Assembly: GCA_041661425.1 (NCBI GenBank)
Contig: JBAZUI010000003.1
Coordinates: forward strand, 10,446 to 74,445
Length of the DNA: 64,000 nt
Source of the DNA: Patescibacteria group bacterium
GTDB lineage: Bacteria; Patescibacteriota; Patescibacteriia; UBA9934
Reading direction: 5' to 3'
In this document: in pieces, positions 1 to 64,000 of the stretch
Layout: every line of letters begins with the position of its first letter
Position numbering within the stretch: the stretch's first letter is position 1
Notes under the pieces: model-generated
Told to the model about the DNA's origin: nothing
What the model saw: only the letters and a program-made list of their open reading frames with translations
Databases searched by the model: none
Made by a program: the position numbers and the translations under genes

Positions 1-27
1 CTCTTTAGGCAGTTAGCCGTTCGGATT

Positions 28-786
28 ATGTCCAAATACTATACCCCTCAACGAAAGACAAAAATGTACACGCCCGGGGCAAAGAAGCCCTTTGCGCTTT
101 CGCGTTCGAAAATTGATTTATTTTTGGAATGTCCTCGTTGTTTTTATCTGGATCGTCGCCTGGGCATTGGGCGTCCAAAAGGATTTCCATTTAATTTAAA
201 CAAAGCCGTTGACGTGCTCTTGAAAAAAGAATTTGATATTCATCGTGCGAAAGGCGAGGCGCATCCACTCATCAAAAAATACGGCGTTGACGCGATTCCC
301 GTCGCGCATGCGGAGCTTGATATTTGGCGTGAGAATTTCAAAGGGGTACGATTTTTGCATGAGGAAACGAATTTTGAATTAACGGGCGCGATCGATGACC
401 TGTGGCAGAACTCGAGTGGCGAATACATCGTGGTTGATTATAAAGCAACGTCCAAGGATCAGAAGATCGAAACACTCGGTGAAGATCGGCAAATTGGGTA
501 TAAGCGACAGATGGAATTTTATCAGTGGCTTTTACGTCGTCGTGGGCTCACGGTTTCCGACACCGGTTATTTTGTGTACTGCAATGGTCGAAAGGATGCA
601 AAAGCGTTTGATGGCAAGCTGGAATTTGATATTGCACTCATTGCCTATCGGGGCGATGATTCATGGGTGGAAAAGACGATCAAAAAAGCGCATACCTGTT
701 TGAATGGGAAAAAGATTCCCGTTGCCAGCAAGGATTGTGATTATTGTCGTTATATTGAGGCGGTGAATGGAAAGACGAATCGGTAG
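28..786 (+). CDS. PD-(D/E)XK nuclease, RecB/Cas4-like, with four-Cys cluster (orphan; no CRISPR nearby)
   Basis: N-terminal LECPRCFYLDRR motif (Cas4-like CPR-x-y-L) with CxxC. D...EYIVVDYK reads as nuclease motifs II/III. C-terminal DCDYCRY CxxC. Confidence 0.5.
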   Translation: MSKYYTPQRKTKMYTPGAKKPFALSRSKIDLFLECPRCFYLDRRLGIGRPKGFPFNLNKAVDVLLKKEFDIHRAKGEAHPLIKKYGVDAIPVAHAELDIWRENFKGVRFLHEETNFELTGAIDDLWQNSSGEYIVVDYKATSKDQKIETLGEDRQIGYKRQMEFYQWLLRRRGLTVSDTGYFVYCNGRKDAKAFDGKLEFDIALIAYRGDDSWVEKTIKKAHTCLNGKKIPVASKDCDYCRYIEAVNGKTNR

Positions 787-826
787 GGGCGACCGGCCGC
801 CTGCCTGCCGGTAGGCAAGGTCGCCC
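786..826. terminator. GC-rich palindrome GGGGCGACCGG...GGTCGCCC after the nuclease gene
   Basis: Perfect 8-bp outer stem seen in sequence. Same motif family recurs at 48.85 kb and 54.30 kb. Confidence 0.4.
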
Positions 827-905
827 TTGCGAGAATGAATTTTTCGTCCACAGTCGCATAGCGAATCGCTATGCGATTTTGATATAATGATTGTCATAAC
901 GGTTA

Positions 906-2630
906 GTGCTTGTGTTACATCAAAAAGGAAGGAATCAAGCGGTTGTGAGGACAATTTTTGGCGGGTTGAGCGTCAGTCTGCTGGCGGCTCCTGTTTTTGT
1001 TTTCGCACAAGACAGTTTAACGACCGTTGGCGAAACCGCCGGGATGGGTGGCGCGGATCTCATGACGATCATCGGGCGAATTATTGGCGTTTTTCTTGCC
1101 ATGCTCGGCGTGATCTTTTTGGGGCTCGTTCTCTACGCGGGGTTCTTGTGGATGACTTCAAAGGGAGAAGAGCAACAAATTCTCAAAGCAAAAAAAATGC
1201 TCATCAATGCCGTGATCGGACTCATGATTACGCTTGGCGCATACGGCATCACGAGTTTTGTTTTTGGAATGCTCACGGGTCATGGACTGTGGAACACCGG
1301 TGATGGGACTGGAACGGAAGATGACGGCGGAGTGTCAACGGAACGTCTTTCCGGGTCATTGGGCTCTGGCGGGATTGTTGATCACTACCCCGAACGTGGA
1401 GCGACCGATGTGGCGCGCAATACAAAAATTTTTGTGACGTTTCGCAATGCTATCAATACGGACGGTATCATGGATGCTGATGGAAAGCTCAACGATGGGA
1501 ACGTCGATATTTATCCAACTGCCGATGGGGAAGGGAGCGCTTTTGCCGGGGAAGAGGTGAGCGTTTCCGTGACCGAAGATTTGAAAACATTTATTTTTAC
1601 TCCTCCCACACTTGGATCGCCAACGGACGATGTTAAATATACCGTGGCTCTTTCCGATAATATCAAAGATGTTGATGGCGATAAGGTTTTGAACTCCGGT
1701 GGGTATGAATGGTTTTTTACCACAGGGACGGTGCTTGATTTGGATCCGCCAACCATCACGTCGGTTCAACCGAAGGCCGGGAAGAGCTATGCGCGAAATA
1801 TTGTTGTGGAAGTTAATTTTGATGAACCGATCGACCCAACGTCTTCCACGGGAACCTATCTTGCGTCTGACGCAACCAAACAATTTTCATCCATTCATGT
1901 TGCCGGCACAACCGGTGATTGGGTCGAGGGAGAATATGTCATGAGCAACGGCTATCAGACCATTACATTTATTACGAATGAAGTCTGTGGCACGAATTCC
2001 TGCGGCGATACGCTTTATTGTCTTCCGGGTGGAGAATTAATCGCAACAACCGTTGTGGCGGCCACCCCTGGGGCATCAGCTCCGCAGGTGGATGTCTACC
2101 CGGCAAATGGAATCGTTGATGTGGCGGGGAATGCGCTTGATGGAAATAATGATGGCACGGCCGGTGATAACTATGATTGGAGTTTTAATACCACGAATGA
2201 CATCGAACTCACGGCTCCAACCGTTTCTTCCATCTCTCCAACGATTCTTGGGGAGAATGTGGCGCTTGATCAACCGGTAACAGTCACGTTCTCCGATCTC
2301 ATGATGACTTCCACGCTCATTTCCGGAAATCTTGCGATCACGCCAAATCCCACGCATGAACTTTGGTATACGGTTCGAAGCACAGAAAAAAATGTGAGTG
2401 GGGAAGATGTCACTGAGTCCACCATGAGCCACGGAGTGTTTTTGACTTCAACCGATACAACAACCTATGTGTATCAAACAGATATTTCCAGTGTGAAGAA
2501 TCAATATCAAAATTGCTTCAATCCGGCAGATGGCCCGGGAAAAGTATCTGCCATGTGCGGAACGTCCGCGGCTTTGCCGTATTGTTGCAATGGGGTCGCC
2601 TCGGCCGCAATTTGTAATTTCTTTCAATAA
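906..2630 (+). CDS. Secreted/membrane surface protein with N-terminal VirB2/TrbC-like (CPR T4SS-pilin-like) two-helix module and Ig-like C-terminal region
   Basis: Signal peptide ends ...VFVFAQ. Two long hydrophobic helices are separated by a KGEEQQILKAKKMLINA loop, as in the next gene. Rest is beta-rich Thr/Asp-rich with a Cys-rich C-terminus. Confidence 0.6.
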   Translation: MLVLHQKGRNQAVVRTIFGGLSVSLLAAPVFVFAQDSLTTVGETAGMGGADLMTIIGRIIGVFLAMLGVIFLGLVLYAGFLWMTSKGEEQQILKAKKMLINAVIGLMITLGAYGITSFVFGMLTGHGLWNTGDGTGTEDDGGVSTERLSGSLGSGGIVDHYPERGATDVARNTKIFVTFRNAINTDGIMDADGKLNDGNVDIYPTADGEGSAFAGEEVSVSVTEDLKTFIFTPPTLGSPTDDVKYTVALSDNIKDVDGDKVLNSGGYEWFFTTGTVLDLDPPTITSVQPKAGKSYARNIVVEVNFDEPIDPTSSTGTYLASDATKQFSSIHVAGTTGDWVEGEYVMSNGYQTITFITNEVCGTNSCGDTLYCLPGGELIATTVVAATPGASAPQVDVYPANGIVDVAGNALDGNNDGTAGDNYDWSFNTTNDIELTAPTVSSISPTILGENVALDQPVTVTFSDLMMTSTLISGNLAITPNPTHELWYTVRSTEKNVSGEDVTESTMSHGVFLTSTDTTTYVYQTDISSVKNQYQNCFNPADGPGKVSAMCGTSAALPYCCNGVASAAICNFFQ

Positions 2631-2631
2631 C

Positions 2632-5600
2632 ATGCAACGCTTTTTTCTTTCATTGTTCATGGCATTCACCTTGCTCACGGGCGCAGGGGTCTTTCAGGTT
2701 TCTCATGTGTACGCCCAGACCGAGAGTCTCGAGACCGTTGGGGAAACCGCCGGGTTGAGTGCTGAGGATCCGAAAGTAATTATCGGGCGCATTATTCGAA
2801 CTGGACTCGGGGTGTTGGGGATCATTGCCACCTTAATTGTGCTCTACGGTGGCTGGCGATACATGACAGCGGGTGGGGATGCCGACAAAGTCGATAAAGC
2901 GAAAAAAATTCTCATCAACGGGGGAATCGGGCTTGTGATCATTCTCGCCTCGTATGCGATTACATCATTTGTTATTTCATCGCTTCTTAATGCGAGCGAC
3001 GGCGGAGGTGGGGGTGGCGGAGGTGGAGGTGATGGGGGAGGAGGACTTGGTGGAGGAAATGTTGCCACGTTTACCGTGACGAGTATTCGACCAAGCGGCG
3101 AAGTCTCGATTCGAAATATCAAAGTGACGGCAACACTGAGTCGAACGCTTTCCGCAACGCTTCCGGCCGATGCCATCCTTATTGCCAATGAGTCTGGTGA
3201 TCTTGTAGAGGGAACCATTGTCGCCGAAGGAAATTCTCTGACGTTTACTCCGATTGAATTTTGCCCAACGCCAAATGACGATCTCTTTTGTTTTGAAGAA
3301 AATACCACCTATACCGTGACCATCTCGAGTGATCTTGAAAGTTCAACTGGCACGAGTATCACTTGCGGCACGAATTGTTCGGGGACATTTACTTCCGGGA
3401 GTCTTGTGGATACGGAAGATCCTTTTGTGAGCATCACCTACCCCGATGATGGTGCGCGCATTCCGTATAGTCTTGGAGCCTCTATGATTCAGGCGGAAGC
3501 AACAGATGATTCGGAAATCTCAACAATTAGCTTTTACGAAAATGATTCTTTGTATGATGTTGTCCCGGCAAGCGGGCTCGACCTTTCCGACGTCCTTCTT
3601 TCAATGAATTGGGAGTGGTCATCGAGTCTTGCGGAAAATGCGACCGTGGCACTTAAAGCAATCGCGACCGATCTCGCGGGAAACACGGATAGTGATCGCA
3701 TTTCCGTACGCTTGAACCCGGCACATTGTTATAACGATGTACTCGACGCTGATTCAGGAGAAACATCTGTGGATTGCGGTGGCGATTGCGGGACTTGTGA
3801 CGGCGATGCGTGTACCGCGAATCTTGATTGCGCGAGCGGGGTTTGCATAGAAGGATTTTGCGTGGTTCCCCCGGTTATTACTTCTTTTACACCAACTGAT
3901 GCTGGTTTCGGGAGTTTTGTGACCATCACAGGAACTGGATTTGGACGGTCGGGAACGGTTTCATTTACGGGAGCAGATGGATCTCTTTTGACAGCGCAAA
4001 TCGCTTCATGCAGTGATGGGTGGAGCAGTGAGGAATTGGTTGTCGTGGTTCCGGAAGGAGTGAGTGACGGGCCTCTCACGCTGGTGGTTGGTGGTCTCAC
4101 CGAGAAAACGGATGATGAAAACGGTCCTCTTCTCGCGGATTTTACGATTGATTCAGAACCAACCGTGAGTCTGTGTCGGTTGAGTCCATCAAGCGGATAC
4201 GCGGGATCGACATTGACCATTACCGGACAAAATTTCGGAACACAAATTGATACATCGAGCGTTTTATTTGATGGTGTCACTCCGGCCACGATCAAGAGTT
4301 GGAAAGCGGATTCGATTCAGGTGACCGTTCCTTCTCTTGCGGGTAAGTCTTATGCGGTGACCGTGGTGAACGCGAATCTTTCCAATGCGCTTTCATTCGA
4401 TTTAAAAGCGGCATCGAGTTGGGAATCAACAGAAGCCATGCCAGTCATGAGCGCGATCACGCCAACGAGTGGTGGAAAAAATCAGTACCTCACGATTTCA
4501 GGATCAAATTTTGGATCATCGATTGGTGTGGTGTGGTTTGAAAATCCGACAAGTGGATACACGGCCATGGGAAGTGCAGATTTTCCGGAAGCCTGCAGTA
4601 CGACGTTCTGGAGCGATGATGAAATTACGATCATGGTGCCGGAGAGCTACATCAATGATGAATCGATTGCGATATCGGAACATACGGTCTTTGTGGCACG
4701 CCAAGATGGAAAAGAATCAAATAGCATTGATTTTACGATCACAACCGCCAATCCAACGCCGGGAATTTGTGGAATCGTGCCGGAAGAGGGAGCTCCGGGG
4801 ACGAGTGTGGTGATTTACGGGGATGGGTTTGGTGCGGGTGAAGGAGATATCCGTTTTTACAATGAAGCGCGAGCGAATTTTTCATCGTGGAACGATTCGG
4901 AAATCGTCACCGCAACTCCCGCGGCCGCTAAAAGTGGACCGGTGACGGTGATTGATGAAAATAGCGTAAAAAGTAATGGCGCGAACTTTTTGATTACCGG
5001 TTCCTCAGATCTTGACCCGGTTATTCCATTTATTCCAAAATACAGTTGGATTTTTTCCACTGGAAATATTCCTTTAGCACCGGAACCGATATTCGCTTGT
5101 TCGGAAACGCAAATCAGTGGCGTGCCGAATAAAGATTTCTCAAGCAATATTTGTCTCAACGCGAGTCTCTATGTGGAATTCACCATGCCGATGTCGACGA
5201 TCACGACCGATGGGTTTGTGGTTGAGGCATGTGAAACGAGTACGTGTAAAAATACCACTGTCGTTGAGGGAATGATCAATCAAGTCTCCTCAACGTCCGT
5301 TTATTTCTATCCGGATGAATTGTTACCCTCAACAACGTATCGCGTCACGCTCACAACGGATTCGCAATCAACAGATGGGGTGCCGCTCGGAAATGACGTG
5401 AGCTGGACGTTTACGACCGGAACTTCTGGAACGCAATGCCTTGTTGAAAAGATGTATGTGAGTCCGGAAACAATCACGGTGAATGCAATTGGCTCGACCG
5501 GTCAATTTAATGGGGTACCGGCAACGGCGGATTGTGTGCCGCTTGACTCACCATCTTATCTTTACACCTGGACCATTAATGAATCCTATGCTTCGAAAGG

Positions 5601-8600
5601 AAGCTGTAGCCCGAGCGCAAGTTCCTGTATGAAAGCAACAGCTTTGGCGGAAGGAACTGCGGCGGTGACGGTTAAGGAATCAGCGTCCGGTGTGAGTGGT
5701 GCTGGGAGTTTTGTCATTGATTTTACCGATCCGGAAGTGACAGCGTATTGGCCAAATTGTACCGAGGCGTGCGTGAACAGTGCCATTGGCGCCCGTTTTA
5801 ATACATCCATGGATAATTCTCTCGAGGACGCGGGAATGGTGACGCTCTCGAAATGTGAAAATGAACTTTGTGCCAATCTTGATGCCGGTGATTTGGTTTC
5901 GGCGGGTGTCGTTTGTGTGGCTGGAGCTGATGGAACGCCCTGTGTGGAAATGGCGCTCTCGCCTCTCACGACACTTGCCGCGAACACCTATTATAAAGTG
6001 ATGATTTCAGGGGAGATTGCGTCTTTGAGCGGGGTGACGCTTACCAAAACAAATGACGGCGAGGACTTCTCGTGGATTTTCGCAACCAAGAATGATGGAA
6101 CGCTTTGCTCGATTGATCGTGCGAGCGTGGAACCAGCAGAGGCACTTCTCAATGCGGTCGGTGAACGTCAATCCTTCTCGGTTTCGGCCTATGGAGAACC
6201 GGATGAATGTTCTGTGGCCGGTCAGGAATTGGTGGCAAGTGATTATGCGTGGGTGTGGGAAAATCCAATCATCAACGATCTTGATGTGGCGGCGTGGAAG
6301 ACGGTTGGCGGAGCGCTCTTTGATGCGGATGCGAGCTCAGTCTCGGGATGCACGAGTTCTTGCATGGCCTCAGGAAGTGATTCTTATGACGCGGTCTGCG
6401 CGAATGGTGCGCTTGAAGTTGGAGAAGAATGCGAGGATGGAAATCTCACGGAAGGGGATGGATGCTCGGCTCATTGTTTGCGTGAAGGAAAAGGCGGGGG
6501 AGGATCGTGTGGGGACGGGACGCTCAATCGCAGTGCAAGCGGTGCCGGGGAAGATTGTGATGACGGCAATACGAAGAGTGGCGATGGATGTTCCTCAACC
6601 TGTCTCAATGAAGGAGCAAATGCCGTTGCAGGAACGTGTGGAAATACAAGTATCGCTTATGCGGAAAATCAGGGAGGAGAGGATTGTGATGACGGAAATA
6701 AAAAGAGCGGTGATGGATGTTCGTCGAATTGTGTCAACGAAGGCTCACGAAGTTATGCGGAACTTTTTGCGGTTTGCGGCGATGGCGCGGTGACGGTTCC
6801 GTATGAATCCTGTGACGATGGAAATGGGCTAAACGAGGATGGATGTTCTTCTTCCTGCGTACGTGAAGGAACAATTGTTGGAATGACGTGTGGCAATGGA
6901 GCCGTTGAGAGACTCTCTTCAAATGCCGGGGAAGATTGTGATGACGGCAATACCGTCGATGGCGATGGCTGTTCCTCGCAGTGTACGTTTGAAGGTTCCT
7001 CCTCTTCTTATGTGACTCCTTCTGTTTGCGGCGATGGGCATGCGGGAATTGGTGAGGATTTCAATTGTGAGTTATTGGCTTCAGGTGATGGCAATATTGA
7101 TCCGATCCAGGATGCAGAAATCATGAACACCGCGGTCGACTTGGTTGATACGGAAACGCAACGTGCAACCGCCACGATTCGTGTGAAGGAACTAACTTCG
7201 AGCGTTGGAAGCGCATCAACTCTTTCGCTTTCCTGCGTGGCAGAAACAGCCGAGGATTGCCCCAGTGCTTCGCTTTATGGCGTTTCAGAAAATGGATGTT
7301 GTCTTCCGCGACCAACCGCGACGCTCATGCCAAACAGCAATGACGTTTGTTTGAACGCGTCGGTCTATGCCATTTTCTCGCAAGAAATGGATTTGGCCTC
7401 ATTTACCGATCGTGTCTATCTTCAACTCGATACCACGGTGATTGGAACCTGTCCAACCTCAAGCGGATACGAAGTTTACACTCCATCCACCACAACCGCT
7501 TCGAGCTTCATTCAAAAAGTTTTTTCTTTTGTTGTCTCGTCCATGTTTGCCCAATCAACCGGACCCTGTATTCTCCCGATTGTCTCTTCTTCGCAGGAAG
7601 CATTGACCGACGGCTCCTACAAAGTGACATTCAGAGTTGAGCATCCTCTCTATCCGGAGACCCAACATATGCTCGTCATTTTTGGGGATCAGACGAGTCG
7701 CGATCTGTCATTGCTTGTTGGTGGGTTGTCATTATCAGGTTCAACCGATTCGACAAGTGAGTGGTTGGGTGTTGTAGATAGTCATGGGATTGGGCTCTAT
7801 CTTACGACCGTTCAAACATTTACCACGACTGATTCCATGTGTCGGCTCGATGAAGTGATTATCACAGACTCTGCTGATGCGCCGGGCATGTTTACCTCTG
7901 CCAATGAATCGCATGATTTTTCAGCCGATGCCTATTCGTATCAAACCGGTTCGCGTCAAGAAATCGCTTCATTGCCCGGTGTTTACGCCTGGAAGTGGGA
8001 TCCTTGGCAGAGTTCGGATTCAACGATCGCTGTTATTGATTCTTCGAGCGAGGATACAGCCGTGATTTCTTCTTTGGAAACAAGCGGATCGTCAACGATT
8101 ATCGCTTCGGCGGCCGTGACCGAAGATGCGGTGGGAACCGATGAAACCGATGCGCTCACACGCTCGGATGATTATCAGGTTGAAGTGAGCATCTGCAATA
8201 TGCCATGGCCGGATTATGCCAACTATCCATTTATCGACGATGCCACCGGGACCGTTGATGGGACAAAGAAAGGCATTGCTTGGATGAATTTCTCTACGCA
8301 TTATTGTCGCGATGCAGGACTCCCCAGCGTGAGCGTGATTGCCCCGCCTGAGACAAAATCAGAAAATGTCATCAAAGAGTATCTTTTGAAAGTCGATGAT
8401 GGATCAGGGGATGCCATTGGTCTTCGTATTGCAAGTAATGAGGATTATCTTCCACCGGAGTTGTGGTATCGCGCTCAAGGATTTGCCGGCAGTCCAAGCA
8501 ATGAAAACGTGGATGGATTTGAAGCGGTTCGTGATGGGCGCACGGTTTATATTTCCGCGCCAAACTATGTTGCGGCGCTCAGTGCAGATAAAAGGAAATC

Positions 8601-11600
8601 GACTGTCAGCGCTCTTTATCCGAATATCTACATTCTTTCTTACAATGAAGGGGCGAGTGATGATACCATTGAAATTTTTAATCAAATCGTTGCCAATCTT
8701 TCGCTCATGACCAATGTTTCTTCCGCGGGTTTCTGTACCATTGTCAATAACAAATGGACCATTGGGGGCGCCTATACCACAACCACCTGTTCCTCGGATT
8801 TTGATTGTGGCGTTGGTGAGACTTGTGGGGATGTGCGTTCAAAAATTCAACGTGATGCCGCGCGCCTTACGGATCTTCGCACAATTGAAAATGCCTTAGC
8901 CGTCTACGGGGCAAGCAACGGCACTTGCTCGGCCACGACTTCACAACGTTGTACCAAATCAAGCGATTGCCCGACCGATGAATCATGTACGCCGTCGTAT
9001 CCGCAACTTGAGAGCGGAACGTACGTTCGGAGCCTTGTTGTGAGTTCATGGTCATCGTGGAATGAAGCGTTTGGAAAAACATTAGGTACCACTCTTCCGC
9101 TCGATCCAATCAATGAAGCTCCGGCTTGCGGAGTGGCGGATTCTTCTTTTGAGTCCTATGAAGCCGATACGTGCGTGAACACGACGACTGGTGCGTATCT
9201 TTGTCCTCTCAATTCCTATGCGTATCACTATCGTTCACTCGGCCCAAATGATTTTGATCTTACGGCTGAACTTGAATATCGTCTGGCGGATTGGGTCTAT
9301 GATATTGATACCTCCACGACGTATGATTTGATCGTTGGCGGGAATACCAGCACAAAAGTGGAAGGGTTTACCGGTGGAACGGCTTATTGCGATTCCTCAA
9401 CGGTCTATGGAAGCTCTTCGAGTTGCGGAGACGGTATTGTTGGCTCTGGAGAGACGTGTGAACTCGGTGAGGTGGGTCCATTGGTGAGCTGCACGGATAG
9501 TGCCGGGTTCTCGGGAACTTCGACACAAGTGTGTAACGCAACCTGCAAGGGGTGGACCTTGCCGACCGGTGCCACGTGTACGGCGTATTCCTGTGGAAAT
9601 GGACTTGTGGAATCGGGAGAAATTTGCGATGACGGTTCGCTCAATGGCACGTATGGTTTTTGCGGGTACGATTGCACGTATGGTTCTGGATTCTCTTGCG
9701 GTGATGGTTCGCTCGCAAGCGGAGAATTCTGTGATTGTGGATCCGCGACATCAAGCGGACGCACATACGGCGGGGGATTGTGTACCACGTACGGCGTTTT
9801 GAATGGGTCGTACCAAACAAATCCGGCGAATTCTTGTTCTTGGGATTGTACGGGCCCGGCGAGTTATTGCGGTGACGGTGCGGTTGACTCTGGTGAGGAA
9901 TGCGATGGGAATGTTGAAACCTATTCCGGACTTCTTTGTCGGCAAGGAATAACAAATATTGGAAGGACACAATCATCGAATGTCGGGAAAACATGTTTAC
10001 AAGATTCTGATTGTGGCACATTGGGTCGGTGTGGTGGAGTGGGGTCAGAACCGGTTTATGATGCTTGCCCAAACACAACGGTGTGTCTTTTGGGAGACGT
10101 AAATCTTCTTGGCTCGGCCTGTACCGTTGATAGCGATTGCGACAGCGTCGAAGGGGATGATGGCGTGTGTTCCGATGACGCGTTCCAAACAACACGAACC
10201 CGTACGTGTGCGGATGATGGCGCGAGCGGTGATGCGTGCACATGGGAAAGTCAATGGATGGATTTGGGGTGCAAGGCAGAAGTTCTTTGTGGAAATGGAG
10301 TGGTCGATAGTGGCGAAGCGTGCGACGATGGCAATGATTCCAATACTGATGACTGCACCGTGCAATGTACAAACAATTATTGCGGCGATGGCTATCTTTA
10401 CGAAAGTGTAGAGGAGTGTGATGAAGGATCATTGAACGGTGTTTCTTGTTCCTCAGCCTATGAAGCCGGGTGTTCCTATTGTTCGGAATCTTGTCTTTCG
10501 GTTGCGGAGAGCGGAACGTTCTGTGGTGATGGTGTCCGAAACGGAGGAGAGTATTGTGATGCCGGCGATATGCCTTACCTTTATGTGAACAACGATGGAT
10601 CGTTTAACGGAACGTGTGAATCAAGTGAGAAGGGCGAGAGCACGAGTGATGGTACGAGCACGTATTATTGTGCAAATGTTGGGGTCTGCGACGGAGGATC
10701 AGAGCAGGGAGATGTCTGCATCGCCTTTAGCACCGTCGCCATAGACTCGCTTTCCGTAGTGCTCTCAGATCTTTCTTCCTGCCCTGGTGGCACCTGTGTT
10801 TATCCATCATGTTCTCCAACGTGTGAGAGCAGCTGTCCGTTTACCAATGAATCAACGTCCATTCTCATGACCACGAATACGGATCGGACTAATCCGGTCG
10901 AGGAGATCTCGCTCGAGACCTACGGCATGCTCTCGGTTGATCGTGATGCGGGAACCATCATTCCAACCGCAGGAACACTTATGATGCCGGCATGCTCGAG
11001 CGCGAACAGTTTGCGCGCCAAGGTTTCATTTGAAGATTTTACTCGTCCACAAAATTATCTTGTTTTCGTTACGGATCTCTCTGCCTCCATGGCAACGACA
11101 TTCGAGAGCGGCGAGACTCGGCTCGAGGTGACAGAAGAGAGTATTCTTACTGCCGGAAAATCCCTCTTTAATGCATTAGGAGAAATGATTCGCGTGAGCA
11201 CGGTTGGGTATCAAGGTGGGAATGTTTATCTTCCCGGCGATGTTATTTCTGGCTATTCCGCGGGTGATGGGTTTATCAGCTCAGAAGCCTACGATGATCT
11301 CGCAACTGTTATTGCCTCTTATAGTCCCGGGGGCGGAACAAATACCTTCGGTGGTCTAGAGGCGGCAAAGAATCTTCTCGATGGAATCTCCGATGAAAAT
11401 ACACGAAAGATGGTCGTGCTCATGACAGATGGAGATTACACGGAAATTTACGGAGATCCCATGTATATGGCGTGTGTTCTTAAGGACGATGGGATTGAGT
11501 TATTTACAGCAACATTAGCGTCGGGGACACAGAGTACACTCAGCTCCGATGGGAATGAATGCGAAAAATATAAGAATAGCGATGGGACGTATATGAGCTA

Positions 11601-12069
11601 TGAGGATTATCTCAGCATTGCGGATACGCGTGTATCGATGTTTGCAACACTCAGCCTTCGCATTCATCATTTTTTCCATAGTTTTATCTCAACAGTTTTG
11701 GCACGAGGTATGGGAACGCTCGGCTGTGATTCATCGGTTATCCCGTTTGTTATCAATAAAATGGCTTGTTATTCGAGCGGAAATCCAAATCCAGATACGG
11801 GAATCGATTATGCCTATAACGGATCCACAAAAGAAGAATTACAGACGATGTATGAAGAGATTCTCCAATCAATTCTCGGAGTTTCTCTCGGGTTTGTGGT
11901 AAACGGATCAATGGTCACCGGAGCCATACAAGAAGGTACGAGCGTTGAGCTTCCGTGGCCAACGGGCTTTGCCTGTACTGGCGAGGAACAAGAACTCCCA
12001 ATTCGTCTCTTTTTTGAAGGGGAAGGCACGGTGGATATTAGTGATGTCTCACTCAATTATTGTGATTGA
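2632..12069 (+). CDS. Giant (~3145 aa) cell-surface protein: VirB2-like pilin module, poly-Gly linker, Ig-like and IPT/TIG repeats, Cys-rich CxxCDDGN repeats, C-terminal vWA domain
   Basis: In-frame ATG at 2632 lies right after the stop of the upstream paralog, giving MQRFF...signal. N-terminal module is ~50% identical to the 906 gene. ITGTGFG/ITGQNFG/ISGSNFG/IYGDGFG are IPT/TIG motifs. More than 15 CGDG..GE.CDDGN..GDGCS..C repeats (Myxococcus-type cysteine-rich repeat). vWA MIDAS DLSASM...TDGDY near the C-terminus. Confidence 0.7.
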   Translation: MQRFFLSLFMAFTLLTGAGVFQVSHVYAQTESLETVGETAGLSAEDPKVIIGRIIRTGLGVLGIIATLIVLYGGWRYMTAGGDADKVDKAKKILINGGIGLVIILASYAITSFVISSLLNASDGGGGGGGGGGDGGGGLGGGNVATFTVTSIRPSGEVSIRNIKVTATLSRTLSATLPADAILIANESGDLVEGTIVAEGNSLTFTPIEFCPTPNDDLFCFEENTTYTVTISSDLESSTGTSITCGTNCSGTFTSGSLVDTEDPFVSITYPDDGARIPYSLGASMIQAEATDDSEISTISFYENDSLYDVVPASGLDLSDVLLSMNWEWSSSLAENATVALKAIATDLAGNTDSDRISVRLNPAHCYNDVLDADSGETSVDCGGDCGTCDGDACTANLDCASGVCIEGFCVVPPVITSFTPTDAGFGSFVTITGTGFGRSGTVSFTGADGSLLTAQIASCSDGWSSEELVVVVPEGVSDGPLTLVVGGLTEKTDDENGPLLADFTIDSEPTVSLCRLSPSSGYAGSTLTITGQNFGTQIDTSSVLFDGVTPATIKSWKADSIQVTVPSLAGKSYAVTVVNANLSNALSFDLKAASSWESTEAMPVMSAITPTSGGKNQYLTISGSNFGSSIGVVWFENPTSGYTAMGSADFPEACSTTFWSDDEITIMVPESYINDESIAISEHTVFVARQDGKESNSIDFTITTANPTPGICGIVPEEGAPGTSVVIYGDGFGAGEGDIRFYNEARANFSSWNDSEIVTATPAAAKSGPVTVIDENSVKSNGANFLITGSSDLDPVIPFIPKYSWIFSTGNIPLAPEPIFACSETQISGVPNKDFSSNICLNASLYVEFTMPMSTITTDGFVVEACETSTCKNTTVVEGMINQVSSTSVYFYPDELLPSTTYRVTLTTDSQSTDGVPLGNDVSWTFTTGTSGTQCLVEKMYVSPETITVNAIGSTGQFNGVPATADCVPLDSPSYLYTWTINESYASKGSCSPSASSCMKATALAEGTAAVTVKESASGVSGAGSFVIDFTDPEVTAYWPNCTEACVNSAIGARFNTSMDNSLEDAGMVTLSKCENELCANLDAGDLVSAGVVCVAGADGTPCVEMALSPLTTLAANTYYKVMISGEIASLSGVTLTKTNDGEDFSWIFATKNDGTLCSIDRASVEPAEALLNAVGERQSFSVSAYGEPDECSVAGQELVASDYAWVWENPIINDLDVAAWKTVGGALFDADASSVSGCTSSCMASGSDSYDAVCANGALEVGEECEDGNLTEGDGCSAHCLREGKGGGGSCGDGTLNRSASGAGEDCDDGNTKSGDGCSSTCLNEGANAVAGTCGNTSIAYAENQGGEDCDDGNKKSGDGCSSNCVNEGSRSYAELFAVCGDGAVTVPYESCDDGNGLNEDGCSSSCVREGTIVGMTCGNGAVERLSSNAGEDCDDGNTVDGDGCSSQCTFEGSSSSYVTPSVCGDGHAGIGEDFNCELLASGDGNIDPIQDAEIMNTAVDLVDTETQRATATIRVKELTSSVGSASTLSLSCVAETAEDCPSASLYGVSENGCCLPRPTATLMPNSNDVCLNASVYAIFSQEMDLASFTDRVYLQLDTTVIGTCPTSSGYEVYTPSTTTASSFIQKVFSFVVSSMFAQSTGPCILPIVSSSQEALTDGSYKVTFRVEHPLYPETQHMLVIFGDQTSRDLSLLVGGLSLSGSTDSTSEWLGVVDSHGIGLYLTTVQTFTTTDSMCRLDEVIITDSADAPGMFTSANESHDFSADAYSYQTGSRQEIASLPGVYAWKWDPWQSSDSTIAVIDSSSEDTAVISSLETSGSSTIIASAAVTEDAVGTDETDALTRSDDYQVEVSICNMPWPDYANYPFIDDATGTVDGTKKGIAWMNFSTHYCRDAGLPSVSVIAPPETKSENVIKEYLLKVDDGSGDAIGLRIASNEDYLPPELWYRAQGFAGSPSNENVDGFEAVRDGRTVYISAPNYVAALSADKRKSTVSALYPNIYILSYNEGASDDTIEIFNQIVANLSLMTNVSSAGFCTIVNNKWTIGGAYTTTTCSSDFDCGVGETCGDVRSKIQRDAARLTDLRTIENALAVYGASNGTCSATTSQRCTKSSDCPTDESCTPSYPQLESGTYVRSLVVSSWSSWNEAFGKTLGTTLPLDPINEAPACGVADSSFESYEADTCVNTTTGAYLCPLNSYAYHYRSLGPNDFDLTAELEYRLADWVYDIDTSTTYDLIVGGNTSTKVEGFTGGTAYCDSSTVYGSSSSCGDGIVGSGETCELGEVGPLVSCTDSAGFSGTSTQVCNATCKGWTLPTGATCTAYSCGNGLVESGEICDDGSLNGTYGFCGYDCTYGSGFSCGDGSLASGEFCDCGSATSSGRTYGGGLCTTYGVLNGSYQTNPANSCSWDCTGPASYCGDGAVDSGEECDGNVETYSGLLCRQGITNIGRTQSSNVGKTCLQDSDCGTLGRCGGVGSEPVYDACPNTTVCLLGDVNLLGSACTVDSDCDSVEGDDGVCSDDAFQTTRTRTCADDGASGDACTWESQWMDLGCKAEVLCGNGVVDSGEACDDGNDSNTDDCTVQCTNNYCGDGYLYESVEECDEGSLNGVSCSSAYEAGCSYCSESCLSVAESGTFCGDGVRNGGEYCDAGDMPYLYVNNDGSFNGTCESSEKGESTSDGTSTYYCANVGVCDGGSEQGDVCIAFSTVAIDSLSVVLSDLSSCPGGTCVYPSCSPTCESSCPFTNESTSILMTTNTDRTNPVEEISLETYGMLSVDRDAGTIIPTAGTLMMPACSSANSLRAKVSFEDFTRPQNYLVFVTDLSASMATTFESGETRLEVTEESILTAGKSLFNALGEMIRVSTVGYQGGNVYLPGDVISGYSAGDGFISSEAYDDLATVIASYSPGGGTNTFGGLEAAKNLLDGISDENTRKMVVLMTDGDYTEIYGDPMYMACVLKDDGIELFTATLASGTQSTLSSDGNECEKYKNSDGTYMSYEDYLSIADTRVSMFATLSLRIHHFFHSFISTVLARGMGTLGCDSSVIPFVINKMACYSSGNPNPDTGIDYAYNGSTKEELQTMYEEILQSILGVSLGFVVNGSMVTGAIQEGTSVELPWPTGFACTGEEQELPIRLFFEGEGTVDISDVSLNYCD

Positions 12070-12070
12070 T

Positions 12071-12799
12071 ATGGATTGGCAAGCGCAACAATTTTATTCG
12101 CTCACTCCAGAGGGGACCCCGGTTCTCCCCGAGCAAGAATCTCCAAAAAAATCAGGAAAGAAAATTTTGATTTTGACTGGAGTTTTTTTGGGGGTTGTTG
12201 TTCTTGGGCTTGGCATTTGGGGAGTCATTGGTCTTTTTTCCGGTGAAGAAGTTGCCACGGAAGAAGCGGAGGTCTGTACGTTGGGTGAAGCAGGATGTTC
12301 AACGATCGCGGCTTTAGAAACAAGTGACATTGATTCTTGTGCCTCGCTTTCCGGAGATGAAAAAATTAATTGTGAAGACTTGGCGTATCTCTCGAAATCA
12401 CAGGATGAGGATGATGAATCGTGGTGCAAAAAAATCAAAAGCGAAATTCTAGCGACTTCTTGCGAGGATAATTTTGCCGCACAGGAGTCACTTCTCCGCA
12501 TTGAAGATGCGTCGCTCACGGGCAACCCGCTTGATTGTGAGGCGCTTGAGAATACGGACGATCAAGTGAATTGCCTTGACGTGATCGCTTCCATTGACGA
12601 AGATGAAGATGGCCTCACACGACAGGATGAATATGCGGCAGGAACGCTCGATACGGATTGGGATGCGGATAACGATGGATTGAACGATGGGGAAGAAGTG
12701 AGTATCCATGGGACTGATCCCCGGGAGATCGATACCGACGGTGATGGGTTCTCGGATTTTGTGGAGGTCCAGTCTGGTTATGACCCACTTGTCCCTTAA
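12071..12799 (+). CDS. Single-pass membrane protein with acidic ectodomain and thrombospondin-type-3-like Ca-binding repeats
   Basis: ATG at 12071 two nt after the giant gene stop. TM helix ILILTGVFLGVVVLGLGIWGVIGLF. DTDWDADNDGLNDGEE and DTDGDGFSDFVE are DxDxDG motifs. Confidence 0.55.
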   Translation: MDWQAQQFYSLTPEGTPVLPEQESPKKSGKKILILTGVFLGVVVLGLGIWGVIGLFSGEEVATEEAEVCTLGEAGCSTIAALETSDIDSCASLSGDEKINCEDLAYLSKSQDEDDESWCKKIKSEILATSCEDNFAAQESLLRIEDASLTGNPLDCEALENTDDQVNCLDVIASIDEDEDGLTRQDEYAAGTLDTDWDADNDGLNDGEEVSIHGTDPREIDTDGDGFSDFVEVQSGYDPLVP

Positions 12800-13482
12800 T
12801 GAGCTATAATAGAATTACTATGTTTGACAATCAACCAACCCCAAGCCCTGTTTCAGCCCCTCCGATTCCACAAAAACCCGTGGAAGATATTTTTAGCGCT
12901 TCCGAACCCATGCAGGCCACTGTGCCCGCACCTCAACCAGTTGTTAATCCTCTGGCGCAAAAAACAGCAATGCCGAATCCTCAAATTCCTTCCTCGGCGC
13001 CTCGAGTATCGCTCCCTCCGGTCCCAAAAAAAGGAGGAACAGGAAAAATTATTTTAGTTATTATTGGCATGATTCTCATTCTTGCCATTGCCGGTGGACT
13101 CGCCGTCTTTTTGATGTCAGGCTCATCTCTCGGCCTCTCTGATATTTTGTCAGGGACAGATGAATCGACCGATGAAACTACCCAGGATGGAAAGGGTGAT
13201 CTTATCCTCGATGAGGACGAGCCTGTGGTCGAAGAGGTGGCAGAAGAGCCGGTTGATAGCGATGGTGATGGATTGATGGACAGCGAAGAAATCAATGCCG
13301 GCACCGATCCATATAGCACAGATTCTGATCGTGATGGCTTGGGTGATCGTGAAGAGGTAAAAGTTTATGGAACCGATCCGCTTGATCCTGATAGTGATGG
13401 CGATACGTATCTTGATGGGAAAGAAGTTGAATCAGGATACAACCCCAATGGTGCGGGAAAGCTTTATGAAATCCCTGAGTAA
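12799..13482 (+). CDS. Paralogous single-pass membrane protein with TSP3-like DxDxDG repeats
   Basis: Pro-rich cytoplasmic N-terminus, TM IILVIIGMILILAIAGGLAVFLM, DSDGDGLMDSEE / DSDRDGLGDREE / DSDGDTYLDGKE. Confidence 0.55.
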   Translation: MSYNRITMFDNQPTPSPVSAPPIPQKPVEDIFSASEPMQATVPAPQPVVNPLAQKTAMPNPQIPSSAPRVSLPPVPKKGGTGKIILVIIGMILILAIAGGLAVFLMSGSSLGLSDILSGTDESTDETTQDGKGDLILDEDEPVVEEVAEEPVDSDGDGLMDSEEINAGTDPYSTDSDRDGLGDREEVKVYGTDPLDPDSDGDTYLDGKEVESGYNPNGAGKLYEIPE

Positions 13483-13484
13483 TT

Positions 13485-14435
13485 ATGGGGGATGATCGTC
13501 AAACGATTGAGGCTCCAACGCAGACGTCTCCCAAGGACGATGAGTTTGTGATTCACGTCATGCCAAAGGAATTCTTGGGAAAACCTGCGGCCGTTGTGCA
13601 ACCCATTGTTGCGCAAGCTCCTGTCAAAAAAGCGCTTCCTCCTTCGCCGGTCGTTGCTCCGTCAACCGCTCCGATGGCTCTACTTCCAAAGGGGACAGTG
13701 CCCATGCCGGCAAAAAAGCGTCACCTTCCTTGGGCGCTCATTGTTCTTCTTTTTGGGCTTCTTGTCGTTGTTGGAGGAGGAATTGTTTATTATTATTTTT
13801 TCCTTGTGACACCGGAGCCGGAGGTCGTCCCCGAGGAGGAAACACCGATTGTTGAAGAACCGGTCGCGATTCAGCCGGGGCACGATACGGATTCCGATGG
13901 GCTTACCGATACGGAGGAACTTCTTTATGGCACGGATTATCGTAATCCCGATACGGATGGCGATACATTCTTGGATGGGAATGAAGTTTTCCACCGGTAT
14001 GATCCGTTGGGATTCGCTCCATCAACCTTGCTCGACACGGGCTCGGTTCTCGAATTCACAACGTATGAATTGCCGCTTGGGGGTTTTCGAATTTATTATC
14101 CGGCTTCTTGGTCCATCGTAAACTCAAGCCAGACCACAATCACCTTTCACACGGAAAAAACAGAAGTGGTGACTTTGGAGCGGTTTCCAAAAACTGAGGA
14201 TTCATTCGGCTCCTGGTACGCGAATCGACCTGTTGAAGCGGCGCCCTTCTCGAGTCTTATGGCTTTTACCACAAAAGAAGGATTGGACGGGTATATGCAA
14301 GGCGATGAACGCTTGGCCTATATCGATCTTTCCGACGCGGTGTGGAAATTCTCTTATGATCTTGGCGATGAGGTGACCATTGATTATCTCCAGACGTTTC
14401 AGATGATGATTAATAGTTTTATTCTCGTCAAATGA
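13485..14435 (+). CDS. Paralogous single-pass membrane protein with TSP3-like repeats and C-terminal globular domain
   Basis: TM LIVLLFGLLVVVGGGIVYYYFFL, DTDSDGLTDTEE, DTDGDTFLDGNE. Confidence 0.55.
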   Translation: MGDDRQTIEAPTQTSPKDDEFVIHVMPKEFLGKPAAVVQPIVAQAPVKKALPPSPVVAPSTAPMALLPKGTVPMPAKKRHLPWALIVLLFGLLVVVGGGIVYYYFFLVTPEPEVVPEEETPIVEEPVAIQPGHDTDSDGLTDTEELLYGTDYRNPDTDGDTFLDGNEVFHRYDPLGFAPSTLLDTGSVLEFTTYELPLGGFRIYYPASWSIVNSSQTTITFHTEKTEVVTLERFPKTEDSFGSWYANRPVEAAPFSSLMAFTTKEGLDGYMQGDERLAYIDLSDAVWKFSYDLGDEVTIDYLQTFQMMINSFILVK

Positions 14436-14866
14436 TAAAACTTATTCTTCAGCAGACCCTTCTTCCGGTTGGTGAACAGTTTTCAAAAGATGATCTTTTA
14501 TTTATCGCAAAAACCATTGGGAGTCTTGTTGCTCAAAAAAAAGAGGGGGAAATTGCGATCGCCATGATCGATGATCAAGAAATTCAGCGATTGAATCGGA
14601 TGTATCGTGGAATCGATAAGGAAACCGATGTGCTTTCCTTCGGGTATGCGGACGCTTCTCATGCGAAGAATTCGCTTGGTGACGTTGTGATTTCTTATCC
14701 CCAGGCCGTGCGACAAGCGATCGGAAATACGCGCGGCGAGCTCCTCCGTTTGATGATTCACGGGATTCTTCATGTGCTTGGCTTTGATCACGAACGTCCG
14801 GAAGACGCTCGTCAAATGTTTCCTCTTGAAGATCAATTATTTTCTCAATTATCCTCTCTTGTATGA
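14432..14866 (+). CDS. ybeY: rRNA maturation endoribonuclease YbeY
   Basis: HGILHVLGFDHE H-x3-H-x5-H metal site, ~144 aa. Confidence 0.85.
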   Translation: MIKLILQQTLLPVGEQFSKDDLLFIAKTIGSLVAQKKEGEIAIAMIDDQEIQRLNRMYRGIDKETDVLSFGYADASHAKNSLGDVVISYPQAVRQAIGNTRGELLRLMIHGILHVLGFDHERPEDARQMFPLEDQLFSQLSSLV

Positions 14867-15243
14867 GTCAAATTTTCCAACGATTTTCTCGAAGTTTTCG
14901 TCACGCCTTTCATGGGATTGGCCTGATTTTGCGTCGAGAGCGAAGTTTTCAGGTACAGGTTTTCGCCGCGATCGTTGTTCTTACACTCGTTATTGCGCTC
15001 CCGCTCGATACATGGGAACGCGTTTTGCTCATTCTTTTGACCGCAGCCGTTCTGGTGCTCGAAATCCTCAATAGTATCTTCGAGCGAATTTCCGATGCGC
15101 TTCGCCCCCGTCTTGACCCGGTTGTGAAGGATGTGAAAGATATGATGGCTGGTGCTGTTCTTCTCACCTCTATGACGGCGGCCGTGATTGCGGTTCTTAT
15201 TCTTTGGGATTATTTCGTCAATTTTGTCGCCTCACGCTTTTAG
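14863..15243 (+). CDS. dgkA: Diacylglycerol/undecaprenol kinase family
   Basis: 126 aa, three TM, EILNSIFE motif (DgkA E-x-NSAIE). Confidence 0.75.
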   Translation: MSQIFQRFSRSFRHAFHGIGLILRRERSFQVQVFAAIVVLTLVIALPLDTWERVLLILLTAAVLVLEILNSIFERISDALRPRLDPVVKDVKDMMAGAVLLTSMTAAVIAVLILWDYFVNFVASRF

Positions 15244-15249
15244 GGTATA

Positions 15250-16509
15250 ATGGATGCTATCGTTATGGCGGAACGTACGATTACAGGGTTAGATATCGGC
15301 TCTTCGCGTATTCGCGTTGTGGTTTCGCAAGCATTACCCGGAGAAGATTCAAAACCTTGCCTTCATGTCCTTGGCGCTGTGGAAGTTCCATCTATTGGAA
15401 TTCATCGTGGAAGCATCTCGAGTATCGAGGATGCTGTTTCTTCTATTTCAAAGGCTCTTGAAAAATCAGAACGCATGACCGGGAAGCCGGTGAATCACGC
15501 CTGGGTTTCGATTGCCGGTCAACAAATGCTTGTGCAGGAGAGTCGGGGAGTGATTGGCGTTTCCCGTCCATCCGGGGAGATCCAGGAGGAAGATGTTGAA
15601 CGCGTTATCGAGGCGGCTCGTACCGTGGCAACCCCATCGAATTACGAGATTTTGCACGTCATTCCCAAGAGTTTTACCGTGGATGGCCAGCGGGGTATTA
15701 AAGATCCGGTTGGCATGCATGGCATTCGGTTGGAAGTGGACGCGGTCATTATCCAGACGATTTCATCTCACATAAAAAATGTTACCAAGAGTGTTTATCG
15801 TACCGGGCTTGATATTGATGATTTGGTTTTTTCGCCTCTAGCCACGGCCGAAGCAGTGCTCACCCCGCGACAGAAGGAATTGGGTGTTTGCGTTGCCGAT
15901 ATTGGGGCGACGAGTACCACATTAGTGGTCTACGAGGAAGGAGATATGCTCCATACCGCGGTTTTACCAATCGGGGGTGATCACATTACCCATGATTTGG
16001 CGATTGTTCTTCGAACATCTATTGAGATTGCGGAGCAAGTGAAGAGAGGAATTGGATGTGCGGTTCCTGATCAGGCATTGAAGGAACCATGCAATCTTCG
16101 GGATTTCGGTTCTGGCGAGGATGAAGTTCTGAAACCTCGACTTGTTTCCGAGATCATTGAAGCACGAGCAGAAGAAATTTTTGAGGCAATTGATGATGAA
16201 CTTCGAAAAATCGATCGTTCCGGCATGCTTCCGGTTGGGGTAGTTTTGACGGGTGGGGCCGTGAAACTTCCAGGGATGGCCGATGTGGCAAAACGCGTTT
16301 TGCGTCTCCCGGTTTCCATCGGTTTTCCCTCGGGTGTCAGCAGTGCGATCGACGAAGTGCGCGATCCGGCTTATGCGACGGCCGTCGGATTGGCAATGTG
16401 GGGTTTTGCCATTGAATCAACCTCACATGGAAAGTTTAAATTCGCCATAAAAGGCATCCAGGATATTTCTGATACGGTTCGGAAATGGCTAAAAACATTG
16501 ATCCCATAA
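15250..16509 (+). CDS. ftsA: Cell division protein FtsA
   Basis: GLDIGSSRIRVVV actin-like phosphate-1 motif, ~419 aa, directly upstream of ftsZ. Confidence 0.85.
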   Translation: MDAIVMAERTITGLDIGSSRIRVVVSQALPGEDSKPCLHVLGAVEVPSIGIHRGSISSIEDAVSSISKALEKSERMTGKPVNHAWVSIAGQQMLVQESRGVIGVSRPSGEIQEEDVERVIEAARTVATPSNYEILHVIPKSFTVDGQRGIKDPVGMHGIRLEVDAVIIQTISSHIKNVTKSVYRTGLDIDDLVFSPLATAEAVLTPRQKELGVCVADIGATSTTLVVYEEGDMLHTAVLPIGGDHITHDLAIVLRTSIEIAEQVKRGIGCAVPDQALKEPCNLRDFGSGEDEVLKPRLVSEIIEARAEEIFEAIDDELRKIDRSGMLPVGVVLTGGAVKLPGMADVAKRVLRLPVSIGFPSGVSSAIDEVRDPAYATAVGLAMWGFAIESTSHGKFKFAIKGIQDISDTVRKWLKTLIP

Positions 16510-16554
16510 TTTGACGAATAAAGTGAGTCAAAGTGTGGCTCATTTTTTTGTTGT

Positions 16555-16620
16555 CTGGGGGTCAGGTCGTTACTTGTAGCGTTATTTTTAAGAAGTGCGA
16601 CAAGTAACGACCTGACCCTC
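16555..16620. terminator. Perfect ~20-bp stem hairpin between ftsA and ftsZ
   Basis: GGGGTCAGGTCGTTACTTGT ... ACAAGTAACGACCTGACCC. Could be a terminator/attenuator or processing site. Confidence 0.5.
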
Positions 16621-16806
16621 CAGCGCTCGGGTGAAGGTTGCGATGATAATTGTCCGAAAAGTTATACCGAGGTTATGCACAAGACCGTATATCGATTCAG
16701 AACCAAGTATGATAACTTTATGAGTACAAATTTTATCGAAGCTTAGCCAAGTTGGATAAATTTAGTGTTCAACTGAATAAGCATCTGAATCAATCATGTC
16801 GTCAAT

Positions 16807-18066
16807 ATGGCAGAAGTGAAACCAGAAATCGAGGCCTTTGCGAAAATTAAGGTTTTCGGCGTTGGCGGAGGCGGGGGATCTGCCATTAATCGAATGATTA
16901 AGGAAAAAATGAAGGGCGTTGATTTTGTTGCCGTGAACACAGATGTTCAGGCGTTACAGGCAAATTTAGCTCAGCATAAAATTCCAATTGGAAAGACCGT
17001 GACGCGTGGGTTGGGGGCTGGTATGAATCCGGATATGGGACGTCGCGCGGCCGAGGAAGGAGCGAATGATATCCGAAGTGCGATCAGTGGATCGGATATG
17101 GTCTTTTTGACCGGTGGACTCGGCGGTGGCACGGGGTCTGGTGCTCTTCCGGAGATTGCAAAAATCGCTCGGGAATCTGGTGCGCTCACCGTGGCGGTTG
17201 TCACAAAGCCATTCTCATTTGAAGGGGCGCAACGCAAGCGTATCGGTGATGATGCTTATGCAGAACTTTCTCAACAGGTCGATACGATCATCACGATTCC
17301 AAACGATCGTGTGCTTCAGATCATCGATAAAAAAACAACCTTGCTTGAAGCCTTCCAAATCGTCGACGACGTCTTGCGCCAGGGCGTTCAAGGAATTTCG
17401 GAAATCATTACGCTCCCGGCTCTCATTAACGTCGACTTCGCCGATGTAAAAACCATCATGCAAAATGCCGGGTCGGCGCTTATGGGCATCGGAACAGCGT
17501 CCGGAGAAAATCGTGCGGTCGAGGCGGCAAAAATGGCAATCGCGAGTCCGCTTCTTGAGGTCTCCATCGATGGAGCAAAAGGGATCCTTTTTACGATTAC
17601 TGGAAGTCCGGATCTTGCCATGTACGAGGTGGCGGAAGCGGCAAAAGTGATTACCGGTTCAGCGGACGACGACGCAAAGGTCATCTTTGGCGCAAACATC
17701 GATGAGTCGCTAAAAGATGAGGTGCGTATCACCGTGGTTGCAACCGGTTTTGATGCGCGTGATCGTCGCATGGCTCCTGGTCTTGGTGGGGATGTTGAAA
17801 TCGCTCCGCGTGGTACCTGGACGCCAAGCGCTCGGCCAGATAATTATCGGAATCAGCCAATGGCGTCTCAACCACGAGAATCAATCGTACGTGAATCACC
17901 GTTTAAGGAACATCGCGTTCCATCGTTCGATGAAGAGCCAGTGCGTCAGGAACGTGAGCCGATCCTTCGCGATGAGCCATTCGCGCCTCCAGCCCCTCAA
18001 CAAAAGCAAGAGACGCCGGATGCGGACTTTGATATCCCTCCATTCATCCGCCGGAAGAGAATGTAG
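16807..18066 (+). CDS. ftsZ: Cell division GTPase FtsZ
   Basis: GVGGGGGSAINRM and GGLGGGTGSG tubulin signature. C-terminal DIPPFIRRKR peptide. Confidence 0.95.
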   Translation: MAEVKPEIEAFAKIKVFGVGGGGGSAINRMIKEKMKGVDFVAVNTDVQALQANLAQHKIPIGKTVTRGLGAGMNPDMGRRAAEEGANDIRSAISGSDMVFLTGGLGGGTGSGALPEIAKIARESGALTVAVVTKPFSFEGAQRKRIGDDAYAELSQQVDTIITIPNDRVLQIIDKKTTLLEAFQIVDDVLRQGVQGISEIITLPALINVDFADVKTIMQNAGSALMGIGTASGENRAVEAAKMAIASPLLEVSIDGAKGILFTITGSPDLAMYEVAEAAKVITGSADDDAKVIFGANIDESLKDEVRITVVATGFDARDRRMAPGLGGDVEIAPRGTWTPSARPDNYRNQPMASQPRESIVRESPFKEHRVPSFDEEPVRQEREPILRDEPFAPPAPQQKQETPDADFDIPPFIRRKRM

Positions 18067-18075
18067 AAAATTCAT

Positions 18076-18564
18076 GTGCGTTGCCCGGTTTGTAATTTTC
18101 GTTCTACGCGCGTCGTGGACTCCCGTCTTTCCAAAGACGGAATGAGTGTTCGCCGTCGTCGTGAATGTGAGCGTCCACGATGTGGCTTTCGGTTTACGAC
18201 CATGGAAGAAGGTCAGCTTCTGGATGTCTCGGTTGTGAAACGCCATGGCGGGCATGAACCTTATCTTCGCGATAAACTCCTTTCCGGATTGAAAAAAGCG
18301 CTTGAAAAACGTTCGTATACGGATGATGATTTCCGCGGACTCATTCTCAGAATTGAGCGTGATATCCAAAAACGCCGCAGCGCGGAAATCACGAGTCTCC
18401 AGCTTGGCGAGATTGTCATGCGTCACCTTCGGCGCTTCGATAAAGTCGCCTATATTCGCTTTGCCTCGGTCTATTATTCATTTGAAGATTTGAAGACCTT
18501 TGAAGAGGAACTACGAAAGCTTGGGAAGAAGCGCGGCAAATCGTCCACAAATTTCGGAAAATAA
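18076..18564 (+). CDS. nrdR: Transcriptional repressor NrdR
   Basis: MRCPVCNF...C..C zinc ribbon followed by an ATP-cone. Confidence 0.9.
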   Translation: MRCPVCNFRSTRVVDSRLSKDGMSVRRRRECERPRCGFRFTTMEEGQLLDVSVVKRHGGHEPYLRDKLLSGLKKALEKRSYTDDDFRGLILRIERDIQKRRSAEITSLQLGEIVMRHLRRFDKVAYIRFASVYYSFEDLKTFEEELRKLGKKRGKSSTNFGK

Positions 18565-18590
18565 TCGGGCGTTCATGCTATACTAATGGC

Positions 18591-20003
18591 ATGGTGAAGA
18601 AGGAACGACGGACAAAAATTATTGCGACCATCGGCCCGGCCTCTTCTTCGATTTCCGTTCTTATTCGAATGGTGCGTGCGGGCATGTCGATGGCACGTTT
18701 GAATTTTTCGCACGGCAAGCACGAAGAGCATGCGCATCTTATCCGAACCATTCGTGCCGCGAGTAAGAAGGCCGACATTCCTGTCGGCATTCTTGGCGAT
18801 CTGCAGGGCCCGCGGATTCGCATTGGCGAGCTTCCGGATCATGGGATTGAACTTCGCCCGCGTCAGAGCGTGATCCTGGACGTTTCGGTCAAAGAGTATG
18901 AACCGGGAGGATCGCTCCCAATTACCTATGCCTTGCAAAAAGATGTGAAGGCGGGCGATCGCATTTTTATCGATGACGGGTTGATTGAAGTTGAGGTGAA
19001 ACGTGTCCAAAAAACCGCGGTGCATTGTTTGGTAAAAATGGGAGGGATTCTCACATCGCATAAGGGAATGAATCTTCCCGATACCCATGTCACGGCCGTG
19101 GCATTTACAAAAAAAGATCGTGAAGATCTTCTCTTTGGTCTCGAGCATGGCATTGATTGGGTGGCTCTGTCTTTTGTTGCGACTCCAGAAAGCGTCGCAT
19201 CTGTTCGCGAGATTGCCGCGGGATATTGTCGAGATATCGGCCGTGTGCCTCCAAAGATTATTGCCAAGATCGAACGGAAAGAAGCGGTTGATCATTTTCA
19301 CGATATTCTCGAGGTTGTCGACGGAGTGATGTTGGCGCGTGGGGATTTGGGAATCGAGGTTCCTTTTGAGGAAGTCCCGCTCATTCAAAAAGAGTTCACA
19401 GAAATTTGTCGTCAAGCCGGGAAGCCGATTGTGATTGCCACGCACATGCTCGATTCGATGTCCGAGCACCCGCGTGCCACGCGCGCGGAAGTTTCCGATG
19501 TAGCGAACGCCGTCATTGATCATGCCGATGCGGTGATGCTTTCGGCGGAAACCGCTATGGGGAAATATCCCGACATTGCTGTTCAAACCATGGCCTCCGT
19601 GATTACCGAAGTGGAAGCCTCGCGGTTTGATGATATTTCTTTTTATCAAATTCATTGTATTCCCGATATTGCCACGGCTTTCGCACAAGTCATGCACACG
19701 CTTGCGGAGCACGGTCAAATTCAGGCCATCGCCACCTCAGCTTCGTTTGGGGATCTGGCGCAAAAAATCAATATCTTCCGTCCGAATGTTCCAATTATTA
19801 TCGCTTGCGAATCGCAAGAACAGGCAAAGCAGTATTTGTTACGAGCTGGCTTTCAACCGGTCGTTCTCGATGATGAACCCGCGACATTCATCCATCGGAT
19901 GGAACGGCTTATTCACGATCAAAGGATCATTGATAAAAAATCCCGCGTCGCGTATGTGATCGAAACCGCGCGGGGAGATGTCCAATTGATTATTCGTGGA
20001 TGA
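18591..20003 (+). CDS. pyk: Pyruvate kinase
   Basis: RRTKIIATIGPAS N-terminus, full-length PK barrel plus C-terminal domain. Confidence 0.9.
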   Translation: MVKKERRTKIIATIGPASSSISVLIRMVRAGMSMARLNFSHGKHEEHAHLIRTIRAASKKADIPVGILGDLQGPRIRIGELPDHGIELRPRQSVILDVSVKEYEPGGSLPITYALQKDVKAGDRIFIDDGLIEVEVKRVQKTAVHCLVKMGGILTSHKGMNLPDTHVTAVAFTKKDREDLLFGLEHGIDWVALSFVATPESVASVREIAAGYCRDIGRVPPKIIAKIERKEAVDHFHDILEVVDGVMLARGDLGIEVPFEEVPLIQKEFTEICRQAGKPIVIATHMLDSMSEHPRATRAEVSDVANAVIDHADAVMLSAETAMGKYPDIAVQTMASVITEVEASRFDDISFYQIHCIPDIATAFAQVMHTLAEHGQIQAIATSASFGDLAQKINIFRPNVPIIIACESQEQAKQYLLRAGFQPVVLDDEPATFIHRMERLIHDQRIIDKKSRVAYVIETARGDVQLIIRG

Positions 20004-20280
20004 TCGTCTCGATGGATTGCGAAATGGTATCGCCAATCCACATTTTAAAATTGAAAGACTCAAACGTATTTCGAAGAAGGAGAAAAGCAATTCCAGCGAC
20101 AATCGTTGTTCCAATAATGAAACCGAATCCTTCAAAAATACCATGAATCGTTGAAAGAAATAATTGGTGAATCATTGACTTTGGTTTCATTTTCACGACA
20201 ACGTCACGAATCTCTTCAACATTTTTTTCAATTTCAAACACTTCAAATTTGAGTGGCTCTTGGATTCTTTTTTCCTCCAT
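19990..20280 (-). CDS. Small hypothetical membrane protein
   Basis: ORF with one C-terminal TM (FIIGTTIVAGIAFLLL). Start at MEEKR is chosen arbitrarily. Confidence 0.3.
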   Translation of the reverse strand: MEEKRIQEPLKFEVFEIEKNVEEIRDVVVKMKPKSMIHQLFLSTIHGIFEGFGFIIGTTIVAGIAFLLLRNTFESFNFKMWIGDTISQSIETIIHE

Positions 20281-21031
20281 ACTTTTTTTGAGTATAACAT
20301 ACGGCGCGCGGTTTGCGGAGTCCTTTTGCAACAAGTCTTTCTTTTGTGCTCCATTGTTCCGTTGCCGTGGTCCAGGCGATGCTTGAGAAATCGTTCATGT
20401 GCGTTTCAATAAATTTTTTTGTTTTTTCCGGGTAGAGAGTCCCGCATTCACGCAAGGTCCAACCAACGGCTCGTTGAACGTAAAAATGTTCATCGCGAAT
20501 TCGTGGTTCCACGAGCGCGATGATTTTTTGATAGGGAAGATGATGCGTGCGTGATCGTGCATAACAAATCATCGAGACCAGTGAGAGCCGACGCTCCCAT
20601 GGATTTTTTGAGGTGTTCCATTTGACGAGTGTGGGGTAGATCTTGTGCGGAAATTGATCAAGAAGCATGGCGAAGAGACTGCTCAAAGAATCGGAGTGAG
20701 CCCAATTATCGATTTTTTTACTCCAGGTTTTCAGGATGGTCCAATCGGAAAGATCAAGATCTTTTTTTCGCGATTCGACGATCAAGAGGAGCACGTAGAG
20801 CACGGCAAAATTATTTGAGGATTTCCAGATGCGATCGAGTGTCGCCCGATATTCTTTCCAGGTCACTTGCTTTTGTTGGGCGTTGATTTTTTTGACGATC
20901 GCACGCATGGCGGGAATTGGGCATCCCATATGCTCAAGGCCGGACGGGATATACCACATTTCCGCTGCCTTTCGTTTGGCTTGCGCACACGGTTTGAGAA
21001 GCAAAAGAATCTGCTGTTCGGTGAGGCTCAT
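20243..21031 (-). CDS. DNA alkylation repair (AlkD/HEAT-like) family protein
   Basis: Start taken at MSLTEQQ. All-helical with WAHSDSL / RAVGWTLRE motifs typical of the DNA_alkylation family. Confidence 0.5.
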   Translation of the reverse strand: MSLTEQQILLLLKPCAQAKRKAAEMWYIPSGLEHMGCPIPAMRAIVKKINAQQKQVTWKEYRATLDRIWKSSNNFAVLYVLLLIVESRKKDLDLSDWTILKTWSKKIDNWAHSDSLSSLFAMLLDQFPHKIYPTLVKWNTSKNPWERRLSLVSMICYARSRTHHLPYQKIIALVEPRIRDEHFYVQRAVGWTLRECGTLYPEKTKKFIETHMNDFSSIAWTTATEQWSTKERLVAKGLRKPRAVCYTQKKYGGKKNPRATQI

Positions 21032-21064
21032 ATATCCACATTCATACCTCAAAAATAGGCAAAC

Positions 21065-24000
21065 GTGAAGTATAATAAGGATCGTGTGATTTTGACATAT
21101 CAACGGAGATGTTCACGTGCTCTCACGTTCCTATTGTTTTGTTGTTTTTGGTTTTCTTGGTTTCCGATGTCTCCTGTTTTTGCAGCAACAAGCGTCACGT
21201 ATTCATCGCAGGCGGAATTGGAGAGCGCGATTTCTCAGACCGGTTCTGATTCAACGACCACCCCGGGAGCATTGACGCTTACTGCACTTGCAACCGATGC
21301 CAATCCAGTGGCGGAAACTCGTGATGTCGCTTTACTTGTCTCTGATGATGGCGTGGTGGATGCGGATATTGATTTTTATCTGAGTGCGTATTTTCCGAAT
21401 TTTGATTCTGATGGGGATGAAGCCGTTGATGATGTCTTGGAGTTTGCCGATGTTGATGAATTGAGTGATCTCTCAGGATATGAGATTGTCGTCACCGACA
21501 CTGAAACAACCACGCAAGCGGCAACGGTCCCGCAAGATGTCCTCGATGCGTTTGCAACGGCAGGCGGACTCGTTATTGAAAATATCATTGAATATAGCGT
21601 TCAACGTCAGGCCGATACGTATGAATCGGAAGTGAGTTTTGATTATACAACCGCGGCTATTCGCGATCTGGCTTCCGATGGAACGTATCTTTGGACGCTC
21701 GATGATACATCCCCTGAGCGAATTTTAAAAATTGATCCGGCCGATGGCTCAACAATTGCCACGTATTGCGCTCCAGATACAACGCCTCGCGGAATCGAAT
21801 ATGTCAATAATACGTTGTATATTGCCGATTCATTCGCAGATAAACTGTATGAACTTGATCCCGCAAGTTTGACGGTTTTTGATAGCGTTTGCGCCGCGCC
21901 CTATGAGGGTAATCATTATCATTTTTCCGATTTGAGTCCTGTGTCCGGAAGTCCGTGGGGACTTGCCTCAGATGGAGTGAATTTTTATCTTGTCGATTCA
22001 ACAACAGTGCGTCTTCATGCGTTTACCATTTCCGGCTCCTCTCTTGTTCAATCAAACTCTTGGCTTCTCACAAGCCTTACTCCACGCCCTGCCACTCTCC
22101 CTCGAGGGTTGGCGTATAACGGAGGGTATCTTTGGTACGCTGATTCCACGACCGGGCTCATTTATAAATTATCGCCGTCCGATCCGTCGGTCACGGTAAC
22201 GGCATACGATGCCTGGGATCAGTGGGGAAGCGATGAAGACCCGACGGGTCTTGCTTTCATTGATGGCGATCTTTGGGTGACTGATGACGATCCCACGGTC
22301 AAGAAACTTTATAATCATTCGAGTTTTTATCTCGATAAAGACAGCTACGAATATTTCAATAAAGGGAATACCTCATTTGAAACTCCGAGCGTTCAACCGA
22401 AAGGATTGGCATACGATGGAACGTATTTTTGGCTCGCGGATGATTATACAAATACCATTTATAAATTAAACGCTTCCACGGGCGCGGTTGTTTCTTCCTG
22501 TATTGCTCCGTATTCTCGACCAAGTGGGGTTGCCTATTATTCAGGGACACTCTGGGTTTCGGATTGGGGATCAGATCTGGTGTATCTTGTGAATCCAACA
22601 ACGTGTGCGGTCTCGAGTTCGTGGGCCGCGCCTAGCACGGGATCACATGGGATTGCGCATGATGGAACAAATCTCTGGCTGGCGGATTCCGATTCGGATT
22701 TGATTTATAAATTGAATCCAACAACCGGGGCTGTCACGTCTTCTTTTGCCGCACCCGGGCCGGCTTCGAGAGGTCTTGCCTATGAAGATGGTTCGTTGTG
22801 GGTCGCGGATGAAACCGATGAAACCTATTATAAACTCAATCCAACCGACGGGAGCACGCAACTCACAAGAACAGTTGTCGAACTCACAGTTGAGGGAATT
22901 GCCTTTGTTGACGGACGGCTCTGGTCTGTTGATGAAACGCAAGATCGTATCTATAACGTTGATAGCAATAATCTTGCCATGGGGCAATACGATGCCCCGG
23001 CAACCAATCCGCGCGGGTTTACCACAGACGGCACGAATATTTGGGCCGTGGATTCCACTTCCGATAAGCTGTATAAACTCGATGACGAAACATGGGCCGT
23101 GAGTGCGACCTATGATGCCCCGGCGCTCGATCCCATGGACATTACCTATGGAGGAGGATATCTCTGGATCACAACCGATGCTGATAATAAAATTTATAAA
23201 GTTGATCCCGCAACCGGTGGATCGGTTTCTTCATTTGCAACTCCGGATTCCGATCCGTACGGGTTGGTGTATGTGGATTCCTATCTCTATCTCACGGATA
23301 CCATCGAAAATTTATTTTATAAAATCGATCCGACTGATGGATCGAACGATCAAGAATGGGATGCGCCTGGGAGCTCGCCAGGGCCTCTTGCCTATGACGG
23401 AACTTCCATTTGGAACTTCGATACGGATGAGCGTATTTTGTTTGAATTGGAATTGGATGATGATGTGGGAGGGACGATTTCCGCTACGCAAGAGGTTACG
23501 ACCTCCGGGATTCAAGGAATCGAATTTATCGGAGGAGTCCTCTATACCGTTGATACGTATTTCGACATGTTCTTTGATGCCGATACGATTTCGGTCGAGC
23601 CGACCGCGATCATCGAAGTCGCAGACGATTATACGAGCCCGTATTCCGTGGATGACTCCTTTTACTACACAACGCGAAGCACAAGCGAAGGATTCTTTTT
23701 GCATCGCCGGTTAGGTGGGGTACCCGAGACAGCGAGCCGGCAAATTCTCGCTTCCTCAAGTCGAGGAGGCGCTGTTTATGTTCATGAAGATGTGGGTGCG
23801 GGAGATATTTTCGCTCTCGATCTTGTTCTCCTGGGAGATAATTACGAAGTGTCTCGTCAAACCGTTCCGGCCGTCACGCTCTTCTTCGATGCGCTGGGAA
23901 TAAAAATTCACAGTGAAGGCACGCAGGAAAATACGAAACCGACCTATGCTTCACCTTCCACGGATCTGAGTAATCTTATGACAAGTTGTAGTGCGGCATT

Positions 24001-26563
24001 CGTACGGACAACGATCGGCACTTCCAGCAATGGTCAGCCGATCTACGCCTATTCGTACGGAACCGATGGAAAACCGGTTGCCATCTATTTGTCGGGTGTT
24101 CACGGAAATGAAGAGCATGCCTACATTCCTGAGGTGCGCTGGATGCAAAATCTCTGCACGGATTATTTGGCAGGAACAGATCGTGCGCTGAATTTGTTCC
24201 AAAATTTTGAGGTTATTTTTGTTCCGCTTCTCAATCCATACGGGATCGCGAACGGCACTCGTTACAACGCGAATTATGTCGATCTTAACCGTAACTTTGA
24301 CTGGAATTGGTCAGCGTATGCGTCATCCTATAAAGGGGCTTCGGTTTTTTCCGAAGTGGAATCACAGGCATTCCGGGATTTGGTATTGGCGCATGAAGAC
24401 GATCTTGTCTTCTTCAACGATGCGCACGCCGCCATGGCCATCGCTCCGGGGATGACGTGGGCGTATCCCACCGGAGCGGTTGCACCGGCTATCATCGAAA
24501 ATGTTTACGATATCTTCAGAACGAAAAACGCCAATCGATGGTTTGAAGAAAAAGCAGGTCTTGGGCGATGGCTGACGTATGATCGTTATACGTTCCAATC
24601 CGATGTTCCGTATATTGAAAACTGGGTCGGATCGTTGGGAATTCCCACGAGCACGAATGAAGTGATGGGGAAAAAAGATGTGGGCACCGGGCGCATGATT
24701 CACACAAGCGATTGGTATTTCAAACATTACGACGCCTCATTCGACGCCCTCTCCTCTCAATACGGTCGTTCGGTTTACCGCATTGATGGAACGGTTGATT
24801 CTGTTTTTTCGGCCGCGGTTACTTCAAATGCCACAACCCCGGCGGGAACGAGCATTTTGTTCCGCTATGGTTCGAATGCAACAACCGCCGAACCGACCAC
24901 CTGGTACGACACCTATTCGAGCGTTCCGGCCGGACGATATCTTTTTGCGGAAGTGATTCTTCAACGTGACGCCTACGATGATTCCACGCCAACGCTTGCG
25001 GATTTTACCGTTTCCTATACAACGGCGAATACGGCTCCGACGGTCACAACACCAACGGCTGTCGTGGCCATGGATGGGAGTGGTGAGGTGACGGTTGCGA
25101 CGACGCTCGATGACGCCGATGACGATGATACACTCCAAGCGCTTGTTGAATACTCCCTAAACGGTGGTTCGAGTTATGCGAAAGCAACTATTTCCGAATT
25201 GCCGGCTGATATCACGGCAACCTATGGCACCCCGGACGTGGAAAATGACAATACGTATCAAATCGGGAATGCTGGCGGGTACATCACAAGTTCTTCTGGC
25301 GCGAATGCTTTGACGTTCGTTTGGGATGCCCATACCGATGCCCCAACCGCGGATATTTCAAACGCAAAAATTCGTGTGACTCCTTTTGATGGAACCGATA
25401 TCGGCACACCGGTCGCCTCATCAAATATCACGATCGATAATGCCCATCCTTCCGGTCTCGCGACGCTATCGCGAGGCGCGGTGACGTGGAATTCTCTCAC
25501 GCCAACCTGGGACATCGCCTCTGATTCGCATTTTGATCATTACGAAATCTGGTATGGATTCGTGCAAGCCGATGTGGATAATCGGACGGGGACCGCACAT
25601 GAATGGGATGATTCGGATGATGCCGATCTTCTCTTGGCGGCCACGAGTGCAACGACGATTCCCGGTCTTTCTCCTCTTACAAATTATTATGTGAAACTTT
25701 TTGCTGTCGATACGTACGGCAATGAATCGACCATCGCCTCTGTTGGTATGGGAACCATTAAGAAATCAGAGAGTACGGTGACGGCGAATGTTGGTGGCGG
25801 AGGATCAGGAGGTGGGGGATCGTCAAATCAGATTACATTTTTTGACATTATCCAACAACGTCTCCCAAGTATCGCGACGATCCAAAAAAATACCGCTTCA
25901 CAATTTTTATGGACGACGTCCGGAACGATTTCTTTTGTGAATATCTCTTATTCGCTCGATCAAGGAGCAACGTATGAAAAAATTATTGGTCCAACGCCCA
26001 ATACCGGTTCCTATGATTGGACAACCCCAAAGATTCTTTCGGGATCATCGGTCATGTTTAAAATCGAAGCAACGGATCTTGCTTTGATTATCGATTCAGA
26101 AATTTGCGAAAAAAATATCGCGTCAGGGCGACCGCTTTGGGCTCGTTCGCCCGTGACGGGTGAACTCGAAGAAGTCACCGAAGTTTTTCCCGGCGATTAT
26201 ATCAAGAGTCCATATTTTTCAACGGTCTATTACGTGACCGACGATTACGGGCGCCGACCGTTTATCGATGAAGAGACGTATTTTACCTGGCAAGAATCGT
26301 TTGCAACATTGAAATCAGTGACTGACGCAACGCTCACAACCTTAACGATCGCCGGTCCCATGTTGCCGAAACCCGGAGTCAAGTTGGTTAAAATCGAGAG
26401 TGACCCGCGTGTGTATGAAGTCTTGGAAAATGAAAAAGACCCGTACCGTCCATCGCTCCGCTGGATTTCTTCTGAAGCGGAAGCAACGGAACGATTCGGG
26501 TCGTGGTGGAAGTGGAATATCGTGGATGTACCGGTAACGACGTTTGCGCGATTTGATTTCTAG
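21065..26563 (+). CDS. Giant secreted protein: ~12 beta-propeller-type repeats + M14 zinc carboxypeptidase-like domain + FN3/Ig-like C-terminal region
   Basis: GTG start followed by a signal peptide ending ...SPVFA. Repeats of the form YLW.aD....IYKl.p.tG. M14 motifs GVHGNEEH (HxxE), NPYG, DLNRNF at ~24.0-24.4 kb. Confidence 0.7.
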   Translation: MKYNKDRVILTYQRRCSRALTFLLFCCFWFSWFPMSPVFAATSVTYSSQAELESAISQTGSDSTTTPGALTLTALATDANPVAETRDVALLVSDDGVVDADIDFYLSAYFPNFDSDGDEAVDDVLEFADVDELSDLSGYEIVVTDTETTTQAATVPQDVLDAFATAGGLVIENIIEYSVQRQADTYESEVSFDYTTAAIRDLASDGTYLWTLDDTSPERILKIDPADGSTIATYCAPDTTPRGIEYVNNTLYIADSFADKLYELDPASLTVFDSVCAAPYEGNHYHFSDLSPVSGSPWGLASDGVNFYLVDSTTVRLHAFTISGSSLVQSNSWLLTSLTPRPATLPRGLAYNGGYLWYADSTTGLIYKLSPSDPSVTVTAYDAWDQWGSDEDPTGLAFIDGDLWVTDDDPTVKKLYNHSSFYLDKDSYEYFNKGNTSFETPSVQPKGLAYDGTYFWLADDYTNTIYKLNASTGAVVSSCIAPYSRPSGVAYYSGTLWVSDWGSDLVYLVNPTTCAVSSSWAAPSTGSHGIAHDGTNLWLADSDSDLIYKLNPTTGAVTSSFAAPGPASRGLAYEDGSLWVADETDETYYKLNPTDGSTQLTRTVVELTVEGIAFVDGRLWSVDETQDRIYNVDSNNLAMGQYDAPATNPRGFTTDGTNIWAVDSTSDKLYKLDDETWAVSATYDAPALDPMDITYGGGYLWITTDADNKIYKVDPATGGSVSSFATPDSDPYGLVYVDSYLYLTDTIENLFYKIDPTDGSNDQEWDAPGSSPGPLAYDGTSIWNFDTDERILFELELDDDVGGTISATQEVTTSGIQGIEFIGGVLYTVDTYFDMFFDADTISVEPTAIIEVADDYTSPYSVDDSFYYTTRSTSEGFFLHRRLGGVPETASRQILASSSRGGAVYVHEDVGAGDIFALDLVLLGDNYEVSRQTVPAVTLFFDALGIKIHSEGTQENTKPTYASPSTDLSNLMTSCSAAFVRTTIGTSSNGQPIYAYSYGTDGKPVAIYLSGVHGNEEHAYIPEVRWMQNLCTDYLAGTDRALNLFQNFEVIFVPLLNPYGIANGTRYNANYVDLNRNFDWNWSAYASSYKGASVFSEVESQAFRDLVLAHEDDLVFFNDAHAAMAIAPGMTWAYPTGAVAPAIIENVYDIFRTKNANRWFEEKAGLGRWLTYDRYTFQSDVPYIENWVGSLGIPTSTNEVMGKKDVGTGRMIHTSDWYFKHYDASFDALSSQYGRSVYRIDGTVDSVFSAAVTSNATTPAGTSILFRYGSNATTAEPTTWYDTYSSVPAGRYLFAEVILQRDAYDDSTPTLADFTVSYTTANTAPTVTTPTAVVAMDGSGEVTVATTLDDADDDDTLQALVEYSLNGGSSYAKATISELPADITATYGTPDVENDNTYQIGNAGGYITSSSGANALTFVWDAHTDAPTADISNAKIRVTPFDGTDIGTPVASSNITIDNAHPSGLATLSRGAVTWNSLTPTWDIASDSHFDHYEIWYGFVQADVDNRTGTAHEWDDSDDADLLLAATSATTIPGLSPLTNYYVKLFAVDTYGNESTIASVGMGTIKKSESTVTANVGGGGSGGGGSSNQITFFDIIQQRLPSIATIQKNTASQFLWTTSGTISFVNISYSLDQGATYEKIIGPTPNTGSYDWTTPKILSGSSVMFKIEATDLALIIDSEICEKNIASGRPLWARSPVTGELEEVTEVFPGDYIKSPYFSTVYYVTDDYGRRPFIDEETYFTWQESFATLKSVTDATLTTLTIAGPMLPKPGVKLVKIESDPRVYEVLENEKDPYRPSLRWISSEAEATERFGSWWKWNIVDVPVTTFARFDF

Positions 26564-27027
26564 TTGAGGATTGTTACCGCATACGTCAAGAACGTGGCAA
26601 AACAGACCCAGAGAACATACGGGAAAAGGAGGGCACTGGCGAGTTTTGATGTTTTCCAAAGTGAGAGCGAAAGAAAGAGGACAGAGAGTCCAAGAAGAAG
26701 AGCTTCGATGATCGCAAGAGTAAAGGCATGGATCCCAAAGAAGAGGAGGCTCCAAAGGACGTTTAATGTTGCTTGAAGAAAAAAGAAAAACCAGATCCAT
26801 CTACTTGTCGGTGCCTCGATTTTTTTCTGCATGGCAAGAAGAAGGGAAACAATGGTCAGTACAAAAAGGACCGTCCAAACCGTGCCAATCACGGATCCGT
26901 CGGGCGTCCAAGGGGGAAGAATGAGCGTCTCGTACCAAACCATTCCCTGCGAGGTGATAAAACTCCCAACAACAGCGGTTGCAATGACGGTTAAAATAAT
27001 GACGAGAGACGATTGATAGTTTTTCAT
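26560..27027 (-). CDS. tspO: TspO/MBR tryptophan-rich sensory protein family
   Basis: 155 aa, 5 TM, WYETLILPPWTPDGSVIGTVWTVLF matches the TspO signature. Confidence 0.75.
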   Translation of the reverse strand: MKNYQSSLVIILTVIATAVVGSFITSQGMVWYETLILPPWTPDGSVIGTVWTVLFVLTIVSLLLAMQKKIEAPTSRWIWFFFFLQATLNVLWSLLFFGIHAFTLAIIEALLLGLSVLFLSLSLWKTSKLASALLFPYVLWVCFATFLTYAVTILN

Positions 27028-27821
27028 AGCATGGTTAATGATTCGTGAATAGTTTCTTCAAGCGCGCTTTGTCCGGAAAGAGCGGCAATTCCGACAATCA
27101 TCATCACGCCAAGGAGGGCGGCAAGAAGATAGCGCAGATATTTTTTTTCTTCTCGAGAAACGCGAATGGATCGCGGGACAAGATCCATAAAAATCATATA
27201 CAAGAAAAGACCGGCGGCAATACCCAAAAGCGGAGTCAGGAACGAGACCGCCTGGGAAAGAATAATACCAAGCCCAGCCCCAATGAAGACCGTGGTATTG
27301 GCAAGGCAATTTCTCCACAAGGCTTGCGAGGTTGAGTATCCCGATTCCTTCAGGACGAAGAATTCCGAAATTCCTTGCACGAATTCGTGAATAAAGATGC
27401 TCGCGGCAGTAAAAATTCCAAGACGAAAATCAAGAAAGAAGGCCGGCGCAAGCAAAAATCCATCCGCGATATTGTGAAGCGCATCTCCCAAAAGCACTCG
27501 GTAGGCAGTGGCGTGCGAATGATGCTCATGACATTCATCATGGTGGTGATAGCAATCCGGCACAAAGGATTCAATCGCATAGGCGATGAGTACCCCAAAA
27601 AGAACCGAGCCAATTCCCAGGAGAATTGAGCCATCGGAAAATGTTTCAAGTGCGATGTTTATGGCGATAATAAAAAAAACACCCGCAGAAAAACTCACCA
27701 AGTAATTCATGGAGCGGTGCATCCAGGCCATGAGATGTTTCTGCATGAACAAGATTCCGCCGAGCGAAGCGCCAAGAATGCAAAGACAGGAAAGGATGAT
27801 GGCAAGAATGGGAAGCGTCAT
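27024..27821 (-). CDS. ZIP family metal (zinc) transporter
   Basis: HNIADGF and HEFVQGISEF motifs. His-rich loop DCYHHHDECHEHHSH. Confidence 0.8.
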   Translation of the reverse strand: MTLPILAIILSCLCILGASLGGILFMQKHLMAWMHRSMNYLVSFSAGVFFIIAINIALETFSDGSILLGIGSVLFGVLIAYAIESFVPDCYHHHDECHEHHSHATAYRVLLGDALHNIADGFLLAPAFFLDFRLGIFTAASIFIHEFVQGISEFFVLKESGYSTSQALWRNCLANTTVFIGAGLGIILSQAVSFLTPLLGIAAGLFLYMIFMDLVPRSIRVSREEKKYLRYLLAALLGVMMIVGIAALSGQSALEETIHESLTML

Positions 27822-27883
27822 ATGTGTATGAGAATCTTGGAATATTTCTTAGCCTAGGATACAATAACATTAATCATTTTGCT

Positions 27884-28252
27884 ATGCCAACACCTAAAAA
27901 AATACTTGTTGTGGAGGATGAAAAATCCATGGCGAAAGCCTTGGAGCTCAAACTCACAAAAGAAGGTTTTGTCGTGGAGATTGCGGTGGATGGGGAAGGT
28001 GCTTTGGCAAAACTTCGGAAAGAAAAATACCAACTCGTTCTTTTGGATCTTGTCTTGCCAAAGCTTGATGGATTTGGAGTTCTTGAAGCAATGAAAAAAG
28101 AGGGCATCAAAACTCCCGCGATCGTTTCGACCAACTTGAGTCAGGAAGAAGATGAGGCTCGAACGCGGGCTCTCGGCGCGAAAGATTTTTTCGTCAAATC
28201 CGATACGTCTATTACTGATGTTGTGAAACACATTAAACAATTAATCGGCTAG
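27884..28252 (+). CDS. Stand-alone CheY-like response regulator receiver (PilH/PilG-like) heading the pilus locus
   Basis: KILVVEDE...LVLLDLVLPKLDG...K REC motifs, no output domain. Confidence 0.8.
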   Translation: MPTPKKILVVEDEKSMAKALELKLTKEGFVVEIAVDGEGALAKLRKEKYQLVLLDLVLPKLDGFGVLEAMKKEGIKTPAIVSTNLSQEEDEARTRALGAKDFFVKSDTSITDVVKHIKQLIG

Positions 28253-28257
28253 GAGGT

Positions 28258-29940
28258 ATGGCATTGGAGGAGAAGCAAATTCTTGATTTGCTTCTATCAC
28301 AACAGTACGTTTCAAGCGCTGATCTTGCGCGCGTGGAAAAACTCTCTAAACAAGGGGCGGGAACCCCACTTGATCTTTTGCTTTCCGGTGGATTTCTGTC
28401 GAAAGATCTTCTTGGGCAGGCGCTCGCGGAATTTTATAAAGTTCCGTATGCGGACTTGAATACAAAAATGCCGTCACGCGAACAGATTCTTCTTATTCCG
28501 GAAGGAGTTGCCAAGCAATTCCGTGCGGTTCTTTTTACGGATGCGCCAAAGAAGTTTGTGATTGCCACGGATTTGCCGCAGACGAGCGGACTTTCCACGG
28601 CAGTTAAGGAATCGGCAAAAGGGCGGACAGTAAGTGTGGTGTATGCTCTTTCCGAAGATATCGATCGGGCGCTTCAGACGTATTGGAAACCGCTCGAGAC
28701 CGAGCTTTCGGAAATTCTTTCAAATACAAAACGAGCCGCGCCAGAACTCGTCGAGGAGATTTTGCATCAAGCCATTGGTCTTCGCGCTTCGGATATCCAT
28801 TTCGAGCCGCAGGAGAAAGAAGTGGTGATTCGTTTTCGTATTGATGGAGTGATGCAGAGAGTCGCGTCACTCAAAAGAGAAACGTATGAGAATGTTTTGA
28901 ATCGGTTGAAAGTGATGTCGCATCTGCGTACGGATCAGCATGATAAAGCGCTTGATGGCTCCATCCGGTATCGATACGAAGGAGACGCGGTGGATATCCG
29001 TGTGTCCATCGTTCCGATTTTTGACGGAGAAAAAGTCGTCCTGCGTTTATTATCCTCGTATACGCGTGGGCTTTCCCTCGAGAGTTTGGGGCTCTCCAGT
29101 CCTGATCAAGAAAAACTCATTACCGCTTCCAATAAGCCGTTTGGGATGATTCTTGTGGCAGGGCCAACCGGATCAGGGAAAACAACAACGCTCTACGGCG
29201 TTATGAAAATTTTGAACACGGTTGAGGTAAATATTGCCACCATTGAGGATCCGGTGGAATATAAAATTCCGAATGTGAATCACATGCAAGTCAATTCCGA
29301 AACAGGATTGACGTTTGCGCGTGGACTGCGTTCTATTGTTCGTCAGGATCCGGATATTATCCTTGTGGGAGAAATTCGTGACGAAGAAACCGCGGATATT
29401 GCGACGAATGCGGCACTTACCGGCCATCTTTTGCTCTCGACATTTCATGCAAACGATGCCGCGACCGCCATTCCGCGTTTGCTTGATATGGGAGTGGAAC
29501 CGTTTCTTCTCGCTTCGACCTTGGAGCTGGTGATTGCCCAGCGACTTGTTCGGAAGATTTGCGATCAGTGTCGATACAGTCTCATAAAAACCGAAAAACA
29601 AATCAAAAAGGAGGCGCCTGATCTTTATTATTTCTCGCCAAAAAAATCCTATACTCTCTATGCAGGAAAAGGATGTCATGCTTGCGCGGGAACGGGTTTT
29701 TCCGGACGGACAGCTATTCTTGAAATTATCGAAATAAGTTCCGCCCTTCAGTCTCTTATTATGACGCGTCCGTCCACACAAGATATTTGGAAATTGGCGC
29801 GTGCGGAAGGGGCGACATCCATGTTTGAGGATGGGCTTCAAAAAGTTCTTCAAGGATTAACCACGCTCGAAGAATTACATCGCATTGCTTCGCCGTCGCG
29901 TGAAGATTTGGTTGCCATGCAAAAACGTGGGTTTGTATGA
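28258..29940 (+). CDS. pilB: Type IV pilus assembly ATPase PilB/GspE
   Basis: Walker A GPTGSGKTT, GspE N-domain, C-terminal tetracysteine CDQC...CHAC. Confidence 0.9.
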   Translation: MALEEKQILDLLLSQQYVSSADLARVEKLSKQGAGTPLDLLLSGGFLSKDLLGQALAEFYKVPYADLNTKMPSREQILLIPEGVAKQFRAVLFTDAPKKFVIATDLPQTSGLSTAVKESAKGRTVSVVYALSEDIDRALQTYWKPLETELSEILSNTKRAAPELVEEILHQAIGLRASDIHFEPQEKEVVIRFRIDGVMQRVASLKRETYENVLNRLKVMSHLRTDQHDKALDGSIRYRYEGDAVDIRVSIVPIFDGEKVVLRLLSSYTRGLSLESLGLSSPDQEKLITASNKPFGMILVAGPTGSGKTTTLYGVMKILNTVEVNIATIEDPVEYKIPNVNHMQVNSETGLTFARGLRSIVRQDPDIILVGEIRDEETADIATNAALTGHLLLSTFHANDAATAIPRLLDMGVEPFLLASTLELVIAQRLVRKICDQCRYSLIKTEKQIKKEAPDLYYFSPKKSYTLYAGKGCHACAGTGFSGRTAILEIIEISSALQSLIMTRPSTQDIWKLARAEGATSMFEDGLQKVLQGLTTLEELHRIASPSREDLVAMQKRGFV

Positions 29941-31628
29941 AAACAACCCCAAAAAAACAAACAGAGATTCTTGCGGAGAGCAGGGAAGAAACACAGCTAA
30001 AAGCGCGTGAGAAGACCCTTGCGAAAAAATCATCGAAGAAATTGAACACAAAAAAAACGAAGATCGAAAAATCTCCCGTCGCTTCTGCGGTGGTTCCATT
30101 AAAGAAATCACAGTGGAATCCGTTTCTTGCGCTTGTGCGTCTGGTGCGCAATAGTCTCAAGCGTCTTGATCGGATGACCATCGGAGGGAAGAAAGAGAAA
30201 GCATATTTTTTGGAATATCTTGCCGTGCTTATCACTTCGGGAATGGATCCCGCGAGCGCCATGCAATCGATTGGGAAGGATCTGCGCACGCGCTGGATTC
30301 GACAGCTTGTGGTTGAGGCGGAGGAGCGGATTCAGAGTGGAAGCAGTGTTTGGCAAACGCTCCAAGAAGCACATTTTTTGCCGAGTCATGTTATTTCACT
30401 TCTTCGCATCGGAGAAGAGTCAGGTCGTCTTTCGGACAATCTCAAAGCGGTCGTCCTCCAACAGCAAAAGGATGCGGAATTCAAATCAAAAGTTCAATCC
30501 GCCATGATGTATCCGGTATTTGTGATGTCCATCACCTTGATTGTCGGAACAGGGATTGCGTGGTTCATTTTGCCGCAACTCGCCTTGGTTTTTTCTTCGC
30601 TCGAAATGGACCTTCCATTCATCACGCGTCTCCTGATTATCGTTGGCGATTACTTGCGTTTGCATGGCACGGTTGCGGTTCCCGTATTCTTTGCGGTTTT
30701 TTTAACGTTGATTTACGTCATTTTTGGGATGCCGAAGACGAAAGTTATTGGACAGTGGTTCCTCCTCCATCTTCCGGGAGTGAAAATGGTGGTGCAACAA
30801 GTGGAGCTTTCGCGCACGGGGTTTATTCTTGGCACGTTATTGCAAGCTGGGCTCCCCATTATTGAAGCGGTTGAATCACTGCGTCAGGCAACGGTCATGT
30901 ATCACTATCGCCGATTTTATCGCGTATTGGGTGTCGCGCTCGAAGGAGGAGATTCATTTGCGCAAGTATTTTCATCATTTCGGCGCATGGGACGATTGAT
31001 TCCGAACCCGATTCAACAAATGATTGAAACCGCTGAGCGAAGTGGAACCCTTCCGGAAACGCTTATGCAAATCGGCACCATCTACGGCGAGAAGACGGAT
31101 AATTCAACAAAAAATCTTTCAGTTATTCTGGAACCGATTCTTCTTTTGATTGTTTGGCTTGGTGTGGTGGGAGTGGCCCTTGCCGTGATTCTCCCAATTT
31201 ACAGCTTGATCGGCAATCTCACCACAGCGACATCGGGCGGAGGAGCGACAACGGAGACAGAGACGTCTTCCCCGTTGAATACAGCACTCCAAGGGGATCA
31301 GGCTGTAGAGGGATTTGTTGGAAAAGTAACCGGAGGCATTCAAGACATCGTGCAATCCGCCGGAGAATATCTGGGAATCTATTCGGTGGAGAAACCCATG
31401 GCCGAAGAAGGATTGGTCGTGCATCGTCTTCGCATTTTATCGCCAATCGGCTATGTGAATGTTCGATCATCTCCATCAACCGCCGCAATGCTTCTTACGC
31501 AAGCGCTTGATGCCTCGGATTATGAATGGACCGTTCATGAAAATGGTTGGTATCAGATTATTCTATCCGATGGCAGTTTTGGCTGGATTGCGGATACGTA
31601 TGCGGAGGAAATAATCCCCGTGCCATGA
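29937..31628 (+). CDS. pilC: Type IV pilus platform protein PilC/GspF with Lys-rich N-terminal extension and C-terminal SH3b-like domain
   Basis: Two GspF repeats and 3 TM blocks. First ~100 aa are K/T-rich. Last ~90 aa (YVNVRSSPS...WYQIILSDGSFGWIADTY) read as SH3b. Confidence 0.8.
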   Translation: MKTTPKKQTEILAESREETQLKAREKTLAKKSSKKLNTKKTKIEKSPVASAVVPLKKSQWNPFLALVRLVRNSLKRLDRMTIGGKKEKAYFLEYLAVLITSGMDPASAMQSIGKDLRTRWIRQLVVEAEERIQSGSSVWQTLQEAHFLPSHVISLLRIGEESGRLSDNLKAVVLQQQKDAEFKSKVQSAMMYPVFVMSITLIVGTGIAWFILPQLALVFSSLEMDLPFITRLLIIVGDYLRLHGTVAVPVFFAVFLTLIYVIFGMPKTKVIGQWFLLHLPGVKMVVQQVELSRTGFILGTLLQAGLPIIEAVESLRQATVMYHYRRFYRVLGVALEGGDSFAQVFSSFRRMGRLIPNPIQQMIETAERSGTLPETLMQIGTIYGEKTDNSTKNLSVILEPILLLIVWLGVVGVALAVILPIYSLIGNLTTATSGGGATTETETSSPLNTALQGDQAVEGFVGKVTGGIQDIVQSAGEYLGIYSVEKPMAEEGLVVHRLRILSPIGYVNVRSSPSTAAMLLTQALDASDYEWTVHENGWYQIILSDGSFGWIADTYAEEIIPVP

Positions 31629-32083
31629 ATTGGATCGCCACACGGGTTCATCTCCCCGGCTTTTCGATGCTCGAAATGCTTCTTGTGGTGGCAACCATTG
31701 GGATTCTTGCCACCATTTCTATCCCGATCTATCGCTCAATCCTCACGGGGAATGAAATGCAAGTCGCGCGTGAAATTCTTGTGCGTGGCCTTCGTGTTGC
31801 AGAGCTTCGCACCCAATCAGGAGCTGAGGATGCATCTTGGGGAGTATTTGCACAAAGCGGTTCCGTGACGATTTTTTCCGGAGCGAACTATGTTGAGCGC
31901 GATCCAACCCTTGATGATATTTATGTCGTCTCCCAAGAACTCAATTTTTCCGGAGATACGGAAGTGACGTTCACCGCCCCGTTCGGTCAGCTTCTCACGG
32001 AAAAAACACTCATCCTCTCTCAAACTGGACATGACTCCATTTCAATTACCATTAATCTTGAAGGAGCAATCGCCTATGAATAG
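31625..32083 (+). CDS. Pseudopilin (GspH/FimT-like) with prepilin cleavage motif
   Basis: ATGA overlap with pilC. PGFSMLEMLLVVATIGILA matches G|F..LE at +5. Confidence 0.7.
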   Translation: MNWIATRVHLPGFSMLEMLLVVATIGILATISIPIYRSILTGNEMQVAREILVRGLRVAELRTQSGAEDASWGVFAQSGSVTIFSGANYVERDPTLDDIYVVSQELNFSGDTEVTFTAPFGQLLTEKTLILSQTGHDSISITINLEGAIAYE

Positions 32084-35000
32084 GCGAGGGTTCGTTGAAG
32101 CGGAAGTGCTATTGGCCGTGACAATTTTTGCGCTTCTTGTCACCACGGTCGGTGGAGTGCTTTATTCGTTACGTCAAAGTGAATATCTTTCTGGGATGAT
32201 GTCGCGTGCAACCTTTCTTGCCGAGGGGGGATTGGAAGCGGTACGAAGTCTTCGTGATCGTGCCATCAATGAAATGATTTACAATCAGAGTGCCGTGGAG
32301 ATAACAGGAAATGCCTGGAGTTTTGTTGGCGAAGGAACAGAAGAAGCGCTCGGTGATTTTACGAGGACGATTACTCTTGAGCCGGTATGTCGAAACGCAG
32401 CTGAGGAAATCACGACGTGCCCTGGAAACCGGACGGACATCTCCATGAAAAAAGTCACGTCAACGATTGATTGGACAACCATTCTTGGAGTTCATCAGTC
32501 TCTTTCCCTCACAAATTTATTATCAAATTGGGGGTCAATGAATTGGATTCAGACAGATTGGTCTGGTGGTTCGGGTCAGACTCTTTGGTCTGATGCAACA
32601 AAATATGCGACCGACGATGGCAATATCGATCCGACGATTTCCGGGGAGGTGAAGCTCGCCATGTCAACGGGAGGTGTTTCCTGTTCATCGAAAGTTTGGG
32701 ATTTTTCCACATCAAGTGAGTATACATTTGACCCGGCGCTTATTGAGGTGACGGGTGGAATGGCGCAACTTAAAAATATCGGTGGCATCTCCATGACAAC
32801 ACTCACGTCTGTTGATTCGTATGCAACTGGCGTCAATGCTTCGCATCCAAATATGGTACACGTTTCTGGAAATGTCTATGCCTATGCCTTTAGCGGTTCG
32901 GGAAATGATGGGTTTATTTCAACGGTGACGATTTCTCCAACAGGAGCCATCACAAAAAGTATTATTGATACATTTGAATACGATACTGTTGATGGGTACG
33001 ACCCTGATCTCATGTATATCTCCGGAAACATCTATGCGGTTGCCTATCGTGGGTCCGGAAATGATGGCTGGGTTGCAACGGTGACGATTTCAACCGCCGG
33101 GGTGATTACAAAAACGGTGATCGATACTTTGGAATGGGATACGGCCAATGGATACGAACCTGATATTTTTCTTGTGTCCGGAAATGTGTATGGGGTTGCG
33201 TATCGGGGAACGGGAAGTGCGGGAATTGTAAAAACGTTTACCATCGATACAGCTGGAAATATCGGAGCAGCGGTGATTGATACTCTCACGTTTGACGCCA
33301 CAGGAAATACACCGTTTGTTCTATCGGTCGGTGCAGGTTATTGGGCAATTGTTTACTCGGGGCCGGGAAATGATGGCTGGATGGCGACCGTCAATATTAC
33401 TTCCGCGGGGATTATTCCCGCAACCATTACGGATAGCTACGAATTTGATCCCTCCAATGGTCAGTATCCATCAATTGGGAGTCTTGGAGGAGATAAATAC
33501 CTGGTGGCCTATACCGGTGCAGCGGGCGACGGGTGGCTTGCAACCTTTGCGGTGAGTTCCACAGGTGTCATTACAAAATCACTTATTGATACCTTGGAAT
33601 TTGACGCAAGTGATGGAACTTATCCTGTCCTTAAAAAGGTCACAGGAACGTTTTGGACGGTTTCTTATACCGGATCTGGGAATGACGGTTTTGTTGTGTT
33701 GGTGAATGCGGCGGCGGATGGAATATTACCCGCGGCAGTCACAGCAAGTCTTGAATATGATCCCACGTATAGTCTTTCGCCATCTGTCGTCTATTTGAGC
33801 GATTATTACTTTGGCATTGCGTATATCGGGAGCGCAAATAATGTGAAGCTCGCAACTTTTTCTGTAACGGGTTCAGCAACGACCTTGTACTCAACAACGA
33901 ATCCCTCGATTTTTCCGACGAGTTCGCAAACCGCGACCAGTTTTGATGAGTGGACATCATTTACCGAAGTCGCCACAAAAGGGACAGGTGAAATTTATTA
34001 TCAACTTTCCGATGATAATGGTGTGACGTGGTATTGGTGGAATGGCACGACCTGGGCCGTGGCAGGAACTGGAAATTATAATTCTGCGACCGTGGTGAAT
34101 TCAAAGATTTATGCTTTTCCGGTTGCCTCTGGGCAAATTAAATTCCGTGCATTTCTTTCGAGCAGCGGAACACAGCAAGTCCAATTAGATTCTGTCACGA
34201 TTGGGTGTAGCGCCATGCAATTCGAAATTGGATCGATCAACGCAAATAATACGTGGCAGACCGTCACAATGCTTCAAAATTATAGTGATCCCATTGTGGT
34301 GGGATCGTATCAAGAAATTGCAAATACCGCGGATATTTCTGTGCGGATTCGAAATGTCACCACCACCACTTTCGACGTCCGTCTCGAGAGTGCAAGCGGA
34401 GCGAGCATCTCAGCTGATCCCGTGACGTATTTTGTGATGGAGCGTGGCGTCTGGACCATTGGGGGATTTAATTTTGAGGCGCAAAAACAAACAGTCGCGA
34501 CCGTTGCCACGGCCTCGAGTTGGGTGGCCGATCAAGTGACATTTCACCGAGGATTTGGGATAGCACCGTTTGTCATGCATCAAGTGATGTCGCAAAGTGA
34601 CTCAAAATGGATCACCACTTGGGTGAGCCAATACGGGACTCGAACAAATCCACCCATTTCAACAGGATTTGGATTGGGGCTCAATGCGGCTGAAGTTGCG
34701 GCAAGTGCAACGCATGGCGCGGAAACCGTGGGTTGGATTGCAACCGACGCAAATGTCGGTGGAACCCTTGGCGGTGTCTTATTCGAAACTCATCTTACCG
34801 GATCAACCGTGCAAGGTCACGATAACGGGTGTTATACAACCCCGTATTCCTATACCTATACCGCAGCTCCAAAGGTGTTGGGTTTTCAACAAACCATGAA
34901 TGATCCCAACGGTGGATGGGCGGTGGTTTGTAGCAATAGTACGGCACAACCAGGATTTCATATCGAGGAAGATTCGGTTCTTGATGCGGAACGGAGTCAC

Positions 35001-35402
35001 GGAACGGAACAAATTGGATTCCTTGCATTTTCAACAGGCACGCGGTATTCCTCCGTTGGCGGTAGTTTGTACCCTCTGTACGGAGAATTGACATCATCAG
35101 CTTTCAATCTAACCGATGTGTCACCGGTGCAAATATTGGAGTGGGATGAAGAGACGACGTCTTGCACGCCGGCATGTACAATAAAAATTCAGGTTCGCAC
35201 CGCACCTGATGTTGCGGGCGCTCCAGGGATTTTTACCTCGTGGTATGGAGCAGGTGGGGTTGGAACGTATTTTACAGATCCTGCCGGATCACTTATTCCA
35301 AAGGATTTGAATTGGAATCAGTGGGTTGAATATCGGGTGGAATTGGCAGGAGATGGAATACAAACCCCGGTTCTCCAAGAAGTTCGTCTCAATTATCGAT
35401 GA
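32076..35402 (+). CDS. Pseudopilin-fused giant repeat protein (1108 aa), candidate pilus-tip adhesin
   Basis: N-terminus MNRRGFVEAEVLLAVTIFALL is a prepilin leader with G-F-x-x-x-E. Then about eight ~45-aa repeats G.vYavaY.G.GNDGw.aTv.I...G.It...IDtlefD. Sits in the minor-pilin gene block. Confidence 0.6.
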   Translation: MNRRGFVEAEVLLAVTIFALLVTTVGGVLYSLRQSEYLSGMMSRATFLAEGGLEAVRSLRDRAINEMIYNQSAVEITGNAWSFVGEGTEEALGDFTRTITLEPVCRNAAEEITTCPGNRTDISMKKVTSTIDWTTILGVHQSLSLTNLLSNWGSMNWIQTDWSGGSGQTLWSDATKYATDDGNIDPTISGEVKLAMSTGGVSCSSKVWDFSTSSEYTFDPALIEVTGGMAQLKNIGGISMTTLTSVDSYATGVNASHPNMVHVSGNVYAYAFSGSGNDGFISTVTISPTGAITKSIIDTFEYDTVDGYDPDLMYISGNIYAVAYRGSGNDGWVATVTISTAGVITKTVIDTLEWDTANGYEPDIFLVSGNVYGVAYRGTGSAGIVKTFTIDTAGNIGAAVIDTLTFDATGNTPFVLSVGAGYWAIVYSGPGNDGWMATVNITSAGIIPATITDSYEFDPSNGQYPSIGSLGGDKYLVAYTGAAGDGWLATFAVSSTGVITKSLIDTLEFDASDGTYPVLKKVTGTFWTVSYTGSGNDGFVVLVNAAADGILPAAVTASLEYDPTYSLSPSVVYLSDYYFGIAYIGSANNVKLATFSVTGSATTLYSTTNPSIFPTSSQTATSFDEWTSFTEVATKGTGEIYYQLSDDNGVTWYWWNGTTWAVAGTGNYNSATVVNSKIYAFPVASGQIKFRAFLSSSGTQQVQLDSVTIGCSAMQFEIGSINANNTWQTVTMLQNYSDPIVVGSYQEIANTADISVRIRNVTTTTFDVRLESASGASISADPVTYFVMERGVWTIGGFNFEAQKQTVATVATASSWVADQVTFHRGFGIAPFVMHQVMSQSDSKWITTWVSQYGTRTNPPISTGFGLGLNAAEVAASATHGAETVGWIATDANVGGTLGGVLFETHLTGSTVQGHDNGCYTTPYSYTYTAAPKVLGFQQTMNDPNGGWAVVCSNSTAQPGFHIEEDSVLDAERSHGTEQIGFLAFSTGTRYSSVGGSLYPLYGELTSSAFNLTDVSPVQILEWDEETTSCTPACTIKIQVRTAPDVAGAPGIFTSWYGAGGVGTYFTDPAGSLIPKDLNWNQWVEYRVELAGDGIQTPVLQEVRLNYR

Positions 35403-35403
35403 T

Positions 35404-35904
35404 ATGGAATATCGTGCAAAAGGATTTACTCTCATTGAACTCCTCCTCTATATTGCCTGTGCATCAGTCATTCTTTTACTGGGAGGATCATTTTTGCACA
35501 TGGTGCTCGAAACGCGTGTGCGTCAGGAAGTGATGTCAACGGTCGAAGAAGAAGGACGATTTGCCATGAATACAATCATTGCAGAGATTCGCACAGCGTC
35601 ACATGTCGCCGCTCCTCTGCCTGCAATAACAAGCACGTCACTTCTATTGGATATGCCAGGGGGAACACAGGAGACGTTTGTTTTATCCGGAACCGTACTT
35701 GTATTTACGCGTGGCGTTAATCCATCTCTATCTCTCACATCAAATCTTGTTGAAATAAGCAATCTTCAATTTCAAAATGTGAGTGCGGAAAATGCGGGGG
35801 ATAGTATCAAAATCACCTTCACACTTTCACATGTCAACTCTTCGAATAAATCCGAGTATACCTATGTCCAAACGTTCACAAGCGCGACAACAATCCGGCC
35901 ATAA
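35404..35904 (+). CDS. Minor pseudopilin (PilW/GspJ-like)
   Basis: AKGFTLIELLLYIA prepilin motif. Confidence 0.65.
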   Translation: MEYRAKGFTLIELLLYIACASVILLLGGSFLHMVLETRVRQEVMSTVEEEGRFAMNTIIAEIRTASHVAAPLPAITSTSLLLDMPGGTQETFVLSGTVLVFTRGVNPSLSLTSNLVEISNLQFQNVSAENAGDSIKITFTLSHVNSSNKSEYTYVQTFTSATTIRP

Positions 35905-36286
35905 GGGATTTATCACCCTCACGGGTATTTTGATTATTGCCGCGGTCTCGGTGACAATCGTCATTGCATTTTTTGGATTAGCCGTTGGTGGCATGAATGT
36001 GGCAACAGTTTTTAAACACGGGGAGCAGGCGCGTGCCCTTGCGGAAAGTTGTGCAGAGGAGGCATTAGGACAACTGCGACTTTCCGATGCGTATGCGGCT
36101 GGGAAAATCATTACATTTACTCATGGCTCTTGTCAGATCGTTGCCATCGCCGGTTCGGGAAATACGAATCGCACTCTTCAGGTCATTGGAGTTGTTGAGG
36201 GAACGACGCGACGCTTAGAAATAGAAATCGCACAAATTTCCCCTATCATACAAATTATTTCGTGGACGGAGGTCGCCATATTTTAA
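35864..36286 (+). CDS. Minor pilin-like protein lacking Glu5 (PilX/GspK-like)
   Basis: HKGFITLTGILIIAAVSV hydrophobic N-terminus. Overlaps the upstream gene by 41 nt. Confidence 0.45.
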   Translation: MSKRSQARQQSGHKGFITLTGILIIAAVSVTIVIAFFGLAVGGMNVATVFKHGEQARALAESCAEEALGQLRLSDAYAAGKIITFTHGSCQIVAIAGSGNTNRTLQVIGVVEGTTRRLEIEIAQISPIIQIISWTEVAIF

Positions 36287-36324
36287 ACAATCAAGTATAA
36301 TCAAATAAACATTTAACAATAGAT

Positions 36325-36786
36325 ATGAAATACTCATTTCAAAAAGGATTTACTTTATTGGAAATCCTCCTCGTGGTTGCGGCGATTGCGATCTTGGCTG
36401 GGATCGTGATTATCGCTATCAACCCTGCAAAACAATTGGCCGAAGTCCGCAATGCGCAACGAGCTATTGATGTGAATACGATTCTCAATGGCGTCTATCA
36501 ATATTCCATCGATAATAACGGAGATCTGCCCGCTTCTGTTAATGGCGGAACGAGCTGTGGAACTGTTGAGGAAGATGAAATTTGTACAACCGGTGGAACT
36601 TGTACGGATCTTACTGATTTGGGCGTGATTACAGCGGATCAAACGTATCTCGTCAGTATGCCGGAAGATCCGCAAGATGCAACCGCAAATGGAACAGGGT
36701 ATTTTATTATTCAAAGTACGAACGGCCGTGTGACCGTTTGCGCTCCCGGAGCAGAATTAGATGCAACGATTACCGTTACTCGATAA
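36325..36786 (+). CDS. pilA: Type IV major pilin (PilA-like) copy 1
   Basis: QKGFTLLEILLVVAAIAILAGIVI prepilin leader, 153 aa, C-terminal Cys pair. Confidence 0.8.
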   Translation: MKYSFQKGFTLLEILLVVAAIAILAGIVIIAINPAKQLAEVRNAQRAIDVNTILNGVYQYSIDNNGDLPASVNGGTSCGTVEEDEICTTGGTCTDLTDLGVITADQTYLVSMPEDPQDATANGTGYFIIQSTNGRVTVCAPGAELDATITVTR

Positions 36787-36787
36787 T

Positions 36788-37234
36788 ATGAAAAAGGGGT
36801 TTACGCTTATAGAAATTCTTCTCGTGGTGGCGGCTATTGCGATTCTTGCCGGGATTGTGATCATTGCCATTAACCCCGCCAAACAATTAGCCGAAGTTCG
36901 AAACGCACAGCGTTGGGAAAATGTGAATACGATTTTGAATGGCGTCTATCAGTATTCCATCGATCACAATGGTGATCTCCCAACCACGATCAATGAAAAT
37001 TCAAGTTGTGCGGGGTATGCCGTGAATGAAATTTGTTATGGGTCTTCGTGTGCAAGTTATACGAATTTAAGTGCACTCACAACAGAAGAAGTCTATTTAG
37101 TTGGTATGCCACGCGATCCCTCAATTTCTTCAGGAAGTGGGTCTGGATATTTTATTCACAAAACCGAATATGATCGTGTTGAGGTCTGCGCTCCCGAAGC
37201 TGAACTAGAAGAGACGATTAGTGTAAAACGATAA
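36788..37234 (+). CDS. pilA: Type IV major pilin (PilA-like) copy 2
   Basis: MKKGFTLIEILLVVAAIAILAGIVIIAINPAKQLAEVRNAQR is near-identical to copy 1 over the first ~45 aa. C-terminal half diverges. Confidence 0.8.
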   Translation: MKKGFTLIEILLVVAAIAILAGIVIIAINPAKQLAEVRNAQRWENVNTILNGVYQYSIDHNGDLPTTINENSSCAGYAVNEICYGSSCASYTNLSALTTEEVYLVGMPRDPSISSGSGSGYFIHKTEYDRVEVCAPEAELEETISVKR

Positions 37235-37283
37235 GGGGATGTCGAGGCAGGTCTGTGACCTGCCTTTGTGATTTTCGTTATTT

Positions 37284-38039
37284 ATGGTCATCGAGATCGT
37301 GATTGGAGGTATTTTTGGAAGCATCATCGCGAGTGCGATTGGATGTGCAGCCATGCGAGCGGGTGATGGTCGATCATTTTTTTATGGTCGATCGCTTTGT
37401 GATGGATGTCAAAAAATATTGCATCCTCTTGCTCTGATTCCAATTTTAAGTTTTTGTTTTCAAAAAGGACGTGCGCGATGTTGCGGGGTGCGACTTTCGC
37501 GAATTTATTTGCTTCTTGAAATGGTTGGGGCCATCCTTGGAGGATATATAGGATACGAGATTTGGCAGGGGGTGAGTACATGGGGAGTGATTCGATGGAT
37601 TTTGGTGATTGGATTTATTCTTTGGACTATCGCAACCGATGGACATAAGATGCTAGTTTCTCTTCCGGTCACTTTAGGATTTTCTGTCATCATGATGATT
37701 CTTCCTTTTGAATACGGGACTATCTTTAATCGTTTATTCATGGCCGGATGTTTTGTCATATTTTTTGGTGTGCAGTATTTATTCACAAAAGGAAAGGGGA
37801 TTGGGACAGGTGATTTTGCACTCGGGATTGCTCTTGGAACGAGTTTGGGATTTCCGTTAGCAATTATCGCTGCAATGGTTGGCTATGTGATTGGCGCCTT
37901 TCACGCGATGTATTTGCTGATGATAAAAAAAGCGGATCGAAGAACTCCCTTGCCATTGGGGGTGTATTTAATGTTGGGTCTCGCGATTACTTTTATGGGA
38001 TCTTCTTTTATTTTTTCTTGGTTAGGGATTGTACAATAA
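37284..38039 (+). CDS. pilD: Prepilin peptidase PilD (A24 family)
   Basis: 8 TM, N-terminal Cys pairs CDGC / CCG, catalytic Asp-containing loops. Confidence 0.8.
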
Positions 38040-38086
38040 TAGGGATCTTGCAGAAAAATAAAAGATTTGGTACGATTTTGCCGCTC

Positions 38087-38163
38087 GGGTCGGTAGTTCA
38101 ATTGGTTAGAGCACCGCCCTGTCACGGCGGAAGTTGCGGGTTCGAGCCCCGTCCGACCCGCCA
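38087..38163 (+). tRNA. tRNA-Asp (GTC)
   Basis: GGGTCGG acceptor stem, anticodon loop CTGTCAC, TTCGAGC T-loop, encoded CCA. Confidence 0.9.
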
Positions 38164-38164
38164 A

Positions 38165-38197
38165 AAGATCTCCAGTTCATCTGGAGATCTTTTATTT
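38165..38197 (+). terminator. Rho-independent terminator after tRNA-Asp
   Basis: AGATCTCCAG-ttcat-CTGGAGATCT hairpin followed by TTTTATTT. Confidence 0.75.
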
Positions 38198-38214
38198 CGA
38201 AGAACCACCCCTTA

Positions 38215-38270
38215 CCCCTCCTTTGAAAGGAGGGGTAATTACGTAGGGACAGGTCGCGACCTGTCCCTAC
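38215..38270. repeat. Two palindromic units: CCCCTCCTTTGAAAGGAGGGG and GTAGGGACAGGTCGCGACCTGTCCCTAC
   Basis: Both belong to families that recur elsewhere in the window (48.77 kb, 54.38 kb; 37.25, 42.03, 49.05, 52.3 kb). Confidence 0.7.
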
Positions 38271-38429
38271 AGAATGATGCAGGTGGATAAAATTTCAATA
38301 GGTAGAATGACAGATAGAACGAAGAAAGCCGAGACAGGGGTTAGGGGCTGGAACCCCCTTAAAAACAATTCGAGTCCCGTTTCGCGAGACGAGTAGTCTC
38401 AAGCGATACGGGACTCAGAGAGGTGTGCG

Positions 38430-40082
38430 CTAGTAGTTGGACTTCGTGACCCGCACGGCCGGACATCCACCCGAAGGTGTGTGGCCGGGTCGGGGCACGC
38501 AGTCCTCGAGGAGGGGCGAGCCGTCGACGAGGATCGTGCGATCGCTCACCGTGGCGCCAGCCACCTCGATACGGTAGCGCACTCCATCGATTTTTCCGCA
38601 CCCCACCACCACGCCGGAGTCGTTCCGGTAGGCAATGTAGGTGTGGAAGATCTCCGGCGCCGGAGTTTCTGCCGCGCTGACCTCGGCCACGGTCGTGATG
38701 GCTGGCTCTGATTTCCACTCGGGGAGCTTGGGCCAGCCAACCTCGGGGATCGCGACATCCGGCATGCTCGGACGCCAGGTAGGCATGGCCGGCAGGCTGA
38801 TGGTCGGCGCCTTCGGCCAGGTGATGGCCGGAGCCTTGGGCAGATTCGGGATGGAGATGCGGGGCATCTCCACCTTGGGCCAAGTCCAGGGCTCATTGGG
38901 CGGCGGAGATTCTTCCTCCTCGAGTGCGGTGAGGAGCGCGGGGTCGGGCTTTGCCTCGACCATCACGAGCTTCTCCTGGGGCGCATCAACGAGGATCAAC
39001 CCGTCGAGCTGACCCACGAGCACGAGGACGAGAACGGTGAGTGTGACACCCACTATGAACTCGAACCCCATCGCGACCGCTCCCCACGTCGCGATGCGTT
39101 TGACGAGCGAAGGCTGTCTTGGCCTTGCTTCGCGTGGAGTTGCCGGTGGCGGAGCATAGCGACGCTCCTGTGCCGGGGTCGTACTCCAGGCGAGTAGTTC
39201 CTCGTCTTCCCAGACGTCCCCGTCGGACGCGTTCCTCTCAGGCGCAGGCCTCACGGTCACAACATCATTGGGGTCGATGTCGATCACGATCGGCCGTGGA
39301 ACCCGTGGGGCGTGCTGGGGAGCTGGCGTCCGTTGCTCGGCGAGGACCGGGAGCTGATCCTCCTCCCACTCGACCATCACAGGCCTTGGGCCTGGGGCGC
39401 GGTAGAATTGCCCGAGGTCCGGCATCATCTTCTTGGTCGATCCGATGACTGCTGGGAGCAGCCGCGCATCGCCCGTATCTTCGTCCAGTATGAAGATCGG
39501 GGCTTCTTCGTCGATTTCGATCACCGCCCCATCGGTCGGGTCGGCGTCGGGATCGATGAACTCGAGGTTGCTGAAGTCATCGAGAACAGTTTCCGCCCGG
39601 GACCAGGTACCCTTGGGAGCTGTCCAGATCCCCAGCTCATCCGCGAGAGCCTGGATGTGCCTCTCGAACTCCCTCGAGATCTTCAAGAGGGAGGTCGCGA
39701 TCACTGCGACAGCCTCGGGAATCGGGAAGTCGGAGAGAACATCAGTCTGTTCTTTTTTCATCTTCTCGATGTCGCCCATGGTCGGACGACGGGGAAGGCT
39801 CGCAATGAGCATCCTGTGGTGTGCGAGCATGGTTTCCACGCTCTGCACACCTTCGAGAACTTCGTCGGCACCCACTGCCTTCTTGCAGAATGCAGCGAGT
39901 TCGACTCGAAGGGGCTCGAAGAAGTCGCTGACATCCTTTGGCGGGATTTCCACCTCAATCAGCAGGGATGTCGCGAGCTCCTTGAACACGATGCCTACCG
40001 AGAAGAACGGTGCATCGTCTTTCTGAATGTTCTCGAGACAGGCAACAGCATAACGGACAGAAGCCTTGAAAGTGTCGAGCAT
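38430..40082 (-). CDS. Hypothetical membrane protein of high-GC island 1 (cytoplasmic N-domain, TM, Pro-rich ectodomain with WPK repeats and Cys-containing C-terminal module)
   Basis: GC3 near 90%, unlike host genes. Opposite-strand ORFs are low-complexity mirrors. Confidence 0.5.
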   Translation of the reverse strand: MLDTFKASVRYAVACLENIQKDDAPFFSVGIVFKELATSLLIEVEIPPKDVSDFFEPLRVELAAFCKKAVGADEVLEGVQSVETMLAHHRMLIASLPRRPTMGDIEKMKKEQTDVLSDFPIPEAVAVIATSLLKISREFERHIQALADELGIWTAPKGTWSRAETVLDDFSNLEFIDPDADPTDGAVIEIDEEAPIFILDEDTGDARLLPAVIGSTKKMMPDLGQFYRAPGPRPVMVEWEEDQLPVLAEQRTPAPQHAPRVPRPIVIDIDPNDVVTVRPAPERNASDGDVWEDEELLAWSTTPAQERRYAPPPATPREARPRQPSLVKRIATWGAVAMGFEFIVGVTLTVLVLVLVGQLDGLILVDAPQEKLVMVEAKPDPALLTALEEEESPPPNEPWTWPKVEMPRISIPNLPKAPAITWPKAPTISLPAMPTWRPSMPDVAIPEVGWPKLPEWKSEPAITTVAEVSAAETPAPEIFHTYIAYRNDSGVVVGCGKIDGVRYRIEVAGATVSDRTILVDGSPLLEDCVPRPGHTPSGGCPAVRVTKSNY

Positions 40083-40255
40083 TCTCCCCTCCCGGGGTTT
40101 GCGGTTTTTGTGGTTGGATAACAGAAAGTTTGAAAAGAACAGAGGGGAACATTAACAAAAAAAATGCGTCTTGTCAACGCATGATCTTAAACGAAAATGC
40201 CCCCCGACCGAAGTTAGACTTCAATCGGGGAGCAGGGGCCTGACAGACGGGAGCG

Positions 40256-41782
40256 CTAGTTGATGCGCTCGACCGTTGGGCAGGCCCGGCTGGCGGGGGT
40301 CGTCTCGCCAGGATTGCCGGTGAGGCAATCCCAGGCCACGGGCTTGCCGCGGTAGCGGCAGGCACCGTCCTCGGCGGGCTTCACATTGAGCCCGTTGAGG
40401 AAGTACTGCCCGCCCGTGGTGGGGCGGACCACGACCGCGCCGTGTCCGGCGACCTGGCGGCCACACGGCACGAAAGCCGTGGGCACCGGCGGGGCCGCGG
40501 GCTGCTCGAGGGCGCTGAGGCGCGCCTCGAGGTCGGCCAGGGCCTCGTCCGTGTCGGACGAGGCGACTGGGACGGGGGTGACCACCACCGGGATCGTCTC
40601 GACGACGGCCGGGGTGCTCACCCACCACCAGCCGCCGATTCCGGTGGTCCCCACGAGGCCGGCGCACAGGGCGCAGGCCAGGAGGAGGGCGAGCAGGGCA
40701 ACGAGGCCCAGACACCCGCCCTTCCACCATCCCCACCAGCCGTTGCCCTTGGCGGGCGGGTCGGCGGGGGGATCGGCCACCGCCACCTTCTTGGTGGGCG
40801 GCTCGTCCGGCGGGCCACCGGCCATGGCCGCGAGGCCGATGACCGGGACCACGGGGATGAACGGTGGCGGGGCCACGGCGCGGGGCGCCGGGGCCGGGTC
40901 GGTGTCGGCCGCCGCCTTGTCCACGGCCGCGCTGAGCGCGGCGTCGTGGTTGGGGCCGGCGGGCGGGTCGGCCACGGTCGCCTTGGGGGCGATCTTGGCC
41001 GTGGCATCCCCGGGGTCGGGCACCACGGCCGCGAGGACCGTGGGGACCGGGCGCGGCGGGAGGCTCGGGCCCTTGGGGGGCTCGGGCTCGGCCGGGGCCG
41101 GGGTGGCGGCGGGCGGGTCGGTGGGCGAGGAGGCGATCACCTCCTCATCCTCATCCTCGTCCTCGTCGTCCGCGTCGGTGTCGGTCGGGTCGGGCTCGAC
41201 CGGGGCAGCCTCGGTAGCCGCCTTGGCCGCCTCGACGGCCTGCTCGGCCCGGTGGGCCGCGGCGCGGGCCGCCTCGGCCGTGGCCTCGGCGGTATCGGCC
41301 TCGGCCTTGCGGCCGTCGGCGATCGCCTCGGCCGAGCCGGCCTTGTCGGCGGCCTCGTCCGCCTTTCGGCCGAGGTCGTCGTCGTCGGGGCTGGCCTCGG
41401 CCACGGCGTCGGCCTTCTTGGCGATCTTCCGGAGCCGTTCGGCCTCGATCACGGCGGCCTCGGCCAGCGACTTTTTGCCGCCGGCGATGGCCGCAAGCAC
41501 CATGAGCTCGTCGGCCTTGAGCCGCTCCCAGAAGGCCACGACCTCGGGGTCGATTGACGACTCGTCGGTTTTGGCGAAGGCGTCGAGCGCCTCGGTCGCG
41601 GCGACGATCTGCTCGCGCAGCTCGCCGAGCTCGAGGTTGAGCTCTTCGGCCTCATCGGTCTTGGCCTCGGCCTCGAGCTTGGCCTTGGTGGCCAGGAACT
41701 CGGCGACCGACTCCGCCATGAGCTGGCGGAGGGCCGCGAGGGTCGCGGCGGAGGCGGGGGTGACGGCGGGGGTCTGGGTCAT
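40256..41782 (-). CDS. Hypothetical membrane protein of high-GC island 1 (Ala/Glu-rich coiled-coil N-terminus, poly-acidic tract, TM, Trp cluster, Cys-containing C-terminal module)
   Basis: Same architecture as the 38430 gene, so probably a paralog. Very high GC3. Confidence 0.5.
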   Translation of the reverse strand: MTQTPAVTPASAATLAALRQLMAESVAEFLATKAKLEAEAKTDEAEELNLELGELREQIVAATEALDAFAKTDESSIDPEVVAFWERLKADELMVLAAIAGGKKSLAEAAVIEAERLRKIAKKADAVAEASPDDDDLGRKADEAADKAGSAEAIADGRKAEADTAEATAEAARAAAHRAEQAVEAAKAATEAAPVEPDPTDTDADDEDEDEDEEVIASSPTDPPAATPAPAEPEPPKGPSLPPRPVPTVLAAVVPDPGDATAKIAPKATVADPPAGPNHDAALSAAVDKAAADTDPAPAPRAVAPPPFIPVVPVIGLAAMAGGPPDEPPTKKVAVADPPADPPAKGNGWWGWWKGGCLGLVALLALLLACALCAGLVGTTGIGGWWWVSTPAVVETIPVVVTPVPVASSDTDEALADLEARLSALEQPAAPPVPTAFVPCGRQVAGHGAVVVRPTTGGQYFLNGLNVKPAEDGACRYRGKPVAWDCLTGNPGETTPASRACPTVERIN

Positions 41783-42070
41783 CGGAAACTCCTTGCCCTC
41801 TTGGAGGGCAATGGGGGTGGTGGATATTTGCCAGGGGGTCAGCTTCTCGGTCGACCCCTGGCGGGTTCTTCAGATGTAAATGAAGGAGATCGCCCCTTTT
41901 TGAGGTTTTAAGGCCTCTTAAAGGGACGATTCCAGGCTTGAACTGGACCGGGTATTATAGCAGAAAAACAGCGATTTGTCAATGATTCAAATGAAAAAAT
42001 CGCCTTATCTTGGCGAAATTCATGGGCAGGTCACAGACCTGCCCGTACGCAAATCAATCAAAACAAAAAG

Positions 42071-42098
42071 GGCGGCCACCTGGGGCCGCCCCTACCGA
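42071..42098 (-). terminator. Rho-independent terminator of rplT
   Basis: GGCGGCC-acctgg-GGCCGCC followed by a T-run on the minus strand. Confidence 0.7.
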
Positions 42099-42104
42099 TA
42101 TCAA

Positions 42105-42452
42105 TTATTTCTGTACCTCGGCAATAATCTTCTTAAAAATCTCTGGGTATTTTTCTGCCATGGTTGCGAGGATCTTACGATCCAATCGGCTTCCTGCCAA
42201 TTTCAATCCATTGATCAACTTGGAATAGGTGGTGCCATTGGCGCGTGCGCCGGCATTGATCTTTACCGTCCAAAGTGAACGGAAATCACGCTTACGGGCT
42301 CGGCGATCGCGGAAGGCATAACGCCCGGCCTTAAGCATGGCCGTGCGGGCCAAGCGGATTTTGCTCTCACGTCCCCATCCATAGCCTTTAACGGCCTTCA
42401 TGAGATTGGCGCGACGTTTTGTATGTTGGACTCCTCGTTTAACGCGTGGCAT
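42105..42452 (-). CDS. rplT: 50S ribosomal protein L20
   Basis: MPRVKRGVQHTKRR... Confidence 0.95.
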   Translation of the reverse strand: MPRVKRGVQHTKRRANLMKAVKGYGWGRESKIRLARTAMLKAGRYAFRDRRARKRDFRSLWTVKINAGARANGTTYSKLINGLKLAGSRLDRKILATMAEKYPEIFKKIIAEVQK

Positions 42453-42455
42453 AAC

Positions 42456-42656
42456 TTATTCGTGATTCGATAAAAGCGAAAGAATCGTTTTTTTCAACGT
42501 ATTCGGCATGGTGATATCGCGTCGCTTATTGCGGCGGGTATTGCCTGTTTCGCGGGAATTAAAATGATCCTGTCCGCATTTACGCTTGAGGATTTTTCCG
42601 TTTTTGGTGATTTTCACTCGCTTAGCAAGTGCTTTGTAAGTCTTGAGCGCTGGCAT
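42456..42656 (-). CDS. rpmI: 50S ribosomal protein L35
   Basis: 66 aa basic protein between infC and rplT. Confidence 0.9.
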   Translation of the reverse strand: MPALKTYKALAKRVKITKNGKILKRKCGQDHFNSRETGNTRRNKRRDITMPNTLKKTILSLLSNHE

Positions 42657-42697
42657 AATGTGGCAGTATAGTAGGAGAAACTTTAATTTTCGTCAAG

Positions 42698-42808
42698 TTT
42701 TTTGGATCAAGGATAAACTCGATGAGATGTTGGCGCGTGGGGAAGCAAGCCTCCGAGACGTACACATTGTACGAAGAGGAGGTTGCGGGGCCCCACAAAC
42801 CAACAGAT
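42698..42808 (-). ncRNA. Copy A of a ~106-nt structured intergenic element (infC-rpmI spacer)
   Basis: Reverse complement aligns with copies at 53364 and 62466. Ends are conserved and internal helices carry compensatory changes. Confidence 0.55.
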
Positions 42809-42827
42809 CGCGAGTTTATCATTGATC

Positions 42828-43379
42828 TTATGAATTTTTAGCAACGATCATATTCATACGCCCTTCCATCTTCGAAATCGGCGATTCAATGCGAACGTCC
42901 ATTTCTTCACGGATGGAATCAAGGAAGGTGTGCATAATATCCTCGGCACGTTCGGCATAGGCCTTTTCACGGCCTCGTAAAATTAACTCAATACGAATTT
43001 TATCACCTTGCTCCAAGAATTTGACTGCTTGATTTTTGCGAATTTCCAAATCACCCTGACCAATGCGTAGCGAAAGCCGAATCCCTTTCACATCAACTTC
43101 CTTACTCTGGGCGCGCTGTTTGCGCATTTCTTTTTCCTTTTGATATTTAAACGCGCCATAATCCATCAATCGGCAAACTGGTGGCACGGCTTTTGGCGAG
43201 ACTTCAATCAAATCAAGTCCAGCTTCCTCGGCGCGAGCCAAAGCCGCAGGGACGGTAAGAACTTCATTTGCTCCGGCATCATCAATTAATCGTATTTCCG
43301 GTGCAATAATTTTTTCATTCACCCGATACTGGGGAATGTTGAACTTTGGTTTAAAATGGCGGTGTCTGTGAATGCGCAT
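42828..43379 (-). CDS. infC: Translation initiation factor IF-3
   Basis: Classic IF3 N- and C-domains. Probable non-ATG start as usual for infC. Confidence 0.9.
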   Translation of the reverse strand: MRIHRHRHFKPKFNIPQYRVNEKIIAPEIRLIDDAGANEVLTVPAALARAEEAGLDLIEVSPKAVPPVCRLMDYGAFKYQKEKEMRKQRAQSKEVDVKGIRLSLRIGQGDLEIRKNQAVKFLEQGDKIRIELILRGREKAYAERAEDIMHTFLDSIREEMDVRIESPISKMEGRMNMIVAKNS

Positions 43380-43637
43380 GGGTGATGGATATTTGTTTCA
43401 AAATTTGTGGCAAATTTTCGTCATTCTGAGGCCAACCTGTCCTTCGAAGCCCAAAGGGCGAAGGAGGAAGGCCGAATGAATCTCTTGAGCGATTATTAAG
43501 AGATCCTTCGCTTTGCTCAGGATGACGGCGGGGGACTGAGTCCTCCTACGCTCCTCGGCATCGCTTCGGAGCTTCGGAGGACAACCTTCGCTTCAGCTGG
43601 CAGGGTGGCCTGCCAACCGTAGCTTCAGCGAAGCTGA
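43380..43637 (-). promoter_or_regulatory. Highly structured leader upstream of infC-rpmI-rplT (candidate L20-type autoregulatory leader and/or repeat-derived)
   Basis: CGTCATTCTGAGG pairs with CTCAGGATGACGG ~130 nt away with a G-U. Several nested hairpins. Shares the CGTCATTGCGAG motif family. Confidence 0.35.
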
Positions 43638-44039
43638 AGCGAAGGTTGGTGGACCTGGGGAGAATTGAACTCCCGTCTGGTCAGTAAATCCTTCACAATT
43701 GTTTTACAAGTTTTGCTCTACTTAATTTGCGTCCAGGGGATCGAAGCAGAGCGAAAATCCCAAGGAACGTTCTGATGGGCCATAGAATGCTTTTCGTCCA
43801 TCAGGAAGCGAAGGCATCCACCTTTGGTTATGACACTCGATCTGATTCTTAAGGTTCAAATCAGGGAGCGGGCGGTCACCTAATTAGGCGACGGCCATGG
43901 CAAGGGAAGGCATGCGGAACATGTCTTTCACCTTTGTGACAACATTGGCATGTGTCGATTGCGCATAGCTATGACGGGAGATGCGCCTCCCGACTTGATT
44001 GGGAAGGGTTAAACTCTGCCATCGATTCCTGGCAGGCCC
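43638..44039 (-). ncRNA. ssrA: tmRNA (ssrA)
   Basis: Minus-strand 5' end GGGCCUGCCAGGAAUCGAUGGCAG matches tmRNA 5' consensus GGGGCUGAUUCUGGAUUCGACGGG. 3' end GGACGGGAGUUCAAUUCUCCCCAGGUCCACCA is a tRNA-Ala-like T-arm/acceptor/CCA. G3:U70 pair. Just downstream of smpB. Confidence 0.75.
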
Positions 44040-44060
44040 ACGTTAGGACTTCCGCCTTTA

Positions 44061-44175
44061 GCGCATAGCTTTGTCAAAAACCTCCGCACTTCGTCACCGT
44101 ACGCATTGGTACGGCTCCTCGTTGCTCGGTTTTTTCCTCGCTCTGCATCTAAAGGCGAAAGTCCTAAAAGTTCTC
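44061..44175 (+). repeat. Copy 1 of a ~115-bp conserved intergenic element (second copy at 46938-47043)
   Basis: Shared ends GCGCATARCTTTGTCRAAA ... CTCGYTCTGCATCYAAA..CTAAAAGTTCT. Internal hairpin covaries (CCGTAC/GTACGG vs CGGAC/GTCCG). Confidence 0.5.
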
Positions 44176-44178
44176 ATT

Positions 44179-44658
44179 TTATTTAAAGCGCGTTTTTTTG
44201 AGCTCCTCGCGCATCTGCTTTTCAATTGAGCGTTTCTTGAGGCTTTCGCGTTTTTCGTACTTCTTTTTTCCACGTCCAACGCCAAACTCAAGTTTCACTA
44301 AATCGCCCTTAGTATAGACAGAAATTGGGAGAATCGTCAACCCATCAGCCTGTTTTTTTCCAATGAGGGTATTGATTTCATTGCGGTGCACCAGCACCTT
44401 GCGATCGTGCGTGGGATCATAATCTTTTTGCTCACCCGCTGGCGCGTATTTTCCAATGTGCATGTTCTTGAGAAAGAGCTGATTATTTTGGATCGTTAAA
44501 AATGCTCCTTTCAGATTGATGCTCCCGCGTTTTGCCGCTTTTACTTCCGCACCACTCAAAACCAGTCCGCCCTCGTATTTTGAGAGGATGTCATAATCGA
44601 ATCTGGCACGTTTGTTGACAGCGAGTGTTGGCACAAGAATTTTATGATACAATAACAT
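44179..44658 (-). CDS. smpB: SsrA-binding protein SmpB
   Basis: RARFDYDILSKYEGGLVLSGAEVK... Confidence 0.9.
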   Translation of the reverse strand: MLLYHKILVPTLAVNKRARFDYDILSKYEGGLVLSGAEVKAAKRGSINLKGAFLTIQNNQLFLKNMHIGKYAPAGEQKDYDPTHDRKVLVHRNEINTLIGKKQADGLTILPISVYTKGDLVKLEFGVGRGKKKYEKRESLKKRSIEKQMREELKKTRFK

Positions 44659-44663
44659 AAACT

Positions 44664-45746
44664 ATGACCGTTAAAAAGGAGGACGCGTCCGTGAAGCGCG
44701 CAATAAGCGTTTCCATTACCCCGGGAACGATTCTGACGATTTTTGCGATTGGGTGTTTGGCAGCGCTTGTCTTTTATTTGCGGAATTTGATTCCGGTTTT
44801 TTTGGCAGCGCTTTATATTGCCGCGCTTGTGAACCCGTATGCAAATTGGGGCGCGCGTCTTCATTTACCAAAAGGAGTTTCGGTTGGGATTCTCTACATT
44901 GTGGGACTGCTTTTTATTTGCGGAGTCCTGATTCTTATTCTTCCAACGCTTGTGGGGCAGGTTCAAGAAGCATTTACAAATTACCCCGGGATCATTACGG
45001 GTTTCTTTGGGAATGATCCATTGGTACGCGCCATGATCAATGGCACATGGTTCGATCTCAATCTTGAACAAATGATTATCTCCGTCCAACATTCCGGCGT
45101 GCAAGAAAGCCTGCCACAGATTGTGACCGCGATCACCAATGCATTTTCGGGAATTGTGACGGGGTTGCTTGTTTTGATTCTTGCGTTTTATCTTGTGGTC
45201 GATGGATCGTCCATTCGCGGAAGTCTCCATCTTATTATGCCGTCGTCTGCAAAACGTTTTGTGCTCGAAGTGCTTCCGATTGTCAAAACGAAAATCAGTT
45301 TGTGGTTGCGCGGTCAGCTGATCATCATGATCACGATGTTTACGATTACCTATATTTCTCTTTCGATTCTTGGGGTGCCGTATGCCTTACTCCTCGCTCT
45401 TCTCACCGGGCTTTTGGAAATCATTCCATTTCTTGGACCGATTATTGCGGCGGTTCCATCCATTATTCTCGCTTTTACGGTCTCGCCTGTCATGGCAGTG
45501 CTCGTGGCTATTCTCTATTTTGTGATGGAACAACTTGAAGGTGATTTACTCACACCAAAGATCATGCAACAGACGATCGGCTTGCATCCGATTGTCACGA
45601 TTGGCTCTTTGCTTGTAGGGTATGAAATAGGGGGTGTTGTGGGAGCGCTCTTGGCCGTGCCAACCGCAATGGTCGTGAGTGTTTCCTTGCACGAGTGGCA
45701 TCACTTAACATCAAAAAAGAAAACGTATGCACGAACAACATCTTAG
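44664..45746 (+). CDS. AI-2E family transporter (PerM/YhhT-like)
   Basis: 8 TM, LLTGLLEIIPFLGPIIAAVP signature. Confidence 0.75.
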   Translation: MTVKKEDASVKRAISVSITPGTILTIFAIGCLAALVFYLRNLIPVFLAALYIAALVNPYANWGARLHLPKGVSVGILYIVGLLFICGVLILILPTLVGQVQEAFTNYPGIITGFFGNDPLVRAMINGTWFDLNLEQMIISVQHSGVQESLPQIVTAITNAFSGIVTGLLVLILAFYLVVDGSSIRGSLHLIMPSSAKRFVLEVLPIVKTKISLWLRGQLIIMITMFTITYISLSILGVPYALLLALLTGLLEIIPFLGPIIAAVPSIILAFTVSPVMAVLVAILYFVMEQLEGDLLTPKIMQQTIGLHPIVTIGSLLVGYEIGGVVGALLAVPTAMVVSVSLHEWHHLTSKKKTYARTTS

Positions 45747-46113
45747 AGTCTGGCTGCCGTTTTTGGGCATTGGATTGATTCTGGGCGCCACGGTTATTGT
45801 CGCCAGTTGGATGATGCTTGCGGAAGGCGGAAAAGCACAAGATTCGCCGATCGCGCAAGTGGAAACTAGCGAAGCGCCATCGCCCGAAGTTTACGAGAAG
45901 CAAATACATGACATGATCGGCATGGTTGATGTTTGGAGTGCGAATGAGATGTATGGAATTTTATTGAGTATGCGCGTGCCGTCAGATTATCGCGAGTTCC
46001 ACTTCGCGCTCGTGCAAGCGCTTGAAGATTTACGCGACGGGAAAGTCGAAGAAGGGAAGTCGGCGATCGAAGCGTTAAAAGTCGTCTATCCTTGGCTTGC
46101 GAATCTTCCGTAA
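45727..46113 (+). CDS. Hypothetical membrane-anchored protein
   Basis: ORF with N-terminal TM, in operon position. Confidence 0.4.
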   Translation: MHEQHLRVWLPFLGIGLILGATVIVASWMMLAEGGKAQDSPIAQVETSEAPSPEVYEKQIHDMIGMVDVWSANEMYGILLSMRVPSDYREFHFALVQALEDLRDGKVEEGKSAIEALKVVYPWLANLP

Positions 46114-46916
46114 TGTCACTTCCCATGATTTTACTTCACCGTATCACGTCATTCTTCGTTTCGGCTCTGGCGGCCGGGGGATATTATTTTTTGATTTTTC
46201 ATCCGTTCGTCGAGGGATCCTCTATCGATCGCGTGACCGCATTGATCGCCATGGGAAGTGTCGCACTTCTTTCAGCTTTGCTCCTTTCGCGATTGCTCAA
46301 ATGGGAAGTCACCTCATTTTCTTTTTGGATTTTTTTGAGCGTTCCCATGTTTGTGATCATTTCGTCATTTTGCCTTTATCTTTTTCTTGAGATTCTTGCA
46401 CTGAAGATTATTCTTGCGCTCATGGTGAGTCTAGCGCTCTGGCTGTATACGGAAAATCTTTTTGCGTTTTATCATCTGCCCGCCGCCTATCAAGCCTATG
46501 CCTTGGAATATCTTTCCGTGATTCTTTATTTGCTTTCTTGTTTTTTCTTTGCGAGCAGTGCGTATGGCGCGCAAATGTTTTTGCAATATCCCATTTGGAT
46601 GCTCTCCATTGCGATGTTCTGGGTGGTTATTCTTGCGACGGCGGGAGTCTTTTGGGTGAGCAAAGTCGATTCCGAAACGAGTATGCTCTATGCCATTGTT
46701 GGTGCCATTATGCTCACGGAAGGGTATGTCGTCATCGGGTTGCTTCCAACAAGTTTTCTTACGAACGGAGCGGCGTTTACGGTGCTTCTGTATTTATTCT
46801 TCGGACTTTCGCGTGCGCATGTGCTCGAAAAGCTCACGCGTCCGGTGGCCTCACGCTATCTTGGGATCGCCGGAGCGTTTATGGTATTGGTTTTTTTAAC
46901 CGCAAGATGGTTTTAA
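46092..46916 (+). CDS. Hypothetical polytopic membrane protein (8 TM)
   Basis: Continuous hydrophobic ORF. Confidence 0.45.
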   Translation: MACESSVMSLPMILLHRITSFFVSALAAGGYYFLIFHPFVEGSSIDRVTALIAMGSVALLSALLLSRLLKWEVTSFSFWIFLSVPMFVIISSFCLYLFLEILALKIILALMVSLALWLYTENLFAFYHLPAAYQAYALEYLSVILYLLSCFFFASSAYGAQMFLQYPIWMLSIAMFWVVILATAGVFWVSKVDSETSMLYAIVGAIMLTEGYVVIGLLPTSFLTNGAAFTVLLYLFFGLSRAHVLEKLTRPVASRYLGIAGAFMVLVFLTARWF

Positions 46917-46937
46917 TATGCAGGACTTTTGTCTTTG

Positions 46938-47043
46938 GCGCATAACTTTGTCGAAACCTTCGTTTTTCGTTCAACGGACATCTGGGTCCGTCTCACGAAA
47001 AGCCTTTGTTTCTCCTCGTTCTGCATCCAAATCTAAAAGTTCT
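46938..47043 (+). repeat. Copy 2 of the ~115-bp conserved intergenic element
   Basis: See copy 1 at 44061-44175. Confidence 0.5.
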
Positions 47044-47059
47044 TTTTCACATAAGTATG

Positions 47060-48157
47060 TTTGAACATCGAAAAAAAGAATTCTTCTGGCAAGTTGCTTT
47101 CACGGCTTTTATTTTTTCCGTGATTGCCGGAGCGGCCTCGGGATTGATTGCCGCGGTGCTCGCAAATCAATCTCTTGATCATTATTATCAAACCTTGCTC
47201 GAGGAACAAGAATTCGCCGCCATCTCACAGGTGCGACCCGAAGCCATCCCGGGAACCTATGAAGAGGCACTCTCTGTGGTACATACAAATCTCTCCAAAA
47301 CAATTGGATTCGTTCATGCAAAATCAACGGATGCTTCGACTGTTTCCGGTTTGCAAATTGCCGATGGATATACCGGAGCCTGTGCGATTATTACAAACGA
47401 TGGATGGATGGCCTGCTACGAAGATGTTTTTGAGAATTTTTATACACCGATTTCTCAAGCGGAAATGTGGATTGAGGGAAGTCGTTATGCCATCACGTCT
47501 ATGGTTGCGGATTCGCTTTCCGATTTGGTGATGGTGAAAATCGAGGCAACCAATCTTTCCTCGGTCGCATTTGGTGATGCCGCGGGAACGAACGAGGGGA
47601 CCATGCTTTTTGCCGCCACGCAACCGGAGGAGATTTTTGTAACAAGTTTTTCCGGGAACCCCATGATCGCATCCAAGGTTGCTCTGCCTGATGTTCAATT
47701 TGTAAATGGCTGGTCGCTTTCCACCGGGCTTCCTGCAAGCGCACCGCTTTTTAATTCCTCTGGCAAACTCGTGGCATTGGGAAGTGGCAGTGAAGCCATT
47801 TCCTTAACCGTGGCTTGGTCGGCCATCGAATCAACCATTGCCAAAGGTGAGATTTCACATGCGTCCATGGGGGTGACTGTCATTTCTATCCCGGATATGC
47901 TCAATGCTTCTGCAACGGCATTTCCGGAACAGGGAGCGTTGATTACCGCGATTGCCGTGGATTCTCCGGCTGAGCTTTCCGGATTTTTGGTGGGGGACGT
48001 GATTCTTTCCATTGGAGGAACATCAATTGAAAAAACAAATCTTGCCGAGGTTCTTGCGGGTTATGAAGTGGGAGATGTCGCGAATGTTGAATTCTCCCGC
48101 GAGGGGGAGATTCAAAAAGTGGATGTGGCATTCGGTTCCTCTGAAATGATTTTCTAG
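47060..48157 (+). CDS. HtrA-like trypsin-fold protein with C-terminal PDZ domain, probable pseudoprotease
   Basis: Trypsin-fold layout with DLVMVKIE. Expected GNSGGPL is replaced by LPASAPL (Ser to Ala) and the His region is altered. PDZ GALITAIAVDSPAE...GDVILSIGG. Confidence 0.5.
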   Translation, partial: FEHRKKEFFWQVAFTAFIFSVIAGAASGLIAAVLANQSLDHYYQTLLEEQEFAAISQVRPEAIPGTYEEALSVVHTNLSKTIGFVHAKSTDASTVSGLQIADGYTGACAIITNDGWMACYEDVFENFYTPISQAEMWIEGSRYAITSMVADSLSDLVMVKIEATNLSSVAFGDAAGTNEGTMLFAATQPEEIFVTSFSGNPMIASKVALPDVQFVNGWSLSTGLPASAPLFNSSGKLVALGSGSEAISLTVAWSAIESTIAKGEISHASMGVTVISIPDMLNASATAFPEQGALITAIAVDSPAELSGFLVGDVILSIGGTSIEKTNLAEVLAGYEVGDVANVEFSREGEIQKVDVAFGSSEMIF

Positions 48158-48158
48158 T

Positions 48159-48755
48159 ATGCCGAATTGGGGGAAGATCATCCGTTCATGGCCGAGCGAA
48201 CGGATGCTTGTTTTTACAACAGTGATTGGCGCGCTTTTTTGCCTCGGTCTTTTTTTCTTGCATGACCATGAATCTGCCTCGAAACTCACCATCCGTTTCT
48301 CGAGAGATGTGGGAAGTGAAGATGTATTTGGAAATCGATTGGATTTTTTATCCATGATCAATGAGATGGATGGGGTGATAGGGAACGAAGATTTTTTTGA
48401 TGAGATGGTGAGGCAGTATCCGGATATCGATGAGAATTATTTTTTAACGCAGGATTGGGAGCGGACAATCGTCTGGCGTATCTCTCCAGGGAAGAATGAT
48501 TTACATCTCACGATTTATCACGAGGATCAAACACAAGGTGCGTTGATAGCGAATGCGGTTGCGATGTTAGTAAAAGATCAGATGGATGAAGGATGGATCG
48601 TGACTGTTTCCGAGGAAGTTGAAACAAGCATCATGAGTGCGCGACCGAATGTATTGGTTTTTGTTTTTTGTGGGGCGATGTATGGATTTTTATTTGGGGT
48701 GAGTTTTGTGGTGATTGAGAAAGGAACAAAAAAACGCCGACATGAGATTACGTGA
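48159..48755 (+). CDS. Hypothetical bitopic protein (TM at both ends; Wzz/PCP-like topology)
   Basis: ORF overlaps the previous stop. Topology only. Confidence 0.35.
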   Translation: MPNWGKIIRSWPSERMLVFTTVIGALFCLGLFFLHDHESASKLTIRFSRDVGSEDVFGNRLDFLSMINEMDGVIGNEDFFDEMVRQYPDIDENYFLTQDWERTIVWRISPGKNDLHLTIYHEDQTQGALIANAVAMLVKDQMDEGWIVTVSEEVETSIMSARPNVLVFVFCGAMYGFLFGVSFVVIEKGTKKRRHEIT

Positions 48756-48759
48756 CGAA

Positions 48760-49140
48760 TCGCGACCACCCCTCACCCCTCCTTTGAAAGGAGGGGTCTC
48801 CTTCTGGAGCCTCCCCCTTAAGCAAGGGGGAGTAAAGAGGGGGTTATGAAAACCGTGGGGCGACCGGCCGGTCGCCCATAGTAAGCGAAGTGTATGGGGG
48901 TGTAAATTCGATTTTCTTGACACCGGTTTTCTCCTCTGTTAGGTTTGAACCATGAAGCCCCTTGGAAGGGCTCGGTGGAACGGTCGTGACGCCTCCTCCT
49001 CGTCGCGATTCGTCCCCGCCGAGCCTTTCGAGGGGGTTTTTGTTTTTGGGCAGGTCGCAGACCCGCCCGTACGGCGTGATGTAGGGGCATGGCATGCCAT
49101 GCCCATACGCCAAAGCGCGTTTTTTTGCTCATTTTACCCA
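48760..49140. repeat. BIME-like cluster of GC-rich palindromic units
   Basis: CCCCTCCTTTGAAAGGAGGGG, CTCCCCCTTAAGCAAGGGGGAG, GGGCGACCGGCCGGTCGCCC, GGGCAGGTCGCAGACCCGCCC, GGCATGGCATGCCATGCC in series. Confidence 0.6.
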
Positions 49141-49415
49141 TAAAACCCACCAAACCCCTTGACAATCAGCTGGTTTTTTGATATTGTTACGGGTCCGTAA
49201 AAACGGGCGTGACCTTTAAAAAGGCTGGTTTCTGGCCTTCTCTGATTCGGTGTCCGACAACCTACCCTCCTAGGATGTTGTTGACGCCGGGTCATAGAAG
49301 GCTCAGAAGTCAGAAAATGAGCCCCCGCACCCCCGTGCGGGGGGCATAAGCCACAAAACCCCGCCCGTCCTCCCCAGAAAGGAGGCTCCGGGCAAAAACC
49401 AAAAGGAGGGTCACC

Positions 49416-50396
49416 ATGACCCTGTCCCTCGCTCTGTCCCTCGCCCTGTCCCTCGCCACCCCGGCCCTGGCCCAGGACCTCCCGTCCTGCCCGGCTGGCC
49501 ACCACCTCAAGCCCGCCGACGCCGAGTGTGTCGACGATGTGGTGGCGGCCCTGCCGCCGACGGCCGAGTCGGCACAGGCCGCGGCCGATGAGGCCAAGGC
49601 CCTGATCGCGGACCTGCAGCAGCAGGTCCGCGCCTACCGCATCACCCAGGCCACGGCCAACGCCCAGGCCAAGGCCGACCTCGAGCTCGTGATTGCGGGA
49701 CTCAAGTCCCGCATCGAAGAGCTTCAGGCCTTGGTGGCCCGGGGCAAGGCCGACCAGGCCGTGGTCGACGCCCGTCAGGATGACGTCACGGCCCAGGCCC
49801 AGGTCACGGCCAACGAGGCCAAGGCCGACGCGGCCAAGGCCAACAAGGCCGTGGGCGACGCCCGGTACGACATCGCCCAGCTCGGCATCCAGGCCGAGCT
49901 GCAGGAGGTGCGCCTCGGCCACGAAGAGGACGAGGAGGGCAGGATCGGCGCCCACGCGGGCGTCTGGGTCCAGTCCCACGGCGCAATCCCCGGGGTCGGC
50001 GACGAGCTGTCCGCGGGCGTGGTGGGAGGTCTCTCCTGGCGCGAGCGGACCTCTGCCGGCGAGACCTACGCCGACATCGGAGCCGTGCTCGGCTCCGACA
50101 ACATCCTCGGCGGTGCCGTGGAGCTTGGGCGGGTGTGGAACCTGCCCGTGGTCCCGATCGCCATCGGCATCGTGGCCGGGGCCGACGTCGTGGGCTACGA
50201 AGCCTACGATAGCAAGACCTCGTCCTCGTCACTGGGGATCGACGGCCTGGCCGGACCCGCCGTCACCGTCGATCTGGGCGGGGCGGAAGTCGATGTAGTA
50301 CCGGCGTTTTACGTCGGTACCATCCACAACCGGTTTGCCGTCCCGGACAACACGCTCCGGTCCGGCTTCGTCGGCTCGGTGAAGGTGCGGTTCTAG
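49416..50396 (+). CDS. High-GC island 2 secreted protein: signal peptide, Ala-rich coiled coil, beta-rich C-terminus ending in Phe (OMP-like)
   Basis: MTLSLALSLALSLATPALAQ signal. GC3 >85%. Terminal ...VKVRF. Confidence 0.55.
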   Translation: MTLSLALSLALSLATPALAQDLPSCPAGHHLKPADAECVDDVVAALPPTAESAQAAADEAKALIADLQQQVRAYRITQATANAQAKADLELVIAGLKSRIEELQALVARGKADQAVVDARQDDVTAQAQVTANEAKADAAKANKAVGDARYDIAQLGIQAELQEVRLGHEEDEEGRIGAHAGVWVQSHGAIPGVGDELSAGVVGGLSWRERTSAGETYADIGAVLGSDNILGGAVELGRVWNLPVVPIAIGIVAGADVVGYEAYDSKTSSSSLGIDGLAGPAVTVDLGGAEVDVVPAFYVGTIHNRFAVPDNTLRSGFVGSVKVRF

Positions 50397-50810
50397 AGCG
50401 CAACGCTCGAACCGCCGCCCTCACCAACTACGTGTTCGCGGGGATTAATCAAGTGCACTGCACAAGATTCTTCCCCGCGGATGCAACTTATCAAGAATTG
50501 TTACGGATGCTCTTCTAGTGTGAAGAACAGCCATAAGACTTCTTGAAAATTGAGGAAGTCAAGAACATTCAAATCGAAAATACAACGAACATCTGCGATG
50601 GTGCCGTCCACATGAGTGCTGATTAGCACTGAAGGATTGCCGACTAGACTAAATGGTTCCAAAGAAATTTTTGGCACTCATGAGTCGTCGCCATGGCAGA
50701 TGTTCGAAAGCTGCCTCCGCCCGCCCTTGGGGCGGCGGCAAAGTTTCCGCTCGCGACCCATCCCGGGTCTACGAGCAAGTGTCTAAACCTAGAAGTCCTT
50801 GGAGGACACC

Positions 50811-52016
50811 ATGATCCGATTCGCCCTGCTCCTCGCCGCCCTCGCCCTCTCCGCCTGCACCGGGGACCTTTTTGTCCCCGACAAGGCCGACGACGACGGC
50901 GACACCGACACCCCCACCGACGTCGACACCGACGGCGACGGGTACGACACCGACGTCGACTGCAACGACCACTCGGCCAGCGTCCACCCGGGCGCCACCG
51001 AGCTCTGCAACAACGTCGACGATGACTGCGACGGGTACGTCGACGAGGGCCTGGACTGCAACGACGCCGTCGACGCCGCCGGCGATGGCTATGCCTACGC
51101 CGACGACTGCGACGACTCCGACGTTTCCGTCCACCCCGGCGCCACCGAGACCTGCAACGGCATCGACGACGACTGCGACGACGACGTCGACGAAGGCATC
51201 GATTGCGATGCCGACGACGATGACGACGGCTACAGCGCCGCCGACGACTGCGACGACACCGACGCCTCCGTCCACCCCGGCGCGACCGAGACCTGCAACG
51301 AGGTCGACGACGACTGCGACAACGAGGTCGACGAGGACGTGACCGATACCTACTACCTCGACGACGACGGCGACGAGTACGGCGACCCCGACCACTCGGT
51401 CGAGGCCTGCGACGCGCCCGCCGGCTACGTCGACAACGACGACGACTGCGACGATGACGACGACGACGTCTACCCCGCCGCCGACGAGGACTGCAACGAC
51501 GGCGTCGACAACGACTGCGACGGCGACGAGGACGACGACGATGATGACTGCGATAGCGGCATCGTCTGCGATCCGGACGACAGCGACGACGTGGCCGACG
51601 GCTGCGTCGAAGTCTGCTGGTACCCCGACCCGGGGTCCGGCGCTGGCAACGACGTCGACGCCACGGTCTACGACCTGTGGTTCGGCGTCGAGACCATCGC
51701 CTCCGACGACACCATCGACCTCGTCGTGGTCGACTCCGGTTCGGCGTCGGGCATCTGCGTCGGCCTCTATGAGGACGACCTGGACGAGCTCCGCGTGAAC
51801 GTGGGGTTCGAGTTCGACGACGACGACTGGTCGGTCGACGGGGCATGGGACTCCGATTCCGATGATTTGGACGAGTGGTGGGCCTGCTCCACCTACTCGA
51901 CCGAAAACGGCGGGTTCTGGGGCCAGTTCACGGTCGACGGCGACACTGCCGACGACGTGGACGCCATCGACAACCCGGAGGAATCCGGGTACGACTGCCA
52001 GCTGAACAGCTGGTAG
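50811..52016 (+). CDS. High-GC island 2 lipoprotein with tandem MopE-type putative metal-binding repeats
   Basis: RBS GGAGGA precedes the ATG. Lipobox LALSAC. Four or more repeats DCDD.D.SVHPGATE.CNG.DDDCDG.VDEG. Asp-rich. Confidence 0.65.
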   Translation: MIRFALLLAALALSACTGDLFVPDKADDDGDTDTPTDVDTDGDGYDTDVDCNDHSASVHPGATELCNNVDDDCDGYVDEGLDCNDAVDAAGDGYAYADDCDDSDVSVHPGATETCNGIDDDCDDDVDEGIDCDADDDDDGYSAADDCDDTDASVHPGATETCNEVDDDCDNEVDEDVTDTYYLDDDGDEYGDPDHSVEACDAPAGYVDNDDDCDDDDDDVYPAADEDCNDGVDNDCDGDEDDDDDDCDSGIVCDPDDSDDVADGCVEVCWYPDPGSGAGNDVDATVYDLWFGVETIASDDTIDLVVVDSGSASGICVGLYEDDLDELRVNVGFEFDDDDWSVDGAWDSDSDDLDEWWACSTYSTENGGFWGQFTVDGDTADDVDAIDNPEESGYDCQLNSW

Positions 52017-52191
52017 AGTCCCACCCTCCGCCCTCTCTCTCAACTCCCGGCCGAGAACTACATGCGTCTGCGTGTGGTGCTCGTGTCCGGGGGTTTTTCG
52101 TTTTCACGTCATTGCAGGAGGCCTCATGGCCGACGCCTGCCCGTCCGAAGCTCCGATTATCCATCGTAGCTTTAGCGAAGACGGAAGGAGC

Positions 52192-52287
52192 GAAGGCGGG
52201 AAGCAATCTATCCGAACAGTTTGCTTCGTCCTCCCCTTGGTCGTCCTTCCGCCTTCGTCTTCTTCGGCGGACAGGCGCAATGACGGC
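52192..52287. repeat. Left arm of ~100-bp inverted repeat flanking rpsB-tsf
   Basis: Reverse complement matches 54104-54229 apart from a 33-bp insertion in the right arm. Contains GAAGCAATCT...AGATTGCTTC hairpin and GCGCAATGACGGC end. Confidence 0.7.
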
Positions 52288-52292
52288 AGAAG

Positions 52293-52354
52293 GGCGGGTC
52301 ACAGACCCGCCCGTACGTAAATCAATTCTGTAGGGGCAGGTCTGTGACCTGCCC
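52293..52354. repeat. Two head-to-head REP-like palindromes GGGC(G/A)GGTCACAGACC(C/T)GCCC
   Basis: Separated by GTACGTAAATCAATTCTGTA. Same family at 37246, 38243, 42024, 49048, 54261. Confidence 0.7.
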
Positions 52355-52510
52355 TTTTGGCGAATCCTTGACGAATCCCCATGTTTCCCCTACAATTCCC
52401 ACCAATCGCAACTGTCCTTCTAATCAATCAGGTTTGGGCGATATCCACTGGTTTCCTCCCAATTTATTGGGTCCAATGGATTCAAACCGCAGTCTAAAAG
52501 GAAAATTTCT

Positions 52511-53350
52511 ATGACCCACATCCCATCCATGCTCGATATGCTCAAGGCCGGCGTCCACTTTGGACATCGCACCAGCCGTTGGCATCCTAAAATGAAGTCC
52601 TATATTTTCGGCGCTCGCGGAGGCGTTCACGTCATTGACATCGAACAGACCCGCGCTCGTTTGGAAAAAATTCTGACGGATATTGAAAAGATGATTGCCG
52701 ACGGTGGCGTGATCATGTTCATTGGCACCAAAAAGCAAGTGCAGGATTTGGTCGCAAAGTACGCCAATGAATGCAATATGCCTTATGTCAACACGCGTTG
52801 GCTTGGAGGAACATTCACGAATTTTCCGGAAATCCATAAGCTTATTAAAAAGTATTTGGACCTCAAGGATAAACGTGTAAAAGGGGAACTCAAAAAATAT
52901 ACCAAGCTCGAACAATTGCAGTTTGATCGCAAAATTGAAGATCTTGATGGCCAAATCGGCGGAATCTCCATTCTCAAAGATTTACCAGATGCGGTATTCG
53001 TGCTTGATATGCGTCACGATAAAACAGCAGTGACCGAAGCGCGTTTGCGTGGCATCAAGGTGATTGGAATCTGCGACACCAATGTCAATCCGGAAATGGC
53101 CGATGAAGTTATTCCAGCCAATGATGATTCTGTTGCTTCTGTCACGATGATCACAAAATTGATTACCGAAGCCGTTCACGGCGGAAAGAGCAATGCCAAA
53201 AAAGCGATTGAACGTCGCGAGGCAGAACGCAAGGCCCGTGAAGAAGAATTGGCCGTGACCGCGGCTTCAAAAGCAACGGTCGAAGTGCTCGATGATGAAA
53301 TCAAAGAGAAACTCGCAAACGAAAAAATCGCTCAATTAAAAACGAAATAA
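52511..53350 (+). CDS. rpsB: 30S ribosomal protein S2
   Basis: LKAGVHFGHRTSRWHPKM... Confidence 0.95.
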   Translation: MTHIPSMLDMLKAGVHFGHRTSRWHPKMKSYIFGARGGVHVIDIEQTRARLEKILTDIEKMIADGGVIMFIGTKKQVQDLVAKYANECNMPYVNTRWLGGTFTNFPEIHKLIKKYLDLKDKRVKGELKKYTKLEQLQFDRKIEDLDGQIGGISILKDLPDAVFVLDMRHDKTAVTEARLRGIKVIGICDTNVNPEMADEVIPANDDSVASVTMITKLITEAVHGGKSNAKKAIERREAERKAREEELAVTAASKATVEVLDDEIKEKLANEKIAQLKTK

Positions 53351-53363
53351 TTAGAGACCTTGC

Positions 53364-53469
53364 AAAACTCGCGATCTGTTGGCTTGCGGGGCCCTGCCAT
53401 CTCCTCAACGTACACTCTGGTACGTCTCGGAGACTGGCTGTCCCGCGCACCAACATCTCATCGAGTTTT
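53364..53469 (+). ncRNA. Copy B of the ~106-nt structured intergenic element (rpsB-tsf spacer)
   Basis: AAACTCGCGATCTGTTGG...CCAACATCTCATCGAGTTT outer helix plus three inner helices. Confidence 0.55.
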
Positions 53470-53499
53470 GCGAAGGTCCAAGTATAATTCTATTTTTCT

Positions 53500-54099
53500 A
53501 TGGACATAAAAGCAGGGGATGTCCTTCAATTGCGACAAAAAACCGGCGTCGGCATGATGGAGGCAAAAAAAGCTCTTACCGAGGCCGAGGGTAATATCGA
53601 AAAAGCCATTGAATGTCTCAGAAAATCCGGAGCCGCAAAAGCTCAAAAACGTGCAGAACGCACAACCGCGCAAGGACGTGTGGAATGTTATTCCCATGCC
53701 GGCGGAAAAATTGGTGTGCTCGTGGAAGTGCAATGCGAAACGGATTTTGTGGCACTCAATGATCAATTCATTGAATTTTGTCATGATCTTGCTTTGCACG
53801 TTGCCGCTTCCAGTCCACTTTATGTAAACCGTGAAGATGTGCCGGAAGAGATGATCGCAAAGGAAAAGGAAATCATTCGTGAGCAAATTGCTGCTGAGGG
53901 TGGCAATAAGCCGGCAGAAATTGTTGAAAAGATTGTGGAAGGAAAGATCGCCAAGTATTTGCAAGATATTGTGTTGATGGACCAGACATTTATCAAAGAT
54001 GAGGATGTGACCATTCGAGCCTTGCTCGAATCGAAGATTCTCTCCATCGGGGAAAATATTCGCATCGCCCGCATTGCGCGATTACAAATTGGGGAATAG
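53500..54099 (+). CDS. tsf: Elongation factor Ts
   Basis: LRQKTGVGMMEAKKALTEAEGNIEKAIE UBA-like N-terminus. Confidence 0.9.
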   Translation: MDIKAGDVLQLRQKTGVGMMEAKKALTEAEGNIEKAIECLRKSGAAKAQKRAERTTAQGRVECYSHAGGKIGVLVEVQCETDFVALNDQFIEFCHDLALHVAASSPLYVNREDVPEEMIAKEKEIIREQIAAEGGNKPAEIVEKIVEGKIAKYLQDIVLMDQTFIKDEDVTIRALLESKILSIGENIRIARIARLQIGE

Positions 54100-54103
54100 C
54101 GGC

Positions 54104-54229
54104 GCCGTCATTGCGCCTGTCCGCCGAAGAAGACGAAGGCGGAAGGACGACCAACCTATTTTCCCTGCCGTCATTGCGAGGACGACCAAAGGGAGGACGA
54201 AGCAATCTGTTCGAATAGATTGCTTCGTC
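54104..54229. repeat. Right arm of inverted repeat flanking rpsB-tsf
   Basis: See 52192-52287. Carries two CGTCATTGCG(C/A) units. Confidence 0.7.
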
Positions 54230-54289
54230 GGCCATGAGGCCTTCTCGCAATGACGTGAGAGGGCGGGTCAAAAGACCTGCTCTTTTCGA

Positions 54290-54410
54290 TTTGTCATAGG
54301 GGCGACCGTTTGTTCATGCTATTCATAACCCCCTCTTTACTCCCCCTTGTTTAAGGGGGAGGCTCATAGAGTTCCCCCTCCTTTCAAAGGAGGGGGAAGG
54401 GGTGGTTCCC
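54290..54410. repeat. BIME-like palindrome cluster, inverted relative to 48760-49140
   Basis: CTCCCCCTTGTTTAAGGGGGAG and CCCCCTCCTTTCAAAGGAGGGGG. Confidence 0.6.
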
Positions 54411-54451
54411 GAATGCGATATGATATAATCATCTATATCGTTCGGAGGAAT

Positions 54452-55453
54452 ATGGTACGTATTGCCATCAATGGGTTTGGCCGGATTGGACGCCAGGCGT
54501 TCAAGGCGGGTTTTGGGCGTGAAGACGTCCAATTTGTCGCGATCAATGATTTGGGTGCGCCGGAAATCCTCGCCCATCTTTTGAAATACGATACGCAGTA
54601 CGGCGTTTGGGATGTGCCCATTGAGGCCAAGAAAAATCTCCTCAAGGTTGATGGAAAAAAGATTCAAGTCTTTTCGGAAAAAGATCCGGCAAATCTCCCG
54701 TGGAAAAAATTGAACGTCGATATTGTGATTGAATCAACCGGCGTTTTTCTCACAGAAGATGATTGTTTGCCGCATCTTGTGGCCGGCGCAAAACGTGTGA
54801 TCATCTCTGCGCCAGCCAAGGGCGGGCATGTGCCGACTTATCTCGTTGGCGTCAATACCGAAAAGCTCGAAAATGATTTTTCACGCATCATTAATTGCGC
54901 CTCGTGCACCACGAATTGTGTGGCCCCGATGCTTGCCGTTCTCGATGAAGCGTTTGGGATTAAGAAAGCCATGATGACCACTATCCACAGCTATACCTCA
55001 AATCAAAATCTCGTGGACGGTCCGCACAAGGATCCTCGCCGGGCTCGTGCCGCTGCCATGAATATGATTCCAACGAGCACGGGAGCGTCGGAAGCGACCG
55101 CGGATATTTTTCCAAATCTTACGGATCGTTTTGACGGTCTTTCCATTCGTATTCCGCTTCCGGTTGTTTCGTTAACGGATCTTACGGTTGTTCTTAAGAA
55201 ACGAACGACTGTCGAGAAGGTCAATACCGTTTTTAAAAAAGCCTCTCGTACTCATCGTTGGGAGGGAATTCTCGGCGCAACCGAGGAACCTTTGGTTTCC
55301 TCGGATTATATCGGCGATGCGCATTCGGCTGTGGTCGATTTGCCGCTCACGCGTTTGGTGGATGGTGATCTTCTCAAGGTGACGGCGTGGTACGATAATG
55401 AATGGGGATATGCAAATCGTCTGATTGACTTGGCGGTTCTTGCTTCCAACTAG
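54452..55453 (+). CDS. gap: Glyceraldehyde-3-phosphate dehydrogenase
   Basis: RBS GGAGG then ATG at 54452. INGFGRIGR, ASCTTNCVAP active-site Cys. Confidence 0.9.
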   Translation: MVRIAINGFGRIGRQAFKAGFGREDVQFVAINDLGAPEILAHLLKYDTQYGVWDVPIEAKKNLLKVDGKKIQVFSEKDPANLPWKKLNVDIVIESTGVFLTEDDCLPHLVAGAKRVIISAPAKGGHVPTYLVGVNTEKLENDFSRIINCASCTTNCVAPMLAVLDEAFGIKKAMMTTIHSYTSNQNLVDGPHKDPRRARAAAMNMIPTSTGASEATADIFPNLTDRFDGLSIRIPLPVVSLTDLTVVLKKRTTVEKVNTVFKKASRTHRWEGILGATEEPLVSSDYIGDAHSAVVDLPLTRLVDGDLLKVTAWYDNEWGYANRLIDLAVLASN

Positions 55454-55456
55454 CGC

Positions 55457-56617
55457 ATGAATCTATCGCACCTCCCACTTTCTTCCATTAAAAAAGGCAC
55501 CCGCATTTTAATGCGGGTTGATTTTAATGTCCCGCTCAAAAATGGGAAAGTCCCGGAAGCTTCTCTTCCTCGATTGCGCGCCGTCGCCCCGGAGATTGTT
55601 GAATATACAAAGCGTGGCGCTCGCGTGATTCTTGCAACGCATCTTGGTCGACCTGATGGCCATCGCAAAACATCACTTTCAACGCATGCGCTTGTACGGC
55701 CACTCGGCACGTGTGTGGGGCAGGGGATCGAAACCGCAAGTGATATTGCGGGATCGTCCGCAAGAAAGATGGTTGAGCATTTACAGCCAGGCCGGATTGT
55801 GATGCTTGAGAATTTGCGTTTTGATGAACGCGAGGAAAAAAATAAACGCTCCTTTGCAAAAGAACTGGCGCAACTTGGGGATGTGTACGTCAACGATGCC
55901 TTTAGTGTGAGCCATCGGCCTCATGCATCTGTTTCGGCAATCACAAAGTATCTTCCGAGCTTTGCCGGGGATTTACTCACAAAGGAAGTGACGGAACTTT
56001 CAAAACCCCTCAAAGAACCGTTTGTGCTTGTGCTCGGTGGCGTGAAACTTGAAACAAAATTAGGACTCTTACTCGCTCTCGGGTCAAAGGCCGATGCGAT
56101 TCTCATGGGTGGGGGAGCTGCGGTTGTTCTTGAATCCATTCGATCAGATCGTCCGTCGCTTGCCACACATCTTTCGCCATCTTCGCATGAGATTCGCATT
56201 GGAAAGAAGATTCTTCGACGATTTCAAGATCGGTTGATACTCCCAAGCGATGCGATTCTCAAATCAACAGGAAAAAGCGAGTCTATTCACCAATTAGGGA
56301 TTGATGATTTGATGATTGATATTGGACCCAAAACGCAAAAGGCATTTGAGAAGATTATGGAAGATGCAAAAACAATCGTGTGGAATGGACCCATGGGGAT
56401 GATTGAAGATTCGCGCGCTTGTGGAGGAACAACCGCGGTATTGCGCTCCATGGTGCATTCGGAAGCACGAACCATTGCCGGCGGTGGAGATACACTCGGA
56501 TTTCTGGATGGAACAACCCTCACAAAAAAACTCTCTTTTGTTTCAACCGGCGGAGGAGCGATGCTTGCTTTTTTGGCAGGCGAACCCATGCCGGGTCTTA
56601 AACCGTTATTTGTATGA
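55457..56617 (+). CDS. pgk: Phosphoglycerate kinase
   Basis: RVDFNVPLKNGKV N-terminal motif. Confidence 0.9.
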   Translation: MNLSHLPLSSIKKGTRILMRVDFNVPLKNGKVPEASLPRLRAVAPEIVEYTKRGARVILATHLGRPDGHRKTSLSTHALVRPLGTCVGQGIETASDIAGSSARKMVEHLQPGRIVMLENLRFDEREEKNKRSFAKELAQLGDVYVNDAFSVSHRPHASVSAITKYLPSFAGDLLTKEVTELSKPLKEPFVLVLGGVKLETKLGLLLALGSKADAILMGGGAAVVLESIRSDRPSLATHLSPSSHEIRIGKKILRRFQDRLILPSDAILKSTGKSESIHQLGIDDLMIDIGPKTQKAFEKIMEDAKTIVWNGPMGMIEDSRACGGTTAVLRSMVHSEARTIAGGGDTLGFLDGTTLTKKLSFVSTGGGAMLAFLAGEPMPGLKPLFV

Positions 56618-57882
56618 AAGATCGAATCGCAAGCATTCATGCGCAAGAAATTTTGGACTCGCGTGGAAATCCAACGGTTTATGTGACCGTGGAATTGCGT
56701 GGAGGCGTGCATGGCCATGCATCGGTTCCCTCTGGTGCTTCGACTGGAATTCATGAAGCACTTGAGCTTCGCGATGGCGACTCAAAGCGCTATCGGGGTA
56801 AAGGCGTACAAAAAGCTGTCCATCACGTGAATACGAAAATCGCGAAAGCGCTTGAGGGGAAAATCATTTTTGATCTCCCGGGCATTGATACGACAATGCG
56901 TTTACTCGATGGCACTGCTAATAAACATATCCTTGGCGCCAATGCCATTCTTGGCGTTTCCATGGCTTGCGCTCATGCGGGGGCCCGGCGCGCAAAACGT
57001 CCGCTTTATGCGTATCTTCGGGCCATCTATGGCATTGGATATAAAAAGTACACGCTCCCAACTCCGTTCTTGAATGTGTTTAATGGCGGAGCACATGCGG
57101 ATACTAATCTCGACATGCAGGAATTTATTATTATCCCGCATGCCATGAAAACATTTTCGAAAAAGTTGCAAGCCGGATCGGAGATCTATCATGCGCTTGG
57201 CGATATCCTAAAAAAAGATCATCTTGATACAGATAAGGGCGATGAAGGAGGGTATGCGCCTCATGTGGGAAAAACAGAATCTGCGCTTGAATATCTATCG
57301 AAAGCAACAAAGAAAGCTGGATATCGACTCGGAAAAGATATTGGATTTGGCATTGATATTGCGGCCAGTGAGTTTTTTGATCACAAGACTGAAAAATATA
57401 TTCTCAAAACCGATCATCGACGTTTGAGCGCCAAGGATATGATGGAATTGCTTGCAAGTTGGCAGAAGAAGTATCCATTGATGTCGATTGAAGATCCGCT
57501 CGATCAGGATGCCTGGGAAGATTGGGCTATCATCACAAAACAATTAGGAAAGAAGATGCTGATTGTGGGAGATGATTTTTTTGTGACAAATCCAGAACGC
57601 ATTCAAGAAGGAATTACAAAAAAATGCGCCAATGCGGTACTTGTGAAAATGAATCAAATCGGAACGCTCTCGGAAACAATGGAAGCGATTGATTTAGCGC
57701 AAAAACATGGATACAAAGTTGTGATCTCGCATCGATCTGGAGAAACATCAGATACCACGATTGCGGATTTGGCCGTTGCTGTGAATGCTGAATATCTTAA
57801 ATCCGGCGCCCCTTCACGATCAGAGCGTTTGGCAAAATACAATCGAGTTCTCGAAATCGAAGAAGAGTTACTTGGCCTCTAG
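56614..57882 (+). CDS. eno: Enolase
   Basis: IHAQEILDSRGNPTV... Overlaps the pgk stop. Confidence 0.95.
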   Translation: MKDRIASIHAQEILDSRGNPTVYVTVELRGGVHGHASVPSGASTGIHEALELRDGDSKRYRGKGVQKAVHHVNTKIAKALEGKIIFDLPGIDTTMRLLDGTANKHILGANAILGVSMACAHAGARRAKRPLYAYLRAIYGIGYKKYTLPTPFLNVFNGGAHADTNLDMQEFIIIPHAMKTFSKKLQAGSEIYHALGDILKKDHLDTDKGDEGGYAPHVGKTESALEYLSKATKKAGYRLGKDIGFGIDIAASEFFDHKTEKYILKTDHRRLSAKDMMELLASWQKKYPLMSIEDPLDQDAWEDWAIITKQLGKKMLIVGDDFFVTNPERIQEGITKKCANAVLVKMNQIGTLSETMEAIDLAQKHGYKVVISHRSGETSDTTIADLAVAVNAEYLKSGAPSRSERLAKYNRVLEIEEELLGL

Positions 57883-59145
57883 AAGTTCGTGATCATAATG
57901 CCAACCGCTCACGCGCTCGGCCATAAAGGTACCGAGGGCATTGGCGCGTTGCCAAATATGTCCGCCATAACGCTCTTGTAGACGATCGAGGGCTTGAATG
58001 GTTGCCAGTATTTTTTGGTCTTTCTTGAAAAGGGAAGTGGGGATTGGGATGTGCTCAAGTCCGGAAATTGAAACACCAAGAAGACGCACGGAACAATGTG
58101 GATCACGAATATCCTCAAGAATTTGCCAAGCGCATTTATAGATATCAAGGCCATTCCAGAGTGGGATATGAAGACGACGAATCGTCGAAACGCCGGTAAA
58201 ATCCGCATAACGCGCAAAAACAGCAATGGTCCCGCCAACGGCTTTGGCACGCCGAAGACGCCAGGAAACCTTATCGCAAAGGGCGAGAAGATTGGTTTGT
58301 AATTCAATTTCCGTGTCAAGATTTTCCGGGAAGGTATAGGAGTGACCAATTGATTTTTCCGGTTGCGGTTCTGCAAGAATCGCATTCGATCCTTTGCCTC
58401 GTGCGGCATCGTAGAGGAAATTTCCATACGATTTGAAATGCATGAGAAGGATCGGTTTTGGTGTGGCGCGCAAATCCGCAATAGATTCAATACTCAGATT
58501 TTTAAGGCGTTTTGCAATGCGATGACCAATGCCGCAAATATCCTCGAGTTTCCTTGTGAGGACGAAATCCTCGACTTCGTGTGGCTGAACAACAGTGAGT
58601 CCATTTGGTTTTACCGATTCGCCTGCGAGTTTTGCAATGAGTTTATTGGGCCCGATCCCAATCGAAGCCGTGCAATATTCCCCGCAGATTTTTTTGATAT
58701 CGTCACGGATCACTTGAGCGAGCATAATCGCTCCAAAATAATCTTTTGCTGAGACGGTGATATCAGCAAAAGCTTCATCGGCACTAAATTGTTCTACCGC
58801 ATCGGTATGCTCGCGAAGAATGGCGAGAAAACGTTTTGTGATTTCCGCGTATTTGCGAGGATCGCCTGGAATAATTTGAAGATCGGGAACTATTTGTTTT
58901 GCCTCAAATGTTGACATGGCGGTTTTGACGCCAAGTTTTTTTGCTTCGCGTGAGGCCGTGGTGATGACGGATCGTTCAAACCGAAATTGCGAAACATCAT
59001 GAGCGCGACCGTCCATGGAAGCACGACCTTTGCCCGCGATGCCAATCGCCTTGCCACGCAAAAATGGATTCGCTTGTTGTTCAACAGAGGCAAAGAAAGA
59101 ATTGAAATCAACGTGAAGAATAATTGGCATATTTTCTGACGTCAT
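57868..59145 (-). CDS. dinB: Y-family DNA polymerase IV
   Basis: ILHVDFNSFFASVEQ catalytic motif. Confidence 0.85.
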   Translation of the reverse strand: MTSENMPIILHVDFNSFFASVEQQANPFLRGKAIGIAGKGRASMDGRAHDVSQFRFERSVITTASREAKKLGVKTAMSTFEAKQIVPDLQIIPGDPRKYAEITKRFLAILREHTDAVEQFSADEAFADITVSAKDYFGAIMLAQVIRDDIKKICGEYCTASIGIGPNKLIAKLAGESVKPNGLTVVQPHEVEDFVLTRKLEDICGIGHRIAKRLKNLSIESIADLRATPKPILLMHFKSYGNFLYDAARGKGSNAILAEPQPEKSIGHSYTFPENLDTEIELQTNLLALCDKVSWRLRRAKAVGGTIAVFARYADFTGVSTIRRLHIPLWNGLDIYKCAWQILEDIRDPHCSVRLLGVSISGLEHIPIPTSLFKKDQKILATIQALDRLQERYGGHIWQRANALGTFMAERVSGWHYDHELLEAK

Positions 59146-59172
59146 TGCGAGCCTAAAAGGCGAAGCAATCTA

Positions 59173-60063
59173 TTGATGAATTATTTTTATTCACAAGGGA
59201 CTCTTGGAATCGATGCTAAATTGTGTAATATGAGTTCATACACTCCCCATAATTTTTTTATGCTTACCAAAAATGATATAAAATTATTTCGTGGGGTGAT
59301 TCGCGAAGAGTTTCAAGCTGATACATTCAAGGATGGTGTGCGTGAGGTTCTTCATGATGAAATCCGTGGAGAATTTCAGGGTGATGCGTTTAAAGATGGC
59401 GTGCGAGAGATTCTCCATAACGAGATTGGCGAGGAATTTCAGGGTGAAACATTTAAGGACAGTATCCGTGAGGTTGTGAATCATGAAATTTGCGAAGAAT
59501 TTCAAGGTGAGACGTTCAAAAATAGCATCCGGGACGTCATCGACCATGAGATTCGTGGAGAGCTTCAGGGCGAAGCATTCAAGAACAGTATGCGGGAGGT
59601 TGTGAATAACGAGCTCCGTGGAGAACTCGGAGGTGAGACCTTTAAGGATAGTATTCGTGAGGCTGTGAATCATGAGATTCGTGGAGAGCTTCAGGGCGAA
59701 GCATTCAAGAACAGTATGCGGGGGGTTGTGAATAACGAGATTCACGAGGAGCTTCAGGCTGATTCGTTTAAGAATAGTGTGCGCGAAATTGTTAACGATG
59801 AGGTTGGTGAAGTTCTTGAGAATATCGTTGTCCCACAATTTGATGGCATCTATCGTGAAATGGACGAAATAAAGAGCAAAATAAGTGTTTTAGAGGACAC
59901 GGTGGTCACAAAAGACTATTTGGATGAAAGACTTATAAATTTTAAGGAAGAATTGAACCTCCCGGCGGTATGGGTCGCGAAGCAAGTCGAGCGACTTTCA
60001 CATATGCTCTATAAAGGAGGAATTTTAACTGCTGAACAGGTCGTAGAGATCAGGACGGAATAA
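59173..60063 (+). CDS. Hypothetical protein made of ten tandem 20-residue repeats (consensus IRGELQGEAFKNSMREVVNHE)
   Basis: 60-bp DNA periodicity from 59290 to 59830. Two 68-bp stretches are near-identical. Start codon choice is uncertain. Confidence 0.5.
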   Translation: MMNYFYSQGTLGIDAKLCNMSSYTPHNFFMLTKNDIKLFRGVIREEFQADTFKDGVREVLHDEIRGEFQGDAFKDGVREILHNEIGEEFQGETFKDSIREVVNHEICEEFQGETFKNSIRDVIDHEIRGELQGEAFKNSMREVVNNELRGELGGETFKDSIREAVNHEIRGELQGEAFKNSMRGVVNNEIHEELQADSFKNSVREIVNDEVGEVLENIVVPQFDGIYREMDEIKSKISVLEDTVVTKDYLDERLINFKEELNLPAVWVAKQVERLSHMLYKGGILTAEQVVEIRTE

Positions 60064-60509
60064 GGATCTCTCTTTTTGCACAAATCAATCGCTATACAAC
60101 TCGACCAGACGCCATTCAAGAGTCTCGGAATCCAGTCGGAGTTTCATGAAATTGGTGTTATCGGAGACAGAAAAATAGAAAATTCTCTTTTGACCTTCGC
60201 GTGTGCTGTGAACGAGATTGAGCTGTTGGAGTGCATAGGTGTGCTGGCCCCAACGGACATGCGTTGGGCGCACGCGATTTTGTGCAAATTGAACGAGGAC
60301 GTCCACAGGGTCATTGAGAATTTCATGCATATTAAGAAAGGTGAAGGGTGTGGAGCAGGCGATGAATTTGTTGCTTAAAACGACGACGACTCACACGAAC
60401 CCGAAGGTGTTTTTGCCAATTGCGAAGAGTACGATCTTCGGCAAGTGTGTAGCCGAGTGTAATTTTGTAGTATCGAAGTGCTGTTTCTGACATAAAAAAA
60501 TTATTTAGG

Positions 60510-60550
60510 AATAAAAAGCGACGCTGGAGGAGGAGACCAGCGTCGCGTTA
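60510..60550 (-). terminator. Rho-independent terminator downstream of lexA
   Basis: GCGACGCTGG-n-CCAGCGTCGC 10-bp stem followed by a T-run on the minus strand. Confidence 0.6.
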
Positions 60551-60672
60551 TGTTCTAGATATAATCCAGAACACTGACTATGGAGGCCGGATCCCTTCGG
60601 CTTCCTCGCCAGAGCAAATGCTAGGATCGTATGCATTTTGCTCTAACGAAGAGTGATTTGGGATCCGGACAA

Positions 60673-61299
60673 TTATGAATGAAATTTTCTAATCACGGCT
60701 CGAACGACTCCTTGGATATTGATGTCGCCTTTGATGATAATCGGTTGCATGGTGCTATTGGCCGGTTGTAAACGAATGTGTTTTCCTTCTCGATAGAAGC
60801 GTTTGAGTGTGGCATAGGCATTGTCGAGCAGGGCCACGACGATATCACCATTTTTTGGTGAAGGATTTCTTTCGATGACCACATAGTCTCCATCAAAGAT
60901 GCCATCTTCGATCATGGACCGACCCTTTACGCGAAGCACATAGGAGTTTCCTGGATTCACGACGAAATCCGTTGGGACGGCGATGGCTTCATTTTCTTCA
61001 ACGGCTTCGATTGGTTCGCCAGCTGTGATGAGTCCGGCAAGTGGAAGAATGATACTCATGGACGAAAGTTCTGTAACCTCGGTGAGTTCAATGGATCGTG
61101 CCGCGCCATCTTCGCCTGTATTGATGACGCCCTTTTCGCAAAGCGCTTGAACATGTTCGTGCACGGTCGACGGAGAGGCGAGCCCCATGGATTTTGCGAT
61201 CTCGCGATAAGAGGGGGTATAGCCATGTTCGCGAATGAATTGCTCGATGCAATTCAGAACTTCGCGTTGCTTTTTTGTAAGAGGCGGGAGTGATGTCAT
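60673..61299 (-). CDS. lexA: LexA repressor (S24 peptidase)
   Basis: Start at MTSLPPLTKKQREVL. wHTH. Cleavage/catalytic motifs GRSM and KRF. Confidence 0.85.
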   Translation of the reverse strand: MTSLPPLTKKQREVLNCIEQFIREHGYTPSYREIAKSMGLASPSTVHEHVQALCEKGVINTGEDGAARSIELTEVTELSSMSIILPLAGLITAGEPIEAVEENEAIAVPTDFVVNPGNSYVLRVKGRSMIEDGIFDGDYVVIERNPSPKNGDIVVALLDNAYATLKRFYREGKHIRLQPANSTMQPIIIKGDINIQGVVRAVIRKFHS

Positions 61300-61301
61300 A
61301 T

Positions 61302-61345
61302 CGTTCGCTTTCTGTTCCCATTTTGACCCGAACAGAAAACGAACG
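61302..61345. promoter_or_regulatory. Candidate LexA operator: inverted pair of GTTC-N7-GTTC / GAAC-N7-GAAC boxes between lexA and the divergent gene
   Basis: CGTTCGCTTTCTGTTC-12 bp-GAACAGAAAACGAACG. 16-bp arms are reverse complements except one base. Confidence 0.5.
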
Positions 61346-61419
61346 CAAGAGCGGGTGTGGATATCTTTTCTTTTTTGCGTGAATGTCATTATTATGTTAA
61401 TTTGTGTCCTCGATCGCCT

Positions 61420-62457
61420 ATGAAAAAAACCGTTGAAATTCCACTGCCAGGGCATCCCGATAAGGTCTGCGATCTTATTGTTGATTCGATTTTGGATGAA
61501 TATCTTCGCCGTGATGCAAAAAGTCTTGTTGATATCCAGGCTTTGGGGTCGCATGGCATGCTCATGATTGGCGGCACGGTTGAATCTCAAGCGGATTTTG
61601 ATTGCGGAGAATTGGCAAAATCAGTGTATGCGCGCCTTGGGTATGAGGATCAAATTGAACCATTCGTGAACATCAAAAGCACAGGACATCCGGAAGAAAA
61701 AAACGATGCTCACAGCGTAAGTCACGGCACCTCGATTGTGCATGGGTATGCCAGCCGTGAGACGCGTGAAATGCTTCCGCGCGTATTGGTTTACGCAAAT
61801 GCTTTAGCGCAACGCATTGATGATTTACGTCGAACCTCAGAACATTTCCATTGGATGAATCCGGACGGCAAAGTCCAGCTCACGATGGACGGTCATAAAT
61901 TTACGAGTGTGGTCGCCCATGTCCAGCATAAAAAAGAAATGGATGTCGCCCGCGTTCAGCAAGCCCTTCTGGAGCAGGTGATTATTCCCGTCTTGGGAAC
62001 GGACGAAGGAGTAAAAATTTTTGTGAATACGGCCGGGAAATTTTTCGTGGGTGGATTTGAAGGGAGCTCCGGCGCTTCGGGACGCCGATTACTTTCCGAT
62101 ACCTATGGAAGCCTTCTTCCAAGTGGCGGCGCTTATATGGCGGGTCGTGATCCGAGCCATCCCAGCCGTGCCGGAGCCTATATGGCTCGATATGTTGCAA
62201 AGAATTTGGTTCACGAAGGAGTGGCGGGAAATATTTTTCTCACGGTTGCTTACACCATTGGACAGGCAGAACCGATTTACATTGAGGCGCGATCTGGCGA
62301 TGGCAAAGATCTTTCCGAGATAGTGAAAAAACGATTTGATTTTCGTCCGGATGCGATTGTCGAGCGCTTGCATTTGCGTGAACCGTTGTATGCGCGCGTG
62401 GTGGCGTTTGGCCAGTTTGGGCGAGTTGGAATGCCGTGGGAAGCACTTGAGGAATAG
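61420..62457 (+). CDS. metK: S-adenosylmethionine synthetase-like protein (divergent MetK)
   Basis: GHPDKVCD N-terminal motif is conserved. The GGGAFSGKD loop is degenerate (GGAYMAGRD). Confidence 0.5.
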   Translation: MKKTVEIPLPGHPDKVCDLIVDSILDEYLRRDAKSLVDIQALGSHGMLMIGGTVESQADFDCGELAKSVYARLGYEDQIEPFVNIKSTGHPEEKNDAHSVSHGTSIVHGYASRETREMLPRVLVYANALAQRIDDLRRTSEHFHWMNPDGKVQLTMDGHKFTSVVAHVQHKKEMDVARVQQALLEQVIIPVLGTDEGVKIFVNTAGKFFVGGFEGSSGASGRRLLSDTYGSLLPSGGAYMAGRDPSHPSRAGAYMARYVAKNLVHEGVAGNIFLTVAYTIGQAEPIYIEARSGDGKDLSEIVKKRFDFRPDAIVERLHLREPLYARVVAFGQFGRVGMPWEALEE

Positions 62458-62465
62458 ACTGCTCC

Positions 62466-62583
62466 AAAACTCGCGATCTGTTGGCTTGCGGGGCCCTGCC
62501 ATCTCCTCATCGTACCTATCCGGTACGTCTCGGAGACTGGCTGTCCCGCGCACCAACATCTCATCGAGTTTTGAAGCAGTCCA
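62466..62583 (+). ncRNA. Copy C of the ~106-nt structured intergenic element
   Basis: Identical to copy B except the apical hairpin (CGTACC-tatcc-GGTACG vs ACGTAC-actctg-GTACGT). Confidence 0.55.
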
Positions 62584-62619
62584 AAGCGAGGCTGTCCTGA
62601 ATCCTGCTATAATAATCCC

Positions 62620-63366
62620 ATGCACGTACGATTTTTCTTTGCCGGAGCGTTTTTGATGATTGCCGGATTGTCGGGGTATCTTTTGATTCATCCTCAACCG
62701 GAATTTTTTGCATTTGCGGATGAGCGTAGATTTGCAACTCTCGAGGGTTCTCGGGGAGTGACGCAAACGGTCTTGCTCGAGGAGCAAGAACCGGCTGGCG
62801 GTTCCATTTTATTGGGTCCGGTGTATGCTTTTACGTCTTCGGAAATAAATGCTCGTCATCCTTTTGTTCTTTCTTTTGATTTAGGAGTTGCTCCATTCAC
62901 CATCCCAGAAGGAAAGAATCTTACGCTCTTTCACTATCTCGACGGTGCCATGATGTGGGAAGCAGTTGCATCATCGGAAGATCCTTTTACAAAGATTTTG
63001 TCAGCGGAAATCACCGAGAGCGGATATTATTCTCTCGGACTTCTTTTGGACATCTTCGCTCCAACCTATATTGATACACTCAATTCATTGCGCGCTTTAT
63101 CGCCGGAAGGGACCGTGGGATATCGCGTGAGCCAAGGTTATTCTTTGGATGGTGGGCCAATGATCACGTTTGGGGACCCCATGATCGGGGGATGTGACGG
63201 CACCTTTGATGTGGGATCGCGTTTGGAACGTTCCATGCGCTCCATCGAAACAGAAATTCTTCTCAATGACCTTTGGCAATCCGCGGAACTCTCCTATGTT
63301 GCCGAATGGTTTTTGGACGATAAATCCTGTCCCACAGAGTCCCTCGCCGAGATAAAAAGCCCGTGA
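62620..63366 (+). CDS. Hypothetical secreted/membrane-anchored protein
   Basis: N-terminal signal anchor, 248 aa. Confidence 0.45.
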   Translation: MHVRFFFAGAFLMIAGLSGYLLIHPQPEFFAFADERRFATLEGSRGVTQTVLLEEQEPAGGSILLGPVYAFTSSEINARHPFVLSFDLGVAPFTIPEGKNLTLFHYLDGAMMWEAVASSEDPFTKILSAEITESGYYSLGLLLDIFAPTYIDTLNSLRALSPEGTVGYRVSQGYSLDGGPMITFGDPMIGGCDGTFDVGSRLERSMRSIETEILLNDLWQSAELSYVAEWFLDDKSCPTESLAEIKSP

Positions 63367-63399
63367 TATACTTTTTTTGTTAATTTTAACGGAGGAGAT

Positions 63400-63687
63400 A
63401 TGCCTAAGCGTTCGGTTAAAAAAGCTCCAAAGGGGAGTGCGACCTGTTGCAAGCCCTTAAAAGAAGATATTCATCACTATTCCGTGAAGGACATGGAGCG
63501 GGTGATGGAATCAACGGTTCCTTGCCAGCACTGTGCTCATTTTCCCATTGGAGCCACGGATCTTTTGCACCTTCTTTTAGTCTTAATCTTTACGCTCTCA
63601 GCTGTTCTCATGACCTCGGTCTATGCGCTCAATTTAGAGCAGGCAAAGGTCATTGATTTGCAAGCGGAGATCCAGGAATCTCTATGA
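63400..63687 (+). CDS. Hypothetical small membrane protein
   Basis: C-terminal TM. ORF only. Confidence 0.35.
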   Translation: MPKRSVKKAPKGSATCCKPLKEDIHHYSVKDMERVMESTVPCQHCAHFPIGATDLLHLLLVLIFTLSAVLMTSVYALNLEQAKVIDLQAEIQESL

Positions 63688-64000
63688 TAAATCGGTATTT
63701 TGTGGGGGGACTTTGTTTCTGTGCATTGATTTTGGGAGGGGCAGGTTGCCAAGGAGAAGAAGCATCTCTCCAAGGCATTGAAACCACGGGTGATACCGTG
63801 GCGACAGTGGAAACCGAAACTTCCGTTTTTACTTATTCAGGGATTCTTGATTCAAATCAACTTATGGATAAACAAGTTCGCATTGCAACCGCCAAAGGAG
63901 ATATTGTGATTCAGCTTTTCCCTGATACGGCGCCAAAAGCGGTCTCGAATTTCATCTCACTCACGCAAAATGGTTTTTATAATAATTTAACCTTCCATCG
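63684..64000 (+). CDS. Cyclophilin-type peptidyl-prolyl isomerase lipoprotein (5' partial in window)
   Basis: ATGA overlap. Lipobox LGGAGC. NFISLTQNGFYNNLTFH cyclophilin motif. Confidence 0.7.
   Translation, partial: MINRYFVGGLCFCALILGGAGCQGEEASLQGIETTGDTVATVETETSVFTYSGILDSNQLMDKQVRIATAKGDIVIQLFPDTAPKAVSNFISLTQNGFYNNLTFH

What the first reader, a model, noticed from the sequence alone, without database searches (positions are those of the whole stretch)
49150..52060. Second high-GC island encoding diderm-type envelope proteins (MopE-repeat lipoprotein and OMP-like protein ending in Phe)
The gene at 49416-50396 has a signal peptide, an Ala-rich coiled coil and a beta-rich C-terminus whose last residue is Phe. 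The gene at 50811-52016 has a lipobox (LSAC) and at least four DCDDxDxSVHPGATExCNGxDDDCDGxVDEG repeats. That putative metal-binding motif is typical of Myxococcota/Bdellovibrionota-like high-GC diderms. An OMP C-terminal signature and a lipoprotein of this kind are unexpected in a CPR-like monoderm genome. This suggests acquisition from a Gram-negative donor or host, or else contamination. The island is flanked by REP-like palindromes of the same family on both sides (49048 and 52293-52354).
Basis: partly seen in the sequence, partly recalled or inferred. Interest (0 to 1): 0.75.

Follow-up and report, generated by a model that had tools for sequence, protein, structure and literature searches.

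The report
Persistent high-GC surface-protein genes in Patescibacteria
Two fast-evolving secreted-protein genes written in extremely GC-rich codons sit at the same chromosomal spot in several related ultra-small (CPR/Patescibacteria) bacteria, so they are neither contamination nor a recent import, and what keeps them GC-rich is unexplained.

Summary
Window 49.3-52.1 kb has two genes at 67-71% GC (GC3 0.90 and 0.93) in a 47-50% GC Patescibacteria genome. Gene B (50811-52016) is a lipobox protein with four Pfam MopE (PF11617) repeats. Gene A (49416-50396) has a signal peptide, a coiled coil and a Gly/Val-rich C-terminus ending in Phe. REP palindromes flank the pair.

The interpretation mostly fails. 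A related MAG (L004, RpsB 88% identical) and a more distant one (L006, 68%) carry a two-gene high-GC islet directly upstream of rpsB. This rules out contamination and misassembly. Synonymous sites between window and L004 are saturated, yet island GC3 stays at 0.90-0.98 in all three genomes. So the composition is actively maintained and is not a leftover of recent transfer. The GC-richness is confined to the ORFs: promoters, leaders and the A-B spacer have host-like GC and are better conserved than the proteins (24-26% and 38-46% identity). No donor was found. No OMP model matches gene A, and the terminal Phe is absent from its ortholog. MopE, TSP3 and DUF4215 repeats also occur at ordinary GC in Patescibacteria.

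Best reading: a clade-specific, hypervariable envelope-protein locus with an unexplained, persistent codon anomaly. A sister islet lies at 38.3-41.9 kb.

The parts
48917..49047 (+). Conserved non-coding block left of the islet. It has a sigma70-like promoter (TTGACA 48917-48922, 17-nt spacer, TAGGTT 48940-48945), then an ~85-nt near-perfect hairpin with a CCUCCUCCU loop (48955-49039) and a T-run. Candidate small RNA or long terminator-like hairpin.
   Evidence: 88-95% identical to L004 6237-6400 while host synonymous sites are saturated. Consensus fold -68 kcal/mol, but no covariation is possible with 2 sequences. No Rfam hit.
49048..49068 (.). REP-like palindrome, left flank (GGGCAGGTCGCAGACCCGCCC).
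   Evidence: Same family at 37245, 42024, 52292 and 52334. L004 has copies on both flanks of its islet (6372, 9663). Absent from L005 and L006.
49159..49187 (+). Gene A promoter: TTGACA, 17 nt, TATTGT, with an extended TG.
   Evidence: 10/12 consensus match. Conserved in L004 (TTGACA...TATAGT).
49195..49415 (+). Gene A 5' leader. The first ~120 nt are conserved and have host-like GC. The last ~100 nt are GC-rich, with the hairpin CCCCCGCACCCCCGTGCGGGGGG and the RBS AGGAGG.
   Evidence: Blocks 49236-49315 are 75-85% identical to L004 at GC 0.50-0.55. Blocks 49316-49395 are 38-55% identical at GC 0.68-0.70.
49416..50396 (+). Gene A, 326 aa: Sec-type signal peptide, Ala-rich coiled coil (about residues 50-156), and a Gly/Val-rich beta-prone C-terminal domain ending VKVRF. 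GC 0.706, GC3 0.90.
   Evidence: The only detectable relative is the syntenic L004 gene 7022-8038 (24-26% identity; E 3e-5 full length, 2e-4 for the C-terminal domain alone). No Pfam, NCBIfam, PHROG or PADLOC family.
50397..50810 (+). A-B spacer and gene B leader. GC is host-like (0.30-0.53 for most of it). A 90%-conserved GC-rich hairpin (CTGCCTCCGCCCGCCCTTGGGGCGGCGGCAAAG) lies at 50711-50743, and the RBS GGAGG precedes the ATG.
   Evidence: Homologous to the L004 spacer 8039-8399 (blastn 67% over 50474-51214).
50811..52016 (+). Gene B, 401 aa: lipoprotein signal (LSAC), four PF11617 MopE Cys/Asp repeats, an acidic linker, and a ~140-aa all-beta C-terminal domain (CWYP...IDNPEESGYDC). GC 0.671, GC3 0.93.
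   Evidence: Its ortholog L004 8400-9506 is 38% identical by BLASTP and 46% in a global alignment, and includes the C-terminal domain (41% identical). Both differences between the window and the Logan contig L001 are nonsynonymous changes in this gene (A86D, A90D).
52100..52290 (.). MITE-like intergenic repeat on the right flank. An inverted copy lies between tsf and gap at 54104-54245.
   Evidence: Inverted pairs I2 (51 nt, 100%), I6 (48 nt, 94%) and I20. This shows the flank is ordinary DNA of this genome.
52292..52354 (.). Two REP palindromes in inverted orientation (52292-52312 and 52334-52354). The rpsB promoter follows at 52368-52396.
   Evidence: The Logan contig L002 covers 52258-53392 at 100% identity and so joins the REPs to rpsB.
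38430..41782 (-). Sister islet ('island 1') between tRNA-Asp (38087-38163) and rplT. It holds two high-GC genes, 38430-40082 (GC3 0.75) and 40256-41782 (GC3 0.94). Each encodes a single-pass membrane protein with a small Cys-containing C-terminal domain, and each has its own consensus promoter.
   Evidence: L005 has a positional counterpart beside tRNA-Asp and rplT (8435-9028, GC3 0.91, against host 0.34-0.46). REP palindromes at 38246-38267 and 42024-42044.

Best explanation
This is a genuine, vertically inherited chromosomal locus of one Patescibacteria clade. It is not foreign DNA caught in transit.

The locus is an expression site for two rapidly diversifying envelope proteins, each with its own promoter and long conserved leader. 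Gene B is a lipid-anchored protein. Its disulfide- and Asp-rich MopE repeats form a stalk that presents a variable beta-rich head domain. Gene A is a secreted coiled-coil protein with a Gly/Val-rich beta domain, probably anchored in or on the envelope. Both most likely act at the cell surface, in attachment to a partner cell or as a coat exposed to phage or host pressure. That role would explain why the proteins diverge far faster than their regulatory DNA.

Their GC-rich codon usage (GC3 0.90-0.98) is a maintained property of the ORFs in this clade. It is held by a force acting on the coding sequence. The two candidates are selection on the coding sequence or mRNA, and ORF-limited gene conversion from GC-rich copies. 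It is not a residue of a recent transfer. The MopE module may have come from a GC-rich diderm lineage long ago.

Shown: the locus is real; its position is conserved; GC3 persists through synonymous saturation; the anomaly is confined to the ORFs; the MopE and lipobox features are present.

Inferred: surface location, function, diversifying selection, and the nature of the GC-maintaining force.
For: (1) Conserved position. L004 (RpsB 88%) is syntenic with window 42244-54098. It has a two-gene islet at 6900-9600 (GC 0.63-0.69) with a host-like spacer (0.49) upstream of rpsB. L006 (RpsB 68%) has two MopE lipoprotein genes with GC3 0.96 and 0.98 directly upstream of rpsB.

(2) The trait is clade-specific. 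Among the ~75 fetched rpsB loci long enough to be scanned (>=4 kb), only window, L004 (=L037), L005 and L006 show high-GC segments.

(3) Maintenance. At conserved 4-fold codons, host genes are 27-51% identical (saturated). Island genes are 56-57% identical, with many C<->G swaps and almost no A/T. GC3 is uniform at 0.8-1.0 along entire ORFs, including signal peptides and non-repeat domains.

(4) ORF restriction. Weakly conserved spacer blocks (identity 0.47-0.68) have GC 0.30-0.53.

(5) Non-coding DNA is better conserved than coding DNA: promoter, leader and hairpins are 75-95% identical, against 24-46% protein identity.

(6) Control. The host-GC neighbour o48159 is just as divergent (26%) but has GC3 0.46, so fast evolution alone does not raise GC.

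(7) No donor, phage or defence link.

(8) Secretion signals are conserved in the orthologs: lipoboxes LSAC, LTGC, ATGC and AVAC, and signal peptides.

(9) The only two differences between independent assemblies are nonsynonymous changes in gene B.
Against: - The force that holds GC3 above 0.9 is not identified.
- Translational selection is unlikely: rpsB, tsf and gap have GC3 0.43-0.50.
- No silent donor copies were seen in the 64 kb.
- Amino-acid usage is also GC-shifted (GARP/FYMINK 1.7-3.9 against 0.6-1.4). That is what long residence under GC pressure, for example in a GC-rich donor, would give.
- Only four genomes of the clade are available.
- Orthology of A with A' rests on weak similarity (E 3e-5 and 2e-4, pairwise) plus synteny.
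- Surface function is inferred from sequence features only. Both structure models are low-confidence.
- The homolog searches may be blind to relatives in CPR MAGs. Gene A and the island-1 proteins are not even in the 15-billion-protein collection.
Confidence: 0.55

Rival explanations
1. Recurrent xenologous replacement. The site upstream of rpsB, and the one beside tRNA-Asp, are hotspots where each lineage repeatedly imports envelope-protein ORFs from unsampled GC-rich donors or a GC-rich mobilome. Every copy is therefore young and unameliorated.
For: - Codon and amino-acid usage look like a genuine high-GC organism.
- Islet content differs at depth. L006 has two MopE genes and no A-type gene. 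The island-1 proteins of window and L005 share no detectable similarity.
- Island 1 abuts a tRNA gene.
- MopE proteins are most abundant in Myxococcota.
Against: - No integrase, transposase or att-like scar in the islet.
- A and B keep the same order, promoters, leaders and spacer in window and L004. Homology runs continuously across the ORF borders.
- The only relative of gene A, and the only other copy of the gene B head domain, are the syntenic genes of L004.
- No hit better than 40-49% identity, and those over the repeats only, among billions of proteins. The searched data include all-SRA assemblies, among them the sample of origin.
- The spacers would have to be AT-normal in a GC-rich donor.
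Confidence: 0.2
2. A single recent horizontal transfer from a Gram-negative (Myxococcota- or Bdellovibrionota-like) donor into this genome.
For: GC 0.67-0.71 against 0.47. MopE motif. Lipobox. C-terminal Phe.
Against: - The islet is present at the same site in L004 and L006, which are separated from the window by synonymous saturation and by 12-32% RpsB divergence.
- No close donor.
- Promoters, leaders and spacer have host-type composition and are conserved between CPR genomes.
Confidence: 0.04
3. Contamination or chimeric assembly: reads from a co-occurring GC-rich organism were joined to a CPR contig through shared repeats.
For: Repeat families sit on both flanks, and Logan contigs break there.
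Against: - Four independent assemblies from different projects show the same architecture.
- The flanking repeats are families of this genome, also found between tsf and gap and elsewhere.
- Logan contig L001 links the conserved left non-coding block to gene A and on into gene B. L002 links the REPs to rpsB.
- Host-GC conserved regulatory DNA lies between the two GC-rich ORFs.
Confidence: 0.02
4. Gene A is a true outer-membrane-type beta-barrel with a coiled-coil stalk (OmpM- or trimeric-autotransporter-like). It would either mark a cryptic outer layer in this CPR lineage or be inserted into the outer membrane of a Gram-negative host to tether the epibiont.
For: - Signal peptide, then coiled coil, then a ~150-aa Gly/Val-rich beta-prone domain.
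- The terminal strand FVGSVKVRF has hydrophobic residues alternating at positions -1, -3 and -5. The ortholog has LGVSATFQF near its end.
- The best, non-significant, PDB matches of the helical part are trimeric coiled coils: Lpp, TAA stalk, sigma-1.
Against: - No OMP family match even at E<=10, and none in the PDB.
- pLDDT is below 40 for the domain.
- Beta-amphipathicity is barely above shuffles (z ~1.1 for A, ~2.6 for A').
- Aromatic content is low.
- The ortholog ends ...FQFGGGN, so the C-terminal Phe rule is not conserved.
- No BAM or OM-biogenesis gene in the window.
Confidence: 0.1

Closest known systems
Pfam PF11617 'putative metal-binding motif' (MopE-type Cys/Asp repeat) proteins, abundant in Myxococcota
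   Same: Gene B has four repeats above the Pfam threshold, an N-terminal lipoprotein signal and an acidic composition. The top database hits are such proteins.
   Different: Hits cover only the repeat half (<=65% of the query, 35-59% identity). The ~140-aa C-terminal head is shared only with the syntenic L004 gene. The host is a Patescibacterium. Another Patescibacteria MAG has such a protein at near-host GC.
Classical horizontally acquired genomic island with amelioration (Lawrence-Ochman model; general knowledge)
   Same: Sharp compositional contrast. One of the two islets abuts a tRNA gene. The genes encode surface proteins of unknown function.
   Different: No mobility genes. Conserved position and regulatory DNA across genomes whose synonymous sites are saturated. 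No amelioration at all: GC3 is 0.90-0.98 in every lineage. The anomaly is confined to the ORFs.
Large GC-rich genes (lgr) of Protochlamydia amoebophila (PMC2216083)
   Same: Lineage-restricted, repeat-containing genes that are GC-richer than the rest of a symbiont genome and have no full-length homologs elsewhere.
   Different: The lgr genes are a recently duplicated paralog family encoding LRR proteins (abstract of PMC2216083). Here the genes are single-copy and positionally conserved, encode envelope proteins, and have a far larger GC3 excess. Conservation across species was shown here.
GC-biased gene conversion in bacteria (Lassalle et al. 2015, PMC4450053)
   Same: It predicts higher GC, strongest at GC3, in frequently recombining genes, driven by non-optimal GC-ending codons. 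Surface-protein genes under diversifying selection are plausible recombination targets.
   Different: That paper reports differences in average GC3 between recombining and non-recombining core genes in most species tested. It does not describe a GC3 of 0.9 in a 0.45 background. Here weakly constrained spacer DNA inside the locus is not GC-enriched, which a regional conversion bias would not predict.
Expression-site antigenic variation loci and long-leader S-layer genes (general knowledge: e.g. pilE/pilS, vlsE; slpA-type leaders)
   Same: Constant strong promoter and long conserved 5' leader in front of a hypervariable surface-protein ORF.
   Different: No silent cassettes were seen in 64 kb. 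No evidence of within-strain switching. None of those systems is known for a codon-composition compartment.
OmpM, trimeric autotransporter and Lpp-type coiled-coil envelope proteins (PMC10628300 for OmpM)
   Same: Gene A has a signal peptide, a coiled coil and a C-terminal beta-prone domain with an aromatic terminal strand.
   Different: No SLH domain. No family or structural match. The terminal Phe is not conserved. The organism is presumed monoderm.

Membership tests
PF11617 MopE-type metal-binding-motif repeat proteins | Repeats matching the Pfam model above the gathering score (27 bits) | tested here: met
   107.7 bits, E 3.1e-31, 4 stretches. Orthologs or paralogs: L004 94.2 bits; L006 47.2 and 44.1 bits.
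PF11617 MopE-type metal-binding-motif repeat proteins | Actual metal (Cu/Ca) binding | not testable with these tools
   Sequence only. The structure model is low-confidence.
Bacterial lipoprotein | Signal peptide ending in a lipobox [LVI][ASTVI][GAS]C | tested here: met
   MIRFALLLAALALSAC. L004 has LSLTGC. The L006 proteins (LATGC, FAVAC) fit only the looser PROSITE-type rule, by my reading.
Bacterial lipoprotein | Lgt, LspA processing machinery encoded in the genome | not tested
   Not in the 64-kb window. The rest of the genome was not available.
Outer-membrane beta-barrel protein (BAM substrate) | Match to an OMP beta-barrel family or fold | tested here: not met
   No Pfam hit for residues 169-326, or for the L004 counterpart, at E<=10. 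No PDB sequence hit. AF2 pLDDT below 40 over the domain, so no fold search was justified.
Outer-membrane beta-barrel protein (BAM substrate) | C-terminal beta-signal ending in an aromatic residue, conserved in orthologs | tested here: inconclusive
   A ends VKVRF. The ortholog ends ATFQFGGGN, so a similar strand is present but not C-terminal.
Outer-membrane beta-barrel protein (BAM substrate) | Even number of amphipathic transmembrane beta-strands | tested here: inconclusive
   Mean beta hydrophobic moment 0.91 against 0.80+/-0.105 in shuffles for A, and 1.06 against 0.77+/-0.11 for A'.
Recently acquired genomic island | Atypical composition relative to the host genome | tested here: met
   GC 0.67-0.71 and GC3 0.90-0.93, against 0.42-0.52 and 0.37-0.51.
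Recently acquired genomic island | Mobility genes or att-type direct repeats at the borders | tested here: not met
   Only two ORFs have coding signal and neither matches any Pfam, NCBIfam or PHROG family for integrases, transposases or recombinases. The flanking repeats are genome-wide intergenic families, not direct repeats of a target site.
Recently acquired genomic island | Patchy presence: absent from the same site in close relatives | tested here: not met
   Present upstream of rpsB in L004 and L006.
Recently acquired genomic island | Identifiable donor lineage with closely related genes | tested here: not met
   Gene A has 0 hits in 1.84 billion representatives and 0 in the word-indexed search. 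The gene B head domain has 0 hits. The gene B repeats reach at most 35-59% identity.
REP (repetitive extragenic palindrome) elements | Short imperfect palindrome repeated in intergenic DNA far above chance | tested here: met
   6 matches against 0.01 expected. 5 of them are intergenic; the sixth is a 3-mismatch match inside gene A at 50127. Also present in L004.
REP (repetitive extragenic palindrome) elements | Associated RAYT-type transposase in the genome | not tested
   None seen in the window. The whole genome was not available.

The most novel reading that the evidence does not exclude
A clade of Patescibacteria keeps a small set of hypervariable envelope-protein ORFs as a separate compositional compartment. 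GC3 is 0.9-0.98, against 0.35-0.6 for all other genes. The ORFs sit at fixed chromosomal expression sites with conserved AT-normal promoters and leaders. The compartment would be maintained over deep evolutionary time by an ORF-targeted process: expression-site gene conversion from GC-rich copies, or strong selection on coding-sequence composition. That would be a previously undescribed way for a bacterial genome to hold intragenomic codon heterogeneity without ongoing foreign import.
Probability: 0.35. Interest if true: 0.75.

Novelty: new variant of a known kind. Interest (0 to 1): 0.6.

Why it matters
Compositional outliers in metagenome-assembled CPR genomes are routinely read as contamination or recent horizontal transfer. 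They are trimmed from bins or counted as HGT. This locus shows that such an outlier can be an old, syntenic, clade-specific feature.

Composition-based island and contamination calls would be wrong here. The public gene calls also seem to miss these ORFs: gene A and the island-1 proteins are absent from a 15-billion-protein collection that does hold rpsB from the same contig.

Biologically, the locus points to a handful of fast-evolving, probably surface-exposed proteins that are good candidates for partner-cell or phage interaction in an uncultivated episymbiont lineage.

It also poses a clean evolutionary puzzle. GC3 above 0.9 persists through synonymous saturation in a 47% GC genome and is confined to the ORFs. 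That bears on the debate over selection versus biased conversion as drivers of bacterial GC content.

Tried and rejected
- Homolog searches for gene A (word-indexed search; full HMMER scan of 1.84 billion representatives) returned nothing, not even a self-hit. One search showed the protein is not in that collection.
- A profile of the gene B C-terminal domain found nothing.
- IMG/VR scans with A and with the B head domain and tblastn of gene A against phage genomes found nothing.
- PHROGs and PADLOC gave no hits for any of the four island proteins. NCBIfam gave none.
Single-sequence models of A and B were low-confidence (pLDDT 46.6 and 43.3), so no fold searches were run.
- The PDB profile search gave only non-significant coiled-coil matches.
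- The Rfam E-value scan of 48.7-52.6 kb gave only spurious miRNA-hairpin matches below threshold.
- The metagenome scan with RpsB added no new close relatives; L037 is the L004 contig.
- DGR-type A-mutagenesis: rejected, because the coding strand has A > T and the whole ORF is affected.
- Translational selection: rejected, because ribosomal and glycolytic genes have GC3 0.42-0.50.
- Transcription-coupled or regional GC bias: weakly constrained transcribed or spacer DNA is not GC-rich.
- 'Fast evolution causes high GC': rejected using the o48159 control.
- REPs as island boundaries: rejected, because they are absent from L005 and L006.
- A literature search found no description of such islets in Patescibacteria.

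Full report
OBSERVATION. The window has a background GC of 0.42-0.52 and two sharp high-GC stretches, at 38.3-41.9 kb and 49.3-52.1 kb. In the second stretch GC reaches 0.64-0.735 over two ORFs. It falls back to 0.435-0.455 in the 414-nt spacer between them.

Gene A (49416-50396, 326 aa) begins with a hydrophobic signal-like segment ending ALA|QD. It has an Ala-rich helical region and ends ...GSVKVRF.

Gene B (ATG 50811, preceded by GGAGG; ends 52016) starts MIRFALLLAALALSAC. It has four Pfam PF11617 (Cu-binding_MopE) repeats at 107.7 bits against a cut-off of 27.

The chosen frames show the usual coding pattern GC3 > GC1 > GC2: 0.90/0.75/0.47 for A and 0.93/0.69/0.39 for B. All other genes of the window have GC3 0.37-0.51.

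The palindrome GGGCAGGTCnnnGACCTGCCC lies at 49048, 52292 and 52334, and also at 37245 and 42024. That is 6 matches at up to 3 mismatches against 0.01 expected by chance. The sixth is a 3-mismatch match inside gene A at 50127.

ORGANISM AND CONTEXT. RpsB of the window is recorded as MFA6130895.1, 'Patescibacteria group bacterium', on a 77.6-kb contig. The window also carries:
- a type IV pilus cluster (PilB, PilC, pilins, prepilin peptidase);
- ftsA, ftsZ and pyk;
- tRNA-Asp;
- rplT, rpmI and infC;
- tmRNA and smpB;
- rpsB, tsf, gap and pgk;
- giant surface proteins with TIG, Big, VWA and DUF4215 domains;
- two TSP3-repeat proteins.
All of these have host GC. The islet lies between a small membrane protein gene (48159-48755) and rpsB. 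It contains no integrase, transposase or phage gene.

NOT CONTAMINATION AND NOT RECENT. A scan of 185,579 species genomes with RpsB found one close relative, L004 (JBAYHI010000010.1, Patescibacteria, 88% identity). It also found two more distant ones, L006 (68%) and L005 (61%).

L004 is collinear with window 42244-54098. It has the same thing at the same place: GC 0.65-0.69 at 6900-8100, 0.49 at 8100-8400, and 0.63-0.68 at 8400-9600, followed by rpsB. Its two ORFs are a signal-peptide, coiled-coil, Gly-rich protein and a lipobox MopE protein.

L006 has a 2.6-kb high-GC stretch directly upstream of rpsB. It holds two MopE lipoprotein genes with GC3 0.96 and 0.98, against host 0.54-0.59.

L005 has a high-GC stretch between tRNA-Asp and rplT, about 1 kb from rpsB. 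One of its ORFs has GC3 0.91 against host 0.34-0.46. This is the positional counterpart of the window's first islet.

Among the ~75 fetched rpsB loci of at least 4 kb, mostly from other Patescibacteria and Chloroflexota, only these four genomes have such segments.

Per-run Logan contigs from SRR18595301 independently reproduce 48981-51176 (99.9%) and 52258-53392 (100%).

Four assemblies from different projects cannot share one chimera.

THE COMPOSITION IS MAINTAINED, NOT LEFT OVER. I compared window and L004 at 4-fold degenerate codons of conserved residues. In host genes these sites are only 27-51% identical, which is essentially saturated. In the island genes they are 56-57% identical. That is about what two random draws from a C-rich, G-containing pool would give (my estimate). 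There are 12/41 (A) and 22/54 (B) C<->G swaps and almost no A or T. So the synonymous sites have turned over and yet stayed G/C.

Under amelioration toward the host equilibrium (about 0.45), a gene acquired before the split should have lost much of its excess. Instead GC3 is 0.90 and 0.93 in the window, 0.90 and 0.97 in L004, and 0.96 and 0.98 in L006.

GC3 is uniformly 0.8-1.0 along the ORFs, including signal peptides and non-repetitive domains.

Fast evolution is not the cause. The host-GC neighbour o48159 is as divergent (26% identity) and has GC3 0.46.

THE ANOMALY IS CONFINED TO THE ORFS. The gene A promoter (TTGACA, 17 nt, TATTGT, 49159-49187) and about 120 nt of its leader are 75-85% identical to L004 at GC 0.42-0.55. 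The A-B spacer is homologous in both genomes. Even its weakly conserved blocks (identity 0.47-0.68) have GC 0.30-0.53. Only about 100 nt upstream and about 40 nt downstream of each ORF are GC-rich, and much of that is hairpins.

Non-coding DNA is thus better conserved than the proteins. A and A' are 24-26% identical (pairwise E 3e-5; 2e-4 for the C-terminal domain alone). B and B' are 38-46% identical.

All four island genes of the window have their own near-consensus sigma70 promoters and long leaders.

Amino-acid usage is also GC-shifted: GARP/FYMINK is 1.7-3.9 against 0.6-1.4.

A locus-wide or transcription-coupled bias fits poorly with the AT-normal spacer. Translational selection fits poorly because rpsB, tsf, gap and pgk are not GC3-rich. 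DGR-like adenine mutagenesis does not fit, because A exceeds T on the coding strand and the whole ORF is affected.

THE PROTEINS. Gene B is a lipoprotein with MopE repeats. Thousands of database proteins match the repeats at 35-59% identity over at most 65% of the query. Most are from Myxococcota, but one is from a Patescibacteria MAG (P0002). There the gene sits beside the ATP synthase operon at only slightly raised GC (0.56-0.60 against a host range of 0.48-0.57) and has mixed third positions.

The ~140-aa C-terminal domain (CWYP...IDNPEESGYDC) is shared only with L004 (41% identity) and found nothing else. A low-confidence model makes it all-beta.

Gene A has no family, PDB or database relatives. 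The single-sequence model supports the helical region (pLDDT 70-80) and nothing more.

The OMP idea rests on the terminal strand alone. Beta-amphipathicity is barely above shuffles. The L004 ortholog ends ...ATFQFGGGN.

A lipoprotein is not a diderm marker (general knowledge). Cys/Asp-rich extracellular repeats (DUF4215, TSP3) occur in this same genome at host GC.

REPEATS. The flanks are mosaics of intergenic repeat families that also occur in ordinary contexts of this genome:
- 52100-52290 matches 54104-54245 (inverted);
- 48765-48797 matches 38204 and 54364;
- the REP palindrome family.
L004 has REPs on both sides of its islet. L005 and L006 have none. So the REPs are a genus-level intergenic repeat that accumulates in these long spacers. 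They are not part of the islet.

EXPLANATION. The best-supported reading is a vertically inherited, clade-specific expression locus for two rapidly diversifying envelope proteins. Its GC-rich coding sequence is actively maintained by an ORF-directed force, either selection on coding-sequence or mRNA composition, or gene conversion limited to the ORFs.

The surface role and diversifying selection are inferences. They rest on the signal peptides and lipoboxes, the repeat and stalk-like architecture, the contrast between conserved regulatory DNA and divergent ORFs, and the fact that the only two differences between independent assemblies are nonsynonymous changes in gene B.

The main rival is recurrent replacement from unsampled GC-rich donors at hotspots. 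It explains the donor-like codon and amino-acid usage and the differing cargo in L006 and L005. It conflicts with the continuous homology across ORF borders, with the conserved AT-normal spacer, and with the absence of any close source among billions of proteins.

Recent single transfer and contamination are effectively excluded.

COMPARISON AND NOVELTY. Gene B is a member of the PF11617 repeat family and carries a new head domain. Gene A belongs to no known family.

As an 'island' the locus fails three of four defining tests: mobility genes, patchy distribution and a donor.

The nearest precedents for GC-rich genes in a lower-GC symbiont are the Protochlamydia lgr genes (PMC2216083). The nearest precedent for GC3 enrichment of recombining genes is Lassalle et al. 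(PMC4450053). Both differ in scale and in kind.

I found no description of such islets in Patescibacteria.

I rate it a new variant of a known kind: a compositionally atypical hypervariable surface-protein locus. Its persistence and ORF restriction are unusual.

LIMITS. Only four genomes of the clade are available. No read-level data were available. Both structure models were weak. The protein databases evidently lack these ORFs from the public MAG annotations. So absence of CPR homologs is weaker evidence than absence of GC-rich donors.

Noticed in passing
window 48917-49047: A non-coding block ~90% identical to L004 6237-6400, although synonymous sites are saturated. It has a promoter-like TTGACA, 17 nt, TAGGTT, then an ~85-nt near-perfect hairpin with a CCUCCUCCU (anti-Shine-Dalgarno-like) loop and a T-run. 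Candidate small RNA. No Rfam match.
   Followed up: partly
window 38087-42050: First high-GC islet, directly after tRNA-Asp. It holds two minus-strand genes (38430-40082, GC3 0.75; 40256-41782, GC3 0.94) for single-pass membrane proteins with coiled-coil or Pro-rich regions and small Cys-containing C-terminal domains. Each has a consensus promoter, and REP palindromes flank the islet at 38246 and 42024. L005 has a positional counterpart with unrelated sequence.
   Followed up: partly
window 50711-50743 and L004 ~8330-8365: A 90%-conserved GC-rich hairpin (GCCTCCGCCCGCC cttgg GGCGGCGGCAAAG) in the gene B leader, about 70 nt upstream of the start codon. Possible cis-regulatory element.
   Followed up: no
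window 51067 and 51079 vs Logan contig L001: The only two differences in 2196 nt between the window and an independent per-run assembly are both C->A changes giving Ala->Asp, at codons 86 and 90 of gene B. The rpsB contig L002 is 100% identical.
   Followed up: partly
window 49416-50396, 38430-41782 (public annotation): The exact products of gene A and both island-1 genes are absent from the 15-billion-protein collection, whereas RpsB of the same contig is present (MFA6130895.1). Public gene calling probably misses or mis-frames these high-GC ORFs, which have long ORFs in all six frames.
   Followed up: partly
window 53363-53481, 62465-62584, 42702-42817; 52100-52290 vs 54104-54245; 38204/48765/54364: Several families of ~50-120-nt intergenic repeats (MITE-like), 81-100% identical, scattered between housekeeping genes. 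Logan contigs break at them.
   Followed up: partly
window 2530-12069, 11945-13482, 21065-26563: Giant host-GC surface proteins. One of 3179 aa has TIG, Big_5, DUF4215 (a Cys-rich repeat I recognise as the Myxococcus type), VWA and a T4SS-pilin-like N-terminus. One of 1832 aa has DUF6923 and peptidase M14. Two further proteins have bacterial TSP3 repeats. This shows 'myxo-like' extracellular repeats at ordinary composition.
   Followed up: partly
window 59299-59802: Six tandem copies of a 63-nt unit (68-73% identical to the reference copy, compared over 189-nt windows) inside ORF 59173-60063, giving a 21-aa repeat protein at host GC.
   Followed up: no
L005 and L006 record titles: The two MAGs with 61-68% RpsB identity and Patescibacteria-like synteny are labelled 'uncultured Gammaproteobacteria bacterium' in their TPA records. 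This is probably a taxonomic mislabel.
   Followed up: no

Follow-up and report, generated by a model that had tools for sequence, protein, structure and literature searches.

Hairpin repeats probably related to the NTS/SRM repeats of Ssn nucleases flank rpsB-tsf in a Patescibacteria chromosome

The rpsB-tsf gene pair of a Patescibacteria (CPR) chromosome is bracketed by two inverted repeats that are most probably composite arrays of Ssn-related hairpin repeats of the NTS/SRM family. The family, whose identity the sequence-only reading of this DNA had missed, has already been described as the NTS/SRM repeats of Ssn nucleases (PMC11893778). NTS is CGTCATTCCCGCGMAVGCGGGAATCYRG and SRM stands for Ssn-related motif (Chenal et al., Nat Commun 2025; PMC11893778); SsnA is a 94-residue single-domain GIY-YIG nuclease that cuts only ssDNA, 5' of the motif, and Ssn binds the unit only as ssDNA and on one strand only, the cut falling a few nucleotides upstream of the head (PMC11893778). 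For binding, the most crucial base is the C that follows the palindrome; for cutting, the three nucleotides that precede the palindrome are key, and the loop is replaceable and tolerates arbitrary extensions (PMC11893778). The characterised enzymes are those of Neisseria, N. elongata, N. wadsworthii and Wolbachia, the Ssn family is defined by CDD cd10448 (GIY-YIG_unchar_3), at least one SRM lies in 71% of the regions around ssnA homologs, and a gene in the NTS-gene-NTS layout is less often replaced by transforming DNA (PMC11893778). The copies in the window (the whole 64-kb stretch of DNA that was analysed) are apparently ORF-less relatives of cassettes that carry a GIY-YIG gene.

Two inverted composite repeats around rpsB-tsf

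rpsB (ribosomal protein S2; positions 52511-53350, plus strand; Pfam PF00318, E 1.6e-77) and tsf (elongation factor Ts, short form; 53500-54099, plus strand; Pfam PF00889, E 7e-37) lie between a left composite repeat at 52105-52287 (183 nt) and a right composite repeat at 54104-54257 (154 nt). Both were delimited by self-comparison and alignment and are given no strand as wholes; the left is made of two oriented units facing each other, and the right stands in the opposite orientation. The inverted repeat is real and well above chance. Positions 52237-52287 and 54104-54154 are 100% complementary over 51 nt, 52200-52247 and 54179-54226 are 94% complementary over 48 nt, and the outermost match, 52104-52135 with 54226-54258, is also at 94%. 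Global alignment of the two copies gives 114 identical bases among 118 aligned (four mismatches, 96.6%) and three indels: one of 1 nt, one of 65 nt (52135-52199) present only in the left copy, and one of 35 nt (about 54155-54189) present only in the right copy, the last containing one more CGTCATTGCGAG at 54169-54180. The sequence-only reading had described arms of ~100 bp that should align at more than 85% identity, and it is borne out on the identity, while the homology reaches further out than it had drawn; its single insertion of 33 bp does hold the extra core but is 35 nt long, and the additional 65 nt of the left copy had escaped it. The central hairpin that it placed in each arm, GAAGCAATCT..AGATTGCTTC, is present in both copies, with one mismatch in the left. 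Folded as ssDNA, the left composite reaches -48.3 kcal/mol (z -5.3) and the right -42.4 kcal/mol (z -6.4).

The left composite repeat is located between the terminator of a GC-rich MopE-repeat gene and the rpsB promoter, a promoter-like site TTGACG-17-TACAAT at 52368-52396 (plus strand) that is conserved in the nearest relative; it is upstream of this site and outside the transcription unit, and the right repeat is inside the 3' end of the unit. The right repeat starts 5 nt past the tsf stop codon and ends just 5' of a hairpin with a T-run, GGGCGGGTC-AAAA-GACCTGCTC plus TTTT at 54261-54286 (plus strand), which reads as the likely tsf terminator and was not called by a consensus terminator scan. 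In the nearest relative a plain terminator follows directly 3' of the stop codon, whereas in the window the right repeat lies between stop codon and hairpin. Unit heads occur at both flanks of rpsB-tsf and on both strands (52107+, 52285-, 54106+, 54169+ and 54255-). The ORFs 52072-52320 and 53993-54271 share the spurious peptide LVVLPPSSSSADRRNDG, as had been noticed earlier, and should not count as genes in annotation. No database record was found for the window's Tsf protein. The spacers around rpsB-tsf hold four repeat families, and a separate family in the same window has the heads GTAG/GTAC.

Anatomy of the units

Eight oriented hairpin units, CGTCATTGCG...GAAGCAATC, are distributed over four intergenic sites of the window. 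Read 5' to 3', a unit consists of the head CGTC, the half-stem ATTGC, an inner part that varies and is often long, the half-stem GCAAT and a C, and two units in inverted order yield a long hairpin doublet. The head reads CGTCATT or CGTCATC in all eight units. The 12-mer CGTCATTGCGAG has three exact copies in the window and, with up to two mismatches, 18 matches against a shuffle mean of 7.55, none of 100 shuffles reaching 18. Stems seen in the window are ATTGC/GCAAT, ATTCT or ATCCT; ATTGC..GCAAT-C is found in units L1, R2, R3 and the unit at 59140, with GCAAAC in L2 and a truncation in R1.

Within the left copy, unit L1 (52107-52209, plus strand) comprises the head CGTCATTGCAGG, an inner GGCC..GGCC mini-hairpin, the 65-nt extra module (52135-52199), which is of the CCTGCCC...GGAAGG type, and the tail GAAGCAATCT; its head region is degenerate, with GCAGG for GCGAG. 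Unit L2 (52218-52285, minus strand) joins CGTCATTGCG, a CCTGTCC-hairpin-GGAAGG module, ACGACCAAGGGGAGGAC and GAAGCAAACT, and contains the 51-nt block that recurs unchanged in the right copy. Within the right copy, the truncated unit R1 (54106-54154, plus strand) has the head, the CCTGTCC..GGAAGG module and ACGACCAA without the GCAATC tail, and is followed by a complete doublet at 54169-54255, recognised by sequence and folding, of units R2 (54169-54208, plus strand) and R3 (54217-54255, minus strand). This doublet folds into a long hairpin in which CGTCATTGCGAG pairs with CTCGCAATGACG at the ends and GAAGCAATCT with AGATTGCTTC further in (-30.3 kcal/mol, z -9.0). Single window units fold weakly alone, at -3 to -6 kcal/mol with z not significant.

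Related copies near infC and dinB had been reported from the sequence; they exist, with revised coordinates. A doublet of a variant subfamily, again recognised by sequence and folding, occupies 43419-43527, in the spacer that separates the start of infC from the tmRNA gene's 3' end (-23 kcal/mol, z -3.7), with units at 43419 (plus strand, CGTCATTCTGAGG..) and 43527 (minus strand, CGTCATCCTGAGCAAAGCGAAGGATC), and a single unit, CGTCATTGCGAGCCTAAAAGGCGAAGCAATCT, lies at 59140-59171 (plus strand) in a short divergent spacer upstream of dinB. The proposed targeting of translation-gene spacers finds no convincing support: three of the four sites are of this kind, and translation genes are plentiful in the window (rough hypergeometric p ~0.06).

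Relatives and recent gain

The nearest relative (L141-L144; RpsB 88% identical in amino acids and 80% in nucleotides) has the same synteny and no unit on either side, and the more distant relative L145, with the same gene order rpsB-tsf-gap, has no unit at either site. Since both are without the two copies, a recent gain of both at these sites is suggested. The intergenic sequence of the relatives is too diverged for a clean empty site, so that loss in the relatives is a less likely alternative. The two copies may go back to two separate insertions. Alternatively, a local inverted duplication may have produced them, with later indels between short direct repeats, for example GGACGACCAA. The CPR relative L147 has a textbook NTS-like doublet, TGTCATTCCGGCGAACGCCGGAATCCAG.

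Distribution of the repeat and selection on the hairpin

Repeat units were found in viral contigs, Alphaproteobacterial megaplasmids, Bacteroidota, Omnitrophota and CPR genomes, and the family is thus not confined to this locus, in agreement with what had been expected of it. The arrangement CGTCATTGCGAG N5-35 GAAGCAATC occurs in at least 120 viral stretches, and the exact junction CGTCATTGCGCCTGTCC..GGAAGG at 19 loci belonging to Gottesmanbacteria, Omnitrophota, Algoriphagus, Cytophagales, Chitinophaga, Roseivirgaceae, Pseudomonadales and Eisenbacteria. The canonical 77-nt doublet is found at at least 40 places in a Novosphingobium megaplasmid, and also in Methylosinus and Methylobacterium, with a partial match in Aulosira; in BLAST against plasmids the right element of the window had no match, and only the canonical doublet matched. 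Half units occur singly among the canonical copies inspected. Viral and genome copies adjoin unrelated genes, e.g. phage structural genes, which were the only recurrent neighbour proteins in the viral loci. A literature search with the repeat or peptide strings returned chance primer matches or nothing.

Pairing in the stem is preserved across its variants: ATTGC stands with GCAAT in 198 of 201 units, ATTCC with GGAAT in 21 of 33 and ATTCT with AGAAT in 7 of 17. Compensatory changes are also seen in the distal stem of the CCTGTCC..GGAAGG module. The inner loops read GCGNAGC, which is the GNA-triloop DNA mini-hairpin motif (Hirao et al.), and their N is free (A in 36, C in 20, G in 10 and T in 10). 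Judged from the sequences compared, the compensatory stem changes together with the free-N loops indicate that selection acts on the hairpin.

Association with small GIY-YIG nuclease genes

A search led by the repeat found small single-domain GIY-YIG genes inside or between units, initially in loci L135 and L133. In 80 metagenome loci picked by protein homology alone, with a repeat core counted if within 250 nt of the gene, cores are present upstream in 66 of 79, downstream in 67 of 77 and on both sides in 62 of 80; core density is 11.6 per kb near the GIY-YIG gene vs 0.58 per kb beyond 400 nt, a 20-fold local enrichment. Where 150 nt are available on both sides (72 loci), the gene lies in the loop of a doublet in 20 cases and between complete doublets in 11. 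Versions of the repeat that bear an ORF encode solely the GIY-YIG nuclease of ~98 aa, and in database entries for proteins of this family repeat arms have been translated as N-terminal extensions. P0481, a Patescibacteria protein, shares 61% identity with that of Algoriphagus, and its gene in the Patescibacteria contig L472 is flanked by ATTGC-type units whose inner sequence resembles that of window unit R2.

The GIY-YIG proteins found here match Pfam PF01541 only, those of the repeat loci have no match in NCBIfam, and their PDB matches are only the UPF0213 relatives 1zg2 and 1ywl. Their size of 96-100 aa and the conserved Tyr, Tyr and Glu spacing in the alignment are compatible with residues Y6, Y17 and E64 of SsnA. 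Neither the 64-kb window nor the loci of the relatives contain an ssn (GIY-YIG) gene. A weak GIY-YIG similarity in the Gottesmanbacteria locus L122 was considered as an Ssn and rejected, the protein being UvrC.

The published SRM expression, HGTCWYN(0-2)YYVSBRHN(0-5)WNVSBRGN(0-2)RNCYNB, which is a search tool and not a definition of the family, has no match in the window (shuffle mean 0.25) and two in the 80 ssn loci, vs 396 CGTCATT heads there. It matches NTS and positions 4036-4063 of L147 and not the canonical ATTGC unit; the window units are missed because the expression asks for pyrimidines at positions that are G in this class and allows no loop longer than 5 nt.

Alternative explanations

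Singlets and inverted doublets forming long hairpins, absence of a target-site duplication and loop features typical of ssDNA are also the architecture of REP/REPIN elements mobilised by RAYT, a single-copy domesticated Y1 HUH transposase, and the parallel with REP/RAYT is drawn by the Ssn paper itself (PMC11893778). That the window copies are such elements is nevertheless very unlikely: their head is CGTC and not the GTAG/GGAG tetranucleotide of RAYT-type REPs, the enclosed gene is a GIY-YIG nuclease in 62 of 80 loci, and the window has no Y1 transposase. A homology search with the E. coli RayT gave no match in the window or in ~3.4 Mb of loci that have the repeat, a weak test for a gene that is single-copy per genome. 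The sequence-only reading had instead proposed a MITE-like or foldback family, which would be moved by a DDE transposase in trans and whose copies would bring about inversion or excision of rpsB-tsf. A dispersed non-coding hairpin family is what stands of this proposal; the proposed mobility accords with the formal terminal inverted repeats CGTCATTGCGAG/CTCGCAATGACG and with the lack of the element in the nearest relatives, but is highly improbable given that neither copy, nor any of the canonical copies examined, has a target-site duplication. The left copy passes from ttttCA into CGTC and from GACG into GCagaa, and the right copy (reverse complement) from ctctCA into CGTC and from GACG into GCgccg, with no direct repeat. 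Isolated half units, a 64-kb window without any transposase domain, and ORF-bearing versions that encode only the 98-aa nuclease and not a transposase point the same way. Inversion or excision of rpsB-tsf is left as a formal possibility only: RecA could in principle invert the segment by way of the 51-nt perfect inverted repeat, but no inverted variant was seen, the unitigs showing the repeat only as a graph branch point, and L145 keeps the order rpsB-tsf-gap.

The repeats might also act in RNA, as transcript stabilisers, processing sites, attenuators or terminators of translation-gene operons. The hairpins would form in RNA too, the right copy is probably transcribed, since it lies between the tsf stop codon and a terminator-like hairpin, and the copy near dinB falls within a 5' leader or promoter region. 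The chance that this is the explanation is very slight, however: the left copy is upstream of the conserved rpsB promoter, both unit orientations occur, GNA triloops are a DNA feature, the nearest relative manages without the element, and an Rfam scan of the window in gathering and E-value modes gave only the tmRNA, one tRNA and generic miRNA-like hairpin noise; the characterised SsnA, moreover, does not bind RNA (PMC11893778). An assembly artefact, i.e. a chimeric join or collapsed repeat in the metagenome-assembled contig, would be in keeping with the tendency of metagenome assemblers to break or mis-join at repeats and with the absence of an exact 24-mer of the arm from the JGI metagenome contig collection, and is nonetheless extremely improbable. 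Independent Logan unitigs from a sample with an identical RpsB reproduce part of the right-hand and the inner junctions, L001 (52258-53392) joining the arm to rpsB and L388 (54104-59574) joining the whole right element to gap-pgk-eno-dinB; that the unitigs end at a 30-nt overlap inside the repeat is expected of a true repeat. Synteny on both sides also agrees with that of the relatives.

Consequences

If the arms are composite arrays of Ssn-related repeats, as is preferred here, a cognate Ssn would be encoded elsewhere in the genome. While the region is single-stranded, during DNA uptake, replication or repair, either strand could then be cut on both sides of rpsB-tsf, since heads are present on both strands at both flanks. 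Given an Ssn, the layout around rpsB-tsf would mirror the Neisseria arrangement that lowers transformation-mediated gene replacement. This CPR bacterium encodes a type IV pilus apparatus, which could serve DNA uptake, and ultra-small bacteria are thought to depend on such uptake. The assignment places a repeat of very frequent occurrence in metagenomes in a family whose biochemical partner, the Ssn ssDNA nucleases, has been demonstrated, and extends that family to the Patescibacteria and to an ATTGC-stem, long-loop class undetected by the published pattern. In annotation, the repeat gives rise to numerous spurious ORFs and adds false N-terminal extensions to GIY-YIG proteins.

A more far-reaching joint reading, which must be regarded as rather unlikely, is that the ATTGC unit and the 98-aa GIY-YIG gene together would be an autonomous, cross-phylum, transposase-free ssDNA mobile element, that the ORF-less doublets would be its non-autonomous forms, and that the fresh arrays would constitute an NTS-gene-NTS module shielding or reshaping recombination at rpsB-tsf, an essential translation operon, by cutting incoming or exposed single strands on both sides of these genes. 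Were the autonomous-element reading true, the published survey would have under-counted the family, because its search expression misses the ATTGC class.

Comparison with known repeat systems

Correia elements and other bacterial MITEs resemble the window copies in a length of ~100-180 nt, in being non-coding and intergenic with terminal inverted repeats, and in a presence that varies between close relatives. Correia elements duplicate TA, whereas here there is no target-site duplication and no related IS with a DDE transposase, and the half units are modular and oriented. The NIMEs of Neisseria, in which dRS3 repeats (ATTCCC-N8-GGGAAT) flank RS elements (Bentley et al. 2007, PMC1797815), are likewise intergenic arrays around genes in which hairpin repeats alternate with other short repeat families; unlike these, the arrays of the window depart from the dRS3 consensus, are short at 2-3 units, and involve no phage integrase or dRS3-targeting prophage. 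REP, BIME and REPIN sequences share with the present units the short imperfect palindromes, the singlets and inverted doublets, the lack of a target-site duplication, a probable action as ssDNA hairpins and a small nuclease gene that is single-copy and has its own repeats on either side. However, the enzyme is GIY-YIG here and Y1 HUH there, the head is CGTC and not GTAG, and the REP-type repeats are species-specific, unlike the present repeat, which is conserved across phyla.

The NTS/SRM repeats differ from the window units in their stem, ATTCCC/GGGAAT as against ATTGC/GCAAT (also ATTCT and ATCCT), in an inner part of 3-5 nt as against 10-58 nt, and in their hosts, the Patescibacteria being absent by name from the main text (PMC11893778). 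What they have in common is the oriented head CGTCAT(T) directly 5' of the palindrome, half-stems of the form ATTxx/xxAAT followed by C and, in canonical copies, by Y-R-G, and a multi-copy, intergenic occurrence that brackets other genes and tolerates loop extensions. As a sequence class, the window itself having no ssn, the units also share with NTS/SRM their position on both sides of a single-domain GIY-YIG gene of ~94-100 aa.

Repeat units and their setting around rpsB-tsf

The window is a chromosome segment of Patescibacteria (CPR); its RpsB is identical to a database protein named 'Patescibacteria group bacterium' and has Uhrbacteria-like relatives. Gene identities were confirmed by Pfam: rpsB (52511-53350) and tsf (53500-54099) are preceded by infC-rpmI-rplT, the tmRNA gene and smpB and followed by gap, pgk and eno, with dinB on the minus strand. 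The intergenic repeat units are oriented: a CGTC head leads into the half-stem ATTGC, and after an inner part of variable sequence come the half-stem GCAAT and a C. Eight units occupy four intergenic sites of the window: a doublet between infC and the tmRNA gene (43419, plus strand, and 43527, minus), two units left of rpsB (52107, plus, and 52285, minus), three right of tsf (54106, plus and truncated; 54169, plus; 54255, minus) and a single unit at 59140 (plus) just upstream of dinB. The CGTCAT head of this unit shares bases with the first ATG of dinB (59145-59143); the true start codon appears to be the second ATG (59127-59125, MPIILHVDF..), which would put the unit in the dinB leader. As single-stranded DNA the inverted doublets fold into long hairpins (e.g. 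-30.3 kcal/mol, z -9.0, for 54169-54255), the whole arrays reach -48.3 kcal/mol (left, z -5.3) and -42.4 kcal/mol (right, z -6.4), and lone units fold weakly.

The ~100-bp inverted repeats that a sequence-only reading had placed on both sides of rpsB-tsf are real. An inverted-repeat search of the window pairs 52237-52287 with 54104-54154 (51 nt, 100% complementary) and 52200-52247 with 54179-54226 (48 nt, 94% complementary), and BLAST self-comparison adds an outer 94% match of 52104-52135 to 54226-54258; arms and outer match combined set the homologous blocks at 52105-52287 (183 nt) and 54104-54257 (154 nt). Left and right copy alike, written in the direction of the element, read CACGTCATTGC...GCAATGACGGC, and the central hairpin and spurious ORF peptide are, as proposed, each common to both. 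The two copies align globally with 114 identities, 4 mismatches and indels of 1, 65 and 35 nt; the 65 nt are extra in the left copy (52135-52199), and the 35 nt, extra in the right (about 54155-54189), are bounded by the direct repeat GGACGACCAA and thus fit a putative deletion by slippage or recombination. An assembly chimera is ruled out by two Logan unitigs from the sample with the identical RpsB, since L001 joins a repeat arm to rpsB and L388 joins the complete right element to gap-pgk-eno-dinB.

The left repeat lies 3' of the terminator of a GC-rich MopE-repeat gene and 5' of a promoter-like site, TTGACG-17-TACAAT (52368-52396), that is kept in the nearest relative. The right repeat starts 5 nt past the tsf stop codon and stops just short of a hairpin, GC-rich and followed by a T-run (54261-54286), which was recognised by inspection of the sequence and missed by a consensus terminator scan. 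The left copy thus stands outside the transcription unit and the right copy within its 3' end.

Other features of the window include two GC-rich islands (38430-41782 and 49416-52016; 61-75% GC vs ~47% background), the first with two ORFs, neither with a Pfam match, and the second with a 326-aa ORF and a MopE-type Cys/Asp-repeat protein; this second gene pair is kept in relatives L141 and L147, at 66-68% GC vs 39-47% for their other genes. There are also three very large ORFs (2530-12069, 3179 aa; 21065-26563, 1832 aa; 32031-35402, 1123 aa).

Spread of the family and association with GIY-YIG nuclease genes

The repeat family has a very wide distribution, and its structure is constrained. At least 120 stretches of the form CGTCATTGCGAG-N5-35-GAAGCAATC occur in viral contigs, where the canonical form is a doublet of ~77-90 nt, CGTCATTGCGAG[CGAAGC]GAAGCAATCCAG - loop - CTGGATTGCTTC[..]CTCGCAATGACG, and single units are likewise common. 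The canonical doublet matches at least 40 sites of a Novosphingobium megaplasmid; Methylosinus and Methylobacterium have it as well, Aulosira gives a partial match, and none of these matches is annotated. The junction CGTCATTGCGCCTGTCC..GGAAGG, as in units L2 (left copy) and R1 (right copy), occurs at 19 loci from Gottesmanbacteria, Omnitrophota, Algoriphagus, Cytophagales, Chitinophaga, Roseivirgaceae, Pseudomonadales and Eisenbacteria, with compensatory changes in the distal stem, and the stem co-varies by subfamily (ATTGC..GCAAT, 198/201; ATTCC..GGAAT, 21/33; ATTCT..AGAAT, 7/17). Inner loops are most often GCGNAGC, in which N is free; this is the very stable GNA-triloop DNA mini-hairpin, and it points to a repeat that would act as single-stranded DNA. 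An Rfam search returned no family matching the repeat. Inverted doublets are the usual arrangement; head-to-tail tandem arrays of units or unit heads, with a period of ~30-33 nt, were seen in loci L026 (2727-2818) and L125 (about 1290-1420).

Repeats of the ATTGC class are associated with a gene for a small GIY-YIG nuclease, in Patescibacteria too. Among the 19 genome loci, a jackhmmer search that started from E. coli YhbQ detected small GIY-YIG ORFs in L135 and L133, both from Bacteroidota, within or adjoining the loop of the repeat elements. The repeat-independent test comprised 80 metagenome loci picked by protein homology alone: repeat cores occur no more than 250 nt from the gene on its upstream side in 66 of 79 loci, on its downstream side in 67 of 77 and on both in 62, and they number 11.6 per kb close to the gene vs 0.58 per kb more than 400 nt away. 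Where the flanks suffice (72 loci), the gene sits exactly within a doublet loop in 20 and between complete doublets in 11. The Patescibacteria protein P0481 (98 aa, 61% identical to an Algoriphagus protein) is encoded in a typically CPR neighbourhood (rpmG, secE-nusG-rplK-rplA), with ATTGC-type units on both flanks that resemble window unit R2 in their inner sequence. The protein family is a large one (11,009 representative clusters at E <= 1e-3). Many small GIY-YIG database entries (P0246, P0252, P0253, P0264, P0277, P0308, P0326 and others) carry N-terminal extensions of 20-80 residues, e.g. ..SLRG..SNL.., ..VIAR.. and ..RHCE..EAIS..; these are translated upstream repeat arms, with mis-called start codons.

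History of the locus

The nearest relative (L141-L144) has an RpsB 88% identical in amino acids and 80% in nucleotides, and a gene order from rplT to tsf as in the window. No repeat units flank its rpsB-tsf on either side; a plain terminator follows tsf, and upstream of rpsB a different short hairpin precedes GC-rich palindromes and a promoter as in the window. Repeat units are likewise absent at the locus of the more distant relative L145 (67% identity; rpsB-tsf-gap as in the window). A gain of both copies in the window's lineage is the parsimonious account; the relatives' intergenic DNA is too diverged for a clean empty site. Left and right copies are much closer to each other than to other window copies; either one composite master was inserted twice or one copy was duplicated inverted, and the later indels between them fall between short direct repeats. 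After tsf the nearest relative has recR/ybaB on the opposite strand (L142, 2339-2761), and the window (54100-54451) and L145 have gap-pgk-eno; the synteny break thus falls exactly at the repeat-rich spacer 3' of tsf.

The repeats had been taken for a MITE-like or foldback family aimed at translation-gene spacers and perhaps mediating inversion of rpsB-tsf. A mobile-looking hairpin repeat family stands; MITE mechanics do not, as the window copies show no target-site duplication. Targeting of translation genes is not borne out: three of the four sites fit it, the window being rich in such genes (rough p about 0.06), and viral and genome copies adjoin unrelated genes, e.g. phage structural genes. 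Inversion is unsupported; synteny is conserved in L145. The 51-nt perfect inverted repeat could allow recombination between the copies, a repeat that the unitigs cannot bridge; the exact arm sequence had no match in the metagenome collection scanned.

The spacers around rpsB-tsf are mosaics of at least four repeat families. The second comprises GC-rich palindromes, GGGCRGGTC-NNN-GACCYGCCC with heads GTAG/GTAC, of classic REP-like anatomy (37245, 38245-38272, 42024-42049, 49048-49073, 49081-49108, 52292-52316, 52330-52354 and 54261-54286; six pattern matches vs 0.01 expected), including an inverted doublet at 52284-52362; these edge both GC-rich islands and adjoin both Ssn-type arrays. The third is palindromic, ~110-125 nt, with ends ..AAAACTCG / CGAGTTTT.. 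(53363-53470, 62465-62573, 42715-42817); its first copy, 95% identical to that at 62465 and 84% to that at 42715, fills the rpsB-tsf spacer, a gap of just 21 nt in the nearest relative. The fourth, ~110 nt with hairpin ends TTAGGACTTCCGCCTTTAG / CTAAAGGCGAAAGTCCTAA, lies at 44044-44153 and 46932-47043, and in L141 (9869-9991) directly upstream of rpsB, where the window is without a copy. A fifth repeat, of CCCCTCCTTTCAAAGGAGGGG-type hairpins, forms an inverted pair (48765-48850 and 54322-54406, 88%) bracketing the whole segment from GC-rich island through rpsB-tsf, and also occurs at 38202-38238.

Comparison with known systems

The window repeats are Ssn-type hairpin repeats, of the system described by Chenal et al. 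(Nat Commun 2025, PMC11893778). The Neisseria NTS, CGTCATTCCCGCGMAVGCGGGAATCYRG, extends the older dRS3 repeat. Homologs of ssnA, the gene for a GIY-YIG nuclease of 94 aa and a single domain, have NTS-like repeats, the Ssn-related motifs (SRM), on their flanks. SsnA binding to the hairpin requires single-stranded DNA and is confined to one strand, with the cut a few nucleotides upstream; for binding the C that follows the palindrome matters most, the three bases before the palindrome mainly govern cutting, and arbitrary loop extensions are tolerated (PMC11893778). Window units have the same head, half-stems and following C. The published degenerate SRM expression has no match in the window, and in the 80 ssn loci (L392-L471) it has 2 matches vs 396 CGTCATT heads, 306 of them followed by GC, because it calls for pyrimidines at positions where the ATTGC class carries G and allows no loop longer than 5 nt; it does match an NTS-like doublet in the CPR relative L147 (4036-4063). 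On these counts the published 71% ssn-repeat association is probably an underestimate for the ATTGC class.

The cognate nuclease would be encoded elsewhere in the source genome and would cut single-stranded DNA just 5' of each head; each flank carries heads on both strands, so in either strand cuts would fall on both sides of rpsB-tsf. The NTS-gene-NTS layout lowers transformation (PMC11893778), and rpsB-tsf between units is arranged in the way that, in Neisseria, limits the replacement of a gene through transformation. Type IV pilus genes of the window (28258-31628 and 36325-38039) encode a PilB-like ATPase, a PilC-like platform protein, a prepilin peptidase and two pilin-like proteins with N-methylation motifs, a set compatible with possible DNA uptake and of relevance in that Ssn repeats modulate natural transformation in Neisseria. 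The authors also remarked that NTS-ssnA-NTS resembles an insertion sequence and drew a comparison with REP/RAYT (PMC11893778), and the several families mosaicked in the spacers around rpsB-tsf recall neisserial NIME arrays (PMC1797815). The repeat family is thus one already described; new are its host group and a stem/loop variant missed by the published pattern.

Follow-up and report, generated by a model that had tools for sequence, protein, structure and literature searches.

The inverted pair of GTTC-N7-GTTC repeats that adjoins lexA is very probably the autoregulatory operator of this gene, built into its core promoter; taking sequence and conservation together, we put the probability of this reading at roughly 0.85. 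The window, by which we mean the whole 64,000-nt stretch of DNA that was analysed, carries the site at 61302-61345. On the plus strand, CGTTCGCTTTCTGTTC (61302-61317) is followed by a gap, CCATTTTGACCC (61318-61329), and then by GAACAGAAAACGAACG (61330-61345), and a repeat finder reported this interval as a single inverted repeat with 16-nt arms that are 94% complementary and 12 nt apart. The initial annotation had described such a pair, 12 bp apart and 3 nt upstream of the lexA start, and both points were borne out: the ATG (61299-61297) lies 3 nt from the GTTC core, from which that distance was counted, and 2 nt from the 16-mer arm. The features of the promoter region are as follows.

60673-61299, minus strand: lexA coding sequence, 208 aa (TIGR00498, 199 bits against a cut-off of 111; PF01726 and PF00717)
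61302-61317, minus strand: promoter-proximal arm of the putative operator, GAACAGAAAGCGAACG in the lexA sense, equivalent to GTTC-N7-GTTC on the plus strand
61320-61325, minus strand: predicted -10 hexamer, CAAAAT, within the 12 bp that separate the two arms
61330-61345, minus strand: promoter-distal arm of the putative operator, CGTTCGTTTTCTGTTC in the lexA sense, occupying the predicted -35/-10 spacer
61343-61348, minus strand: predicted -35 hexamer, TTGCGT, which shares bases with the end of the distal arm and stands 17 bp from the -10 hexamer
61420-62457, plus strand: metK, divergent from lexA, with three S-AdoMet synthetase domains

In the mechanism that we propose, the distal unit (61330-61345) would fill the spacer between the -35 and -10 hexamers, and the proximal unit (61302-61317) would cover the predicted transcription start and the short 5' leader of about 14 nt. 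LexA bound to this operator would block RNA polymerase from the promoter. Upon DNA damage, RecA-stimulated self-cleavage of LexA would release the operator; the Ala-Gly cleavage site, the Ser and the Lys are present in the window LexA and align with those of the E. coli and Thermotoga LexA proteins. We infer LexA binding, the promoter assignment and the start site of lexA from sequence.

The lexA gene and its upstream region

Profile searches showed that the product of the gene contains the LexA_DNA_bind (winged helix-turn-helix) and Peptidase_S24 domains. The window LexA is 100% identical to a 208-aa protein of an NCBI Patescibacteria metagenome-assembled genome (MAG), and its homologues are 206-210 aa long. 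On a Logan contig, lexA was called automatically as a 238-aa gene, a length that would carry the coding sequence across the operator site. The ATG at 61299 is supported by the length of the NCBI product, by that of the homologues and by the family model, which starts at residue 6. The next 120 LexA relatives (76-85% identity) came from Uhrbacteria, which belong to the Patescibacteria/Parcubacteria group, or from other Patescibacteria. Because the close homologues are all from Patescibacteria, the window is not alphaproteobacterial. The SOS box had been called alphaproteobacterial-type, which is correct for the form of the motif (GTTC-N7-GTTC) but not for the lineage: the host is an Uhrbacteria-like member of the Patescibacteria, and the LexA that would read the box is, like its close homologues, from Patescibacteria.

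Within the 64-kb window, the 16-mer arm has no exact copies other than these two, and inverted repeats of such quality appeared in none of 30 block shuffles. GTTC-N7-GTTC itself was not significantly enriched in the window (5 found against 3.2 expected), and the remaining three matches fall within coding sequence. The window alone therefore provides no enrichment, and the significance of the site comes from its conservation among relatives.

We scanned one genome per species and obtained 80 lexA loci with 65-95% protein identity, which together with the window gave 81 regions of 160 nt upstream of lexA. GTTC-N7-GTTC (at most one mismatch) was found in 76 of the 81 regions and GAAC-N7-GAAC, in the place equivalent to the proximal arm, in 63; both arms were present in 62. 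In four of the five regions that seem to lack it, the box is found further upstream, where a small inserted gene resembling those for 23S-rRNA-intervening-sequence proteins (23S-IVP) separates the promoter from lexA. Conservation at lexA, the absence of which from relatives had been named as a possible refutation, thus survived the comparison. Exact GTTC-N7-GTTC sites numbered 176 in 917 kb, compared with about 27 expected from composition, and 127 of the 176 lie no more than 200 nt upstream of lexA. Information content reaches 2.0 bits at the GTTC cores and 0.0-1.2 bits in the flanks, such that the site keeps its cores and their exact N7 spacing in sequence that otherwise diverges.

As a separate observation, small 23S-IVP genes, of the four-helix-bundle type, lie between the LexA-box promoter and lexA in L029, L040, L056, L070 and L071. 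Another sits in L013 (7326-7709) between two genes of the downstream cluster described below, orf81 and dinB; the assignment of these genes to PF05635 was checked for the L013 ORF only.

Alignment of the upstream regions gave the consensus TTATCC[A/C]CA-N9-TTGC-GTTCGGTTTTTGTTCG-G(N)TATAAT-AC-GAACATAAnnCGAACA...ATG. The distal-arm consensus in the relatives is TTGC-GTTCGGTTTTTGTTCG-G (70 sites), and TTGC or TTGT precedes the distal arm in 51-59 of the 70. The gap between the arms holds TATAAT, TATGAT, CATAAT or TAAAAT in relatives, with TAAAAT in the 95% relative L001. From these TATAAT-like hexamers we read the gap, which the initial annotation had taken as a plain 12-bp spacer, as the -10 region of the lexA promoter; its length stands as described. 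The relatives keep a TTG..(17)..TATAAT frame around the distal arm. The window hexamers are weak: the predicted -35 matches the consensus at 3 of 6 positions and the -10 at 4 of 6, the latter below the threshold of a promoter consensus scan, which found no promoter there.

The predicted binding unit and its occurrence at other genes

The spacing of the half-sites was nearly invariant within each arm. Across the 81 regions, GTTC-Nx-GTTC occurred with x = 7 in 72 cases and with any other x in at most 3, and GAAC-Nx-GAAC occurred with x = 7 in 51 cases. Most loci have 11 or 12 nt between the two arms, and gaps of 10, 17, 18 and 21 nt were also observed. Several sub-clades (L039, L041-L045, L050 and L068-L080) have lexA promoters with a single arm. 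The fixed N7 within the arm, the variable gap between arms and the single-arm promoters identify one direct repeat as the unit, with an extended consensus of YGTTCG-N5-TGTTCG and a T-rich centre. The predicted binding unit is thus a direct repeat of the hexamer YGTTCG with an 11-bp period (GTTC-N7-GTTC). Where units are paired, their centres lie 26-27 bp apart, or about 2.5 helical turns, which would place them on opposite faces of the DNA. This arrangement favours two dimers that bind independently over a single bridging complex, and, as read solely from the spacing, each direct repeat most likely binds one LexA dimer.

The arms themselves did not covary. Identity between the N7 segments of the two arms was 4.15 within loci and 4.14 between shuffled loci, and 1011 of 2000 shuffles reached the observed value. 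The near-perfect 44-bp dyad that had been described is therefore present in the window (15 of 16 positions), but this symmetry is incidental rather than a conserved feature, and nothing indicates a hairpin.

These data bear on the possibility that the functional unit is instead a palindrome bridging the arms, either the inner TGTTC-N12-GAACA, which would represent a stretched site like those of Verrucomicrobia or Gram-positive LexA proteins, or the whole 44-bp dyad under one oligomer. The 15/16 dyad of the window would fit such a unit, GTTC-N11/12-GAACA recurs in 53 upstream regions, and palindromic GTTC/GAAC sites are the commonest LexA motif type (PMC4951493). Yet the spacing between arms takes the six values given above, whereas that within arms is fixed at N7; a second arm is present in only 20 of 65 independent lexA promoters from metagenomes; and recA, dinB and several lexA sub-clades have one direct repeat without a partner. 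We consider a bridging palindrome unlikely. The Gram-positive Cheo box, GAAC-N4-GTTC, was likewise essentially absent, with only 2 occurrences in the 81 upstream regions, and is ruled out by the spacing spectrum.

The 65 metagenome promoters came from a scan for the arm followed by a -10 hexamer (GTTCGNTTTNTGTTCG-N2-3-TATNAT), which returned 120 contigs. Sixty-five of the 120 sites precede lexA genes whose products are 39-82% identical to the window LexA. One site (L122) precedes a recA gene (PF00154) whose closest relatives are labelled Saccharimonadia or Parcubacteria, and another (L130) precedes a homologue of orf81, the small gene ahead of dinB in the window. Further sites precede DinB-superfamily genes, a Dam methylase and Fic/RhuM genes; at least four lie inside the coding sequence of one conserved gene and have the appearance of chance matches.

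A single repeat was found inside the recA promoter in five of five Patescibacteria contigs examined, with the pattern TTGACA-GT[T/A]CG..TTTTGTTCGG-TAnnnT, in the same register as the distal arm of lexA. Apart from L122, these were four independently chosen recA loci, which read TTGACA-GTTCGCTTTTTGTTCGG-TAGGCT, TTGACA-GTTCGGTATTTGTTCGG-TAGGCT, TTGACA-GTACGGTTTTTGTTCGG-TATGCT and TTGACA-GTACGGCTTTTGTTCGG-TAACAT. The contigs behind this recA result belong to other classes of Patescibacteria (labelled Saccharimonadia or Parcubacteria) and not to this genome; the window contains neither recA nor uvrA, nor any SOS gene besides lexA and dinB for comparison. The dinB gene of L070 has its own copy, GTTCTATTTTTGTTC followed by TATAAC. 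Absence of the motif from other canonical SOS genes had been the second possible refutation, and the copies at recA, at the L070 dinB and at the L130 orf81 homologue speak against it. With conservation at lexA and occurrence at other SOS genes both found, the LexA-box reading stands, and the prediction that the site is the autoregulatory operator and displays the LexA motif of this lineage gains support from both.

The same observations weigh on the suggestion that the repeats are the target not of LexA but of another regulator, such as a factor for the divergent metK or a protein that reads the TTATCCACA box described below. In its favour, 41 of the 80 relatives have metK on the other side of the intergenic region, another conserved element stands 7 bp away from the -35 hexamer, and four relatives also have the repeat ahead of a tRNA-Asp gene, which is unexpected for an SOS gene. 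Against this, the repeats stay with lexA where metK is not adjacent, the same repeat is found in recA, dinB and orf81 promoters, which form the classical SOS set, and GTTC-N7-GTTC is already known as a LexA motif type. A different regulator is thus very improbable. Least credible is a hairpin reading, in which the inverted repeat would fold either in RNA, as an attenuator or terminator between metK and lexA, or in DNA, as a cruciform. This reading was rejected: the 16-nt arms could form a stable stem and weak hairpin-type Rfam matches fall over the dyad (E = 0.24 and 1, far below thresholds), but the arms lack covariation, the loop carries the conserved -10 hexamer, no T-run follows the stem, many homologous sites are single-armed, and no transcript from the predicted promoters would include both arms.

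Two further settings of the repeat were observed outside the classical SOS genes. Four related Uhrbacteria have GTTC-N7-GTTC and then TATAAT immediately ahead of a tRNA-Asp gene, some 3.5 kb away from lexA, at the following positions.

L013, 9627-9641, minus strand: tRNA-Asp-associated repeat
L015, 9516-9530, minus strand: tRNA-Asp-associated repeat
L016, 6719-6733, minus strand: tRNA-Asp-associated repeat
L017, 9702-9716, minus strand: tRNA-Asp-associated repeat

ARAGORN assigned the anticodon ATC at two of these loci and GTC at one, and called no tRNA in L013. The tRNA would be an unexpected candidate member of the LexA regulon. The other setting comprises GC-richer contigs (about 0.54) that are not from Patescibacteria (L081, L083, L089, L132, L167, L168, L191, L192, L198 and others). 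Here the promoter repeat TTGAC-GTTCGCTTTTTGTTCG-CC-TATGAT precedes a 206-aa ORF without a Pfam family, which is followed by a family-B DNA polymerase (836 aa in L168). L168 further contains an ArdC-like gene and, further on, an SSB-like gene, both recognized by eye only. The arrangement suggests a polymerase module under LexA control, carried by a mobile element in another phylum.

Flanking elements of the lexA locus

Downstream of lexA and on the same strand, the window carries a cluster that ends with dinB and is conserved among relatives. The initial annotation had noted that dinB lies close to lexA, which holds with this refinement.

57868-60493, minus strand: whole downstream cluster, sORF-orf81-dinB
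60332-60493, minus strand: sORF, 53 aa, arginine-rich, downstream of lexA
60085-60330, minus strand: orf81, 81 aa, no Pfam family, between sORF and dinB
57868-59145, minus strand: dinB, with IMS domains

No LexA-type box was found within about 300 nt upstream of the window dinB, even at up to 3 mismatches, in agreement with the original remark that this gene has no adjacent box. Of the 81 loci, 45 have sORF, 56 have orf81 and 58 have dinB, and both sORF and orf81 were called independently on a 2.8-kb Logan contig of the same region. The start of sORF lies no more than 60 nt past the lexA stop codon in 18 loci, and such short gaps resemble one operon driven by the LexA-controlled promoter. The lexA promoter thus probably also drives sORF-orf81-dinB in many relatives, which would add these genes to the mechanism set out above. 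In the sub-clade of the window, about 180 nt are inserted after lexA, containing a structured element and a terminator-like hairpin; because of this hairpin, read-through to dinB is uncertain in the window.

The cluster, which is contiguous in relatives, is also interrupted in the window between orf81 and dinB by a repeat-rich plus-strand ORF (59173-60063, 296 aa). This ORF contains about 10 tandem copies of a unit of about 22 aa (..EFQG[ED][AT]FK[DN]S[IVM]RE..), and its match to DUF3782 is weak and sub-threshold. Elsewhere in the window, at 38.4-41.9 kb and 49.1-52.3 kb, long overlapping ORFs occupy both strands and have Pro/Arg/Ala-rich translations. These translations suggest a much higher G+C content than in the rest (overall 0.50), and the two segments are possibly foreign or mis-binned DNA.

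The insertion after lexA is organized as follows.

60513-60668, minus strand: lexA 3' flank
60587-60668, minus strand: structured element
60518-60546, minus strand: hairpin
60513-60517, minus strand: T-run

The structured element directly follows the lexA stop codon, and its 82 nt fold with a minimum free energy of -43 kcal/mol. Inside an invariant outer helix, GAUCCC/GGGAUC, lies a hairpin of 15-20 bp whose sequence varies between species with pairing kept. The apical loop holds GAUCCY, a third copy that could pair instead with the 3' GGGAUC. At the DNA level, the pattern of this element occurs almost exclusively just after lexA (1.7 Mb of loci), and an Rfam search of 60587-60668 returned no family (E up to 1). 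When a MAFFT alignment was folded with RNAalifold, no helix but the invariant outer one emerged, owing to misaligned inner stems, and single-sequence folds were used instead. The terminator-like hairpin (60513-60546, minus strand) reads GCGACGCUGG / UCUCCUCCU / CCAGCGUCGC, followed by the U-run. Its loop, CCUCCUCC, is C/U-rich and anti-Shine-Dalgarno-like, and recurs in about 20 relatives on differing stems; the hairpin has a weak Rfam match to CcsR1 (22 bits, with the gathering score at 65). The CCUCCUCC-loop hairpin could be a regulated terminator ahead of translesion synthesis (TLS) genes, or a small RNA derived from the 3' UTR.

On the other side of lexA, the consensus includes a 9-mer that resembles a DnaA box.

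61356-61364, minus strand: DnaA-box-like 9-mer, ATATCCACA, matching TTATCCACA at 8 of 9 positions

TTATCCACA is the DnaA-box consensus (PMC8203912). The 9-mer lies 7 bp upstream of the lexA -35 hexamer and 10 bp upstream of a possible -35 hexamer of the divergent metK. Sites within one mismatch comprised 65 exact copies of TTATCCACA, 22 of TTATCCCCA and 15 other variants, and a 9-mer occupies the equivalent position in L001-L067 and in many of L081-L200. The pattern TTATCC[A/C]CA occurs 84 times in 917 kb, and 66 of these occurrences are just upstream of lexA. The C at position 7 that is frequent in the lexA 9-mers differs from the classical DnaA-box variants.

The distance between the 9-mer and the operator is constrained. 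In 56 of 60 genome loci the 9-mer starts 19-23 nt before the distal arm, and the metagenome promoters have it at 21-24 nt, or in minor classes at 33-36 and 41-43 nt. These minor classes, about 11 and 21 nt further away, suggest that the 9-mer depends on helical phase. It is present with or without metK as the divergent neighbour, at distances of 23 to 300 nt from metK, and occurs in 42-44 of the 65 independent metagenome lexA promoters. Among the 55 non-lexA matches, the 9-mer was found essentially only where the contig is cut before the lexA gene, and it was absent from the recA promoters of the five contigs examined. Neither a dnaA gene nor a cluster of DnaA boxes was present in any fetched locus (1.7 Mb).

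Together, these elements raise the tentative and, in our estimate, rather doubtful idea that the lexA promoter is a composite control region. DnaA would set the level of the SOS repressor through a lexA-specific DnaA box held at a fixed helical phase, and the paired operators and the CCUCCUCC-loop 3' element would further control read-through into sORF-orf81-dinB. If this were true, the DnaA box would, in genomes that have very few regulators, tie the SOS threshold to the status of replication.

There is a precedent in E. coli, where uvrB and recN are co-regulated by DnaA and LexA (PMC6015884; reviewed in PMC8203912). As in those promoters, a DnaA-box consensus here adjoins LexA sites in one SOS promoter. 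In contrast to E. coli uvrB, for which DnaA binding has been demonstrated, the putative target here is lexA itself, with a single predicted box at fixed phase. None of the papers found in our literature search describes a DnaA box at lexA.

Comparison with known LexA systems

Some comparisons begin with the protein. The recognition-helix region of the window LexA reads SPSTVHEHVQAL / GLASPSTVHEHVQAL. For the B. subtilis and S. meliloti LexA proteins we take the corresponding regions to be GLASSSTVHGHLARL and DLASKSGIHRLITAL, respectively. Measured against these regions, the window helix appears closer to the Gram-positive (B. subtilis) than to the alphaproteobacterial (S. meliloti) form, which is only a lead. 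If the likeness holds, it would point to renewed use of the GTTC half-site in a new geometry and not to the acquisition of an alphaproteobacterial lexA.

A direct-repeat LexA motif of Patescibacteria is said to have been defined by Sanchez-Osuna and colleagues in 2017, by comparative genomics and EMSA. That work on the Patescibacteria SOS network (Sanchez-Osuna, Barbe, Erill 2017, Environ Microbiol 19:3465) is cited among cases in which LexA came independently to recognize direct repeats (PMC7739468); it concerns the same superphylum and the same regulator as our analysis. A literature search for LexA in the candidate phyla radiation or Saccharibacteria gave nothing relevant.

The operator is accordingly an ordinary autoregulatory example of an SOS motif type that has already been described, and its novelty is low. 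Any added value may lie in the lexA-specific DnaA-box-like element, the structured lexA 3' region and the sORF-orf81-dinB cluster, descriptions of which were not found in the literature. The analysis fixes a LexA motif and promoter layout, from sequence alone, for an uncultured and genome-reduced lineage, and the SOS regulon of such MAGs should be predictable by scanning promoters for YGTTCG-N5-TGTTCG.

Several LexA sites per lexA promoter are common (PMC4951493). The tandem sites at the lexA genes of E. coli and Verrucomicrobia (PMC4951493) resemble the present arrangement in having two operator units, as expected for tight autoregulation. Those sites are adjacent palindromes 1-10 bp apart, whereas the units described here are direct repeats that face each other across the -10 hexamer.

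The closest known motif is GTTC-N7-GTTC of the Alphaproteobacteria, described in Rhodobacter, Rhizobium and Caulobacter and found in Acidobacterium capsulatum by lateral transfer (PMC4951493, PMC8565304, PMC3323433). The patescibacterial site shares with it the GTTC half-site, the 7-nt spacing, the direct-repeat orientation, the location in SOS promoters and the presence of more than one site at lexA. It differs in its host and in its extended consensus, YGTTCG-N5-TGTTCG, with the T-rich centre. Here again, distant LexA proteins would reuse the monomer half-site GTTC in a different geometry, which bears on models of LexA-motif evolution.
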